From Orbicella franksi (taxonomy: Eukaryota): a stretch of DNA of 64,000 nt. The notes under the pieces were generated by a model that saw nothing but the letters and a program-made list of their open reading frames with translations, made no database searches and was not told where the DNA came from. Numbering within the stretch: position 1 is the stretch's first letter; each line of letters begins with the position of its first letter. Positions 1 to 64,000 of the stretch are shown one piece after another. The position numbers and the translations under genes are program-made. Location of the stretch: positions 10,416,001 through 10,480,000 of the forward strand of contig OZ116698.1 of assembly GCA_964199315.1 (NCBI GenBank). The letters run 5' to 3'.

Positions 1-202
1 ATGCAGACATTCAAGTTACACTGGGAAAACTCGAAAGTTCTTGAGTAGAACGTTGACCGAAGCTTGGTCTCTATGGATTCTGCGAGTTAACCTCTTTCAA
101 ACGCCATTTCATGTTTATTGTAAGCTATTTAGGTACTCATTTGAGTTTTCTAATTCTTAAATGGGTGTGTAACAGTGCCATGTTGCTCTAATGCCATTCC
201 AG

Positions 203-3200
203 ACACAGCCGAAGTCAAAATACATGTACTGGACCTCAACGACAACGCCCCTCGCTTCATTCTTGACTCTTACCAGAAGGTAATCAGCGAGAACGCCACG
301 GTGGATTCAGTAATACTACGGGTGACGGCGACGGATCCCGATTCTGGAACGAATGGCCAAGTACATTACTCGCTATTAAACGGCAATATTAATAACACAT
401 TTGAACTAGATAACAACGATGGAGTTTTAAAACTTCAGCAAAGGCTCACACGACCTTCTGTGCCTAATTTCTTCAATCTGACGATCTCTGCCACAGATCG
501 CGGTACACCGCCCTTAACTTCCAAGTTCGCGTTCGTCTACCTGAAAATTCGACGTCCTATACCGAAGTGTTCCGAAAAAGGCAAACTGGTTTTTCCACTT
601 GCGGTGTACTTGGGAAATGTCAACGAAAGTTCTCCCTTAAGAACGCCCATTCTGCGCGTGCGTGCGAACATTGGCAAGTGCGCCCCCAGAGCTAGAATAA
701 GCTACATCATTTCAGGACTTCGCGACCCGGAAGTTGATGAGCACTTCGTTGTTCAGCCCCAAACAGGTGTTATAAGACTTATCAAGCCACTGGATTATGA
801 AGTGAGGAATAGGTACTCATTTCACGTCGGAGCAGTAGGTAAGGCACAGAAAATTCATAACGTAAACTTGTTTCCTTTGTTGTCCTTATTTGAGTCGTCG
901 CCCAACTCAAAGCGATTACTGTGTTTTGTTATTGAAAAAGACGCTTCACTCTCTCAGTGCCGCTCTCCAATCAAGTGTATAAATGGATATTTGGCGAATT
1001 CAAAGCTAGGGGTACCCCTGTGATGAACTAGCATCTAATGCAGGGTGGAGTAAGGCTCGATTATTGGCTGCTCACGCGTCCAGCCGTCTCTTCTCGAGGA
1101 GAAACGAAGACCGAACTCGAGAGAGCGGCGAAAATCCAGCCTAGGGTGGAGTTGAATTCAAGTTACTAAACGAGAGATAACTATGCTCGAAAGCAGACAG
1201 TCTTTCTTGTACCGTCAATTCATTTTCTCTGATCTCTTTTTAGATATCCAAAACAATAACACTCCCGACACTGTTCTGGTTCGAATATTGGTGGATGACG
1301 TGAATGACAACAAGCCGGTGTTTTTCAAACAGCGCTACAAGGAACTGATAGCGACACTGCCAGAGCCTGGGACCGAGATAACCATGGTCAGAGCATTTGA
1401 TAAGGACGCTGGGAAAAACGCCGAGCTGGAATACTTTGTGATCAGCGGCAGTGGTGGCTTTTTTAGAATCGATCCAAAGTAAGAGTCACAGGCTACGTTA
1501 GAAATAAGAACGAGCTTGGAAACTTTTTTTAAAAAAAAATAAATAAATAAGTAACTGCAGCTACATCAAATAACCTCATCGCATATAAGATAACATACCG
1601 TACATCAGAAATTGCGATTCTCTCAAAATATTAATTTTCAATTAAGAATTAACCTGCTCAATCTCGCATAATATCGTCTGATTGTTACCAACCCTCTGCG
1701 AAGGGTATGGCGATATCACACGCGATTTCTTTGGACACGTACAGGTAATCTTATGAATGCGAGTGCAATTAAGGATATTTGAAAATGCTCTCAAAATTGC
1801 GCGAGCCTGAACACGAATAGTGTAAATCCTCAATTGCTCGGGCTTTCATACGATTACTCATTTATTATATGACTGAGAAAGTTACGAACAAGGGCGCGTT
1901 AATTTGCGCCGCAGAGCAAATTAAAAATTAACGATAAATTAGCCTGCTCTCAGCCAACCACAGTGAAGTAATTTTCTTAGTTATATAACAATTATCGCTA
2001 CGATGTCATAAATCAAACCGAAAATTCAGCAGCTGTAAGTGAAAGTCTTCGTTTGTGTTTCTCGTGCTAGAACTGGAGCCATTTCAACCATCAAAAAGGT
2101 GAATACAGAGAATCTTCGCCTGTTTAACATAACAGTGTCAGTCTCAGATCAAGGCACGCCGCCGCTGTCGTCCGTGCGGCAGGCTCACGTGTCAATACTG
2201 GTCTTCACTCCACTCCAGTCCACCCTCATCCTCATTGAAACAACTGACACGACCATGAAAGTGAGGTTTAACTTGAAGTACGTGGCACGTAGCAATATCG
2301 TTAAGTATGGCATTATAGTGCAAGAATACGCCCCAGGAGACAGCGAATGTAAGTAGTTTATTTTACTTGTCACTTGTTTTGGTGTAGCCTCCGAATACAT
2401 TGTTCAAACTCTACACTGTCGGTCTGATTGTCTGTAAGATCTACTCACTGGTCTCCAGTCCCTATCTTCGATCAGCGGAAGTTCATAACAAGCAGACGAG
2501 CTTCCGGTTCTTAATATTCAATCGGAAACGGCACTACTTAAGTGACAACCCGCGGGTTCTGCGCGGGTTCTGTCGATTTTCGGCCCGAAGAAAATGTTTG
2601 GTGGTTCTTTCCTATTTAGCTTCTTTGGCAGGAAGGTAGCTGCCTCACAGCTGTTTACAACAAGGAAGCTGGCAATTCTACAATTCTAACAAAAAATAAT
2701 TTTTTATTAATAGACGAAGAATTAACACAAAAAGATCCACTGACATGGTACAAAGTTCAAAGAGGGTCACAGGAAAACCGCCGGTACATCACCACAGTGA
2801 TACCATCAAACCCAAAAATCACAAATGTGTTGGAGGTAAATATCGGCGTGGATAAGAACTGCGAGAACAAACGAGCAGATGAAGACTTCTGCAACGGGCC
2901 ATTAGTGTCAGGCAAGAAATACAGGTGAGTTCAGTCAACCCGGCATTCTTTATTTTGTGTTCGCGGTTACCGCAACACTGAACCGTATCTTTACCCTCGG
3001 TATTCATGATATACTCAGGCACGATTACAGCCTCGTACTTCGAAGAGCGAGAGATTGTCTCATAACTTCGGAAGGTTGTAAGTTGATCTGGTTCGCAGTT
3101 CCAAACATTTTTGTAAAGTGGCGATCATTCGTTGGACAAGTGATTTGTTATTAGTTTACCACGTGCAAAAGGAGAAACAAAACAAGAAAAGCAACCGCAC

Positions 3201-6200
3201 GTTCTTTAGCTTACGCAACATACTTTTCCCGCGCTTTTCGCGAGTGGTATGTTTCCTTTCTTATTTGGACTGCCTTACTTGGCTTAACACCCTATTTCAG
3301 GTTACTGTAGGACAGGGTTTGTCGTGATTATGACAGCTGTAATATTGTAGTTGTAGTTTGTAGGATATATAGAGTGGACTCGATTATCAGCCGCTGTTAG
3401 GGAAAGGAGCCCGCGTTTTAGCTTCATTCCGGGAGGTGCGAGGCCAAGACTCGAGAGAGCGGCTGAAATTAAACTTAAATATAGAACTGCTGATAAATCT
3501 CAATTTTTCCTAACTATTTTAAACAATATTTTTACTGCTCCAATAGATTTCAACTGCGCGCCTACCTGAAGTCCACGGGGCCATTTCAAGACGTTGCATT
3601 TCAGGATAGCGATCTCTCAAATCCACACTTTACATGTAAGTGAAACCTGATCAAAAGATATCACGTATATAACAAGTTACAAGATATGCGTACAAGATTA
3701 ATCGATAAAGACATACAGGTGTACTACTCTCCAGTCGACGGAGAAGTGAGGACAGCTAATCACGTACTTGTTAGAATTAATTTAAGCACAATTAAACCTT
3801 GATTACACAGTTTTTCTCTCACAATTGCCGCAAAGATGACCCAAAATATGATCAAAAATCTTATTGGCAAAAAATGATGTTATATTTTTGCCATTGGGAG
3901 GTTATTTCGTGCAATATATCTTTTGATGTTATTATTCATTTGAAGGCTGTGTTTCAAGAATAGATTGCGCCACTAATATTTCAAGTTAATCCATATTTGA
4001 GGTCTAAAATAATAAAAAGGAATTCATATTTTTCTGCAGCTTCGCCACCTGAATCAGAGCCGTCGCAAAACATAGAGGGAAGAAAAAATTACGACGCAGT
4101 TGTGTATAGTGTGGGGACAGCTTTGGTGCTGGTCATAATACTAGCCTTTTTGAGAGGATTTTATCGATTAAAATTGGACAGAAAGAGGTCAGTATAGGGC
4201 GTTCTATTTAAAAGTCAGTTTGCAAGCTGGAGAAACGAAGGTTTACTAAATTTGAGCTCTGTTTCATCAGAGTAAACATATATTGTGAGTTAATGTTCAG
4301 CTTCGATCTTTTCCAATTCAAACCCTCCACGCTCCTTTTTAGTGAAAAAGTCTCGTGGCATTTTAAATCTTACTAAACTCTTATTGTGAAGTTAATTTCC
4401 TTCATCTTGGAAGAAATGTTTGCGTACACTGTTTCAAAATGTGACTCGCATTATCTACAGCAGCCGGTCCTTAAATTCATACCAATGCAAGTTAACTTGA
4501 CCATTTGAAATTAACGCTAGGGTCCATTCGTCCAACTAGGGAACTGAAGTTGACGCGCCAGTGCAGAAAGCGTCATGTGATCTGTAACCCAAACATAAAC
4601 CGCTAGCTCAGATTAGAAACCTACTTGTTTGTGTTTACCCGTAGATCAAAGCAGATTGGGAAAAGAGTTCACAAAGTGAACTAGTTTCTTCTCGACAAAT
4701 TCAGACAAATTCAGAGGTGTTGAGGAGGCTGTGTTTTCCGCTTTCGCGGAAAGTGACATTCATGATTATCTAGCTAATTATCAAGTGACTAAGTCAATAA
4801 GAAATTTCCAAGTCCTACCTTAAGTCAAGGACTAGCCAGCTTCCGGCTTGCTATTGAGACGACGAGTCGTTGGTGCGTTCAACGTCACACGCGTGACAAC
4901 CTAAAATAATGATCATTTGAAATTTAGAATCAAACAGTTACCTGCTCTTGAATCTTATTTTTCTTTTCAGAATTCACGAAGAAAAGAAGAAGCGCATTTC
5001 ATTTCCCATGAGCAATCCACGGTTTCAGGAGCCTAACTCGCCAGTTGAAAAGATTAAAACCCCAGGACCCGCAAAGTAAGTGGCTCAAATGAGCATTGAT
5101 CTTCTTCGTCGAAGAATAACTACCGGGGTGATTTCCATTTTATCAGATTGATCAATCTCACCAACCGTTGTAAAAACAAAGGAAATTCTCCAATCAAATG
5201 CGGGCCCACCGAGAAGAATGGCTGTTAAATTTTCTATTCGTTTCGCCAATCCCCCACAGAAGTGAAAATCTACCCAAGAGAAGTAGGGCAACGAAACGGT
5301 TTGTCATGGTCGATCGGTCAAAGACTCGAAGTGGACCTAATCCAAAGGTGCTCCCTTTTTCCGGAAATTTCTGGTTGGACAGAACCTACCAGTGTTTTTG
5401 TCCTGAAAATCTTTCTTCAACACCCAGCAAGTTTGCCTTTTTTATTCAATCAAATACGTCATGTGTCTAGCAACAGTCCCTCCGAAAAGTGCGAACACAG
5501 TCAATTACAAGAGACTGGAATCCAAAGAAAAAGAGTTGTGTCGTTTTTCGTTGCCGAACTCTCTGATTGGTTAAAAAAAACTCAAGCAACACGCTCTAAC
5601 CAATCAGAACAAAGATGCTGTTTTTTAACCAATCAGAGTAAACGAGTTATTTTTTCTAAACCTATGATTGAAGGAAGAAACCTAAAACCAGGTTACTCAG
5701 GATAATTTTAATGCTTACAAAAGATATTCTAATTGCCAACTATTGATGAAAAAGGTCAATATAGGTGTGAGGCAATCGTTACAGAACAACTTCATCTCAG
5801 GGCTCTATGGAAAGTAACTATCCGTCATTCATCGCTTGTGTCTTTTTAAAACTATAAAAGAATCTTTGAATATGAAAAAGCACCGACCCAAACTGGCCGG
5901 CGGCAAGCTTACAAACTGTCGCGATGTTCTTTAGTTAAGCTTGGATATATTGCGTCATAGACTAACTACATACATAACTTTTCACGTGATTCCTACTTTG
6001 TAATTTAGGAAGATGGTTGCTGTCAATCATGACAAAGGCTCAGGTACGTCACACAGAAACTTGTTTGTTACTTGAAAAAGTTTTAAACTAATACCGAAAC
6101 AAACATTCTCAACTAATACCGTTAAATCACGGGAGAATTTTTTTTTTCACTAAATTATCAAAGTTGCAACATTTGCGGATTGTCAATAGTTTTAGTTCTG

Positions 6201-6742
6201 ACAAGAAAAAAGGGAGACCACAATTTGAACGAAATTTGGTGTGTGTCAAAAGCCAAAAAACTAACATCCCTTAATAAAGCTATGAGGAACTGAGAAAATT
6301 TAGGAAAATAAACATTAGAAAAAAATCTGAACGTTTATCCAAACGGCTTCGGGTAAAATTACCTGTTTCTAGAGTACGATGTCCTTATTCGTATTCTCGG
6401 TTTCGGACTGGAACTAGCTTTAAACTTAGGCTTATGCGGGGATTCTTTTGTCTCTTTTCCTGTGCCTCCATTGCAAGCTAATTTCAGTCCAATAGCGAAA
6501 ATTTTACACAAACTAACACAAGATTATCCAACTTACATACCCCTTCTTGCTGTAGTGATATGCCTTGACATTTGGTGTTTCCTTACATGAAGTTATTGAT
6601 CCTTATAATTTCAGAGTTCAGCCACCATGACGAGGACGAAGGCTCTTCCCCAGACTCCGCACTAGGTACGTGCCCATCGTGCAACTCTGAGCCCACGCCA
6701 CCACAAGAAAACAGGCCAGCGTACTTTACCTTTGAGTTTTAG
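203..6742 (+). CDS. Cadherin-repeat single-pass membrane protein with RPTP-like juxtamembrane FN3-type module; 5' end lies upstream of the window
   Basis: Phase-consistent GT-AG exons: 203-838, 1244-1478, 2071-2348, 2714-2924, 3547-3635, 4040-4187, 4971-5075, then tentatively 5260-5298, 6009-6043, 6615-6742(stop). Cadherin motifs: VLDLNDNAPRF, ATDPDSGTNG, ATDRGTPPL, LDYE, VDDVNDNKPVF, AFDKDAGKN, SDQGTPPLS. These are followed by DPLTWYKV...FCNGPLVSGKKYRFQLRAY, a TM helix AVVYSVGTALVLVIILAFL and a short basic tail. The last three exons are less certain. Confidence 0.88.
1052..1143. mobile_element. MITE (TAG..CTA-type termini) with perfect 9-bp TSD
   Basis: Terminal inverted repeats AGGCTCGATT / AATCCAGCCT. 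GGGTGGAGT is duplicated at 1043-1051 and 1144-1152. Confidence 0.75.
3375..3477. mobile_element. MITE, same family as 1052-1143
   Basis: Shares CTCGATTATCAGCCGCT and CTCGAGAGAGCGGC with the 1052 element. Flanks TATATAGAG / AATATAGAA match at 7/9 (decayed TSD). Confidence 0.6.
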
Positions 6743-9349
6743 GGAGAATGGCGGGACTTTTCCCCGAGGTAACCCTCGCACACGTTTTCTTTTGCTTCTT
6801 CCTCGTGTCTGTTAATTTGTCTCTTCGTCTTGTTGTGGTCTTTCAGGGCATGCCCGCCTGGAACTACTTAGAAAGCAATATCTCTCGGTCTTTCGTACTG
6901 CAGGATCCCCAAAGGTCAGTGTCCTGCATCCCGTGAAACCTATCCTTCTCTTCTCTTCCTATCATTTTCTTTCCGTTTCTTTTTCCAGTTTCCTGTTGTG
7001 ACTCTGTCCAGGATCACTCTGCATGAATGACATTTTGTGCCGTTGTTAAGAGCCCAAAAGCACCTTGCTTACTGCTATCATTTCTCATTAAGTTCTTTCC
7101 TTTTCTCGCTGTACTGCTACTTCCCTCTGAACAAATTTCTACTCAAACTCACTTTTTCACCAGCTGTACCAGACTGAGTTGAGCTCTCTCTATCTCAGTT
7201 AACTATCACTGGACATTTTAATCCCATCCGGGTTTTCCCACGCGGAGGAAAGCCCTCTTCCCACTCCTCTCTTGCTTAGACTCTTTGCACTCCCAGAACC
7301 TTTTCTTTGCTTCATCTATAGCCACAGATGAATTAAAATTGATGGCGTGACACGTCAGCACCTTTCTAAATTTCTCAGTTCCTCAAACGCATCCGCACTT
7401 AGGCTCTGCAGCAAGGTTTGACACACCTAGCCATTCCCATAGCGGTTTAAAAATCTCTGTTAATCCTTTTCATGCCTGCTCGTTTTATCAGTTTTATCAC
7501 CGTGCACCATATCATTCAGCTCTATCGTTTCTTGTTCTTTACTTCTTCTTGGCAGCCAACACCTAAAGGACTGTGTAGGATGCAAGTTCGACCCGTTTAG
7601 ATAGGTCAGTCGTCTAAACTCTTCCAGCTATTCAGTTTTCCTTTCTTTTCTTGTTTATGCACTGCAGCATACACCTCACAGTAGAGAACTTGACACATGG
7701 TACTTTTTCTTTGTATTGGTCGTGCTTTCCCTTACTTCAATTCTGTTAATTATTCGTCATTTCGAAGTTACTATACATCATTAGATTTCATTTCCATTTC
7801 AAGTCATGTCACCCAACCCATTCCATTTTCACCATCTTGAGTTGATGTATTTACTACAATTCAGTCTCCAATTAAATTCCTCGCCCACGAAACTTACACC
7901 ATAAAATACAAGCAAAACACCTTAAACGCCCCTGAATAAACCCTGCAAAAAATATGTCCCCACAACCTGAACGAAAATATCTCTCGGGTAAATCCCCTAC
8001 CCATAAATAAAGAATTTGATCTACCCCTCCCCCTCCCCCTTGACTGTTGTAGAGCTTACTTGTAACTCACAGCCTTGCCCTAAGTGTTGAGTTTCATTTT
8101 AAAAAAATATGCAGACCTTTTCTGTACTCCCTTTTGTTATCGAACGTAAGCACAAGAAAACCCCCAAGCGCGGTGCTTATTTAGGACGTTTCAGGAATAT
8201 ATTTGTAAGTTTGAATAAAAAAATACAAGTTTAAGACTAATATCGATTTTAAAATGTTCCACTACTTACTGTCATCTACGCGAGTTTAAAATCAAAATTC
8301 TCTCTGTCGCTTATCATACATTTTATGTGATCGACCTTAGGATAACCTGATTCCTAATCATAAGGTGTTTCGGGCTGTTAAATCGTTCAATATAGTTAAA
8401 CAAATGTAAGGAGAAACTAAGAATTTTAAAAACACTGATGGGATGCAGGTTTATAAAACGACTGCAACCCTAACCCTAAGTTTAAAAACAATTAAACAAT
8501 GCTTAAGCGATTAAACAATTAAAATTATTTCTAGATCCATCACAACAGTGCGACCCTCCCCTCTCTTAAATTAAAAAAATCATTCTGTAACCCACGTATC
8601 TTTAATTAAGCTCAAAAAGAGTTTATAACAATTCAGACTCAATGTCATTTTTGACAACCTTTCTTGATAGAGGACTCCCTTGTGCAATTACTGAGGGGGC
8701 GTCACTAGCTGGCATGCCTCGTAGGTAGGTAATTAGCTGACTTTCCCTAACCCTTTCTTAAATCACTAACCCTAATCTAAATCATAACTAAACAGCTAAG
8801 CCGCAAGTCCCAAATTATTTCTAGACTAATTAAACGTTTCTTAAACGATATAACCTACCTACGAGAAATACCAAAACTTAAGTGATGCCCCCATTCGTTA
8901 CAACAATTAGGAAGCTTTCAAACATGAGAGCTGTTCCAAAGCGTAAGCTGTGGTTACACAGGAATTTTATCCCACGCCGGTTAATGTCACCCAACGATTC
9001 CTCTCCACGTTGCGTGACGTTCACTGTGTGTAGCCAAGGCTTCCGTAGTTTTTCTAATTCTCGAATTTCCGAATCAGTATTTCTACAGCAGCAACCCCAA
9101 ACTCTGTTGAAACGTAAAGATTTGTTACAATCACGACCCTCGCTACTAGCGTAAACATAACTGTACAAGGTCAACCTTTTGACATGAAAATTCCGTTCGT
9201 GTCTTGCAGATGAAAGCACAAGGCCATTAAAAGACAGAAGGCGACGCCCAACCTTACAAGAAGTAAGACTTAAAAACTACTTTAACTCCGTGGAGTCATC
9301 GTCTTGCGCATCCTGTGAACACGTGAAAATTTACTGCGTGCAGGAGACG

Positions 9350-9374
9350 GTCACGTGATCCATTGCCTAGCAAC
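9350..9374. promoter_or_regulatory. E-box (GTCACGTGAT) next to an RFX X-box-like motif (ATTGCCTAGCAAC)
   Basis: 9362-9374 differs from the X-box consensus GTNRCC(N0-3)RGYAAC only at the first base. CACGTG occurs at 9320-9325 and 9352-9357. The surrounding patch is rich in CpG. Confidence 0.45.
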
Positions 9375-12061
9375 CACGGAAACTTGCGGGACAAGAGTGG
9401 AAAAAAAAAAGAACGAATGCAACTGCCTGGTGCAGAGAGGTTATTGATCATTACGTTATGTACGCCTTGCGTGCCTACAAAGTTAATTTTAAGCGTTTCA
9501 CTTTATAGTTGAAGGAAAAGTTTGCTTGTTTGTTGGAATTAATTCAAGATAAATACAAGGCGATTCTAAAGCTGGGCTAAAAAGATCAGAGTATTAAAAT
9601 TCACTTGTCAAAAAAGAACAGAAAACAACGAAAGTTATAACATGTGAAATGTAAGTAAGAGTAAGTTATTATTAATATTTCAAGCACTCACTATAAAAGA
9701 ACACAGTTCCATTTAGCATATTGCTATTAGTTACCCTGAATAGAGTAAGAAAATGCTGCATTTATAGGCTAAATGCCAAAAATGTTGAGATATTTATCTC
9801 CCAAGATGGAAATGTAAATGTTAATATGAAAATATCTTGTTAAGAGAAGAGTTATTGACTGGGAGGCTTCTCCCTGATCTATATTGTATATTGATTATAT
9901 ATGATAATCGTGTATAGACCATTTCCAGGTTGTAAACGTAGTTCTTAGTTCTAGAACCTTTACCAAAGAAATGATTTGTATAGATCAATGAAAACTGAAC
10001 TCGATTTGAGCAACTTGTACCTGTTGTGAAATCTTTTTTCACAGAAGTTGTGATTTTACATGGAGCGGTTTGTAACAGTTTTCAGTACCGCTTCGGCAAT
10101 GCAGAGTTTTCCGGTTAGCTTAGGGCGCAATGTAATTTTTTTTAAAACCAATCAGAGCACGATATTCTAACCTTTTTACGGCAAGTGCGATTGCAGAGAA
10201 CTTCTCATTACACTGTTCTGTTACTAAGCTTACTAGAAAAATGACTTGTAATCTTCATACAGGTGTCATCAATTTTCACCCTTCAAGGTGTAAGTTTTAT
10301 AGCAGGATTCTTGAGCTTAGAGCTTTCAAGCCTCAGGAAGAGAATTTTGTTCGTACTGTGGATGAGACCCCAAAACGCGTTTGTTAAACCACGGTTTGCA
10401 TACTGTAATCGATTGATACTGAGCCAAAGCTATCCTTGCATAACGACCTAAGAATGTAATGAAGCTTTAATAATACGCGATTGATATACACGTTTTTCCT
10501 TGCCGTTGCTGAGCATGCGTGTTTCCGCAAGTTTCGTTTTGCGTTTGTCGCTAAGTGATTGGTTAAAAAAAATCGTTCAAAGTGCCTACCCAATCAGAAT
10601 AAACGTGTCTCAGGTGACTGGTCCACGTCACTTTTCCCGCGCTTTTCACGAACTGTATCTTTTCACTACCGTTTGATTCGATTCCCGTCTTTACACTAGC
10701 TGTCTGTCGCTGTTGATTTAAATTCAAGAACTTTGAAAACTGCTTGAGCAACCGCTGGGACTATTTTTGTTATTGTTCAATTGTAATTGCAGCCATTGTT
10801 CTATCGTACAATATCTCCTTAACCAATTTTGTAATTATGACAAGTAATTTAATTTAAATGCAAATTCGAATGATTAACTTTGTGAGACAACTAAACAAGG
10901 TTTAAAGTATAGTGAAAATTGATTAAGAAGCTTATTTAGCTGACTCGAGAAAGAATTAAAATTGCAATGTTGGTGACTTTGTTTGTGTCATTACAGCGAG
11001 TGGTGTTCAATCAATTCTGGGTCAAACTGAAACCAGCCTCTCGGTGAACACGAACGAAGTCGATGATTTTCCGAAATGTCTCCGTTATCTTCGGCGTTGA
11101 CAAGCGATAACCAGAATTACGTCCGCGTTCGGAGGCAGGCTAGAGATTCTTCGGATTCACCCACAAAAACCAATCACCGCAAATCTTCGAATTCAGAGGG
11201 TACCCCGAGTAATCCAGAAAGTTTCACGCCAACATGACGCCAAAAGATACGCTGTCAGTCATGATGCGTAGAAAAAGTCCCCTCGGTTTGCACATATCTC
11301 AAACACGAGTCTGACCAAAGATTTGGGTTCGCTCCTGTCGTGTAAGAGGGTTTATCATTTGATGTTAGTACAAAACCAGACAGTCCAACCGCTAATCGTG
11401 CTGCTTCACACTAGAAAACGTGCAGCACGTAAGAGACCTACTTTTTACCTGGTGTTCTCACCTCATTTTTTTCTAGCGCGGTAGACAATAATTTAATTGG
11501 GAGTTCTGTAGTCTTGTATAAATCTCCCCCAACCTTAACTATCCATCATCCCATAAAAGTTTTGACCCTAATCCGAGCTTGTTTGTATAGCCGTTCTTTG
11601 GAGTCCTTTTCTGGGGCTTAGAGGACCAGGACGAAGAAAAATATAGGGGAAAAGACTTCCCAAGGAAGTGCCATTGACCAACCATCAACGCAGTGAGAAA
11701 ATCACTAAAAACAGTTACATAATCACAAGCAGAGAGTTTACCTCGTTTATCTTTGTCTTAAATTATTTATTAACAAACAACTTCAGTATATATTAGAACT
11801 TCATCAATGGAATAGCAGTATGTTTGAAAATACAAAAAAAAAAAATTTGAACGTTACAAAGTGCGTTCTTCTTAAGTCGATATCTTAAGTTACACGAATG
11901 AGGATTGTACAAGTCTGAGCAACATGTACAAATTTTTAAAAACGTTTGTCAATATTTCTGCGTTATCAACTGGAACAATGTTGAACGACAACAAAAACTA
12001 TTGTAACTCCAACTTTGGACTTCAAATGCGAAACAATGATCTGAAAGACAAACAGAGAACG

Positions 12062-12204
12062 TGCGTCTGTCCTGTTATTGAGCATGAATTTCGTCATAAC
12101 ATTGTTAAAGAAGCTGTGGATCCACGACGCGATAGCCGAGTGGATCCGCAGACTACTTTGACAATGGTATGACAAAATTCATTGTCAATAACAGGACAGA
12201 CGCA
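12062..12204. repeat. 143-bp imperfect palindrome within a larger interspersed repeat (about 12045-12370)
   Basis: Arms TGCGTCTGTCCTGTTATTGA / TCAATAACAGGACAGACGCA. Apex GGATCCACGACGCGATAGCCGAGTGGATCC. Confidence 0.85.
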
Positions 12205-12807
12205 TGATGGAAAACTGACGTCAGTTTGTTTTTTACGATAACAAATTGTCAAGTTGTCCGCTATCGCTCGTTGATGCATCGCATAAAATATAAATTCATG
12301 TGTCTGTCCGCTTATTGACAATGAAAATTAGCCAATGAGCGCGCGAGAATTTCTGCAGTTATCGTAAAAAAGGTAACGGGTGGATTTCTACACGTCGGGG
12401 AGGAAGGGAGTATAGCCTACGTGCAACAGTCTCGCAAGGATTGCAATCCAAAAAAAAATTGATACCAAGAAAGAAACGTGCACCATAAAAAGTTTGGCTT
12501 GGGAGACACGGCAGCCTAACGATTGGCATGATCAATTCCCGCTCCAGCAGTCCGGGTTTAAGCAGCGGCAAGGGTTTTTGCGTTGTACTTTTCGGGCGAT
12601 TCACTTTACAAAACCTCTCTAAACAAATAAACAGCTGGCAAATTGTTAGGGATGGACTAGCTTCACTTCCAGGATAGGTGTAGCCTGTGAACACAGATGA
12701 ATTTCCGGCTTTTGTGTTCTCAAGGCTAAGATCTGTGCGTCAGCGATCTTCAGGACCGCAACGAGCTTTAACAAAGAGCAAACGATTCTTTTGAGCAATA
12801 AAATGCT

Positions 12808-13654
12808 TTAAAATTTTTCTGAACTTTTACGGTTCCCTTGACATCTATCGCAAACATGCGCCCCAGAATATTTTTTAAGACAACTTTTTGCCAGACATGC
12901 GCGAAATCTAATTCTTGGGTAGGGCAAATCCATGGCAATGTCTATGTTAGTCAGTGGCAAGTACCATGGTAGCATATCCATGTATAAGCAACGCAAGGGT
13001 TTAAACTACAGCAGCAATTTTATTTGAAGGGAGCTAATTCACTAGAGTGGAAATCAATTTGCGGGCACCTTTCATATACATGGTCTTATCAGAGAAAAAT
13101 AATCATATAGGTAGTTCCACCTTACCCCTCCTGCTACGCCCCCCCCCCCCCCCCCCGAACCACTAGTAGAAACTACCAAGGGGAGTATGGAAAGATAGAG
13201 AGAAAACTGTGGGAAAGTCCAAATAAAGTCACGACTTCAAACGCTTACAAAATGAGGCTTTACAGTAAAAATACCTGATAACAAGTTCTTACCTTGCTTA
13301 GGAAAGGACTTTTACTCCGACTGTGCCTTCCCGACTGTAATTTTTCTGTTTAAACAGGAAACGCATAACATGTATGATTACCGACCAAAATTGAAAGAAG
13401 ATCACCAAACCTACACCATCAATTTAAAGATCACCAAACAAGAACACTACCTACCACCAACACTCGCAGTTTTTTGTTTTTCTTTATAAGTTTAGAAATG
13501 CGAGTCTTCTCCTGAAAAACAAAACAAAAAAATGGATGCACATCACGGAACACTTCAGGCTACTCCGCAGTGAAGTTACAAAAACAACAGGACATAACAT
13601 TCGCATATTACACAGGCGAACATGTACAATAGAAGACTACCAAGCAAGACTATC

Positions 13655-13687
<33 letters not shown>

Positions 13688-16600
13688 CTTAATTCACACT
13701 ATTCAGGTACAAAAGAAAGGTAAGACAAAAAGAGAAACTATAGAAAACGTAATGATAGAGATTATATAACTATATGTTCAATTTGAGTCGGTGTGCAACA
13801 GCCGAAGTAGCAAAGCTTTCGAGTTGGTTGCGGCTTATTTACAAATAAAGAAAGGAACGAACGAAGGAAACAAATAATCCATCAAACCGAAGCCTGGTGC
13901 CCAACCATTCGTATGAAAATGAGTTTAATTTGCATGTGAATCAAATCTCATTTATCCGTTTAAAAATGAAGTGCGGGAACACTGATGGCATTGACGGTTC
14001 GTATGAGGTGGTGAGTATGGAAAAACTCTTCTTATCATGGTCTGGGGATGATGCAAAACACTGTGATTATCGCGTACCTTTCTGTTGGTCGGGTTCTCAT
14101 AGCATAGAGAACATTCAAAAGCCTGTGGTGAAACAAAAGAAAAATCGTGTTAAAGAACAAATTCTCCTTATTTGCCTCCATGTACAAGACAAGCCACAGG
14201 TGTAGTTTTACACTTGAGCTTCACAGCTACCAATCTGACTAGCCTCTGATGCATCTATGTGAACTTTGTTCTGGCACCCTTCCATAATAAAATAAATAAC
14301 ATGGTCAAGAGACAGCAACCTTCCATAATGGAAGGGTGCACCGTTTCATAATAAAATAATTAAGATGATCAAGTGACAAGGGGCTATTCACCCTAAATTA
14401 GTTATACTAAGCCCGGCTTGGTTGATCTAACAGTTACAAACATTAAATGCTTGATCAAATGCGTGAGCAATTCGCAAGAAAAGCTGTTGTAATTTTCACT
14501 GACCTGGGCTGGAGGAGAGGCATAAAACTCGTCATCAAGAACTCTGAGATCCTTTTGGTGAACCTCCCATGATTCACCCAGATCCAGCAGTCTGATATAA
14601 ATCTAAAAAATCAGCAAAGTGTTTAGTTAGATAAGCTGTTTTGACACTAGAATTACCATACTGTGGTCTGGATCTAAATACTTTCAATGATATAAGTGTG
14701 TTAAAAGCCAGAAATAAAGTGAAGATCTTAATCCTTTACGGACAGTGCTTTTCTTGTCTTCCGGGTTGGTGCAGACGCGGTTCCCGAGGTTCCTTACCCC
14801 GTCTGTTACTTTACGGGAAGTAAAACTAAGCCAAGGAAACATGTTCCATTAAGACGCACAACATGAGATGACGACGTCATATCACGATGGAATGACGTCA
14901 TGATTCCCGAACAGCCGCCATCTTGGATCCGCCATATTGGATTTCTTTACTTTCCCAGGCCGTCAAAAGTAAACAAAATGAGTCAACCCTTACGCCGTCG
15001 AATCGAGACAAAAGCCTTCAGCTACGAGACATAATTTAACAACCTACTTACCTTCCCTTGATCGAGGGTTTTCTCCACCAGTGCTCTGTACCAGTAATCG
15101 TCCAGTCCCTTCACAGCGCACTGCTTGTAAAGGTGGATTTCGCCAGGATCAAGAGGTCTATTTTTGGCTTTAATGTGAGCCCTAATGAAGACATAATTAC
15201 TGAGCCCACACTGGAGAACAACTTCAAATGATGATAGTATCTTTCATATCTGCACTTTATTACTTAACTAATGATGAAATTCAAATGTTTTGTTCAAGGA
15301 GAAGTCTACGAATTTACAGTAAGTCGTAAATGGACATCTGTTAACACAACAAAAGACTACTTTAAAAGTATAAGCTTTGACAGATGTGAATAACTGGTTC
15401 AATCGTACTTCATTTTCAAGAGTCATTTCTTTAATTCCTTCAACAGTTCACTTGAATCTGGGATCTTCAAACCAGCAAGTAATTATTCTGTAAAACGAAT
15501 GATGTCAAAAGCTGTTTCCTTTCCTCAAACCAACAGCCTACAAAGCTCCTCAGCTGTGATAGCATAAGGCCGCTTTGATATGCGTTGGGGGTTACAAAAC
15601 TCATTGTGGTCTCCCCAGGACCAATAACTGGCCTTTTGATAGCCTGTGAACAATTACTGCCGGCTCTTAGAGTCAGGATTGGAGTAGTCTGGCCTTTCCT
15701 TTTTAGTGAACTTTCGTCCTCAGGCAATAACAGACTGGTACACGAATGTAGTGGTTTGGCAAATACAGTACATGTAATTGTAGAACAGCACTAACCCCAT
15801 CCGCTCCATGTCATCCACAAAGCAAGCTTCCTCCTTACTGGTTCTCACAACACGAGCCCAGAAAGTCCCGCTGCTGGACATGCTCTCTGTGGCCACAATC
15901 CAATGCTCCTTGCCTGTAAATTAAAAAAAAAAAAAAGAAAAATAGAATATTTAGAAAAGGAAGCCACAACAGACTTAGCTGGTTTTCATGCAGGCCCTTT
16001 ATCCTGGTCGAATTGAAATTTGGAGTGTTCGTTTATACGGAGGGAGGAAATTCGGAACCCGGGCAACATTGGTGAGAGGCAAGCGCTCTCACCACTGCAC
16101 CATCCCTGCTCCCCAAATGAGCATGACGTGATTAAAAGGTAAATGAAATAAATTTTGCCATGTTCCTTAAAAGACTGTTACACTCTGATATCCTTGCCAA
16201 TATTTACATTCCTGTGAAAAATGACAACAGTGAAGAAAATAATTATTAAAAACCCAACAGGCTTGATGCAAATATTAAATGATTCCATGTATGGCCTTGT
16301 TATAATCTGACATTGAGGGCATCTGCAAGCCCTGTGGGGAGTTTAAAGATTCACATTTCAGCGGACCAGGGCTGTCTGCTGCTTAATGGTTCCCTGTAAG
16401 ATCTTGTTATAATCCGACATTGAATGTGTGTAGGGCTTGTGGGGATTGTCAGGGACCAACGACAGAAATGAGGAATCGCCAAAACAAAACCACAGGGCTG
16501 ATATGCGGAGCCGAGGGCAGCCATAACAGCAGCTTGAAACAAGTGCACCAGCACCAAGAATGCCCCCACCCTGTTTAGTTTTTCTATGAACCATCCTGAA

Positions 16601-19600
16601 TGCTGCTGTTGTTGTAGTTGTAGTTAACTTAATAGAGCAGTGTTCAATTGCGTGTCAAAAAAAAACTCAGGAAATTACTTTGTTATACCTCCCAACACAA
16701 ATACATTTTCCGACTGGAGAACATGCCACGTGTCGGGGGTCAAAACTCACTAACTCCCTAGAGCAAACAAAACTCACTAACCCCCTAGGGAAACAACAAC
16801 TTGAACTTTCGACTCGCACGTGATCAGGTCATGCTCCTTGAAACCGCGGCAAATTTGTGAGCCAGCCGGCGTCAAACAAACGATTTCTTCGCGGTTTTTT
16901 TTTCTTTCTATTTTTGAGTTGGGCGGTATAACAAAACACTTAATGACTGGTCCCGCGAGAAACAGTGAGTTTTGTTTCCCCTCGACCTCAATGTTCCCCT
17001 CGGCTTCCCCTTGGAGAACATTGAGGGTCTCGGGGAAACAAAACTCACTGCTTCCCTTGGGGCCAGTCATTAAGTGCTTGTTGGTTTTGACTTTAGTTTT
17101 ACTACCTTTTGAGATTGGGTGAGTAGTCTAGTTGGTACATAATAGATCATAGTCATATTTTCGGTATTAGACTGGAACTAGCTTTTAACTGAGGCTAATG
17201 CAGGGAGTCTTTTCAAAGAGGTTTTATACCTTTCCAATGATATTCCCCCCCATGAACCTCCACTGCAAGCTAGTTCCAGCCCAACACCAAAAATATGAAC
17301 ATGGTCTATTGGTTTGGTTTTAGTTTAATAACACTCTAAATGATGCAATCCTGACCTATTTCTACCGGCAAATCTTCGCAGTCTGAGAGCAACTCCTCTG
17401 AGCTTCCACGGGAAAGGACTTCTTGTGAACACAAGTCGTTCAAAACAGGGTTATGTTTGTCTTGTACCTCACCATTTACATGACCTTCTGATACAGATGA
17501 ACCCCCTGAGGAGACAGTTTAAGGATCAAATAGAACCCATCGTACAAACCACCTGCAGGTCAATTGGTTAGTATTTAAACAATCTTATGACTGTCAGCTG
17601 CCATTTATATTTCACCTGAGTCACAATGTGGCCAGTCTTTCTAATCCAGATTATACAAACAATAATAAAAAAAAAAACAGCAGTGGATGAAAGCAGTTGG
17701 GAATGAGTAGACAGTGAATCATTTATTACAAAAAGAAGTACTATACTCTTCATTGGCTGTAATCTCAAGGCAAAGAGCAATAAAATCTGGCAGGGGGGTG
17801 GGGAGGTTCATTTAAGGCCAGGCACTGGGCAAATTGACCAGCTAAGAGGATGACTTTGCCGGCTGGTTTGACTATCCAGAGGAAGATGTTCTGCCAGCCT
17901 GTGAAAAACCAGTTGCCCTCCCGCTGAACACATTATTTAATGAAATCGCTGACAACATTTGTTGAAAGAATATGGAAACACATCAAGACAATTTCCCTAC
18001 CTGCCACAATGTTGTTGTCATCACATACTACATCAATGAGAGATGGATCAGCAGAGGACCAAGAATATGCCTCATCCTCAACTCCTGAAAAGCTGTATGA
18101 ACTAGGCACAGTATGAATTGACTCAAGAGCTGGGTCATGATAACCATCCTGTTTGAGTTCTGAAAAACAAACCAACACGCTTTACAGGGCTGTCAATAAG
18201 GGCCGTAACCCATAGCACCTGTTACAGCTGAGCATGCTTGATGGGCCCTTGATATTTCAGGTTAACTTGCCTGTAGTTGATACAATTCACCCATGCCGTA
18301 ACAAGTTTGTTACAGCTGTGAAGATCAAGGCTACAAATGAATCAAAACTTAGTGACAGCCCTGTTTTAAATGGCAAACATTTGTGGAAAAAACTTCCCAC
18401 TGAAGTGACAGACCAACCCAGTGTTAAGGGGTTTGGGACCAATTTTGCCACTTTTTTACCCCAATAGTGATCTAGTTACATTTATTCTCTAGTTTGTTTT
18501 CCTTTACTTCTGCAGTAATGGGTTAATCCCTTTGCAGATTACTGATGAAGATGTAGATGGATGTCTGCAGTTATTATTATGTGAAACAGCTAAAACTTGA
18601 ACAGTACTAACAGAAACTGTCATTGTCACACCTACCGAACTGCCACATGAAAGGCAAAGGATGGTGCACTCAAGTGAAGCAATAAATCAACTGACACTTG
18701 TTTGCTGTTGACAATTGCTGCTGTTGGTACTAGTGGAACAAACTGTCTCACAGGCAGTTCTGATACAGTAGAAAAGCTAAAACTTCCATACATTTTAAAT
18801 ACTGGAGACTCCCCAACACATACAGTAGCCTTAGCCTTTTATCCTAAGATTCTCATTAAAATTCTCCATAACAAGGGTAGACTGTCTCATTCAGTTACAC
18901 ATACAAATACTAGTTGACACATTTTGGAAACATGTCAAGACAAATTCCCTACCTGTGTCACTGGCCACAATATTGCTGTCATCACACTTTGTCTACCGCA
19001 AATGGGTCAAGTGCGGGAAATCCACCCTTGATCCATCCCTAGTAGACAAAGTGTGAGATAAATACTACACACACTGTCTACCTCGGATGAATCTAACCCT
19101 AATTCACAATTACAGTGCATGAGTAGACAGTGAATGCATTTATTTAAAAATACAATGTTTATACTATACTCTTGATTGGCTGTATTCTTAGGGCAAAGAG
19201 CAATGGTATTAGTTGAGGGAATATGGAAACACGTCAAGACAATTTCCCTACCTGTGTTACTGGCCCCAATGCTGCTGTCATCATCCACTTCATCAACCCC
19301 TAGGGATGGATTAACTTCAGACTCCCCCCAAGGATCAAGTTCATCTTCATTAGCCTCAACTCCTGAAGAGTTGCATGCACGAGGCACAGTATGAAGTGAC
19401 TCATCAGCTGAGTCAAGATAACCATCCTGATTTTGTTCTAAAAAACCAAACAATACTTTTTAAATGGCAAAAAAATGTCTAAGTCCACCATCAATTATTG
19501 TTATGTGAAAGAGCTGAAACTTAAACAGCACTGACAGAAGCTGTCATCAGGCTTTTCATTTGAAAAGTGGCCATCCAAAATGTACTATAGGGCCTACTAA

Positions 19601-22600
19601 AATGAGCAATTTATAAGACAACATATGAAAAATAAAACAATTTTCTTTAGAAAGTGGCCATCCACAGGATGCCTGGACACTCATCTGGCTAAAAGCCTGG
19701 CTGTCATTCATCAAACCCACTGAACAGTCACATAATAAACTATCCTCAGTACTAAAAGCTTTCTGACATATCAGGGCTGTGTTCTACAAATGCCCAGGTG
19801 CCATGGACAACTAATATTTGTCTTTGGGTGACTTGAAAAACCTACTTTTTTACATAAGCTTACACACGTATGTGCTGGCCACCCAGGATTTCATGGTTAG
19901 GAACCTTTGGGATCCTCATAATTTTTCATAGACCACAGCCTCACTAAATTTTGGACTATTCTTGTTCTTCTCCTACACAGAGACAATACTTTTGCACCGG
20001 GGCAAATCTGATTCTGAGCTTGTTTAAAGTATATTTACAAAGATCAGAACCGGGTTGGGCTGTGTGCTCAGATGTAAAAGAAAAAACAAACTAGAAGCAC
20101 CAGTTTCAAAGTCAATCTCACCAGTAGGTTCAATCTTGTGATCTTCGTTAACATCTTCCTGTCTTTCCTTGGGGGGTGAGCCTTCAGCTTCCATTTCTTG
20201 AGAGCTTGGTAGACTAGCCTCTACAAGGCTTTGACCTTCCATTGAGCCAACAGAAAAAAGGCCTACATCTTCATCTGGACCTTTTATCTGCTCATCATAG
20301 CCTCCTTGCAGCTCTGGAATAGCACATGTTCCTTCTTGGTCATGTGTGTCATCAGAATTAGTAATGACTTCTTCGCCATCACTTGCTGTCACACTGTCGC
20401 CATCACTGGACACAATTTCTTTGTTCTTAATAGAGAGAACTGGACCACAGCTAGTAGCAGCTGATGTGTCAGCTTGCAAGCTTGCTTCCTCTGGAGATGA
20501 ATCTGTAACAACTTCAGACACAACAGAGAAATCTGTTTCCACAGTTTCAGGTGGAATGTCTTTTGGTGCCTCTTGTGCACTGCTTTCATCCACCTGGTCA
20601 ACCTCAGAACACTTGGCAGCTTTCAAGTTGTCCTCAATCTACAAAAACCAAATGCAAATTGCAAACTTGACCGCGTGGCTACAAAATCAAAAGAAGTATC
20701 ACACAGGCTTAAGAAGTGGTAGCCTGCGAGAGCATCCAGTTTTTTTTTTGGCTTGTTTCATGGACCAAGGAAAAACCATCTGCGAAACCAAGCCACAGAT
20801 TGGTTTACGTGACAAAATGATAATGTCGAACTACATACACGTACGTGTAAGTTTAAAAGGTTTAAATAAAAAATGAAACATTCAACCTACACGTATAAAG
20901 ATGTTACAAATTGTACAGTGTCATTACCAATCCAGTTCCATCTGAGCTTGTTGTACCATACTGCATATACAAGGTATATGGTAACCTTCAATTATATATA
21001 ACCAGGGCAAGTTATAAGTACAAATATGTACTTGCCTCTTGGTCCCAGTCTTCCTGTGATGCTGGCAAACCATTGCTGGTTTCTTCAGGAGTATTCCACA
21101 AGGGTCCAGCATGAGTATTATTCAAGGGCTCAGCATCATAGCTTTTCCTGTCTCTGTTCTCTTGATCAGCAAGGTAGAACTGGTGATCCTTCATCGCTTG
21201 TTGTAAAATGGACTCAAAATTACCACTTGAGTCAAATGCACGAACAATCATCTGTCCAAGCCTGTTATTAATTTCATAACCATCGGCAGCTTCCTCAAGA
21301 TACCTCCTTGAGAAACCACAATTAGGTGTGATCACATCGGCAAAATAAACATTGCTTGCGTAGATCCACTTTATATCGCATCTTCCAGTCATCTTGCTAC
21401 CAAATTTAAATGGATCATTGAGCTTTGGGCAGCTCTTTGTAGAGTCAACAGCTGATACCATTTCAGCCATCCCACAAAACATAGAAGTTCTTATTCCTGA
21501 GAACAAGAGGAAAACAGGACTCTGGTCTCTGCGTGCTGCTTCACCAAAGACACGATTTAACTTTTGGTTGGCATAGGCTGTGGAACACCAAATGTTGAAC
21601 TTCATGCCCTCCACAATCCTCCTGATATCAGACCTGATCATCAAAAATCGTGCTCTGGGTAAGTCCTCCTGGCAAATCAAATTGAAGGAACATTTGGTCA
21701 GGATGTGGTTATAAGTTGTAAAGTCAACACATCCAGCCGGCAAATGAGTATCTGTCACTGCATTGTTAAAGCCGTCAAATGCATTTACAGGCATCACAGT
21801 GACTGCTTCATCCTGTACTGGCAGGTGTAGAATACCAGGAACACTATTTTGCTCCAGAGCAGAGTGAAGAGGAACCTTCTTCGACAGTCCTTCACGTTCA
21901 GGAGAAACCGGAACAAACTCTGCTGCTTCAGCACGAAGTACAGGCTTATCACCACCCACATTATCATGCTCCTCAACAGGGACATCTATTTTATGAACAT
22001 CAGCAGCAACTTGATCAGTAACACCAGTCTCAGTGTTTGTCTTTGCCAATGTCTCCTCTTCTTCAGATGTACTGCTATTAGCATCCATCTTTGGGACAGT
22101 GTCTTGTACAATGTTGCCTGGTGTCACTGTTTCTGAAGTATGTTGTTTGACAGTGTTGTCTCCACCAACAACTTCCACAGTTTGTACCTTTTCTGCTTTT
22201 GGCTGAAGAGGACGATCCTGAAGAAAAAAATCATTAACACGTATTGTTTAGATCACGATTAACTGTTTAACCTTTAATTAACAAACATTCTTTCCCATCG
22301 GGAAAAAGCAATGATTTGCATCCAAATAAACAGGAAGGACAAACTCTCACCCCTAATCCATGTTTTTGGTCTTCCACTGAAATGTTGACAAAAAGAGTTG
22401 AGTTACATGACTTGTATGGTCATAAAAATTATTATAATAAGTTAATCATAATATTCACCATGACCAGAACAAGAGACAGAGTGGAGGATGGGCAATGGTC
22501 TCATCTGTAAACAAGCCTCTAAGACAGTGTATAAATTTAAACATAAGTGATAGTGGTCAATTGTGTGCCCAGTAACCTACAGCTGTAGTATCCCAACCAA

Positions 22601-25600
22601 GTTGATGTAAAATATATAAATTATAAGCTGAGAACTGGCATTATGTGTCTAATTTGAGCTGGTACATGTAGTTTCAACAGGCCCTTTGAACAACCTGCTC
22701 ACTTGGTACAGGCTCAGCCATGCTAGGATGCAAGTGGCACAGTGGGATTTCCAAAACAACTTAGAAAGTCAAGCATTGCTTTGTTTTGGATATCCCACTG
22801 CATGACATGTGGCTCAGCATGGCAGATTTGTACAATGTGATGTGGTCATGCAAGGGACCTATGTGTCATAATTATACTCCTCTCCAGCTGCAATGTAAAA
22901 TACAAAAAAAGTTGAAAAGCAAAATAGCAAAACCCAAAGTTTAAGAAGAGCTGCTGTGACCCACCTAATTTTGCAACTTTGCTGTTGATACAAACTGGAA
23001 TCTCGCCACATGAACCCAGCATCACATGATAAAGCTCACGGCCTTTCTTATCAGTGACCTATTGAGTGGCAGAAAATAAAAACTAAAACCCAGCAAAAGA
23101 ATATGTACATTGATATTAATTATCAGACGACATTGATAAGATACCCAATGGTAACAGATCCAATAAAATTGAAACTCACATCCATTATATGACTGCCTTA
23201 ATTTGATAATCTAAGCACAGGTACAAATTGCACCGTCAGGTACATTGGATACACATACTGTTACCAACGCTAAGTTTGAGATTTCTGTTCATCTTAAAGG
23301 GTATTTTGGGGGGATATTAGATCTTGCCTTCACTGTACATCTCAGTCATGTATCTCACATGTATCTGTTAGACCCGACCCAATCTCCGGTAGAGCACTGT
23401 TGTTATTACCTGGCCTTCCACTGAAGCCATCAGAATCTTGTTGAAAGTAAAGTCTTTAAAGCACCACTTGGCCTGAAAAGCATAAGAATCAAATTATTAA
23501 CTATGTAGGAAAACATGAAGGCCTTTCATGTAGAGCCACACACACTCGTAAGAGAATATAATTGGATGGAAAACTACCAAAAAATTACATCTTAAGTGTG
23601 GTGGAAAGCAAATTATATTAGTAGTCTCTGTCATACACATAAATATTTTCTCTTCTATCAAAGTTGTATTCAAATTATTGCAACCACTTCTGTAACTTTG
23701 AATTCAATCACTTTTTATGTTTCAAACTTTCCTTGCATTAACAAAAATATGATTTATTAATACACCCTTGTACATTGTATCAGTCTGTCCCCATCCAACC
23801 AGAGTTCAAACAACAGCATACATGTTCTTTCAAGTGAACGATGACAAGAAAGATTTGCATTACCTCATAAGGAAGTTGTGTTTCTGGATCAGGAAGTAAA
23901 CAACACTCCAATGCCTACAAGAACAAAAAACACTCTTGGTGATCATTTTCACCTTAATTTTGGCATGATACAATGTACTGCTGCATGTAAGATGCTATAA
24001 ATTACTACACAGTCATACTAATGACTATACATTTGTTACTATTAAACATCTTGTTCTCTGTTTATACAACCCTCAGACTATTGAATTTCACAACAAAATA
24101 TACATTAAAATAAGTAATGTAAAAAAGGAACAATAAAATAAAAACTCACAAAATGCAGGAAGTGCCTAACAAAAATTACCACTTTGTAGAGTCTGCTTAG
24201 AAAGTATGTGTTGCAAAAAATGTCAGTTTATTTAATAGAATGGTGCCCAACAAACACCATTGATAATGATACAACCCTTGACTATACAACTATACCTGAA
24301 ATGAAATATCAACCACATCTAATGGTAGTTGACAAAGGCTTGAAGGTGAGAACTCGTCAACAATTCCCAAGTCAAGGAAACGGAGCCTTGCCTAGAAACA
24401 CAGTATTGTAAAAAAAAAGGATAATGTAACATTCAGAGAAATAGTTTACCATGAAACATCACAATTTTAAAGCATCTACAAGTAAATCAGTAATATCAAT
24501 TTAGCATTGTAATAGTCAGTGTATGCATGTAACAAGCACCACCTGGGTACCAGAGGTTTTTACTTTCTCATATTGCAGGATACCTTGGATCAGCCAAAGG
24601 TTGACATGGTTGCCAACAGAGTGCATCTTGGGATACAAGCGATTGGAGTTTTTGGCATATAATGGCGTGCACAGTGCCAGTGCTGATATATAAACGCTTA
24701 ACTACATAAGGTGACTTGGTGTCACATCTATGACTTCTTAACTTTGCCCCCATTTTATCCCATATTGAATACTGTATCCTGGCTGATAGCGGGTATCTTA
24801 TGGGATCCGTTTGAGTCCAAAGTTTCCCAGTGAACATAATACTAACTTAGAAAATTGGGATTATTTGAGCAGAGCAACAGGGGACTTTGCCTGCTTGCCT
24901 GGCTTTTGTTACCCTTGGTGCCAGAGGTTTTTTGTTTTTCGTGGTGAAGCTGCAAACAGTGAGCTGTGATACTGCAATTTTTGCAGTGGAATTTAAAAAG
25001 CCTTGGTGTGTCTTTGGCGTGGAAGTCTTGTGGAATGCACCCTAGGTTACCAGTGACACAGCTGCAAGGAAAAACCTCTATGCTGGAGTGCATAAACTTC
25101 CAGTTGATGTCTGTGATTGAAAATATGTCTGTGCTTGAGCACTCTATTAAAGACTTGACTGAAATCAGAAACTATGCATGAAAGGCATCTGGCACCCAGA
25201 ATGGACAAGGACAGTCAAGCGCTGCACAATCAAAACTTTATATGTATGTGCTTCACAGTGCCTTACTAACTGTACGACCATCCTAGCACTGAAAATCAAC
25301 TGGAGTAATCAGTATGCAGCATTCCCAATGTGTAAAGCATGTGCATCCCTACAAACCCCTTCATACAAATATAAGTTAGTACACAAAGATGGATTATTGT
25401 GGTAGGTGTAATTTGCTAATTAAAAAAAGATTTCTGCAAGTTTACCAGATATAACAACCAAGGGGTTTAGTAAAGAAATACACCACCAATAATTTGTGTG
25501 TAAAAAATGTGTGTGTAGAAAATCTTTACTTACCATGCCAGAGGTCGTAACAAGCTCAATCCTGGTTCGGCAGAATTCTTTGACTTGTCTATGGCGGACT

Positions 25601-28600
25601 GCACAAAGTGTTCCCTCTTTTAGAACAACAGGGTCACCAAACCCATGCTGAAGGTAGTATTTTCTACAAAACAATTCAGTACGAAAATAAAAAACAACTA
25701 GTACTGTAAATTGTACATGACAGAAACAATTATTAATAATAAATAATTGCTAATGTTTCAAACCTCCAAGGGGAAGGAAAATTGGTTTGAAAAATTGGGT
25801 AGTTTGAGAAAAAAATCAGGGTTAAAATTACATTGTTCGACTATAAGAGGAGGGAAACAACTCTTGGTTCAAGTTATCAGGAGGTTTGAAAAATCCAGGG
25901 TCCAAGCAATTGGGATTCTACTGTATACAGAATAAGATACAAACAAGGCGCCTAATAAGAACCGCACTTGATAGCAACTTGAATTTGCCTCTGTTTTTCC
26001 ATTTCTGGTTCTCCTATCTTTGCAATCCAGAAGGATCCATTTCTGGCCAGTGATCCAACCACACAGACAGGAAATACATCTTTACCTAAAATGCAACAAA
26101 ATTGTCTATCATTGCCAGGCTAGTGATCCATGTGAGCAATTCATGAAATGACAGCAGTATATAAAATGTACAGCCAAAGGAGAACTGCACCTTTCAGCTC
26201 ATCGGGGAGATTAACACGGGGTTCTTCTGGGGGACCTTTTTGGTCTTCAGCTATAGGCTCTTGTGAAGGTTTTACACAAGGCTGATCAGACGAATCCACA
26301 ACAGGACCACTCAGTGGTTCCTGGTTGGTACTTGTAGTTTCAATGGGAACAGCAAAAGGATCTTTTTTAGCTTCGCTTTCACCATCTCCAGCAGGAGAAC
26401 TACATTGTGTAAGCATGGATGATACCTACATGAACGCAAAGATAAACTTAGGATGCATTGCATGACATTTGCTGCATTCTACAGTATAAATTATACTTAT
26501 TTTATGATCATTTCATAGTCTTCGTAAAAGGATCTTGTCACACCTACATGTACATGACTGTAATGTACACTTAAAGTTTACTACCTCGACCATGTTATCA
26601 TGATTTCCCAAAACAAAATGTATAATCTAACCACAAGGTGTTTAGAATTAATTTTCCTGGTAACCAAAATAGTCCAGGCTGTTAGAAAATGTTATCAACC
26701 ACTCAGTACCTTAACCGTGTGAGTGAAAAATCTGTAGACACTGATTTGATTCTGACAGGTCAAATTGTGTACTGACCAATCACAATAAAGTTCAGGACAT
26801 GTATGTGAGCAAACCTCAAAACCACAAACCAAATTACTGATGTTACATGTATTTGCAGTTTAGTTTCCTTGTGCATAATATTGGCTTTTCCCTTGCCACA
26901 CAACACAATGACATTCCATAAATATTTCTGGGGTTCACGGTTTACAGAGTTTCACAGTAACTTCAGACAATAACATTTATGTTGTACCTCGACTTTGACT
27001 ATCCTAAATATTTCAAAAACCTCATCCAACAATAATTGTCACTTTCAACTGTCACATTACCTGGCAAGGATACAGGATTTTAGAGAAGGGGGTCCGAGAT
27101 ACAGACTGCCAAAGGTGATCCCCTGTAGGGAGGTCCATGGGGTATCATCCCTCAGACAATTTCCAAAATTGAGGTCCTCAGAAATGGGATTTCCAGCATT
27201 GATAATAAAATTATCTCATTTTTTTTTAACTTAGGGTTTTTGACGAAATCCCCCGAACCCCCTACATGTAGATACACCCCAGCATTACCAAGCAATTTAA
27301 TGGCAAAAAAAAACAATTGTAGTGTTGAGCTGATTTCTAATTCTATGTAGCAAACTTAACTAGACAAACAGCCATGTACATTGAACCTGTTAACAGTACC
27401 TTTGCCAAGTAGTTGAAAGCTTTCTCGATTTTTGTTTCACAGTCTTTAATTTCAGCAATTCTCTTTTTTGCTGCATTTTGAAGATGGATCAACTGACTAA
27501 GAGTCTCCTGAGAGTACAAAAGAATACCAAACAATGCATTTACTAGTTCGGCCATGATAGATATTCACATACAGCAACAATTTTGAAAACCTTATTCACC
27601 AGAAATGTTAAAACTTTTGAGGAAAAAAACAGTTAATTTAACTGTACTAAATAAATGATGTACAAAGATGTGCACAATTTAATTCACAGGACAGATTTAA
27701 AACAGTACAATGTATCCAGATCAAGCAGCCTGGGTTCCAGCCCTAGCTGGGGACATCGTCTTGTGTTCTTGGGCAAGACACTTTACTCTCACAGTACCTC
27801 TCTCCACCCAGGTGTATAAATGGGTACCAGCAAACTTAATGCTGGGGAAGACCCTGCGATGGACTAGCATCCCATCCAGGGCGGAGTGGAAATACTCCTA
27901 GTCGCTTCATGCTACAGAAACCAGGATAAGCTCCAGCCTGTTGGGCCACTTGGCTTGTATGCAGACTTTAAAAATAATGTAAATTTCTCAAAGAGCTCAG
28001 AAAATTTCAACTCTGTTTTGCCAAATCTAATCATTGGATTTGGTTGGTGGACTTCTATAGAAAATGAAACTCATTTAGAAAGGCAGTACATGTATTCACA
28101 ATTAAGAAATGTTATTAAAGTAAATGGGTGAAATTATTAATTAATTAATTAAAAAAAGAGCTGATTGTGGGCCGCCTTTGACTTGTAGTTTACATCACCC
28201 AAAATCCATACCTTTTCTTCTGTTTCTGTATATTTTAACTTTGTCAGGACATTTTTAAGCAGATCATTTTCTACTTCTATTAACCTAAGAAAGAAAAAGT
28301 TTTAAATTTTCTGATCAGAACAGCTACTGTAGTTCAAGTACATGCAAACTCTGTCACTGAGAGAGTCTAGTAATGAATAAAGTTACGATGACGTCGACAT
28401 TCCATCTTCTACAGTACATTCTAGAAGCTTTTAACTTACTTTTCAATGTCGCTGACATCTTGAGACAGCCTGCGTTCTTTTGCCTATTAAACAATCAAGT
28501 TAGAACAAGAAATAGTTAATACCTGTAGTAGACCTTTACAAACATCGTATAGTGCCTGTACAACTACATGTACTTGTACCACTCATGAAGCAAAGAACTT

Positions 28601-30952
28601 AACAAGGTTGAAAGGAGGTAAATTGTACATGTAGAAATAGAAAAAAGCATACCATAAATCCTCCACATGTATTTAGAAATGCTAGTAAAGTGCCAGATTA
28701 CCCCTGACTTTTTGCACCATACATGTACTCAATAAATGAGGAGTTATATATTTTGCAGTTAATTACCATTCTTATTGAACATTCATGTATGAACTGTTAA
28801 TAATTTTTCCAAAGATCACAAGTACTGTGCATGGATGTGCTTATTTTTTGGTTATAAAGGAGAAGAAAGTTAAGTGCTTTATAAAGAGGAGAATTGAAAA
28901 TTTCTGGTTGTAAAAGGGTTTCTTTGACATGGCACTTCACAGAGGATTCACAGTTACTGTAGTTAATTAAGGCATTTTGATTTTCTATGGCATTACAAAA
29001 CACTACATGTACACCCTTCCTACATTGCACCATAGCCCAATTCCGAGAGCCCTAAGCTTCTCTGTCAAAGTGAGGCCTGGTGCACAACCATTCATACGAA
29101 AATGAGTTTAATCTGCATGTGAATGAAATCTCATTTTCATAAGAAAGGACGGGCAACAAGACTCACTTTGACAAGGAGGCTAAAGGTAATTAGCATTTAT
29201 ATATTAATTACATTTTAATGAAAAACTAAATTAAACATTTTACCTTCAGTTCCAATGGCTCAACTTTGTGAGCCCTGAAGACATCAAGGCTGTGTACTTG
29301 GATGTTACATTGCGCGCACAGATTTATAATACTCTCTGCAAAATTCAATCATCACTGCAGTAAGGACACTCAAACTGTAAACACATGACATTTTTTTGTA
29401 CATTTTTTTGGTTATATAATATACAAGAAAAGCATTTTATAAAACAAAAAGGAATCTTGTTAATTTGAAGAGCCCTCATTCTGCAGTCACTAAATAACTG
29501 CACAAAAAATCTCAAGAGTTCACAGTTTAAATGTCTTCACTGTAACACTATTAATAATATACATGTATATCTATAACAACAGCATTTAGCCAAAAGAGTA
29601 AATTCCTGAGCAATACATGATTGGTTTGCTCCCAAACACGAGATTCCACAAAAAAGGAATTATGGCAAATGCTAAATTTGAGACTTTGCCAGATGGCCAG
29701 TCTAATTAAGAGATAGAAAACATTTACCATGTTTATATCAAGTTTTAGTATACATCTACTAACGTTCTATCACGAATGCTGTTCTCTGATTGGCTACGCT
29801 ACTCACTATCTTTTCTGTGATGGATAGTGAGTAGCGTAGCAGTGTGCCCTTGTTAACAAAATGACGGCCGCTTCTTGGCGTTTACGAAGTATCTGTGAAG
29901 AGGATTTAGATTAAGTTTTGAACGACTGGTAGATTTATACTAAAACAATAATATTAGATTATTCGCTCTCGATTTCTATCAACCGATAGTTGACCCGGGA
30001 GAATGAGAGATGTTATGGGAACACAAGCTAACCGGCGAGTGTTTCCATAGCTTTTTTAAATTCTCCCAAACTTCCACAAGTGTTTCTATAACTCAACAAA
30101 ACCACGGAGAATATGTTTTCTATTTCTTTTAGAAAATTCTGTGACGAAAAAAAGAAATCAACTTGGTTAATCGATCATCAAAATGTAATTTCTCTTTTAT
30201 CATGCCATCATTACGTGAACAGCTCGTGCTGGCTCTTGTTTCAGTCGAGTTATAGAGATATGATTTTAAACCAATCAGCGTACATATTTTCTAATATATT
30301 TTACTGAAGAGATTTTTTAAGATATCTTCTGTCACATTTCAACTGTGACAAAACCAATCACATGGTACAACTACACATCGTGGATCTTTCTCACCGTTTC
30401 TGGGAAACGAATGGTGTTTCATTAGGGTTTACCATCTTGTGCACGGGTTGGTGACTTGTTTCAGAGAAAAGCATTAAAAATAGTCCCAGTATCTTGCAAA
30501 CAAAATGTAAAATCTTTTTTCACGGTACCTCTGCCGCAATCCCAAGCTCGTGAAAAATAAACATGACACTTTGTCGCTTTTTTCTCAATTCTTGGAAACA
30601 CACGGTATCCAAGAAAACTACAATGGCAGTTTCTTGGTAAAACTTACCAAACAAATCACAATTTTCATTCTAAATTTCAACAGATTTGCAGCGCACAGCA
30701 ATTATTTTTTCTCTCGTCACGTGCAACCAGTACAATATTTTGCCTGGGCATACTTCGGTACACTTTAACATGGCAAATGAAATATTTATTGAAAGCAAAT
30801 GGTTGGAATAAAAAGACTTGCGGGAATAAAATTACTATGTACAGACAAATGAAAAAAAATAATAACTTACCATATTTACAATCAAAACATTTGAAATCTG
30901 CACGCTTTTCCGGATGATTGTAGCAAATAGGCGACATGGCCACGGCGGCCAT
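12808..30952 (-). CDS. B-box / coiled-coil / Tudor / YTH / Tudor protein (RNF17/Qin-like Tudor scaffold carrying a YTH domain), about 1376 aa
   Basis: Phase-consistent exons (high-low): 30952-30871, 29335-29244, 28483-28440, 28284-28212, 27507-27400, 26425-26191, 26085-25968, 25663-25534, 24391-24296, 23914-23864, 23472-23410, 23058-22965, 22376-22351, 22217-21036, 20638-20101, 19437-19252, 18159-18001, 17505-17356, 15913-15796, 15181-15052, 14602-14504, 14122-14078, 13511-13451, 13345-13293, 13005-12808. Total 4131 nt, one open frame. B-box CYNHPEKRADFKCFDC...LCAQCNIQVH...AH. Tudor1 GTLCAVR..EFCRTRI..RFLDLG..FQALECCL. YTH IWCST..PVFLLFS..FCGMAEM..DIKWI. Tudor2 FWAR..CAVKGLDDYWYRALV..RLLDLGE..PAQAFECSL. 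The 26-nt exon and the last three exons are less certain. Confidence 0.85.
13654..13686. repeat. (CAA)n microsatellite
   Basis: About 11 tandem CAA units read directly. Confidence 0.95.
13891..13953 (+). repeat. Fragment of an interspersed repeat also present at about 29074-29137
   Basis: GCCTGGTGC(C/A)CAACCATTC(G/A)TA(T/C)GAAAATGAGTTTAAT(T/C)TGCATGTGAAT occurs at both sites. Confidence 0.8.
16937..17076. repeat. 140-bp imperfect palindrome at one end of an interspersed repeat (about 16770-17076)
   Basis: Arms CACTTAATGACTGG..CAGTGAGTTTTGTTTCCCC..CCTCAATGTT / AACATTGAGG..GGGGAAACAAAACTCACTG..CCAGTCATTAAGTG. Apex CGGCTTCCCC. Confidence 0.85.
17141..17310. mobile_element. MITE with about 45-bp imperfect TIRs; decayed relative at about 6370-6500
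   Basis: AATAGATCATAGTCATATTTTCGGTATTAGACTGGAACTAGCT ... AGCTAGTTCCAGCCCAACACCAAAAATATGAACATGGTCTATT. Confidence 0.75.
21230..21662 (-). other. YTH domain (YTHDF-like, divergent) within the Tudor gene
   Basis: ARFLMIRSDIRRIVEGMKFNIWCSTAYANQKLNRVF..PVFLLFSGIRTSMFCGMAEMVSAVD..GRCDIKWIYASNV aligns by eye with the YTHDF pattern ([54 protein letters not shown]). Confidence 0.9.
24568..24837 (-). mobile_element. Possible decayed Tc1/mariner transposase fragment (HTH region) in an intron
   Basis: VVKRLYISTGTVHAIICQKL resembles the mariner helix-turn-helix (IS.GTVH.II..KL). No DDD motif or TIR was seen. Confidence 0.3.
27058..27200 (-). repeat. Interspersed repeat fragment; inverted relative at about 61820-61960
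   Basis: GGATACAGGATTT..AGAAGGGG..CGAGATAC.GAC....CAAAGG.GATCCCCTGTA..AATTGAGGTC..CAGAAATGG matches the reverse complement of 61826-61958. Confidence 0.65.
27714..27970 (+). mobile_element. tRNA-derived SINE, 5'-truncated copy
   Basis: Colinear with the 60421-60726 and 56907-57201 copies (GGCAAGACACTT.ACTCTCACAGT.CCTCTCTCCACCCAG.TGTATAAATGGGTACC ... ATGCAGACTTTA). Confidence 0.85.
29755..30310. repeat. Composite of interspersed-repeat fragments
   Basis: Short hairpin GCTACGCTACTCACTATC..GATAGTGAGTAGCGTAGC. AAACAATAATATTAGATTATTCGCTCTCGATTTCTAT is shared with the 41325 palindrome family. Confidence 0.55.
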
Positions 30953-31251
30953 GGCCGCGTCGTTCCTCCGAGAAACGACCTCTTTAGGTGGGTTTGTTTA
31001 GCTTTCTAAACCGAAAAGAAAAAAAATCACAACTGTTTTCACGTTTTTTCAGCTGAAAATACAGACAAGAACCAACACAGTTTCCATCCGCTTTCATTAA
31101 CACTGTGATCACTTTTGTAATTAACGATTGTTTTGTCACTGGTTACGCATGCTTCGAAGTCTCGCGCGTTTTTCCTCCGAAGATGACGTAGATAAGAAAT
31201 ATTAGATCGTCGGCTTATCTTCGTAAGAGTTCCTCATCCATCCGACGATGC

Positions 31252-31264
31252 GTCGCTAAGTAAC
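31252..31264. promoter_or_regulatory. RFX X-box-like motif in the divergent promoter between the Tudor-YTH gene and FAM166
   Basis: GTCGCTAAGTAAC matches GTNRCC(N0-3)RGYAAC except for one C>T change. Confidence 0.45.
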
Positions 31265-31800
31265 AGATGGAGCGTCTTCACTTTATTACAGAACCGCTGG
31301 TCAAGAGGAACGAGTGCTCCCATTGATGCACAAGCTAGTGGAAATCGCTGGAAAAAATTAGGAAACTAGACTGTTAATTTCAAAATTCTTTACTCATGCC
31401 CATGAAGATTTTCGTATTTATTTGTTTCGCTTCCGTAAACCGTCTCGCTTTTTCCTTCTTTTATTTGATCCCGTGACTACATCGCCGCTCTGTCGACTCA
31501 CGATCGGGCGAAAAAAGCGCTTATCTTAAATTAAGCTGAGAATAATGATAACATATAATTGAAAATAAGAGAGACCGCCTATAGACTTAAAAAATTTGCA
31601 TGCAAATACAAAACGCTATCTACTAAAATTCCCATGGGGTCACGCGGTCTCTGTGTCTTATTGTTAAATGATGTCATACGGATAATTAAGCATAATATAT
31701 TTATTAGTCAATTGTCCTTCAAGTTGGACTTAAGTGGCCAAGTGAATTATGCGTTTCTAAGATCACGCTTTCATTCGGTTGAAATTTTCTGGTAGCAAAA

Positions 31801-34599
31801 ATGAGGGGAACCAGAAAATCTACGCTTATGACTCCCGATCCCTATCATATCCCGGGGTAAGTAATTGCTAAAAGCACTATATCACATATTTGTTTTATTG
31901 CACGGGCATATCTGTCGATAAATTGCGTGGTTCTCGCGAACGCTTTAAAAACTTTTTGACATTATTTCACCAGCGAGTTTTGATGTCTTTAATATGGTTC
32001 CGTTTCTTACACAGGTATTGCGGTTACTGTCCACAATTCAAGTACCAAATTGGCGATACATTCGGCAGAACTACCTCGCAACTTTTGACGACATCTTCCG
32101 TGGCGAGTTCTGGCAAGCCGGTGTTATCCGACATCACTCCGCAGCCTCGACCACCGAGAGATGGTAGACGAGCTCTGATAGCCACGCGAAGTTTGAATCT
32201 TGGCGATCAAAAACTGTGCGACGAGATGGTTCCGAATTACACGGGTAAGCGAGTGAAACTATACTGTTTCTTTAATACTAGCTAATGCTTGGTCAACTCC
32301 GTTCTATGTTTAAGCAATTAGCTAATCCTGTATTATAATCTTCGATACACAGAGGAACGTCAAAGCCTTTTTTCGCGAGAGCTCTACGTAGCAGACAGCT
32401 GAAACGAAACTAAGCCTTTATTGACAAGCGTAAATGTTGAATAATGCTGTCTTGCCTTGCCATCGAACACCGCTAAACCATTTTCCTGCCGATAGAAAAC
32501 AGATCGGAAGAATTTCACAGTAACAAACCCTGAACCGTCTTTGTCCGCGCAATTCGCTTTTTGCGATTTAAGTAAAAGCATCGAAGAGACCGACAATTTT
32601 TACTAGGAAAATTAATAAATTGAGTTTAATCAAGCAAAAGCGATACTATAAACTCTTAAATCAGTTTTCAAAATGTTGAGAGAGCAGACAATCGAATGTT
32701 TTCATGTTGTGTGACTCTGTGGTTCCACAGTTTACAGTCGTTTCCAAGGAAGCGACCTGACTCGTTTTTAAGGGCTTTAAAATATATGTAATGTATGCAT
32801 TGTCCATCAAGATCGTTGACCTGTGATGAACTTTTGTATGTTATATTTGCCCGTGTCACCCGCTTTTATACATTTGAATGTTCGACTTTTAAATTGACAC
32901 ACAATTCATAAAAACAAGTTTGAAAGAGCAAAATAAACAAAGATTATTAAATATCTGGCTTTTTTGTCAAGCGTAAACTTCAAAATTATTGCTGTAAAGA
33001 ATGTTTATCGTACGATGTGAATCAGTCTTGCCGCCCATTGTTATTTTTCTATTATTTTTAAAATAATTGACTGTGATTTGATTTGTCGATGAACGAAAAG
33101 ATGTTTTATAGATTACAACTCTTTCTAAAGAAGCATAATAATTAAGCACACAAATTGGCGAATGCAACGCCAATCGGTTTTGTAGTGCTTGGCCAGCGCC
33201 AGACCGAACGCTTCAAATCCTCAACAGTCCTGCAAAACATGCGTGACTTGTCAGTGGACCAACTCAAGTGACGTCAAAATATCCAATCGTTTACGCTTTA
33301 TGTAACAAAGCTAAGTCTACTTTTTTTCAGGTTACATACCCAAAGGAGAACATTACTTTGGAAAGCCGTACGCAGACACCTGCCTTAGCGCCATTGCCAG
33401 CTTCCAAGAAGATCAAGTCAAACACCATCGGAAAATCCGCGATCTTAGAACCATCGCAGAGCTACAAAGAGGCAAAGAAGTTCCGCAGGAACTTCTTTCC
33501 GATAAAACTCTGATTACTACTAAGTACAAAACTCCACTAAAGTCAATCACAGTGAGGCCCAAAGCCTACTTCTCACCCCAAGCGCTACAGCACTCGCTTT
33601 CTCCCTTCATCATGAGTAACGACGACCCGAAGAAATTCCTCATGTCGGGATACACCGGATTTGTCCCACGGGCTAGGGGTGAAATGGGCGTGGGATACCC
33701 ACTGTTGACGAATAAAGCGCTATGTGAGTTCACGAATGAAAGCGAGCGGCTGAAGCGTGTTAAGGATCTGCCCGTGACAGTTGTCCGTCCTGAGATTAAA
33801 ATAGTAGACACCAAGCCGATTTACGTGAAGGATTCGGGTCAGGTTCCGCACTACACTGGACACGTGCCAGGTAACTTATTGACTCTTGTGTAAGTTACAA
33901 GCAGGTCTCTTTGAACCATACAATCTCAAGAGCGGGAAAGATGACCTCGCTCCCCGTTTCCAGTCTTCGCGCAGCCGTTTTCTCGTAGCAGTTTTTCCTT
34001 TGCTTTTCGCCAACCTGTCGATCGACGAGGGAAAAAATGAGACTGTTGTTAGTCCCGCGTGTCAAACGTTATAAGACGGTAGACGGGATTAGGGAGGGAG
34101 GAGTTTGGTCTCTGAGTGTGAATATGAGAAAGCAGTAAATTTATGCTTATTTTCTTTTTCTCGATAAAGCTAAACTACGAGCAGTCTAGCTTTATCGAGC
34201 TTTCTCTCTTTTGCTCAAAAATCCGTGTGGAAGAACGCAAAGAAGAACGCAACACAAGTATGCGGGGCTAAGGACCGCTCGTCTTTCGGCGCCCGCTCTA
34301 CTCGCGGCTCGCACGTCACGCTTGCGCGCTCACTTGTTTTGCGTTATTCTCCATGGATTGAGGAAAAGAGACTGCTCGCAGTCTACGATAAACCAGGCGC
34401 TATGAAATGCAACATGACGGCGAAGAATTCAGCAGTGTTACGAATCAGTTCAAAGACTTATATCTGACTTTCGATCGCTGTCACATTTTTCACTTACTTA
34501 GTCTTGTTTGGTATTCTTGCAGGTGAGAAGTTCCGATATGGAATGACATTTGGATACAGTACTATGAATGCAGCACCAAAAAAGGCCCTTACAGTGTGA
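31801..34599 (+). CDS. FAM166: FAM166A/B-like ciliary microtubule inner protein (CIMIP2 family), 300 aa
   Basis: Exons 31801-31856, 32015-32244, 33331-33870, 34523-34599 (903 nt, phase-consistent). Repeated PGY.G..P motifs: [70 protein letters not shown]. Confidence 0.9.
34171..34385. mobile_element. MITE (TAGACTGCGAGCAGTC-type TIR) with 9-bp TSD in FAM166 intron 3
   Basis: TAAACTACGAGCAGTCT ... AGACTGCTCGCAGTCTA. Flanks CGATAAAGC / CGATAAACC (8/9). Confidence 0.75.
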
Positions 34600-35169
34600 G
34601 GACAATTTTAAAATGAGCCAGCACTACCCAAACAGTATGTGTAACGAAGAAAATTTTAAAGCATCATCATCCGAGTGACAGGATATATCCTACAAGCATC
34701 AGTACATGTTTAGAGCAAAGCATTTATTTTGTAATCATGAAGACCATCATTATTCAGATATTCTGTTAATTTTGGTTAAGGTTGAATTAAAAAAAATCTG
34801 CTAGTAAACGATGGATGGTTGCTTGATTGTTAAACGGCTTGCGGTTGTTAGTTGCTCAAGACCCAATGGCGCTATGAAGACACGGGGAAGGGCGGTTCCT
34901 TTCGCGAAACCCTCACACTATTTCATACCAAACTTGGGGATTCTCGTTCGTTACCCTTTCAAAACTGAACCAAAACGCAAACCCTCTTCCACACCTCTTA
35001 TATTAGACTATCACAAGTTCGGTTTGTCCTCGTGTCAAATTTGAGAAAGGATTCGAATTCCCCGATTTTGTCCGGAGAAAAATTTCATCTTAACAGCATA
35101 CTGAATTCTGGACCACAATGCAAGATACGCCCCCCCCCCCCCCCCCCCGCCCCTTCTCCCCGCTACAGT

Positions 35170-35287
35170 TAGCCTGCGAACAGGCTCACGTTTGAGGACC
35201 ACACGCGCGAACGGTGAAGCCAGACTTCTCCTGCAGGATTGCTTCGCTCGCGCGTGGGACTCAAAAGGTAAGCCTGCTCGCAAGCTA
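35170..35287. mobile_element. MITE (TAGCCTGCGA-type TIR)
   Basis: TAGCCTGCGAACAGGCT ... AGCCTGCTCGCAAGCTA. Flanks match 6/9. Confidence 0.65.
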
Positions 35288-36165
35288 CACTTCAGCCTAA
35301 AGTGGTAAAAATTTACTCGCTATTTCTGACCAAAACAGCTCACAACGGTACTTTGAGTCCGCATACACTTATGTGTACGTTACTTTTGAACAGTGTATCC
35401 ACGCGGGCAAATAGGCTAAAAAACCGGCGCCAGTGATCGCTGTTCTAAACACTAAAAAATGAGTAGACGTGACGGTAGATGCGAATGCAGCCATAACACT
35501 ACTGGAAAAAAAGACCTGAAAAAATTACTATAAAAATGGAGTGTACTCTTGTTTGTCTCAACTGGTTTTACTAGAGATAAAACTCTTCCATCTCCTCTGA
35601 AACATTTTGCAAAAGAAATCAATATTTTTTTATCCAGACATGTAAATTGAATAACAGCCTGATAGGATATGATAATTATTTTCCATGCATTGCTATTTAC
35701 ATTTCTGATTTTCACGTTAAAACAGCTCAACGTCAACGAGATAAAGACGAAAACGTAACCACGGTGTATTGAGATTGAACAAATCAATTCATTTCAATGT
35801 GTAAGTATACACAACATTGAAGTTTCTAGAGGGACTTAAGTCATCCCTTACATGTTTTCCAGCTGTGAGCTCTTTTAAAGTCACAGCACTGAATTAAGAA
35901 ATCCTCTCTTTTCAGTTTATCTGCAGCTTTCGCACTTCAGTCCTTCCACAACCAAGAATCAAAATTCGCCGGCGTTACATTAGTATCCTTGCAGATTTTT
36001 CTTTGCTTTCGTTTATTTTCCGTGTTCTCCGTGGAGGCAAGCGATGAGTACGCACACACCTGGTTTAGCTGCTGGCCGAACATCCGAGTTTAAGCTACTG
36101 GCAACCTTAATTGAATCGGCTCTCTTCCATTACGCCGATGACCTGAATTCCTTCCAATTGTCATT

Positions 36166-39100
36166 TCACTCGTCGGATAAAAGGGCAAATGGATTAGAGG
36201 AGACGACGTCAGTTTCCTCCCCTTCCTGTTCGTCGTCTCCGTCACTACTTGGTCTCTCACTTCTCCTGCCCGTACCCGGGGGAGCAAGTAGATGGGATGA
36301 AAATTCGTCTGCTTCATTTTCCTGTTGCCGTAACCGTCTGCTTTCCGAGTGTCTTTCTTGAAGAAGGGCAATCTCCTTTGTTTCGGGGTGATTCTGCCAT
36401 TCAGCTGTTAAGAAAATTAAGGCATTATGTGACTTTTCCTTACCTAGCCTGCGTCGCAAACGCTACCTACCACACGTGCAATCGATTACATGTTTTTCCG
36501 CGGCTACGGTCAGCTTGAAGTTTTCTCCCGCACCTTATATACTAGCTGCATGCGTTTCCGCGATTGCAGGGGTCACTGAGTACAATTGAGCTTCGAGCGG
36601 ATTGATTAAAATTACTATTTATAGTCAAAGAGACCGAAATGCTGTAGTGACCCGCTCTGTGATAGAATCAACTAATGTAAATTGTCTTGATGTGGAAACA
36701 AGTCCTTAGAAATGACATGAAAAGAAATGCATGCAGAAACTTAGAGGTGATGATATCAGAAGTTTCGAGTTTGGAAATGAAAGGAATAACTGACCTTTTT
36801 TTGAAATGAAACCTGGCGGATATACACACATCACGATCTTTCCATCTACCGCCAGTCGTAAGAGACTATTGGCTACGAAATAAACCAAAAGACACATTAT
36901 TTTAACGGCTTCGCTCTAAAATCCCCCGCGTGAGCAGAGTAGAGAGACATAATACATCACAGATTACTATCGCATTGACAGGTGCACAAACAAGGGGCGT
37001 TTTCCTGCATAATATCTCCAAGGGCCAACTTGTTAGTATGTAAGCGGTGCATCCGAGGAGTTCCCGAAGAGTTCCCGAAGAGAGTCCGATTCTTTATTTC
37101 GAATCAGAACTACTATGCCAACTTCCGTCACTTTATTACCGCGACGCACTTCGCGTGACTAAGCAACACCCCTATTGAATATTGCAGGCTCAGCCAGTGA
37201 TTGAGACTGAGACTTAACTGAAGAGTTTCCTGCATTTCTTCTTTCTCCGATTTTCGAAACCTACCTGCTCGATATACATCGGTGCGACCCGCCTTTGCTG
37301 TCAGGAAACCCCTTTTATGGGCCCAGGCTGCGATAAACAAAAAAATGTATGTTAGGAGGAAGCTATTCATCAACTTGCAGTTCAGCTGATACTGGTAAAA
37401 TTAACAGTGTCTGAAGTGAAGCACTCAGTAATTTATCATCTTGCGTTCGATAAAGATGAATTAACAGCCGTAACCAGTTTATGAAGCTGACATTCTGGCC
37501 CGAGTTGTTCGAAAGGTGGACAACGCTATCCACCGGATAAATCACCATCCAGTGGATAGCGTGGTTTGTTTTGTCAACATTTATCCACTGAATACCGATT
37601 TATCCGCTGGATAGCGTTATCAAGACTTCGAAAAACCGGACCCTCAACGTTGGCCCGGCCTCGTCAGAGCTTCGCCTTGCTTTAGCACTGACGAAAGGCT
37701 AACGCTCAAAACTTCACATACTTGCTACGGCGGTTAAGTTCAAGTTGACAAATGGCTAAGTGTTTCTCTCGCCCGCCGATGCAGCACAACAGTATGTCAC
37801 TACAAACACTGTTCGAAACAAGAAGCACTGTTCGCAGAAGTCAATTTGTGGCTTCACCTTACCATCACACACATCCCAAGCTGACCAAGGGTGGTTTTCA
37901 TCCCCTACGGCCCCTCCCTCGTCATCAGAATCAGCTCTATTCAACGGGTGTACCAACTGCAAGAGATCAACTAGGGGTACTCTAGCAGCTAAATATCCCA
38001 CAGCAGTGTAGGGCTCTTGTACTTGTGAGATGGGATACATTCCAGACAGTATCTAAAGTTAAGACAGCAAAGTAACCGCGGTAAGATCACTTGCGGTGTT
38101 AAGGGCAGTTGCGATTTCATATTTTACATTCTGGGCTCGAGGTGCTCTATGGCATATTACTTTGCGATAACCGTCCTGCGTACAGTCAGACAAATAAGCA
38201 ATGAATTCATAATATCACACGGCACGACACGGCACGAAACGACACGACACGACACGACACGACACGGCACGACACGACACGACACGACACGACACGACAC
38301 GACACGACACGACAAGACAAGACAAGACAGAAAAAGACATGACACGACACGACACGACACAACACAACACACGACACAACATAACATTTAATTACAGTGG
38401 CCAATTGGCCAGCGGATCCTCTTCCTCCAGCCCGACCCGTTGAACTTCGAAGACTAACTCAATTTTCTCACACTGAACCAAGGCTACTCAGGAACCTCAA
38501 GTCGCCGTAATTAGGAGTGGCATGAGGCGAATAAAGACTACTTAAGAACATAAACGCACTGTAAACATAAGCTGTTTTAACAATCACCCAAACGTTACTA
38601 AAGCATACCTGTAGTTGTTTTCCAACAACAGAGGGGAATACTAATCCAGGACAGTCACACAGCCTGACATTTGCTGTTAGAAATATGGTCTGGAAGTGTT
38701 TGGTGTGACCGGGCGTACGAGATGTGCTCACAACCTGTTGAGGATGAAAAAATACACGACCTTGAAGGACCACAAGTGGAGAGAAGTAGAAAGCAAGAGA
38801 ATTGGAAGGTACAAACCTTGTGTCCAACAAGGCCATTAAGAAGAGAAGATTTTCCAACATTTGGATGCCCTAAAATAACAGTCAAACAGGATTAAAGATT
38901 TGATATTCAAGACAAACAAACGCGACCAACTTCTATCACCTTCCAAAAAGGGCAGTTCATGCTCTTATTTGGACTAACACTGCAAACGAAGGACATGGAG
39001 GCGAAATTTGCACGCGGTGACCTGCAGGTATTACAGGCACATCAGGGAAAAACTTTCACCGCTCTTTCCCTTCAGTACTCAACGATCCCCAAACGATGTT

Positions 39101-42100
39101 TGTGTGCTTGTTTTGTTTTTCTTGTTGGACGTTCCTTGAGTACCGGTACAGGGTAGTTCCACGAAAAATTGTAGTGTAATTGTGTTATTGCGCACTAACC
39201 TACTAAGCCTAACGTCAAGATATTCTCGTTGTGCTCTACATCTTCAAAACTACCGCCTTCCTCCTCTGCAACGAAGAAAACACAACAGATCTTGAAGCCA
39301 GCAGTGTTGGCAATCCAACCTCCAAGTGCAATTGTTTGATAAGTGACGAGTGAATGAGATAGAGCCAAGATATACCTTCAGACTCGTCAGAACTGCCATA
39401 GTCATCATAAAGAATTCCTTCTTCCTCTCCTTTTTCTTGTTCACTGAGTTTTCTCGCCCAGCTGCTAAGGTCGACTGAATAAGGATAAATCGTGATAGAT
39501 CAAAGAAAAAAGTTGATGAACGAATCAGCCCAAAATACATTAATTTTACAAAGAAAAAATTGATTCCAGGATAATTGATTGGAATTAACATCACAAGAAA
39601 AGAATACCTACATTTTGTAGGAATGTATTTGTTTCTTATTTTTACAAAATTACATCTTTTACTCCAAATATCATATTTAAATGTCCACTTAACTCCAGAA
39701 GCAGAACACTACATACTTCTATCTCCACGTAAATTTTCACAAGCTTCAAGAAGAGCCCTGGGTCCAACAGGAAAGAAACCTCTCTTGCGACGGCGACGCT
39801 TTGATAAAACTGTTATTGGGAGAAAAAATCAAATTGAAAGTCAATGCTAATTTGTCTACAGTGGGTCCATCTGCAGTGTATTCAAATGAACTTGTGCTAT
39901 TGAACTACCCCTATCGTTTAGACTCTCCCTCACAAATAATGAGCTCTTGTGAACAAACAGGGGCATCTTTCTCATATAAGAGGGTCTCAATGCCATAGAG
40001 GTAACCTTTGACAGTTGGTGGTTAATAAAATATAACTTTTTGATGGTCAATACTTCAATTTTCAGTTGTTGAGTTTTGTTATTTGACAGTTGACGGTTGA
40101 TTTTTAGACCATTTTATGGTTGATGGTTAACCCCACTGAGAGCCTGATATAAGGTCTCCTTCAAAGAGAATTACTACCAATGAATAAACTGGCTTGCCCA
40201 AGAACACAGTATAATCACCCCAGCCAGGGCTCATGCCTGTACTGCTTGATCTGGAACCCAGGCCACTTACTAATGGCTGCTGCATCTCCTACAAGATCAT
40301 TCTTGACTGGCTAAATATCATTACAATAAGCACTATCAGCCTTGTACAATGTTGAAAAGTTCACTACCTTTGCTTGGATCCTTCTTGCGCTCATTCTCAT
40401 CCTTAGGAAATGATGTAAAACACACAACTTTGAGATGTTCAAACTTGGATTTAAAGTACTGCTTCCAAGCTGTCACTACCTCAGGAGGCACAAGATCAAT
40501 CTGCAGCAAATTAACAGCCAGGCAGTGAGTGAGTTATTTAACTTAAGCGCTGAATTACTGGCTGATTTTTTTTTTCTGTCAACCCATGTGCACACAATAA
40601 AAGTGCATCTGATTCAATAGGTTTTCACTTTTAATATCACCATCCTCTTCAGAATTTCCAATAATGCTGGGGTGGGTATGGATTTTTCCTGTAACTGCAT
40701 TCACTTTGCTGACCAGCACACTTCACAGTGGAGAGGAGCACTGCGAAAGCAACGCACTAGCCTAGAAACACAACTCTAATAAAATTAACCTTTGGCCTCT
40801 GCACATCCCATCTGTTTTGTTACCTTATTTAAGACTAACACTAATTCCTTCTTCAGATCCTGCACAACATGATTGTGCACAGTTGGAGGGAAATGGAGAA
40901 CCTAGTTGCAGAGACAATGAAAGAAATCATAAGGTAAAAATAATTAGTAGAATTCTACTAGTATACTAATGCAAATGCTGCAATCTGATTGGCTGAGCTA
41001 CTCGTATGCTATCAGCCATTAGAGTGCAGTGGCTTTGGGTCCTCCATGAAATGCAAAATCTTTATCCCCTTTCTGAAGTTTTGGAAGAAAGTTTAGATGT
41101 AAATGGCTAATTCAATTCCTGAGAGGACTAAACAAAGGACATTAACAGTTTCTTGACTCTAAAAATTTGAAATTATAGAAAAAACTGATGCACGCGCACA
41201 CACAACTTCAATTTTAAATGACAATTCAATCCGAGCAACCTTTTTCAGGTGCAAAGCTTAATAATATGTCAAGAAATAATTGGAAACAGTTATTTGAAGT
41301 AAATTTTAGTAAGAATTGTACTGAAACAATTAGATTATTAGCTCTCGATTTCTATGAGGTGATAGTTGATTTGGCCTTCCGCCCCATTAACTATCACCTC
41401 ATAGAAATCTCAAGCTCATAATCTAATTGTTAATTAGAAACAATAATATGCATGGGCAACACAATACTAATTATTGTGTATGGCTAATTAAGTCAATTTA
41501 ACAGGTCAAAACTTACCGGATGTCGAATATCTGTTATAAGAACAACTATGTCTGAAACTTCTAACACTCGCCAAAGCTGTCTCCAGGTCTGTAATATAAA
41601 ATTGAAAATATATTAATTTAATCAATTAAAATACCCTTTATTAATAAATACATTAATTTCAAGCAGTACTATGGTGATACAAGCCCCAAACGAGTTCAGA
41701 AATTGTCTGTCATGTTCTGTTTGCTGATTAATTAAGGAACATTCATAAATATTATTTTCCTTGCTATCTAACTAGTCTACTTCAAAACTTTTATTTAGTT
41801 GGGCATGGGAACTTACATGTTGCGTTACTCAAATTTTTACCTCCAATTAAGGAATATTTATAAATATCATTTCCCTTGCTGTCTAACCGGTCTGCTTCAA
41901 AACTTTTATTTAATTGGTCATGTGAACTTACATGTTGCATTACACAAATTTTTACCTCCAAGTTACGTTCAAAGTAACTCAGTTCAGAGAGCTTATATTC
42001 ATCATAAATCCTGTCCAAGAAGTTTTCAAACATTTCTCGCTCAGATCTCTCCACTTGTTCCTTGCTCATGCTGTATTTCCAAGGTGGCCTTTTAGGCATG

Positions 42101-44367
42101 TCCAGCACTAGGAATGTCAATTTAATTGTCAACACATGAACATGTAAATCTAATTATGAAGTATTAATATTAATTCTAATTTCAATCGGTCATTTTATAA
42201 TTCTCCTTGCTTACACTTAATCAAAATTAATCAAGAGTAAGCACATCAAGGCAATCGAGGATTTATAAACTTTCTATCTCAGTTCTTACAGTGAAGAAAA
42301 ATTCCTCCCCTTGGATTTTCGAATAAATCACCTTGACGTGGGTATCTGCATATATTTTCTTGAACCACAAATTGTACTTAGGATTATGTCAGTGGCAGGC
42401 AAATTGCCACCAAGCTAAACAAAAACATGCTGTATCAACAATGCATACCTTGGGATTTACTGTGACTTGCATCTACTTTCCCAAGACTTCACTCCTGAAT
42501 TGTTTTTTAACCACAAAAGCCTGCTATGTTTCAGAGCTTTCTATGGTTCATGTTCTCCATTTATCATTTACAATTCATCATTATTACCAGACCTTTAACA
42601 AATTATTTGTACATACCTGATCCAGGCTTGTAAGTAGTTTCAAGACTAACTTCCAGGTGTTCCTAGAATTAATGTCATTTGATCCCTAAATATAATTCAA
42701 TAAACCTTGAACATTACAATTTTGCCATGAAAAGCCAGACAATGACTTTGAACATGCTTTAACATCGAATGTGACAAAATATATTACATTTTGTTTTAAA
42801 GATGTTATAGACATGGATTCACAGTAACATAACTCTTGACAGTTGAGAAGGTTTTCCACAAACTTCTCAACAATGAGCTGCCTCTTTCTTCAACATTTTG
42901 TCTCTATTTACAGCCTAATTTTAAACATACCTCTGAGACATATTTCAGGGGTTCTTGTGCTGCCTTTTTTCTGGCTTCAATTTCACCCTTAGATTCACGA
43001 TCAAACTGCAAACAATATCTAAAAATATAAATATAGCACTTGTTAATAATAGAAACACGATAGTAGAGGGTTTGAACCAAGGAGTGCCTGCAGTTTTTCT
43101 AGTGTGGTCATCTGGGTGAGGGTAGTTCTGAAAAGAACTGTTTTTGGTGATGGATGTTTCAACCGCTGGAGCAGAAGTGAAGTGTTTGTCACCTGATAGA
43201 GTTATAAATCTGGTCCATTGAAACTGATTGGGGTTGTTCAGCTATGATGTTACCGGCTATTTACTGGTGATAAAAGACTTGTGTAAAGTTACTGGTCAGT
43301 ACAGAACTTTTTTCTAGTAATTTTCAATCCGTCCATTGTCAGTTTTGCTTGCTAAACGTTTATTATAATTACTACTATTATTTCGGCTGCTAAATCATAT
43401 AATCTTTAAGTTAATAAATGGTAACTTCAAGAAATTATAATTTTTATATGCTATAGTTAGAGAAAAAGTGTAGCATATAAAACTCTATTTTAACTTTGGT
43501 CCTTTAGCAAAGAAAGCCTGAAAAATAAGAATATGTTTGTATTCATATCTGAAAGAAGTAATAAGTTGGACTACTAACTGAACTGGATATTGTAAATGAT
43601 ATGTACCCTAAAATAACATAATGATAACACTAACAGGGATTTAATTAACGACCTTTTCCTCAATCCCAAATCATTGAGGACAAGTTATACTCTACAATCC
43701 CCTTTACGTTTGGTTACATACATATACTAAGCTTAAACTGCTTGCAACACCTCTTTTTGAATAATAGTTTTTCACAGCACGCCTGAGCAACTCTAAAAAC
43801 CTCAAGAAGGGCAATTAAATCAGGACATATATTGTCATTTCGAAAAAAATCAAGGAAGGTCCATTTAATTGCGTTTACTCTCCGTACTTTGAAACTTAGC
43901 AAAATACTCGAAGGTAGCGAGTACCTGTTTGGGTCATGTTTTCTGTTTTTGTCTTGAAGATGAGAAACCGGTTGATAGTGAAGTTTATTAGCAGCTGCTG
44001 TGTTTTTGTCGAGTGACTTCTCTCCTATCTCCGATTCTTCCTCGCCTTCTGTATCCGCTGAGTTTCCGTTTGAAGACTTGTTTTCTTCGTCTGAAATTAA
44101 CGCCATGTTTGGTTTAATCATTCAAAAGAAGTTTAAAACCACTTATGCAATTAGACTGCTAAACAGAACTAGACAAAAATCAGTTCATAACAGCAGAGCA
44201 ATTAAAAAAGACAAGATACCAAATATTGTACATTATATTTGTACATGTTTGATACAGTCAAGCCCTTTGGATGTAAACATACCAAAGTTTTTCACCCGTT
44301 TCTTTTCCCGTTTCTCCTGTAATTGCTTCTTTTTCTGCTTATTACTAAAAGGTTTTTTTCGTGGCAT
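36166..44367 (-). CDS. GNL1: Guanine nucleotide-binding protein-like 1 (circularly permuted GTPase), 608 aa
   Basis: 17 phase-consistent exons: 44367-44283, 44090-43925, 43018-42931, 42662-42617, 42107-41956, 41588-41517, 40901-40824, 40500-40368, 39809-39717, 39474-39376, 39265-39200, 38869-38817, 38734-38609, 38052-37863, 37327-37265, 36872-36795, 36404-36166 (1827 nt). Motifs MPRKKPFS.KQKKKQLQ, ERNLETWRQLWRV, LVLNKID (G4), GHPNVGKSS (G1), SRTPGHTK (G2), DCPG (G3), NPFALL. Confidence 0.97.
37495..37643. mobile_element. MITE with internal TATCCA/TGGATA repeats
   Basis: Termini CTGGCCCGAGTTGTTCGAAAG / CTTCGAAAAACCGGACCC. Repeated ATCCACCGGATA-like units inside. Confidence 0.7.
38217..38380. 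repeat. (CACGA)n pentanucleotide microsatellite with CAAGA and CACAA variant blocks
   Basis: About 32 units read directly in a GNL1 intron. Confidence 0.95.
41325..41431. repeat. 107-bp palindromic repeat; half-copy at about 56310-56345
   Basis: AACAATTAGATTAT..GATTTCTATGAGGTGATAGTT / AACTATCACCTCATAGAAATC..ATAATCTAATTGTT. Apex GGCCTTCCGCC. Confidence 0.85.
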
Positions 44368-44601
44368 TTTCCAGTATGTTTTTAAACCATAACAATGAAG
44401 TTTTCAATTTATTTAAATCACATCGACTAACCTCGTCGTGTAAGAACCCTTGAAGCTTGGTAACCCTGTTCTCTGAATGGAGGCGAATGTAAAGTCAAGA
44501 TGGCGGAACAAGCAAACTGAACTGAAGTATTTTTCGTAACGTTTTAGTCTTAATTGAGCTTCGCGCTAGGCGTTGCTTCGTTAAAATTTTGTTTTAAAAA
44601 G

Positions 44602-47066
44602 ATGGTGAGTAAGAATTGTTTCGAATTTCAATGTTTTTAGATTTCTATTAGTACTTTTATTCATGTATGCAAAGGCATAAACAACCGAAAACTTTGTTTC
44701 TCCAATGTGGAATTTGCAGTCTGTCACATTACACACTGATTTAGGGGACTTAAAAATCGAACTTTTCTGCGAGGATACTCCTAAGGCGTCGGAGGTAAGG
44801 ATCTTTTACCATCCTCACTGTAGTAAAATTCTCGCTTTGACTTCAATGTTGGTGTTGCAATTGAATAAATGAACGCAAGACTTAAGACTTATCTGAAACT
44901 TACCACAAGTCACCAACAGCTGCCAGTAATCTTTGATTACCCAGAAAATGCTAGAACAACAGGTTTAGGCAAATGATTTTATAACAAGCATTTTCATTAT
45001 TATCTTTTGCAGAACTTTCTTGCTCTTTGTGCAAGCAACTACTATGACAACTGTCTTTTTCATAGGTGAGTTGACAGAAACGGTCAGAAACGGTATATGA
45101 ACTGGCAGGGTCAGGAAGTGTCTTATGCCCCATCAACACCAACTAAACTAGTTTAACTATATCAGTTTTAGGTTTTTCCACTTTGTTAATTAGCTTTGCA
45201 GTCATTTTGAGAAGACAAATTTTAAACCACCTTGGTAATATATTTCAGTCAAACAGGTTTTGCCTTGTTTAGTTGTGGGGTGTGCAGGGTATGAGCAGCT
45301 AATAATTTTTTGACCTTGTTTAGTTAAACCACTTTTAAACATTTTTAATATGTTGGTGTGAATGGGTTATTAGAAGAATTGTTATGATCGTGCATACATT
45401 AATTTGCACTCCAGTACAAATTAAAAATTAATGATAAGTTGACTTGCTCTGTGCCAATCACAATGAAGTAATTAAATTTCCTCTGTCATAATTCTCTACT
45501 CTGAATAATTTAAGAGCAGACTGACATCATAATAAATCCATCCATAGCATTGAAATGTTTGGTCAAACTTGCGAATACATGTAATAAAGCTTTGCCTGCC
45601 GTAAAATAACTTATCAACTTTATAAGATATCCATTCTTTGAAATTGTAACCAGGACTTAAATAGTAAAGGTCAACAATCTTTTTATAAAGTAATATTTGT
45701 TTCCCTGGTGTATTGTTTTTTAAAACAAAATGGTTTGAGTGTTATTCTGTTTTGGTCCTCAACAGAAATATTAAAGGTTTTATGGCACAAACTGGAGATC
45801 CTACAGGTCTGTGATTTATATTAAAGTAATTAAAATTCTGGATTGCAGATTATTTAGAATCAGTTATCTCTTTTGAACTGTTATTTAAGACTGTTCTGTT
45901 CTTATCTGACAGGAACTGGAAAAGGAGGAAAAAGCATCTGGGGAAAGAAATTTGCAGATGAACTTAGCCCAGCACTTCGGGTTAGTGTGAAACTATGTTA
46001 CCGGTATATCTGCCTTGCCAGATGTGAAAGATTTTACACAGTCTTGATGGGTTTGAAAAGGCTGAAATAACAAGCAAATCTCAGTAGTAGGAAACCAGTC
46101 TAACAGGTCATTTGTGGTAATGTCTTATTATTTCTAATTTCACGAGAGCACAAAACATGACTTTAAGTCTGGAATTTGCACAAGGAAAACACTGGACAAT
46201 ATCTCTCTCACACTATCAGACATTTTAATGTTCACTGTCACTGCCTTTTTAACCATCATGCATACATTTTTTTTTTAATTAAAACCCTTGGTGCTGGCCA
46301 AAACTCTGTCAGACTTGTTAAAATATACAACACAACTTCACACTAGAACATTTAATATGTTTATGCTGGTGGAGAATTCAGAGATACATCCATGCATTGT
46401 TGTTTATGTAATTTATTCCAATATCACCTACCGCCAGCATAATGCAAGAGGAACAGTATCAATGGCAAACAGTGGACAAGACACAAATGGATCACAGTTC
46501 TTCATCTGTTACGGCAAGCAGCCACACCTTGACATGAAGTACACAGTATTTGGAAAGTAAGTTATCACTTATCGCAATAGTAAAATAACATTTATTATTT
46601 ATAGTTGTTTGAACAAAGGTCAAAGTGTAGCTATCATTAATTATTTTGTCATTACAAGACTTTGTAGGTATACAGTAGGTATACAGTCAGGTTCTAGAAA
46701 ACCCACAGCAGCCAATGTTCTTGGTAAAAATAGTAAGAGCTTTTAATACCCACCATTGGAAGAAGTCTGTGTTGCCAGCCATGCAATGTTTCCTTCCCAC
46801 TGAGAGGGATATAAAGATGGCATGATGAGCCAATATACAAATCTTTTCAAGAGACTATGTCATTGCCTTTTATTACAATGTCAACTTGTTTTAAAAAGGT
46901 AATTTGCTGTCACCTGTCTATCTTTTTCAGGGTGATCGACGGTTTAGAAACATTAGATGATTTAGAGAAACTGCCAGTGAATGAGAAAACATATCGCCCA
47001 CTTACTGAAGTGCAAATAAAGAACGTAACAATCCATGCAAACCCTATAGCAGATCAGAGTGGTTAA
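44602..47066 (+). CDS. PPIL3: Peptidyl-prolyl cis-trans isomerase-like 3 (cyclophilin), 164 aa
   Basis: Exons 44602-44604 (ATG only), 44720-44794, 45013-45065, 45766-45806, 45913-45980, 46438-46556, 46931-47066 (495 nt). [98 protein letters not shown]. Confidence 0.97.
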
Positions 47067-47809
47067 CCTTATCAAATAACAATGCAGGGTTTAGTTGAAT
47101 ACAACTCAGGAGCACTTCTGCCTAAGGAGATCAGAAACATTCTCAGAGAAGTTTCAAAATCAGTGTGTGCTTCTCACTTGAAAATGCAAGAGTCTGAACA
47201 GTAGTGTTTGAGGTTCAAATAGTTTATTTTGAAGCAAGTCTTTTATCATGTAACATTTATAGACACAGTATACAATGACTATTGCCTTTCTTAAAATGTT
47301 CATCTCGCCAGCTAGAGATGACTCACTCCAATCAATAATGCTACAATCTTGGCCTTGTGATAACTTGCCTTAAAAATAGTTCAGGCAGGTCTCTCTTGCA
47401 TTCCATTTGGTGCTGTCTGCTTACAGTGGCCTTGTTGAACTGAAGATGTTTTTTAGAAAATGATTTAAAAAACAGAAGTACTGTACATGAAAATGGGATC
47501 CAGCATTTTTCTCTCATGATAGCATTCTCACTTCTCTATTATTTTGATGCAATAAAGAAGAATTTGTCTTATTGTGTATATCTGAGTCTTTTGTTGACAG
47601 TCTCCCAAAAGGCGTTCCTTGGTAAAAACACTGATGAAGCAAAAAGAATTTCAGCCATGATTCCTGTGCATATCACTGTCTCCATGCACACCTTTTCATC
47701 ATCAATTGCACAGGCTTGTATCAAATCCTGATGTACTGTACATTCAATACATTTTGTTCCTACTTTCTTGAGTGCTTCACAAATCTCTCTGGGAGCTAAT
47801 AAGTGTACG

Positions 47810-50800
47810 TCACTTTGCAATGAGGGTTTCGCAGTGAGTTAGAAGCTCCTCACAATACCTAGAGTTGAAACAAAAAGGCATTAATTTTTAATCTTTGAAA
47901 ACAACATTGACAATAATTCAAGATTGAAGAAATTATACACATATTTTTAAATACCTGGCCACTCGGTGTTTGTGCCTAACAATGTCGAGTTGTTCTTTAA
48001 GAAGCAGAGGTTGTACATGTGCAGCTTCTTTTAATACATTTAGCACAGCTTCCTGTGAAGTAAATTATGTATACAGAACAAAATATTGACTTCAATTAGG
48101 AGAGGATAAATAATGACGTAGTATTGACTATAAAGTCAATAGGGAGAAATGTTCACCAATGTTACATCAAATACACACCTGTATAGAAGCTAATGGGTCA
48201 TCAAGATGAACCAGAAGACCCTTGAACATGGCTTGCAGATGTAACTTGTACAAATCACTGTCATAACCTGATGGAAAGGCTCTGAGGGAAAAAACAATTA
48301 ATAATAAAATTGTTTACTATGTACAGCATTAGAAAAAGGAACACAAACAGCAAGCAGGACAGTCACAAACATGAGCTCCCACATGGTGGTTTGAACCCCG
48401 AAACAGTTAGTTCTCAGGCTGGTGAGAATCCTGTGAAGGACCTTGTCAATGGTAACTGAGTAGTTTGATAGCTTGAGCGAAAGTTGCCAAAACATTAGTC
48501 ACTGACAACTGTCCATTTTCAAGACAATTAAACTTACTCCTACAATGACATTCTTGACACATAGTGCCATTTCCAAGCTAACTGCTAGTTAACTAATTAC
48601 AAATTGTTACTGAATGACATTTGCTGGCATACTCCAGCACATAATTGTATGATTCACATTCCTATCATTTGTTTGTGTAAAAGACAAGTTATTTGTTAAT
48701 ACACACTTGTTTTCACAAGTAATCTCATAATTATTAATAATCTCATTAATTATTGATAATCATAATTAAGTGGGAGATCTGTCAATTGGCACCTACCCTC
48801 CATTAGAATACTGCTTATCGACAAGTTAATACACAATAATATGAAGACCTCATTTACAGGATGTCCAGCACTCACTTAAAATAAGCAAAAAATGTTCTTG
48901 TGACAACAATCCGTATCTCATCACTACTATCATCCATTCTCTTCAGCAACTCTGGGTAAACTTGATGAAGCATATCCGCTGAAAATGCAAAACAACATAT
49001 CTATTTTTTTTATAAGGAAATCAAAATTATAACTTTGCTGTAATTCACAATCAGCTTCGTCAGCCATGCCAATCAAAATGATACAAAAAAAAAGAAAAAA
49101 TTAAAAGTACCAGTAAAACTATCTTTGTAGGACAGCAGTAACCTCTGCAGAGCTTTACATGATACAAGTCTTGTGGTTTGGTTGTGGTCTTCCAGGCAAG
49201 TTGTGAGCTGCAACAGCAAAAATTAACTGCTTTAAAGAGATTTTGAGACACTCTAAATTGAACAAAGTGTGAATATCGTATATCCTCGAATTGGTGCCTC
49301 CCCCCCCCCCCTTAAATAAGAGCCCCCTTTGAAAAAGCGCCCCTCCTACTGGCCAAAATTTAAAATAAGTGCCCCCCTCGAATAAGCGCCACCCTTCCCT
49401 CCCCCCATTTTGTGGATGAGTGATGGGACAACAAGGATGTATGGTTTTCATCGTGTAGTATTAGATTTGTACGTTGTTTCAGTTTGTGAACATGTTAAGC
49501 TTGGGAAAAAATTACAAGTACTAATGGTGCCGCAATTTAAACTTCAGGATCAGCTTTTTATGTTGATAAACAGCTGATGTTGTTGTTTACACACAGGTGA
49601 TGTACTGTATATTTAAAAAAATGATCATGTCAGGCCACGATTTGGGAAAATTAAATAAGAGCCCCCTCGAATACACCCCCACCCCGTCTTCTCCAAAATT
49701 TAAAATAAGAGCCCCAGGCACTAATTTGAGGATTTACAGTATAATTGTTATAATTATGAGCTCCTCTGAATTACAGTGTACTACAGAGACTGTGCCATTT
49801 GTAACAAGCAATAGAGTAAGATGGTCATTGGCTATGTTAAGTTGAGGAAGATGACGTTGGTTACTTAAAAAGGAATTTATAGAATGATTTAACTGCATTT
49901 AGCTTCTTTTCTAATTAATATTTGTTTACTGTACGTACCTGAGTTAGGAGATCTTTCATTATCAATTCAGCATCTGTAGAAGACAGTAAGTTTGACTGCA
50001 GTAAAGCCCAAAGACAGGAGATAGATGCAGAGCGGACAGCAGCAGCAGTCCTGAAAACAACCATGAATCCAAAACTGAAATTGTTTCTTACTGGCCCAAC
50101 AATAAATCGAATTTATTTAATCTCAATGAGTTCCATTTTTGGGCTATCAGAAAATTGAATGTTGATGGAAAGGATGTTCATTATGATCAGGGCAAGAATA
50201 TGGGCAAAGATGAGGTTGATGATGAAGATACCTCTCAACTAAAGCTGTTCTTACCGATACTACTACCAGTTAACAAGCTAAATGTTAGTCAGACATGAAC
50301 ATCATGACAAAGAAAGTACCTACCTTCCTGCTTGCCAAACACAGTTAGGGATGATGAGTTTCTGCACTACATGTACTGAATATGAACTGAATGCTTTCTC
50401 TGAGTCCACTGACTGGGGAGCACTCATCAGAAGACGAGACAGCAATGAAAACATCCTGGAAATGGAAGAATGCGAACATTAATATTGTTGCACACATTCG
50501 TCAAATTATGAGCAAGGCAACAATATTTTTTTACAATTTACAAACCATAGTTAATAGATGGGAATCGTTATGAGGCCCAGCAAACATCGAAGGACAAACA
50601 AAGATGACAAGGGTTATGTTGGAGGGTCCATGTGATGACCATGCACAATCTTTTGTTTTGCGGTCATGCACTATGCCTGAATTATGTAACCAAATTGTTT
50701 CTATTGGTTTGTTCCTCTGTCAGAAGGTAGCAACTATAATTGTGTTTTGCCCCTGTCAAGGCCAATAAAAGCAAACAAAAACACACAACAAAGAACTTTG

Positions 50801-53800
50801 TCACATTTCATCAGCATTCCCCTCTATTAACTATGTAAAAACCAATAAATAAAGGTTCTGTTGTTAACCCATGAAGCTAATGGACTGCACAATGGTTGCA
50901 CAAAAATGGGTTATTGACAAAAGACACTTTATGTTAGTCTTCAGGAGTTTATAATTATTGAGTAAATAATAATTATTAGGAAAGTTTGTTACTGATTACA
51001 TCTCTAACTGATATGTAGGTACAACAGCAATAATTTGATCTCTTACTTAAGTCTTAGTTCAGGATCTTTTTTCAGACTGTCTAAACTCTCTGTGAAGATA
51101 TCCATGGCATCTCCAAGATGCTGACCAATAACTGGTCCAGATTCTGTTGACAAAACGTCAAACAGGCGACACTCTGGAGAGTGGTGAGTCCAAGAGCTGT
51201 AGTTCCCCTAAAACAACAATTTAAAAAAATAAAGACTATAGCTGCATGCATATGTACATGAGTTTATTATTACTCTTAATTCCAACACATTGAACAGAAA
51301 GGACTTGAAGCACAATAATAGGAATTTGAAGCTTTCATTGATTACAAAGGTTGAATCAAAGGAATGTAATGTGTAAATAGAGCTCTGTGTCTCCAGTCCT
51401 GTAATTCCTGTGGTTACTACATACTACAATAGGAAATCAAGTGACTGTCTAATACCTTTTTCTACAGCTTTAGAGGATTAGATATTTCATTATTACGAAC
51501 TTACTTTTAGCTTTTTTAGGAATTCCTGGATATGACTTTCATACAGCTTATTTATATTATCCAAGCTTTGAGCTGTGGCCAGTTTGATTAACACAGTATT
51601 CACCTGTTATAATAAAACACCACAAAAGAAACAATTCGTAAAAAATTGCAATGAAAACAACCTTGGGTCTTACATTCTCTGATATCCGCTTAATCTTCCT
51701 TGTCTTTATCACTTCTGGAAGATCAACCATTTTAAATTGACATTTCAAAAACTAAATTATTACAAAATTGTCTTCAGTGATTAAGTGAAATATCTTCCCT
51801 CAGACAGTACCTCTTGATCAAGGCTTCCCTGTGGTTGTAGTGCCATCACATGTATCACCACATAGAACAAAGTGAAACTGTGTTCACCGCTCTTTTCACC
51901 AGCCTTGTCTATAACTGCCAAGACAGTTGCCAAGAGATGGCGCTGGCATGGCAAATGTTCTGTGCAGCAGATGTCTGGTAGGGCAATTGTGTCACAGATA
52001 GCCTATGGCAGAGATCAGCAAGAGTTCAAAGATGTTATGCCTCATTCTTTTAACATGGTTCAACTAAGACAAACATGTTTTACCATCACATAAAAGTTAC
52101 AATTTGTAGTGTTTCCAGACAACAAAGTAACATATGATAATAAGATGCTACATCAGCTCTGCTGATCACACATTTTTTGTCATAGGTCTGCAATGTGTCT
52201 GCTCCTTGAATGGGACAGGTTGTTCTCATTCTGGCCACAATCAAACATACTTGTACCTTGAGATGAGGTTTGAGCAGCTGTGGATTGCACCCTCTTAATA
52301 ACGCAGCTACTATCATCAAACAGCTGCTGCAGCCAGTTGCCGAGCTGCCTGCTGCTGACTTGAGGTGAGGAAGAGCAAGCTTACAGAATAATCCAGGATC
52401 AACAAAACAACCAGCTAGTTCAGCACTTGATACAACCTTAACAATGAACAAAGGATATGGTACTCAGGCCAGATGTTGGGGTAGTACAGTTCAACTGAGA
52501 TTTGAAATTCTTTTGAAATTCAATTCAAACAAAAGTTAGTTGTGTGATAGAGCAGGTGGGGTCAAAACGTACATAGCGTATTATAAACATAGCCACTGCA
52601 ACTTAATGCAAATCTCCTCTGTCAGCTTTTTAGTGGACAGCATTATCATCATCATCATTCATTCATTCATTTATTCATTCATTTTATATAAAACTCAGTA
52701 AAAATCTTCAGTAATTATCAGTAGCACAGGTATTCAAGAGCTACACATTGCAGGACTTCTATTTTGTAAGGGAGATTTGGATAAAAGGGTTAATAGTATA
52801 CTGACAGGCTTTGATGATGAGCTATGTTTGAACTTGCAATCAAAACATTTCACAACAGAGGAACAATATACTATACAGTCATGTAGCTTGTTTGAGTATC
52901 TTTCAATAAAATGTTAATCTGCACATGGCACAGCAGAGGTTTCCAGTTATCCCAATAAATGTTTATTACCTGTTTCACAACTTGCTCATTTTCATCTTGG
53001 CTAGCCTTGTACAGCCCTTGTAGCAATATTTCCATGTGCTGTGTTGTGTTATCCTCGGCATAAAGCAGTAAGAAATAAACTAATGATGAAGCCTGTCAAA
53101 GGACAGAAAAAAAAACAATATAAAATGATACTAAAGAAAACATTATTTGAAAGTAATATATATCAAACACGAGAGAGAGTGTTTTATTGGAATATCCGAA
53201 CACTGAGAAGAGAGCTGAAAATACAATGAGCAGTGGAGTACATTTGTTGAAATTTGAGGTGTTTGGATAGCCAATGAAACACTGTCTTGAGTGTTTGTCA
53301 ATCAAAACTAAAACTAAGGAGTAAATGGAGAAGTAAAATCGTCAAATGTATGCTAATTAAGATGGGGGTATCCAAACCTGCATCACGGTTGTGATTTTCT
53401 TTGCTTTAACTTGATGAATTATTAATGAGTTTGAGAATGAGTAATAAAGCACTGTACATTAGCACGAGCAAAACTATCTTGAACGAATAGAAGACATTAC
53501 TGACACTGAATATTCATACTACATGTACATGTACTCCCATTAAACTATATTAACTACGTTAGCAGGGCTGTCATTAATTTTGAGTCACCTGTAGCCTCAT
53601 TCTCCACACCCGTAGCAAACTTATTACTTTGTGGTTGAATGCTATCAACAACAGGCAATTTCAACCGTAGCACCAAGGGAAAATCAAGCATACTTTTCAT
53701 AACATTTGAGCGAAAAGCAAGTCCTCTGTTACCTTAATCCTTGTGTCAGTGGTCCAATCTGCCATATCACGTAAAGCAGCAGGTAAAATTTTGGAAAGGT

Positions 53801-56800
53801 TCCTTTGAACCAACATCCTGCATCCTAGACTGGGCCGCTCTATATCTACCAAACACAGAAGATAAAAAAAATGCCTGGCTGACAATGGCGAGAAAACAAA
53901 AATAATGTATTCACAGTCAATGAATACCTGTTGGAAGTCTATAGCTGGGAAGTTCCTCAAAATTCATTTTGTCCTTTAATTCTTCTTCATTTTCTAATGC
54001 ATATTTCTCACCAACCTGTGACAAAATGTAAAATGTGTTTAGTCTTTACCTGGTGTTTTTGAAGGGATTGGCACAGATACATTTTCATTTCAGATGACAC
54101 AATCATTTAGTCTGTAGACTGGCATATTACTGACCACTGTAAAAGAAAGTAGAACTTAAAAGTCTAGTAACTGAAATCACATAGTCACATAACATCTTTT
54201 GTTTTTTCTTTGTTCATCTTTTTGTTCATATAAATTTAGCCTGGTTGTAAGTTAAGTTTGATCTATTGGCTAAGTACTTTTTGAGATACATGAGAGGGAA
54301 GAGGGAGTACAAAGAGCCCATACCCCAGAGTCATGACTGAAAAAAAGGCCAAGGCTGAAAAGGGTCATGTGATGGCAAGTTACATATTAATTTTTCAGTC
54401 CCCCTTCCCTGGATCAACTTACATATCAACTTATCAGTTAAAAGAAAGTAGAACTTAAAAGTCTAGTAACTGAAATCATCAAAGCAGCATCAACATACAG
54501 TGTATATTAATTATGCAGCAGTGCACGACAACATTTGAATTATTATAAATTTATACTGAGATTGAACTTTTATTAATGTTACTGTATAAATCATGTACCT
54601 TGCTCATAAGCTCTTTTGCCAGCCTCTGAATGTCAGGTAACTCATCAGAAAGGCCAGTCATCAACAATGGCAACAGTTTATGGAAATATGAATATCTATT
54701 AAATATAAGAAGGATATTTAGTCACATAACTATTAACTAAACAGTAGTTATCAGTAAGATTATTAAATAATTACACTATATGAGGGCTAATTTTATACCC
54801 CTCTTTGCACTCTAGAGCTTCAACTTCTGCCTCCACCTCCACACTTACTCTGTTACATGACCTACCTATCTCGAAGATTTAACAGCCAATCACCTACAAT
54901 GCCCGTCACAGCAGCTCTGACTGTAGGAGCACTGTCAAATGTTCTCTGAGCAAGGTGCGAGACCACATCATCCACATTTTTACCATCGCCACAATTAATC
55001 ACAATTCCTAAGGTCTAAAAAGAACAAATTACAAAATCAACAGTAAGTGTGCACTGTTATAATGTAACAGTGTTCTCAGAGCATGGGTAAGATGGACCTG
55101 AGATAACAAAATAATATAGTTACTGTCTGTGGTGCTCTTACTACAGAATAAATGTATGATAAGGCCTGATGTTAACAAATTGTATAATTTTAACAGTTAA
55201 AAACAGATATATGTATGCCTTGTAGTTAGACCATCTTCATCAATTTATAAGCTAAGGATTGATAATACAAGCATATAAAATAAGCAATAAAATCAAACGT
55301 TCAGTAATTTGTGAGTTGCAATGATGCCAATATTGAGTTCAAATTGGAAATGATTAATAAAAATAAACTTTAAAAAAAGGTAAATAACAGTGTTTTATTA
55401 TATGGAGAAGAGTGTTTTACTGGGAACTAAACCACTCGTAGATTCCATACACCACTTCATCCGGGACCTGAGTGGCATATTTTCCGTATGTCACCTTTGT
55501 GAGTGTCGCATTGTTCAATGACGTCACGATTCCCACCTTTTGCTTTTGTTGAATTGGTTTCTCCATATAATAAAAAGAACATTACATGTTGGCTCGAAGA
55601 TATGAATTTTATGTTCTCGTGGCAAGAACAATATCTCACAAGTGAGCTTCGCTCACTCGTGAGATATTATTCTTGCCACGAGAACATAAAATTCATATCT
55701 TCTCGCCACCGTGTAATATCCTCTATGTACTTCATGTGCAAAGTGATACACTCTACCATCATATACTCCCTGGTAAATTAGCTTGCAATGGGCAAAAGAG
55801 AACTGAGATGAAACATCAATGTTACGCTTACCTTTATACAGGACACTCTGACTTTTGAGTGTTGATGAGAGAGAGACTTCAGTAGAGGATTCACTAAAGA
55901 ATTAGCTTGAAAGTAAAACTGGTCAGGAACTGCTGTAGCCAAAATGTTAGTGCAGCGACAGCTCTCCTGTAACAAGGCAAAGAGACAGTTATCCCTAACA
56001 GTATGTGGTAACAGTGAAGTCTGTATCAGGACGAAGAGACAATACTGCTAAATTATAACTTTAAATCATCTTTTGTTTTTTCTTTGTTCATCTTTTTGTT
56101 CATATAAATTTAGCCTGGTTGTAAGTTAAGTTTGATCTATCGGCTAAGTACTTTTTGAGATGCATGAGAGGGAAGAGGGAGTACAAAGAGCCCATACCCC
56201 AGAGACTGAAAAAAAGGCCAAGGCTGAAAAGGGTCATGTGATGGCAAGTTACGTATTAATTTTTCAGTCCCCCTTCCCTGGATCAACTTACACGTTAACT
56301 TATCGGTTAACACCTCATAGAAATCTTGAGCTCATAATCTAATAATTATTAGTGAGGTTTCTTAAAATCAGTTCAATTTATTAATAACTGCTCTGACTCA
56401 CCTTCCTAACATCATGAAATGGATCAACAAGTGTTCTCTGAAGAATTTTAATCATGTCATCTATATATGCACCAACTTTTTCCCGACATATCTCGACAAC
56501 AGAACACAGCATTTCAACTATATAGAGCCTCAGTTCCTCACAAGACTCCACAATTTCTGGCTGGCCTAATCTTTGGACCACGGTCGGAATTATGTAGGGT
56601 AGAAACCGTGACAAGTCTGTTACTTGCTTTGCAAATCTGAAATGACAAAAAAAAATCTGAAATTTAGAAACCAGAAACTCCTTGTCTTTAGACACTGGAT
56701 CACTATAGACCTGATATTTCTTTTGAGTTTGTTGTAAGTGCTTGTCCTTGCTCAGCCTGCCAATAGTTTTTGACAGGGTTCTCCAGTTTTCCATTTATCA

Positions 56801-57987
56801 CAAAGCCAACATTTATAAATTCCAATTTGATTGGGAATCTGAGGGCCATTATGTGCTACCCTCATTAAGCAAATTAACCAATTGCAACGAATAGACCATG
56901 TATGGCAAAGTCTGCATATGAGTCAAGTGACCCATCAGGCAGCCAGTGCTTATCTCTGGTTTCAATAGCATGAAGCAACTAGGAGTATTTCTTACCCCCT
57001 CCTAGATAGGATGCTGGTCCATCGAAGGGTTACCCCCAGTATTAAATTCGCTGGTACCCATTTGTACACCTGGGTAGAGAGAGGCACTGTGAGAGTAAAG
57101 TGTCTTGCCCAAGAACACAACACAATGTCCCTGGCCAGGGCTCGAACGCGAACCACTCAATCCTGAGGCGAGCACACTAACCATGAGGCTACCTTGCCTC
57201 CACTAATAGACCATGTAGTACACATATATAGTTTGATATGAACTCAATATTATTATCACGACTAGTCAGTTACTCACTCAGAAACCACCTGCACAGCAAG
57301 TTCTCTACATTTTTCAGTTAAGTCTGAGAACAGTTTTAAAATGGGTTTTAAGATTTCTTCAAAAGCAACTTGCAGTACTGAAGCCGAGAACTTTGTTTTC
57401 TTAGAAAATAGTTCTTTTGAAATTTTCTCCAGAGCTCTCTTTCTTGTGCCTCTGTTGTCATCTGATAAACAGTTGATGTCTCTTTGAAGGCTCTACAGTG
57501 CATGGATGAAAGAAATCAAATAACAATATTACTTATAAGAGTCTTAATAATACAAGATATATAGCTGCAAATGTAGCAGGAACCTCTGTGCATATGCACA
57601 ATCACTGGTCAGAAGTAACACTAATCCCAAACCAACAACATCTGCCGTAACCTCATATAAGTTAATCAATTAACTTGCAATGATTATTGACAAGTAGTCT
57701 ATATTTGCTTCACTTTACTTTAGATCTATTTACAGTCGCACACAAGACGTTTTGTTATCAAATCTACAACAGCTGTCTGATGCACGTTGTCGTTGCCAAG
57801 GAGTAGTGTTTTGTCACACAGTGTCACATACAGCAGACAGCTCTTTGCTACATAGATAGAAGGCTACCCCTCGACCACTTTTCAGTCTACGAGGCTTCAA
57901 AGTTAAAAGGATAATACGTTACTTAATACTAACCTGCAATAGCGCTTCCAGAGTTTCTTTCTCCGTAGCACTCAAATCTGCCGCCAT
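47810..57987 (-). CDS. DNAAF5: Dynein axonemal assembly factor 5 (HEATR2)
   Basis: Exons read include 57987-57934, 57492-57278, 56636-56402 and the last exon 47858-47810. Not every internal exon boundary was fixed. Diagnostic segments: [95 protein letters not shown]. Confidence 0.95.
49274..49741. mobile_element. Tc1/pogo-like MITE (TA-ended TIRs, internal AATAAGNGCCCC repeats), interrupted by unrelated sequence
   Basis: TATCGTATATCCTCGAATTGGTGCC ... GGCACTAATTTGAGGATTTACAGTA. Confidence 0.6.
53150..53432. repeat. Probable interspersed repeat in a DNAAF5 intron
   Basis: Non-coding block (ATATATCAAACACGAGAGAGAGTGTTTT..GGATAGCCAATGAAACACTGTCTTGAGTGTTTG) recognised from memory as a coral-type repeat. 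Only one copy is in the window. Confidence 0.4.
54193..54441. repeat. Local duplication of about 245 bp; second copy 56067-56310
   Basis: Near-identical direct copies (a few substitutions and one 5-bp indel). The first sits between perfect 40-bp direct repeats 54140-54179 and 54439-54478. Confidence 0.92.
55579..55719. repeat. 141-bp near-perfect palindrome at one end of an interspersed repeat (about 55385-55726)
   Basis: Arms GAAGATATGAATTTTATGTTCTCGTGGCAAGAA.AATATCTCAC.AGTGAGC. Apex GTGAGCTTCGCTCAC, which reads GCGAAGC on the minus strand. Confidence 0.9.
56907..57201 (-). mobile_element. tRNA-derived SINE, near full length
   Basis: Reverse complement of the 60421-60726 element, including the 5' tRNA-like part (TAGCCTCATGGTTAGTGTGCTC..GGTTCGCGTTCGAGCCC). 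Confidence 0.88.
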
Positions 57988-58289
57988 CTTGAAATTCTGG
58001 TGAATGATTCCGATCCCCACTAGGATGGGTTGGGGTTAGTGGGAAGGATTGAAATATTTAAATTGTATTTTCATATACTCGTATTTTTCCCTCACCAAGA
58101 CGAAGGGATCCAATATAAAATTTAAATTTATTCATTTTTCGTGAACAGTACGAGATGAGCTATAAAAAAAAATAGCTTTCAAGCTTTCAAGCTCTAAATT
58201 AGTTTCTACAGGGGTAGGGTAGGTATGAAAAGGAACTGAGATTTTCCTCTCCAGGATGCTTTGCGCAGTTTACGCAGACACAAAACAAG

Positions 58290-60359
58290 ATGGCTTCCAG
58301 AAAGATTGAAACAATCATTCCCTCGTCAAACTCTCCGATTCCGGAACCAAGAAGCGGCCATAGATGTGGATCTGACGATGGAAACATCTATGTGTTTGGT
58401 GGTTATTCTCCGCATTACGAAGATTACCTTTTTCGCGAATTGTGGCGTTTCAACATAGGTACAAAGACGTGGCAGTTGTTGGAGACCACTGGTCCATTTC
58501 CCAGTGAAGTCGCGTCTAGTTGTCTTGTACTAGACAAGGGCAATCTGATTGTTTTCGGTGGTTCTGGAGTGCCCTTTGGTATGTGTAATAGCAAAAAGCT
58601 TCACGTCTGTTCCCTGAGGAGACTGCAGTGGTTTGATTTGTCGGAAAGATACTCCAGCAAAGAGGAAAACGACGGAGAAGATGTCTCGCCGATCGCTGGT
58701 TATGGTCAAAGTATGGTTATTTCCCGTGACAAAGAACTGTACGTCTTTGGTGGAACAACAGGACTGGAATTTAACTCGTATTTGTATCGTTACAGTCTTT
58801 TTAAGCAGACCTGGGATTATTTAAAAGGAGATAACCCTCCGGTACCGCGTTACAGACATGAATTGGTTTGCGACGAAGATCCCTTAAATGGTGAAAGGTT
58901 TTATGTGATCGGTGGAGGTATGAGTAGCAGAGACCCCGATGAGTTCTTTCAACTAGAGAAAATTCAATCTTTCAGTTTTGCTAGTGGAAGGTGGAACGAG
59001 CATGTATGCCGTCCGTCTAAAGCTCATGGTTTTCCAAAACGTCGAAGATGCCATGGGTGTGTAATTTTTAATTCGATCGTGTACATATGTGGAGGTTATG
59101 ATGGTGCTCATATGTTTGATGATATATGGAGCCTTGATCTGGCGACCTTTCAGTGGGAAAAACTTCCAAAGGTAACTTAAACTTGGACATTCATTACACT
59201 TTCATGTATTCAGTGCCATGAACTTTAGAGTTAGTGTTTAAGCAGAGAAAAGAAAAGACAAGAAAAGAAAAAACATTATAAATGTATGTTTTCTGGTTAA
59301 ATGTTACCTTTGGTACAATTTGTATTTTACTTTGTTTTATGTATGTAGTAGTAATTGGGCCGAGTGGACTACAATCCAGCGAGTAATCGCGCGAGTGATT
59401 TCAAAATTGGTCAAGCGCAAAGCGCGAGGCCGATTTGAAATTACAAGCATGATTACTCCCTCAATTGTACAACATGAAGTCCAATTACTAATAAATCGTA
59501 TTCATAACAAATTTCAGAATATAAAATGTCTTTTGAGAACTTATTTTGAGCAAAAACATCTACAGCGCTTTTCAAAAGTTTAAAAAACTGTACGAAACAT
59601 TGCGAAGGAAGCCATTAAAGTGCACGCAATTGACATGTGAATCACATGGGTATTCAATTACAAAAAGTTCAAATTGGATACCTGTAATTGGACACCCACG
59701 TGATCGCGTTCCGATTACATGGCAAATAGGCACGCAGAGAACCAATCGCGATCAAGAATTTCATTATAGATACGATTATTATGACAATACATTACCATAC
59801 AACAAAACAAAGGAAAATCCAAATGTGAACCGAGGGTAAAATAGACCATTTTACAGTTGTCTGTTTAGTTACCTGGCCTTTGAATGGCAGCGAGGCTGCA
59901 GGTGGCCTCATTGCTTTTATTGTGTAAATCAAGTTGTTCTTGTGCTAACTAGTTGGCATTTAAATGAGAAAGCAGAGACTGAGAGGTCTGTATCAAAGCA
60001 AGGTCACCTCAAGCCTCGCTTGCATTCATAGGCCTAAGTCTACCTATTTTAGGTGAAACATGCTGAATAACTGTGCTGTTGTGTCTTTGTTGTAACTGCA
60101 GATTCTGCCATATCATGTGTATTTTCACTCAGCTACAGTGACTCCATCAGGCTGCATGTATGTTTTTGGTGGTGTGAAGGCCATCAATTCCAATGAAGAC
60201 ACACGATCTAATGACATCTTCAAGCTGTGGTTGACATTGCCCTCACTTGCAGAGAGGTCTTGGGAAGTCATAACTAGTTGTCTACAAGGAAAGAGAGCTT
60301 TTCTTCCAGATCTGAAAAAACTTGGAATTCCGCAGCATTTTTTGGATAGACTGAAGTGA
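58290..60359 (+). CDS. KLHDC10: Kelch domain-containing protein 10, 379 aa
   Basis: Exons 58290-59171 and 60102-60359 (1140 nt). PRSGHRC..IYVFGGY..LFRELWR, VFGGSG.PFG, YGQSM..LYVFGGTTG, PRYRHE, FPKRRRCHGCV..ICGGY.G, VYFHSA.VTP.GCMY.FGGV, LGIP..FLDRLK. Confidence 0.93.
59349..59490. repeat. 142-bp imperfect palindrome at one end of an interspersed repeat (about 59349-59780)
   Basis: TAGTAATTGG..TACAAT..GAGTAATC..ATTTCAAA / TTTGAAAT..GATTACTC..ATTGTA..CCAATTACTA. Apex GCGCAAAGCGC at 59415-59425. Confidence 0.8.
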
Positions 60360-60420
60360 TGTACTATTTTAACAAGTTCACTTGCCCAGACTAAGAAGTG
60401 GCTTCACTATCTTTCTAAGT

Positions 60421-60726
60421 GGGAGGCGTGGTGGCCTCATGGTTAGTGTGCTCGTCTCCAGAACAAACAGTCCGGGTTTGAGCCCTGGCCAGGGACATTG
60501 TGTTGTTTTCTTAGGCAAGACACTTAACTCTCACAGTGCCTCTCTCCACCCAGCTGTATAAATGGGTACCGGCGAATTTAATGCCGGAGTTAACCCTGCG
60601 ATGGACTGGCATCCAACCCAGGGGGGAGTAGAAATACTCCTGGTCGCTTCATGCTACAGAAACCTGGATAAGCCCCAGCCCTATTAGCCACTTGGCTCGT
60701 ATGCAGACTTTACCTTTTTTTTACCT
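60421..60726 (+). mobile_element. tRNA-derived SINE, full length
   Basis: A-box-like TGGCCTCATGG, B-box-like GGTTTGAGCCC, body shared with two other copies in the window, and a TTTACC-type repeated tail. Confidence 0.88.
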
Positions 60727-62626
60727 CACCATATTTAATAATGTCCTTATTATTGTACCTTGAGAATTTTATTATTTTGCTCATGTGGTGTTAAATGAAG
60801 AAATTTTTCAAACACCACTTGCATTCTCCCTTTTTATCACAGAGTCAAAATTTAACAGTATATCATGATAGCAAATCTTTTTTTCCAATATTTAGCATAT
60901 CTTAAATCATAGTTGACTGAGGTCTCAATGAGGCAGGCTAAAATAGTATTTTAAACTAAATCACTTTTAAAAAGTGGACTAAAAGACCAAAGAGGTAGCA
61001 ATGAATAAGTAGCAAGGTAAAGGACTCTGGACCAGATTTGATTTCTAAGAAAGCTAGGTTGAAGTTACTGCATACTTAACAGGTACTAAATAAAACTTAA
61101 ACATTTGTTAGGTACACAGACAGGTTAAAACCTGTCTGTGTTGTTACATTTCCTCAGCTGTTCTTACTTGGAATTATAATTCTTTTCTCAATTACATGCA
61201 TTCTTAGATCTCTTTACCCTCCCTTACATTTTCTTTCCCATCTAATCCTTGCCTGTTCTCCCACGTTCTAACATTTTTACCATACATCGCCCAAATGTAT
61301 GCTTTGGAGTTGCTATAGTCCGACCTACTCATGCAATAAAGTGTTATGTATTTAGGTACCCCATCACATAATTTAAGTCACACTTATGAGATGAATCAGG
61401 CTGTCAAGACAGTCAACTGTCCAGGGATAAGGTACCACAAGATGGGGCGTGCAGTTTTCGTCTGAAATGCCAAGCAACTCATCATGGCATGGTGACTTGA
61501 AAAAACAAAGTTTTTGTGAATGCCCACCCTATTTTAGACTTAATCATGATTGGGAGAAAATAAATAGTTCACCTGCATTTTTTTTTCCCTATGCACAAGT
61601 CTTGGAAATGCTAGCACTAAACTCATATAGAGCCCTTGGTGCGTTTCAAAATTTCTTCTGCTTTTATATAATACACTGTCACTGCAAGTTCAACTGGTCA
61701 TATAATGCATTTGTGCATAATGATGCCACAACTTACACTACAGCTGAGTGCTTCTAAGGAGGCTTCGTGGGGCTCGGATGAAGCCCCTAAATTTAAAAAA
61801 ATGAGACATTATAACACGCTGGCTAAGCCTCAGAATGCCAGAAATCCATTTCCGACGACCTCAATTGTAAAAATTTTACAGGGAAGGATACAGGGGACCG
61901 CCTTTGACGGTCCGTATCTCGAATCCCCTTCTCTAACCGAAATCCTGTATCCGCCCCAGCTACACCCGTACTGCAAGAGTGCGGTACCGCTTTTCAACTT
62001 GCGATGCGACATTGTTTCACGTTGACAATTTGTAAGAATATAATTTACTATAATATCTCATATAATTTCACCAAACAAAAAAAATAGAGAAAATGGTGTG
62101 ACAGTGAAAAGGTAGTAAATATGGTTTAAATTTTTCGCGGGGGCGTTTCCCGTCCGCAATTATGAGTTTCATATTTTATTTGCAGACGATAAAACAATGT
62201 GGAAGCGGAAATCCAACTTAACCCTTGCTTAGTGTCAGCAAGAATATTTGAGCAATATTATATTCACCAATAACTCAAACCCAAAACACTAAGATCAAGA
62301 GTTAAAAAGCTAGGGAGCGTGGAACAAAAGTTTGAAAACACCTCCAGAATCTTTGTTTCTACGGCTTATCGTTTGTATCAAGACAGGGTGAAGGGAGAAT
62401 CCGCTATATACTTATTATTTTCAAGGTAATCAATCTGGAAATATCCGGTTTTTCTGTTTGAATTTCAGTGTTTTTTTTTTGTTTTTTTTTAGCAGACGGT
62501 TTTCAGTTCTTGGTGTAAAGATAAGAAGTTTTTCGGTTTTGACTATCCGCTTGCCTAGTTCCTAAGCCTCTTTATTTCACCACCAATGACGGTCAATCCA
62601 TACAAGTTCATGTAGTGATGACGCAT

Positions 62627-62790
62627 TAGGCCATTTTCGATATATTAAAATTCTAACATGACTCCGAGGTTTGGGGGAATCAAACAAAAGAAATTAATTA
62701 TTCATCACTTAACCTCGATGTAATTCCTTTTGTTTTATTCCCCCAAGCCTCAGAGCCGAGTTAGAATTTTAATATATCGAAAATGGTCGA
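62627..62790. mobile_element. MITE with about 30-bp TIRs
   Basis: CCATTTTCGATATATTAAAATTCTAAC ... GTTAGAATTTTAATATATCGAAAATGG. Confidence 0.8.
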
Positions 62791-63813
62791 GAGACCACTA
62801 GTTGATACTTGATGCTACAAGCGAGTCCTGCTTTGCGACAAAATTTGGTCCAGATGCGTTCTTTAAAAAATAGTTGATCTGGAGATCAGAACCATCTTCT
62901 GTTTACTGCTCTTAGACGTAGTGAAAGTTAGTTTACATATATGCTCAAATTTTTTTTTTTTTTTTTTTTTGCCTGAAGCATTTGAGACATTTAATATTTG
63001 CCATTCTTTCGAAAAGTCTGGAAGTCGAGGAGTTACTAGTTATGAAGTAGATTACATTGTGGGCGGCCAAGGCCCACTTCACCCACTCGAAATCGAAGGG
63101 TGAATAACACCAGACACGGATAAACGAATATCTAGCGGATAAGCCGTTGAGAAACTGAAACAAACTCGCCTATAGACTGGATAGGCTCTGGATACTAGCC
63201 TATATAACAGGCACTCCCTTACTTGCAGATTTTTCCGCATTCTGGCCGCGCGCAAATAGGAGAGCCAAAAAATATACCATCTCTTGCTTCGTCGATTTTT
63301 TATTTGCTCTCCGGCTACGGAAAAAGCTCAGAGTACGGGATCGTTTGCTACTCGGGCTAACTGGATCTGATTTAATCAGTGGATATCTTTAAACTGGGAT
63401 GTGATGTTTAATTCAATTTGGAATATAGGACCAGGTCTTAATGGAAACCCAAACTTGCATGGAAAAGCCTTTGAACGAGAAATTGAAACAACTCATCAGT
63501 TTAGTTTGGAGCCGGAGTAAACATTTCCCCTTAACCATGCTAACACCCAAGGTATCTAAGTTCGGAGCTGTAGAAATTTATAACGTGGACCACAGAAATA
63601 AGTTTAGTCGATGACCATATTCATTTAATGCATGGTCCGTCTTTTTTAGACTCTTTTTAATTTGAGCCGCGAGAGTCGCGTAACGGCCTGATAACGAGAC
63701 GGGAGAACACGAGAGGGGAACAAGAAATCACTGAGGAGAAAGAATCCGTCCGCCTCCGAGACCATAGTCTCCTTCGCAGCCGTTATTAGGGTCGTTACGC
63801 TATGCTTCTCCCC

Positions 63814-63985
63814 TAGACTGTTCACAGCCCTCTATTTTCTCGTATTTTTATTCGATCGTTGAACGCGCGGATAAAATCGCGAGAGAACTGGACGCCAGCG
63901 CAAAACGGGAGACTTAATAGGGTAGCGGGTGCGCTCGCTTTTTCTTTCGTGTGCGTTGAAAAATAGAAAGGCTGTGAACAGTCTA
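63814..63985. mobile_element. MITE (TAGACTGTTCACAGCC TIR) with perfect 9-bp TSD, apparently nested in another repeat
   Basis: TAGACTGTTCACAGCC ... GGCTGTGAACAGTCTA. CTTCTCCCC at 63805-63813 and 63986-63994. Confidence 0.85.
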
Positions 63986-64000
63986 CTTCTCCCCCACTAA

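What the first reader, a model, noticed from the sequence alone, without database searches (positions are those of the whole stretch)
12808..30952. Tudor-YTH fusion: a germ-granule-type scaffold (B-box, coiled coil, two extended Tudor domains) with an embedded YTH domain
Seen: 25 exons splice in phase into one frame of about 1376 aa: B-box, coiled coil, Tudor1, YTH, long acidic region, Tudor2, Cys/His tail. Known: B-box/coiled-coil/Tudor proteins (RNF17/TDRD4, Drosophila Qin/Kumo) act in piRNA ping-pong and nuage; YTH domains are m6A readers normally found in YTHDF/YTHDC proteins, which have no Tudor or B-box domains. I do not recall a described Tudor+YTH protein. Inference: a lineage-specific adaptor that could couple RNA or m6A recognition to PIWI/germ-granule machinery.
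Basis: partly seen in the sequence, partly recalled or inferred. Interest (0 to 1): 0.88.

Follow-up and report, generated by a model that had tools for sequence, protein, structure and literature searches.

The report
Coral Tudor-YTH fusion gene, already described
This is a real, transcribed coral gene that fuses a zinc-finger/coiled-coil/Tudor scaffold with a YTH RNA-binding domain, but the architecture was already reported for corals in 2020, and its supposed methyl-reading pockets are mostly altered.

Summary
The core observation holds. The minus strand carries one gene with 24 coding exons (ATG 30952, stop 13300-13298, 1300 aa) plus a 3'UTR exon. It encodes B-box, coiled coil, extended Tudor 1, YTH, an acidic disordered region and extended Tudor 2.

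RNA-seq joints link the Tudor1 exons to the YTH exon and on to the acidic exon. A 4149-nt intronless transcript from a related coral matches every exon. Orthologues exist in Oculina, Desmophyllum, Stylophora and Montipora.

The novelty claim fails. Bell, Wolf and Koonin (BMC Biol 2020, PMC7641849) described coral multi-eTudor-YTH proteins with an N-terminal B-box. No functional study was found.

New here:
- The YTH domain is YTHDF-type but keeps only one of the three cage tryptophans (W, then L and M, plus a conserved PFxF insertion).
- Both Tudor domains lack the canonical dimethyl-arginine cage.
- A conserved PAM2-like motif (LRAEAAEFVP) lies upstream of the YTH domain.
- The YTH exon is one symmetric phase 0-0 exon.
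- The folded domains are under purifying selection (dN/dS 0.09-0.23).

A simple "m6A-to-PIWI coupler" is therefore doubtful. A coral-specific RNP scaffold with re-specified pockets fits better.

The parts
30871..31117 (-). Exon 1: 5'UTR (at least to 31117) plus ATG at 30952; first half of the B-box (aa 1-28)
   Evidence: L001 transcript nt 1-251 aligns to 31117-30859. There is an in-frame stop upstream of the ATG. Donor GTAAGT.
29244..29335 (-). Exon 2: second half of the B-box (aa 28-58). Ligands C10 H13 C22 C25 C34 C37 H42 H50.
   Evidence: All eight ligands are invariant in the orthologues. Pfam zf-B_box is sub-threshold in the orthologues.
27400..28483 (-). Exons 3-5 (28483-28440, 28284-28212, 27507-27400): coiled-coil helix, aa 59-133
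   Evidence: P0198-guided splice sites. The RNA loose end at 26427 reads into the exon ending at 27400. The AF2 helix 44-141 has pLDDT 70-88. dN/dS 0.09.
26191..26425 (-). Exon 6: variable linker, aa 134-212
   Evidence: RNA joint 26191|26085 with 9 reads plus contigs. dN/dS 0.96.
22965..26085 (-). Exons 7-12 (26085-25968, 25663-25534, 24391-24296, 23914-23864, 23472-23410, 23058-22965): extended Tudor 1, aa 212-396
   Evidence: Every junction is seen in X23 reads and in X1/X14 contigs. PDB matches to Papi, Tudor eTud11 and TDRD1. Cage positions are H275, C282, F299, L302, I304.
22351..22376 (-). Exon 13: 26-nt micro-exon (aa 396-404, VEDQKHGLG)
   Evidence: RNA joints 22965|22376 and 22351|22217. 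It restores the frame. Conserved in orthologues.
21036..22217 (-). Exon 14: 1182 nt, phase 0-0, GC-AG donor. Holds a disordered N-part with a PAM2-like motif, then the whole YTH domain (aa 405-798).
   Evidence: Joint 21036|20638 with 12 reads plus contigs. The same single exon is seen as an ORF in other corals.
21909..21938 (-). PAM2-like motif LRAEAAEFVP (aa 498-507)
   Evidence: Invariant L, A, E, F and P in five orthologues, inside a variable region. Matches 5 of 6 specified positions of the consensus LNxxAxEFxP (PMC7356810). Pfam PAM2 gives only E 0.064 in the Stylophora orthologue.
21231..21653 (-). YTH domain, YTHDF-type fold. Pocket residues W614, L670, PFKF 673-676, M680.
   Evidence: Pfam E 7e-18. 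PDB sequence match to YTHDF2, E 3e-13. Foldseek matches to YTHDF1/2/3. Pocket alignment.
17356..20638 (-). Exons 15-18 (20638-20122, 19437-19252, 18159-18001, 17505-17356): acidic disordered region, aa 799-1136. Exons 16 and 17 are a tandem duplicate.
   Evidence: L001 alignment. Direct repeats with a spacing of about 1278 nt. dN/dS 0.51.
13293..15913 (-). Exons 19-24 (15913-15796, 15181-15052, 14602-14504, 14122-14078, 13511-13455, 13345-13293): extended Tudor 2, aa 1136-1300. Stop TAA at 13300-13298.
   Evidence: L001 and five orthologues end here. PDB matches to TDRKH (E 2e-7), TDRD1 and SND1. Cage positions are K1199/G1200, Y1206, L1223, L1226, E1228.
11745..12040 (-). Exon 25: non-coding 3'UTR exon. 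AATAAA at 11771-11766; the end near 11745 is inferred.
   Evidence: L001 3'UTR nt 4060-4148 aligns to 12042-11954 at 97.8%. Acceptor ...tttcag|atcatt is read. The donor GTAAGA lies 5 nt after the stop codon.

Best explanation
The locus is one gene of the scleractinian 'eTudor-YTH' family already described by Bell, Wolf and Koonin (2020).

It encodes a 1300-aa protein with these parts, in order:
- an RING-less B-box and a long coiled coil, a likely dimerisation or oligomerisation module as in TRIM and RNF17/Qin-type proteins;
- an extended Tudor domain;
- a disordered segment with a conserved PAM2-like peptide;
- a YTHDF-type YTH domain;
- a long acidic disordered region;
- a second extended Tudor domain.

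Shown here: one mRNA, the domain folds, conservation across robust and complex corals, and purifying selection on every folded domain.

Inferred: it acts as a multivalent ribonucleoprotein scaffold.
- The YTH domain binds RNA through a pocket that has been re-specified (W614 kept; L670 and M680 replace two tryptophans; PFxF inserted). Classical m6A reading is therefore uncertain.
- The PAM2-like peptide may tether poly(A)-binding protein.
- The two Tudor domains lack the aromatic cage and Asn, so they probably make methylation-independent protein contacts.

The YTH domain sits in one symmetric phase 0-0 exon inside a gene of otherwise small exons. This fits acquisition by exon insertion into a B-box/Tudor gene in an ancestor of stony corals.
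For: - One gene: RNA joints link exons 5 to 15. An intronless 4149-nt transcript of a relative carries TUDOR-YTH-TUDOR and matches all 24 coding exons and the UTRs.
- End-to-end collinear orthologues in Oculina, Desmophyllum, Stylophora and Montipora.
- Family already published.
- Domains.
- Pocket changes are conserved in about 25 distinct coral sequences, while more than 90% of the 142 nearest non-coral YTH proteins keep the three tryptophans.
- None of those 142 proteins has a Tudor domain.
- dN/dS: B-box/coiled coil 0.09, eTudor1 0.20, YTH 0.23, eTudor2 0.19, against 0.5-0.96 in the linkers.
- PAM2-like motif invariance.
- Exon phases.
Against: - The mechanism is inferred from sequence only. 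No binding, localisation or cell-type data exist.
- PAM2 is below Pfam threshold and has Arg in place of the consensus Asn.
- The pocket residue mapping rests on sequence alignment across a 4-5-residue insertion, so a Phe of PFxF could rebuild an aromatic cage.
- The window's own 3' half (exons 16-25) is supported by a relative's transcript and by splice logic, not by reads of this species.
- Absence outside Scleractinia rests on database searches with word and cluster limits.
Confidence: 0.8

Rival explanations
1. One reading: a dual reader that couples m6A-marked RNA (through YTH) to sDMA-modified PIWI proteins (through eTudors) in germ granules or nuage, as an RNF17/Qin-like piRNA factor.
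For: - B-box plus eTudor proteins (RNF17, Qin) are the nearest feature-space neighbours, with scores of 0.71-0.84. These are leads only.
- Bell et al. place the family in the piRNA-origin context.
- The YTH fold is YTHDF-like.
- Some eTudors bind PIWI without methylation (established knowledge, e.g. TDRKH, Krimper).
Against: - W486 and W491 equivalents are L and M, and R527 is A.
- The Tudor1 cage is H/C/F/L/I and the Tudor2 cage is K-G/Y/L/L/E, against the canonical F/Y/F/F/N.
- No RING, and only two Tudors.
- The gene is present in ordinary adult-colony metatranscriptomes, so it is not shown to be germline-restricted.
Confidence: 0.15
2. Gene-model artefact: two or more neighbouring genes (a Tudor gene and a YTH gene) merged by eye or by read-through.
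For: The YTH exon is unusually large, and its read depth is higher than that of the small Tudor1 exons.
Against: - Spliced reads and contigs join Tudor1 exons, micro-exon, YTH exon and acidic exon.
- One ORF of 1298 aa lies on an intronless transcript contig of a relative.
- The architecture is conserved in at least five other corals.
- No transcript start or end pile-ups were seen (table 6).
Confidence: 0.02
3. The YTH domain is a degenerate, non-nucleic-acid-binding or sequence-specific (Mmi1-like) module, kept for structural or protein-binding reasons. The protein is functionally a Tudor scaffold only.
For: - Loss of two cage tryptophans and of the R527 equivalent.
- Pfam score of only 65 bits, against 140-300 for canonical YTH proteins.
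Against: - dN/dS of 0.23.
- The replacement residues (L, PFxF, M) are invariant across deep coral lineages, which argues for a maintained ligand pocket.
- W432 and the basic K416 equivalent are retained.
Confidence: 0.15
4. Exon 14 is a cassette exon. Because it is phase 0-0, skipping it would give a YTH-less B-box/Tudor isoform that may be the main product in some tissues.
For: - The exon phase is symmetric.
- RefSeq lists isoforms for the Montipora orthologue.
- Coverage differs strongly between the two polyA runs X21 and X23.
Against: No 22351|20638 joint was reported in four runs. All assembled contigs include the exon.
Confidence: 0.1

Closest known systems
Coral multi-eTudor-YTH proteins (Bell, Wolf, Koonin, BMC Biol 2020;18:159, Figs 11c and 13)
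   Same: N-terminal B-box zinc finger, extended Tudor domains and an embedded YTH domain, found in stony corals. The window's gene is an orthologue of RefSeq/GenBank models from Stylophora, Montipora, Oculina and Desmophyllum.
   Different: Nothing architectural. That paper gave no splice or RNA evidence, no pocket analysis and no experiments.
YTHDF1/2/3 (m6A readers)
   Same: YTH fold of the DF type: best PDB sequence hits, and Foldseek TM up to 0.84. W432 and the basic K416 equivalent are kept.
   Different: - W486 becomes L, with a 4-5-residue PFxF insertion; W491 becomes M; Y418 becomes D; D422 becomes R; R527 becomes A.
- The YTH domain is internal, not C-terminal.
- There is no P/Q/N-rich N-terminal region.
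- Tudor domains and a B-box are attached.
RNF17/TDRD4 and Drosophila Qin/Kumo
   Same: B-box plus coiled-coil/helical region followed by extended Tudor domains. They are the nearest neighbours in language-model feature space (0.71-0.84, leads only).
   Different: No RING. Two rather than four or five Tudors. A YTH domain, a PAM2-like motif and a long acidic region are present. Homology beyond shared domains was not shown.
TDRKH/TDRD2 and Papi extended Tudor domains
   Same: Best solved-structure sequence matches for Tudor2 (TDRKH, E 2e-7) and Tudor1 (Papi, E 1e-3). TDRKH is known for methylation-independent PIWI binding.
   Different: No KH domains. The cage is even more degenerate: one aromatic residue is kept in each coral domain.
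Choanoflagellate eTudor-DCD proteins (same 2020 paper)
   Same: An extended Tudor domain fused to an EVE/PUA-like modified-base reader domain, with an N-terminal ubiquitin-related or zinc module.
   Different: DCD rather than YTH. A different lineage, so the fusions are probably independent.

Membership tests
Coral eTudor-YTH family (Bell et al. 2020) | YTH domain within the same polypeptide as extended Tudor domains | tested here: met
   RNA joints. Single ORF in the L001 transcript. Pfam TUDOR x2 plus YTH in the orthologues. YTH found in the window itself.
Coral eTudor-YTH family (Bell et al. 2020) | N-terminal B-box zinc finger | tested here: met
   The pattern C-x2-H-x8-C-x2-C-x8-C-x2-C-x4-H-x7-H has all eight ligands invariant. 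The Pfam zf-B_box score is 15.7-20.4 bits, below the 24.1 cut-off.
Coral eTudor-YTH family (Bell et al. 2020) | Occurs in stony corals | tested here: met
   Runs holding the DNA and RNA are labelled coral. Named orthologues are all Scleractinia.
YTHDF-type m6A reader | YTH fold | tested here: met
   Pfam E 7e-18. AF2 model plus Foldseek matches to YTHDF1/2/3, probability 1.00.
YTHDF-type m6A reader | Three-tryptophan aromatic cage (YTHDF2 W432, W486, W491; PMC9466600) | tested here: not met
   Only the W432 equivalent (W614) is kept. The W486 equivalent is L670 or N671, and the W491 equivalent is M680. More than 90% of the 142 nearest YTH proteins keep all three. An inserted Phe could compensate; this could not be tested without coordinates.
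YTHDF-type m6A reader | C-terminal YTH domain after a low-complexity P/Q/N-rich region | tested here: not met
   The YTH domain is at aa 593-745 of 1300, flanked by Tudor domains.
RNF17/TDRD4-Qin family | N-terminal RING finger | tested here: not met
   The protein starts 9 residues before the B-box. There is an in-frame stop upstream, and the 5'UTR is collinear with the genome. Pfam finds no RING in the orthologues.
RNF17/TDRD4-Qin family | Four to five extended Tudor domains | tested here: not met
   Two Tudor stretches only.
sDMA-reading extended Tudor (SND1, Tudor eTud11, TDRD1 type) | Four-residue aromatic cage plus a hydrogen-bonding Asn (SND1 F740/Y746/Y763/Y766/N768; PMC3281842) | tested here: not met
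   Tudor1 has H275/C282/F299/L302/I304 by alignment to 3NTH. Tudor2 has K1199-G1200/Y1206/L1223/L1226/E1228 by alignment to TDRKH. The same pattern is seen in the orthologues.
PAM2 (PABP MLLE-binding) motif | Consensus LNxxAxEFxP within a disordered region | tested here: inconclusive
   LRAEAAEFVP matches 5 of 6 specified positions, with N4 replaced by R. It is invariant in corals. Pfam PF07145 gives only 13.4 bits (cut-off 20) in one orthologue and no hit in the window.
TRIM (RING/B-box/coiled-coil) | RING + B-box + coiled coil tripartite motif | tested here: not met
   A B-box and a long helix are present. The RING is absent.

The most novel reading that the evidence does not exclude
The coral eTudor-YTH protein is not an m6A/sDMA double reader. 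It would be a PABP-tethered mRNP scaffold, using the PAM2-like peptide, whose YTH domain has evolved a new ligand specificity. The W-L-M pocket with the conserved PFxF insertion would define a previously unrecognised YTH specificity class, maintained for hundreds of millions of years in stony corals.
Probability: 0.25. Interest if true: 0.6.

Novelty: already known. Interest (0 to 1): 0.35.

Why it matters
The fusion is a rare natural link between an RNA-modification reader fold and the Tudor scaffolds of small-RNA and germ-granule biology. It has been used in an evolutionary argument about the origin of the piRNA pathway.

Both kinds of reader pocket are remodelled yet conserved, and a PABP-binding-like peptide is present. 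This changes what experiments should test: ligand specificity and PABP binding, rather than assumed m6A/sDMA reading.

For the scan, the point is that the architecture is not new.

Tried and rejected
- Pfam on single Tudor exon pieces gave nothing useful because the exons are too short.
- One PDB query was given in the wrong reading frame.
- The word-indexed homologue search cannot take a spliced protein and is length-limited. Full-length orthologues were reached only through cluster members of the exon-level hits.
- The profile search found no non-scleractinian relatives.
- The AF2 model of the N-terminal 402 aa, built on a five-sequence alignment, had low confidence (pLDDT 47). Only the long helix is usable, so no fold search was run on it.
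- Pfam PAM2 is below threshold.
- Rfam found nothing in 11000-32000.
- One PDB call was run without alignments and added nothing.
- Atlas feature hits are all below 0.9, so they count as leads only.
It lies in the 3'UTR intron and is absent from the relative's transcript and from the orthologous proteins.
- Read laying allowed only one 6-kb call, so exons 16-25 could not be checked with reads of this species.
Full report
**Observation**

The window is coral DNA. The runs that hold it are labelled coral metagenome or coded coral organisms.

The gene lies on the minus strand. A 1.2-kb ORF at 22247-21015 holds a Pfam YTH domain (PF04146, E 7e-18, window 21231-21653). Single small exons gave no Pfam signal on their own.

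**Finding full-length relatives**

An exhaustive phmmer search with the YTH exon found only eight close representatives (E < 1e-30). All were exon-sized ORFs of 125-527 aa. The score then drops sharply to canonical YTH proteins.

Cluster look-up showed that one cluster contains a 1313-aa GenBank protein of Desmophyllum pertusum (KAJ7334493.1). Further searches returned:
- Oculina patagonica LOC144629867 (1460 aa);
- a Stylophora pistillata protein (1572 aa);
- a Montipora capricornis protein (1293 aa);
- a 1298-aa ORF (P0198) on a 4149-nt Logan contig.

All carry Pfam TUDOR (two stretches) plus YTH, with a sub-threshold B-box. The P0198 contig (L001, SRR26904559) is intronless, with 159 nt of 5'UTR and 93 nt of 3'UTR. 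It is therefore a spliced mRNA assembly.

**Gene model**

P0198-guided splice-site choice, RNA data and frame checks give 24 coding exons. The CDS is 3903 nt and encodes 1300 aa. The ATG is at 30952 and the stop TAA at 13300-13298.

All introns are GT-AG except a GC-AG intron after the YTH exon. A 26-nt micro-exon at 22376-22351 is needed for the frame.

blastn of L001 against the window reproduces every exon at 79-99% identity. It also shows a non-coding 25th exon starting at 12040. The donor of that last intron lies 5 nt after the stop codon.

The protein aligns end to end with the five orthologues, at both termini.

**RNA evidence in this or a sister species**

PolyA reads (X23) and contigs of two other RNA runs (X1, X14) were laid on 20500-26480. 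They show these joints, written as last base of one exon | first base of the next:
- 26191|26085
- 25968|25663
- 25534|24391
- 24296|23914
- 23864|23472
- 23410|23058
- 22965|22376
- 22351|22217
- 21036|20638 (12 reads)

A loose end at 26427 reads into the exon ending at 27400. One 2102-nt X14 contig runs from exon 9 through the YTH exon and into exon 15; by its length it probably reaches the next exon.

No joint skipping the YTH exon was reported.

**Domains**

- **B-box.** C10, H13, C22, C25, C34, C37, H42 and H50 are invariant.
- **Coiled coil.** The low-confidence N-terminal AF2 model shows one long helix at 44-141 with pLDDT 70-88.
- **Tudor1 (aa about 212-396).** It matches Papi, Tudor eTud11 and TDRD1 structures by sequence.
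- **Tudor2 (aa about 1136-1300).** It matches TDRKH (E 2e-7), TDRD1 and SND1.
- **YTH.** The best PDB sequence hits are YTHDF2, YTHDF1 and YTHDF3 (E 3e-13 to 1e-9). They score well ahead of Pho92/MRB1, YTHDC2 and Mmi1. An AF2 model from a 13-sequence alignment has pLDDT 78 and pTM 0.73. It matches YTHDF1/2/3 YTH structures with probability 1.00 and TM up to 0.84.

**Reader pockets: YTH**

In the HMMER alignment to 4RDN the chain numbering offset of +385 places YTHDF2 K416, Y418, D422, W432, W486 and W491 exactly. These are the residues described in PMC9466600.

| YTHDF2 residue | Coral residue |
|---|---|
| K416 | R599 |
| Y418 | D601 |
| D422 | R604 |
| W432 | W614 (kept) |
| W486 | L670 or N671, followed by an inserted PFKF(G) |
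| W491 | M680 |
| R527 | Ala |

This pattern (W ... L-x-x-P-F-x-F ... M) is conserved in about 25 distinct coral sequences. In the 142 nearest non-coral YTH proteins the three tryptophans and the Arg are at least 90% conserved.

**Reader pockets: Tudor**

Tudor eTud11 has F2403, Y2410, F2427, F2430 and N2432. These numbers are from my own knowledge and are consistent with the spacing in the alignment. Tudor1 has H275, C282, F299, L302 and I304 at these positions.

Against TDRKH, Tudor2 keeps only Y1206. It has L1223, L1226 and E1228 at the other positions. PMC3281842 confirms the role of the SND1 cage and of N768.

Neither Tudor domain therefore looks like a canonical sDMA reader.

**Selection**

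Pairwise dN/dS was computed between the window and L001.

| Region | dN/dS |
|---|---|
| B-box and coiled coil | 0.09 |
| Tudor1 | 0.20 |
| YTH | 0.23 |
| Tudor2 | 0.19 |
| Disordered part of the YTH exon | 0.48 |
| Acidic region | 0.51 |
| Linker | 0.96 |

The altered domains are maintained, not decaying.

**Additional features**

- A peptide LRAEAAEFVP (aa 498-507) is invariant at L, A, E, F and P in all orthologues, within a variable region. It matches the PAM2 consensus LNxxAxEFxP except for the Asn (PMC7356810). Pfam support is sub-threshold. It is therefore a lead for PABP binding, not a finding.
- The YTH exon is a single phase 0-0 exon of 1182 nt, in a gene whose other exons are 26-517 nt. 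The same exon boundaries are seen in other corals. This is compatible with acquisition by exon insertion.
- Exons 16 and 17, with their flanking intron sequence, are a tandem duplication.

**Distribution**

None of the 142 nearest YTH proteins carries a Tudor domain. All named relatives are scleractinians of both the robust and the complex clades. A profile search found no others.

Absence elsewhere remains an inference, limited by the tools.

**Comparison with what is known**

[quoted passage not shown] They note that B-box zinc fingers are present in these coral eTudor-YTH proteins. They compare them with Qin/Kumo and use them in a scenario for the origin of the piRNA pathway.

A full-text search found no other paper on this fusion and no experiments.

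The architecture is therefore already known, and the window holds an orthologue. This report adds the transcript-level proof, the exact gene model, the degenerate pockets, the PAM2-like motif and the exon-phase observation.

**Verdict**

The gene and its architecture are real. The novelty claim is refuted by the literature. The functional reading as an m6A-to-PIWI coupler is weakened. Interest is moderate to low.

Noticed in passing
window 21909-21938 (-): A conserved PAM2-like peptide LRAEAAEFVP lies in the disordered part of the YTH exon. It is invariant in all coral orthologues and suggests binding to the MLLE domain of poly(A)-binding protein. Pfam support is below threshold.
   Followed up: partly
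window 13292-12041 (-): There is an intron in the 3'UTR whose donor lies only 5 nt after the stop codon. The last exon (12040 to about 11745) is non-coding.
   Followed up: partly
window 17940-19470: A unit of about 1.28 kb containing an acidic exon (exons 16 and 17) and its flanking intron is tandemly duplicated. A third partial copy lies near 18908-18984.
   Followed up: partly
window 25761-25811 (intron 7): A segment of about 50 nt shows very high RNA word depth (about 1100 in X1), with unrelated loose ends on both sides. It is most likely a fragment of a dispersed repeat that is transcribed elsewhere. There is no Rfam match.
   Followed up: partly
window 21035-21030 (-): The intron after the YTH exon uses a GC-AG donor (GCAAGT). 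The junction is supported by 12 spliced reads and two contigs.
   Followed up: yes
window 175-1023 (+) and 58290-59180 (+): The flanking ORFs look like cadherin repeats (175-1023) and a Kelch-repeat protein in a single exon (58290-59180). These are unrelated neighbouring genes, judged from the translations only.
   Followed up: no
runs X21 vs X23: Two polyA RNA-seq runs with the same species label differ about 90-fold in reads on this gene (2 against 179). This hints at stage- or tissue-dependent expression. The sample types are not visible.
   Followed up: no

Follow-up and report, generated by a model that had tools for sequence, protein, structure and literature searches.

A conserved, expressed YTH domain with a re-lined m6A pocket in a coral extended-Tudor gene

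The YTH domain is the textbook m6A reader, and almost all of its members keep the same pocket. A 64,000-nucleotide stretch of the Orbicella franksi genome (assembly GCA_964199315.1, contig OZ116698.1, positions 10,416,001 to 10,480,000; hereafter the window, to which all coordinates refer) encodes a YTH domain from a conserved clade in which two of the cage tryptophans and most of the rim residues are replaced. Does such a domain still read m6A, does it read something else, or has it ceased to be a reader? The clade is in effect a natural experiment in which one can ask how much re-lining the YTH pocket tolerates and what the fold is able to read besides m6A. The answer also matters for a published scenario of how the piRNA pathway originated (PMC7641849): the coral eTudor-YTH protein serves there as an m6A-reading link, and the scenario would need revising if m6A is not read.

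The domain lies in a long open frame, and residue numbers below are those of its ORF unless stated otherwise.

21015..22247, minus strand: open frame, with an ATG/GTG-started ORF at 21012-22178 (388 aa)
21171..21743, minus strand: extended conserved YTH module (LPAGCVDF...HQFYL), residues 146-336, including N-terminal helices
21231..21653, minus strand: YTH domain, envelope of Pfam PF04146, residues 176-316

The original prediction had recognised a YTH domain here, and the Pfam match (65.1 bits, E 7e-18, cut-off 22.1) confirms it over the full length of the model (1-135). An AF2 model built from a 124-sequence alignment has a pLDDT of 86.8 and a pTM of 0.85, with helices H2-8 and H13-18 preceding strand 1; the recognition loop is moderately confident (pLDDT ~72). 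This model replaced one made from 16 close orthologues only, which was unusable (pLDDT 43.8). The top Foldseek matches are YTHDF1/2/3 (probability 1.0, TM 0.65-0.83), and a profile search of the PDB gave 68 bits for DF2, 64 for DF1, 57 for DF3, 50 for MRB1, 27 for DC2 and 26 for DC1. The tree distance to the genome's own DF protein is 3.7, against a median of 0.9. In FastTree the DC1-like protein P0022 adjoins the clade, possibly by long-branch attraction. A YTHDC1-type origin, considered on account of loop length, the aliphatic third cage residue and a DG-EI motif, was rejected on the 26 bits to DC1 against 68 to DF2. The domain is thus of the YTHDF/Pho92 type on a very long branch. Canonical DF and DC1-type YTH genes are also retained in the genome, so the coral eTudor-YTH is an extra, specialised copy.

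The domain was originally read correctly, but without its context: it lies within an internal exon, and the gene codes for an eTudor scaffold with a B-box-like zinc finger, of a kind already described in corals (PMC7641849).

13298..30952, minus strand: whole gene, matching XP_020612319.1 / LOC110050735 of Orbicella faveolata (1300 aa)
30677..30952: ORF with the gene start, Cys/His pattern present
25534..25749, minus strand: eTudor 1 core exon, in a chain of GT-AG joints in polyA RNA-seq, identical to gene model P0168
24296-24391, 23864-23914, 23410-23472, 22965-23058 and 22351-22376, minus strand: five small exons leading from eTudor 1 to the YTH exon
21036..22217, minus strand: large internal exon of 1182 nt (394 codons, phase 0)
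20122..20638, minus strand: exon of the acidic Ser/Asp/Glu-rich linker, next downstream through joint 20638|21036

From N- to C-terminus the protein consists of a B-box-like zinc finger, a coiled coil, eTudor 1, a PAM2-like motif with the YTH domain, the acidic linker and eTudor 2. The YTH domain occupies residues 594-733 of the 1300, flanked by the two eTudor domains and not C-terminal as in YTHDF. This layout is taken from gene models P0168 (Orbicella, clustering with the window ORF at 90%) and P0181, in both of which Pfam finds two TUDOR domains (88 bits) together with YTH on a single polypeptide. Pfam searches with isolated Tudor or B-box exons were nearly blank, a TUDOR match of 15.6 bits being the exception. 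In P0168 the YTH domain scores 62.8 bits and the zf-B_box match, at residues 8-55, reaches 20.8 bits, below the cut-off of 24.1. By tblastn the exons of P0168 fall on the window from 29336 down to 13301. The Tudor-YTH layout recurs in gene models from Orbicella and Desmophyllum and in Oculina, the Tudor exons are collinear around the YTH domain in four divergent members, and a 1298-aa product on a 4.1-kb transcript-like contig adds to its support. The locus of P0023, an odd member of the wider YTH comparison below, spans 4.3 kb and is too short to show Tudor linkage.

The large exon codes for a linker, the PAM2-like motif, the YTH domain and a tail. Both of its ends are joined in RNA-seq: the 5′ joint (22216|22350) is GT-AG with the cut one base further, and the 3′ joint (20638|21036) is GC-AG with 18 reads. 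The frame is continuously open for 748 codons across this exon and its neighbours. The linker exon splices on in turn, to an exon that begins near 19440: the letters at its loose end (20122) match an ORF at 19010-19459. Depth is 5-15 in two polyA runs, with almost no reads in two of the four, and the stretch is present in 14 RNA runs. In this coral Tudor gene the YTH domain is therefore a spliced and expressed internal exon.

The m6A pocket was compared with that of YTHDF2 and, by hmmalign, with 147 other YTH representatives.

21618..21635, minus strand: pocket rim, R182-R187 (RSDIRR), with K416 replaced by R, Y418 by D and E420-D421-D422 by I-R-R, and one residue deleted
21588..21590, minus strand: cage tryptophan W197 (W432 of YTHDF2), followed by C198 (C433), invariant across the subfamily
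21381..21431, minus strand: re-lined recognition loop C250-R266, CPKLNDPFKFGSKMTGR, with L253 for W486 and M263 for W491
21282..21284, minus strand: D299, the kept equivalent of D528; the preceding R527 equivalent is Ala

That the first cage tryptophan survives, as had been proposed, is seen in its TGG codon (NIWCST). All four substitutions pointed out from the sequence hold in the YTHDF2 alignment: the loop that carries W486 and W491 (GVWSQDKWKG) reads CPKLNDPFKFGSKMTG, SEDD becomes DIR-R, SVNGSG becomes SGIRTS and RDTQEV becomes ADGYEI. The aspartate retained as D299 forms a water bridge to adenine N7 in YTHDF2 (PMC9466600). Only W432 is kept from the three-residue cage of m6A readers (W432, W486, W491; W/W/L in YTHDC1), which is absent as such. 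Among the 147 representatives W432 is Trp in 146, W486 is Trp in 133 and W491 is Trp or Phe in 143; the subfamily has W, L and M at these positions. The rim is equally unusual. Tyr or Phe stands at Y418 in 141 of the 147, Asp at D422 in 131, Asn at N462 in 142 and Arg at R527 in 139, against D/E/N/S, a deletion or Arg, variable residues and A/G/S, respectively, in the subfamily. The local net charge of the rim is +3, compared with +1 in canonical DF proteins, and that of the loop is also +3. On these alignments the re-lined pocket is common to the whole subfamily and is a family-defining change, not an effect of chance or sequencing.

Is the change tolerated or maintained? For the YTH domain dN/dS is about 0.20 and for the extended module 0.21; invariant columns span the module in 16 orthologues. 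The changed loop itself gives 0.09 (dS 0.44), against 0.69 for the neighbouring linker, so purifying selection is strongest on the changed loop. Ten of its residues are invariant in the 16 orthologues (C250, P251, L253, N254, F257, F259, G260, M263, G265 and R266). The original prediction had allowed that the domain might be decaying under relaxed selection, and no such decay is seen. The loss of several hallmark residues and the long branch might also mean that the domain is decaying or no longer functional, or that the exon arose through faulty annotation or assembly. We consider this highly improbable given the open frame, the confident fold and the presence of the same exon with the same loop in at least 20 sequence clusters from several coral genera; a pseudogene is ruled out by expression of the spliced exon together with purifying selection. 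We note that a dN/dS of 0.2 denotes constraint without telling its purpose.

How the constrained pocket is interpreted depends in part on how the loop is aligned. N-anchored alignments place Leu (or Asn, with phmmer) at W486. The loop alignment is ambiguous, as F257 and F259 sit in an insertion of 4-5 residues and anchoring from the C-terminal side would bring one or other of them near W486. In YTHDC1 the third cage position is Leu (L439, in a cage of W377, W428 and L439) and the recognition loop is longer. Given the ambiguous alignment, and a Leu already serving YTHDC1 at W491, it is conceivable that a cage of the W/F/M kind continues to select m6A. The protein would then remain an m6A-selective reader, its cage rebuilt, in the manner of YTHDC1, from W197, F257 or F259 and M263, with R187 donating a hydrogen bond to adenine N1. 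The suggestion, already in the original prediction, that the inserted FKF rebuilds the cage may be right: it fits the invariance of F257, F259 and M263, and the most divergent member, P0020, has a Trp at 258, five residues ahead of the Met and so at just the W486-W491 spacing of DF proteins. The invariant equivalents of W432, C433 and D528, the strong constraint on the loop and the basic surface would all suit such a reader, as would the fact that backbone contacts to N6 and N3 are independent of side chains (PMC9466600). Against it stand the Leu or Asn that the N-anchored alignments give at W486, the concurrent alteration of Y418, the EDD rim, N462 and R527, and the only moderate confidence of the loop in the model. 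In addition, lack of an aromatic residue at both lid positions is found among the 147 other representatives only in P0023. We regard continued m6A-selective reading as a genuine, though rather improbable, alternative.

The remainder of the protein bears on a second alternative, in which the pocket is idle and the domain has another use: either recognition of a specific unmodified RNA motif on a different face, in the manner of Mmi1, or protein-protein contact within the Tudor scaffold. The eTudor 1 domain matches Drosophila GH18329p (PDB 5YGB); for eTudor 2 the matches are eTudor domains in TDRKH, TDRD1 and SND1 (33-20 bits). The DFG/DYG of TDRKH and the fly protein is DLG in both coral domains, which makes methyl-arginine binding doubtful, and judged by these motifs both eTudors appear to have incomplete methyl-arginine cages. 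The whole protein may thus have given up reading methyl marks. The long branch and the many rim changes likewise point to a shift of function, and Mmi1 is a precedent for RNA binding without m6A (PMC4737157). Mmi1, however, keeps its cage and has acidic neighbours, whereas the coral rim and loop exceed those of canonical DF proteins in basic charge; moreover, it is precisely the loop and floor of the pocket that are most strongly constrained, which is unexpected for an idle pocket. This alternative therefore seems unlikely to us.

Upstream of the domain the same exon encodes a short conserved element.

21897..21947, minus strand: PAM2-like motif KPVLRAEAAEFVPVSPE, residues 78-94

The PAM2 consensus, L-x-x-x-A-x-E-F-x-P, is the ligand of the MLLE domain of poly(A)-binding protein (PABP). 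The coral motif reads LRAEAAEFVP, and P79, L81, A83, A85, A86, F88, V89 and P90 are invariant in 16 orthologues; the block has a dN/dS of 0.25. A predicted complex with the genome's own PABP-type MLLE received weak support, scoring 0.42 against 0.02 for the best control; this mark was reached by 51 of 78 solved complexes and by 2 of 108 mismatched pairs. Contacts are shared between runs to at least 86%, with a partner pLDDT of 55 or more. We treat recruitment of poly(A)-binding protein, which the motif may bring about, as a lead and not as a finding.

Our preferred reading, to which we give about an even chance, is that the domain is a functional RNA-binding module whose base specificity is changed or relaxed and which no longer performs canonical m6A-selective reading. 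The basic charge is kept as in ordinary YTH domains and the pocket area is more basic, which argues for functional binding of single-stranded RNA. The pocket floor (W197, C198 and D299) is retained and lid and rim are re-lined; the canonical groove and a hydrophobic pocket would still be used for single-stranded RNA. The YTH domain might then tether RNA to a Tudor-type granule scaffold, and the PAM2-like motif upstream might recruit poly(A)-binding protein. The remodelled pocket of the original prediction accordingly stands, being conserved across the subfamily; its description as a pseudo-reader is the less likely half of that proposal, since the floor (the equivalents of W432, C433 and D528) and the basic surface are kept. 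A more specific form of the altered-specificity reading, which we put forward quite tentatively, is that the pocket has come to read a nucleoside with some other modification, or an unmodified base within a sequence context, and does so as part of a Tudor scaffold of germ-granule type to which poly(A)-binding protein also docks. If true, a new reader specificity would have arisen from the m6A-reader fold, coupling mRNA tails to piRNA-type assembly in corals.

Among known YTH proteins, the closest in sequence and fold are YTHDF1-3 and Pho92 (MRB1), which share the W432, C433 and D528 equivalents and the basic surface. They differ in having Trp where the coral domain has Leu (W486) and Met (W491), a loop shorter by 4-5 residues, Y418 for Asp and EDD for IRR, as well as the N462 and R527 lost here. 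The YTHDF architecture, in which a C-terminal YTH domain follows a long N-terminal stretch of low complexity, is absent, the coral domain being set between Tudor domains. YTHDC1 resembles the coral domain in its longer loop and in an aliphatic third cage residue, to be compared with Met here, but it keeps the methyl-contacting W428, to which Leu is aligned in the coral protein, and its sequence matches weakly, at 26 bits. Schizosaccharomyces pombe Mmi1 has a YTH fold that binds RNA without reading m6A; it keeps an aromatic cage with acidic surroundings and binds the DSR motif on another face (PMC4737157). The coral domain does not share these features, its cage being changed and its rim and loop basic. 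The piRNA Tudor scaffolds of the TDRKH/Papi and RNF17/Qin type carry no YTH domain. The nearest described system is the coral eTudor-YTH fusion of Bell, Wolf and Koonin (2020, BMC Biol 18:159; PMC7641849), with an N-terminal B-box zinc finger, multiple extended Tudor domains and a YTH domain, present in 'some species of coral' and likened by these authors to Qin/Kumo for its B-box and Tudor layout. They reported the domain layout alone and took the YTH domain for one that reads m6A; neither 'aromatic' nor 'cage' appears in their text, and the supplements mention neither YTH nor coral species. A literature search with the gene identifiers gave no match. The window gene fits the published layout in its eTudor and YTH domains, which lie in one polypeptide and whose exons are linked by RNA joints, and its B-box match stays below the cut-off; new here are the re-lined pocket, its pattern of selection, the coding of the YTH domain in a single exon, the PAM2-like motif and the RNA-seq support.

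The window carries a YTH domain on its minus strand, and its Pfam coordinates essentially match the position claimed in the original prediction. The frames, the exon and the domain are as follows.

21015-22247, minus strand: open frame, stop to stop
21012-22178, minus strand: ORF of 388 aa (ORF listing)
21036-22217, minus strand: YTH exon of 1182 nt, phase 0 (RNA-seq joints)
21231-21653, minus strand: YTH domain, ORF residues 176-316 (Pfam PF04146, full length)

The Pfam match scores 65.1 bits (E 7e-18, cut-off 22.1) and phmmer aligns human YTHDF2 with the window ORF at 52.9 bits. The TGG codon of NIWCST lies at 21588-21590. All the substitutions originally read from the sequence are present in the phmmer alignment: the YTHDF2 loop GVWSQDKWKG becomes CPKLNDPFKFGSKMTG, SEDD becomes DIR-R, SVNGSG becomes SGIRTS and RDTQEV becomes ADGYEI.

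The YTH exon is a genuine, working exon belonging to a larger gene. PolyA RNA-seq reads from a coral of about 99% identity were mapped onto window 20001-26000 and cover the exon to a depth of 5-15 in two polyA runs. Spliced joints are observed at 24390/25533, 23913/24295, 23471/23863, 23056/23408, 22376/22965, 22216/22350 and 20638/21036. Once an ambiguity of 1-2 bases is resolved, every minus-strand joint before the YTH exon is GT-AG; the intron after it (20639-21035, minus strand) is GC-AG, with donor GCAAGT and 18 spliced reads in two runs. Immediately before the YTH exon comes a 26-nt micro-exon (22351-22376, minus strand). When joined, the exons read as a single 748-codon open frame that leads from a Tudor-like exon across the YTH exon into an acidic one, and the spliced peptide is contained in P0168, the 1300-aa gene model XP_020612319.1 ('uncharacterized protein LOC110050735 [Orbicella faveolata]'). 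Exact look-up places this model in the cluster of the window ORF and also returns a 1313-aa protein of Desmophyllum pertusum (P0181). These matches assign the window to Orbicella or a sibling species. Pfam on the gene models gives two TUDOR domains (88 bits), the YTH domain at residues 594-733 and, below cut-off, a B-box-like finger at residues 8-55 (20.8 bits). The Tudor portion is divided among exons of 26-96 nt, with the PAM2-like motif, YTH domain and tail sharing one large exon, as might be expected had an intron-poor YTH copy been captured. The YTH stretch is present in 14 RNA runs from many studies. Expression depends strongly on the sample, with 2-10 reads in one and 129-184 in two others that were sequenced to a similar depth. 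Reads over window 25761-25895 continue into unrelated sequence on both sides with several fixed differences, and this segment probably represents a repeat whose transcripts come from other loci. We also note that two successive acidic-linker exons (19010-19459 and 17936-18181, minus strand) carry similar modules, EQNQDGYLDSADESLHTVP...GVE.. and ELKQDGYHDPALESIHTVP...GVE..., which look like an internal duplication.

Word-indexed and exhaustive searches recovered 16 close orthologous ORFs (64-100% identity in the YTH part). Of 1.84 billion representatives, just five clusters at 50% identity fall below E 1e-30; the next matches are ordinary YTH proteins, after a sharp fall in score from 154 to 104 bits. 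Judged by these searches the subfamily, whose members include Orbicella, Desmophyllum and Oculina, is narrow and conserved. Common to all members are the exon start (L)Q-D/N-RPLQPK, the motif LRAEAAEF(V/I)P, PGILHLP, GCVDF..YN, the YTH domain and the exon end SQEDWD.E. At four divergent loci, where YTH identity falls to about 36-45%, the YTH exon is preceded by B-box, coiled-coil and eTudor-1 exons and followed by eTudor-2 exons, in unchanged order, which gives the fusion the same age as the subfamily. The same genome also has a canonical YTHDF with an intact W/W/W pocket, together with DC1-type exons. The Tudor-linked copy is an addition, and does not replace the canonical DF.

In YTHDF2 the adenine is sandwiched by W432 and W491 and the methyl group is contacted by W486; N6 is bound by the carbonyl of C433, N3 by the amide of Y418 and N7 by a water held by W432 and D528 (PMC9466600). 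These positions were compared in one HMM alignment of the subfamily with 147 other YTH representatives.

Pocket residues (YTHDF2 numbering) in the other representatives (n = 147) and in the subfamily
W432: W in 146/147; subfamily W
C433: C, A, S or T; subfamily C
K416: K in 143/147; subfamily R or K
Y418: Y or F in 141/147; subfamily D, E, N or S
D422: D in 131/147; subfamily deleted, or Arg (phmmer alignment)
N462: N in 142/147; subfamily variable
W486: W in 133/147; subfamily Leu, invariant
W491: W in 131, F in 12; subfamily Met, invariant
R527: R in 139/147; subfamily A, G or S
D528: subfamily kept as D299, invariant

On this comparison the floor of the pocket is kept, and its lid and rim are replaced. 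The counterpart of W491, M263, is firmly anchored by the G-R motif just after it. That of W486 is ambiguous because the recognition loop is 4-5 residues longer than in YTHDF2: an N-terminal anchor gives L253 or N254, and a C-terminal anchor gives a place between F257 and F259, both invariant. P0020, the most divergent member, has a Trp exactly 5 residues ahead of the Met, matching the spacing in DF. The lid could be a rebuilt W/F/M cage that retains m6A selection, by analogy with the W/W/L of YTHDC1; we regard this as a serious rival to our preferred reading, though a less probable one. No other representative of the 147 is without an aromatic at both lid positions, except P0023, which is sister to the subfamily (FastTree support 0.90). 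P0023 (locus L019:2948-3778) is a 273-aa protein with the first cage Trp only and Y and V at the other cage positions; the PAM2 motif was not found in it.

Constraint along the exon was estimated by the Nei-Gojobori method from six orthologues with unsaturated dS, as medians over 15 pairs.

Median dN/dS by segment
N-terminal linker of the exon: 0.69
Second linker: 0.46
PAM2-like block: 0.25
YTH domain: 0.20-0.21
Re-lined loop: 0.09 (dS 0.44)

Constraint on the exon peaks in the re-lined loop, where the pocket is most altered. Relaxed selection on a decaying domain, which had been named as a refuting outcome, is excluded by the values for domain and loop. An AF2 model built on a 124-sequence alignment has pLDDT 86.8 (about 72 in the loop) and pTM 0.85, and Foldseek matches it to YTHDF1/2/3 with probability 1.0. 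The subfamily profile scores 68 bits against YTHDF2 and 50 against MRB1/Pho92, with only 26-27 for YTHDC1, YTHDC2 and Mmi1. These scores and the Foldseek match place the subfamily as DF/Pho92-type on a long branch; in the FastTree its stem measures 0.92 substitutions per site, and it lies 3.66 from the DF of the same genome, where the median distance is 0.93.

The YTH exon also encodes the invariant motif KPVLRAEAAEFVPVSPE (window 21897-21947, minus strand), some 85 residues N-terminal to the domain; we take it to fit the PAM2 consensus. It is kept in all subfamily members, including the most divergent one, which has LRADAAEFIP. PAM2 motifs bind the MLLE domain of poly(A)-binding protein. The predicted complex of the KPVLRAEAAEFVPVSPE peptide with the genome's own PABP-type MLLE exon scored 0.42, against 0.02 for the best control, a level attained for 51 of 78 solved complexes and for 2 of 108 mismatched pairs; the runs agree in at least 86% of contacts, with partner pLDDT of at least 55. 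This lends weak support to docking of the motif on the genome's own MLLE, and since PAM2-MLLE complexes have already been solved, the prediction speaks for likeness, not binding. Separately, the locus G000:C6:17978400-17982839 (L016-L018) has six or more matches to MLLE, the PABP C-terminal domain; four share one 389-aa open frame, which would make an unusual multi-MLLE protein. At least seven MLLE fragments are spread over 2.5 Mb of contig 8 (G000:C8:21011185-23470979) in open frames of 60 or 61 aa; four have identical scores, and a further one lies in a 227-aa frame. The pattern points to a copy that was amplified or is carried by a repeat.

Of the two eTudor domains, the second matches TDRKH, TDRD1 and SND1, and the first the fly protein of PDB 5YGB.

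Window exons 25534-25749 and 24296-24391: eTudor 1 (P0168 residues ~212-326)
Window exons 15025-15243 and 14405-14602: eTudor 2 (P0168 residues 1146-1257)

Both have DLG where TDRKH and the fly protein have DFG or DYG, and eTudor 1 has EFCR in place of KWYR. These positions presumably belong to the methyl-arginine cage, and from the residues both cages may be incomplete. The protein may be a scaffold with all three 'methyl-reader' folds re-lined.

A published account of how the Tudor proteins of the piRNA pathway arose draws on coral eTudor-YTH proteins and treats their YTH as an m6A reader (PMC7641849). That paper describes the fusion, and the words 'aromatic' and 'cage' are absent from its text; the fusion was thus already known and the re-lined pocket is new. 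It bears on the published evolutionary argument and, as a natural variant of the m6A-reader pocket, is clean and testable.

The kept floor, constrained hydrophobic lid and basic groove argue for a nucleotide-accepting pocket, which would still take in one nucleotide of single-stranded RNA. As the lining differs, base specificity is probably altered or relaxed, not canonical m6A selection. The original interpretation is in part supported; the remodelled pocket that it describes is real. A role independent of the pocket, Mmi1-like or protein-binding, seems to us improbable. Our preferred reading from the sequences, an RNA-binding YTH domain with altered or relaxed specificity in place of canonical m6A selection, has in our view an even chance of being correct. 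The subfamily domains (net charge +5 to +8, pI 9.0-9.7) are as basic overall as ordinary YTH domains (family median +5, 9.12), with rim and loop each at +3 against +1 and -1 in canonical DF. Mmi1 does not bind m6A RNA despite an intact cage, in part because of its acidic rim (PMC4737157); in the coral subfamily the arrangement is reversed, the cage being changed and the rim basic.
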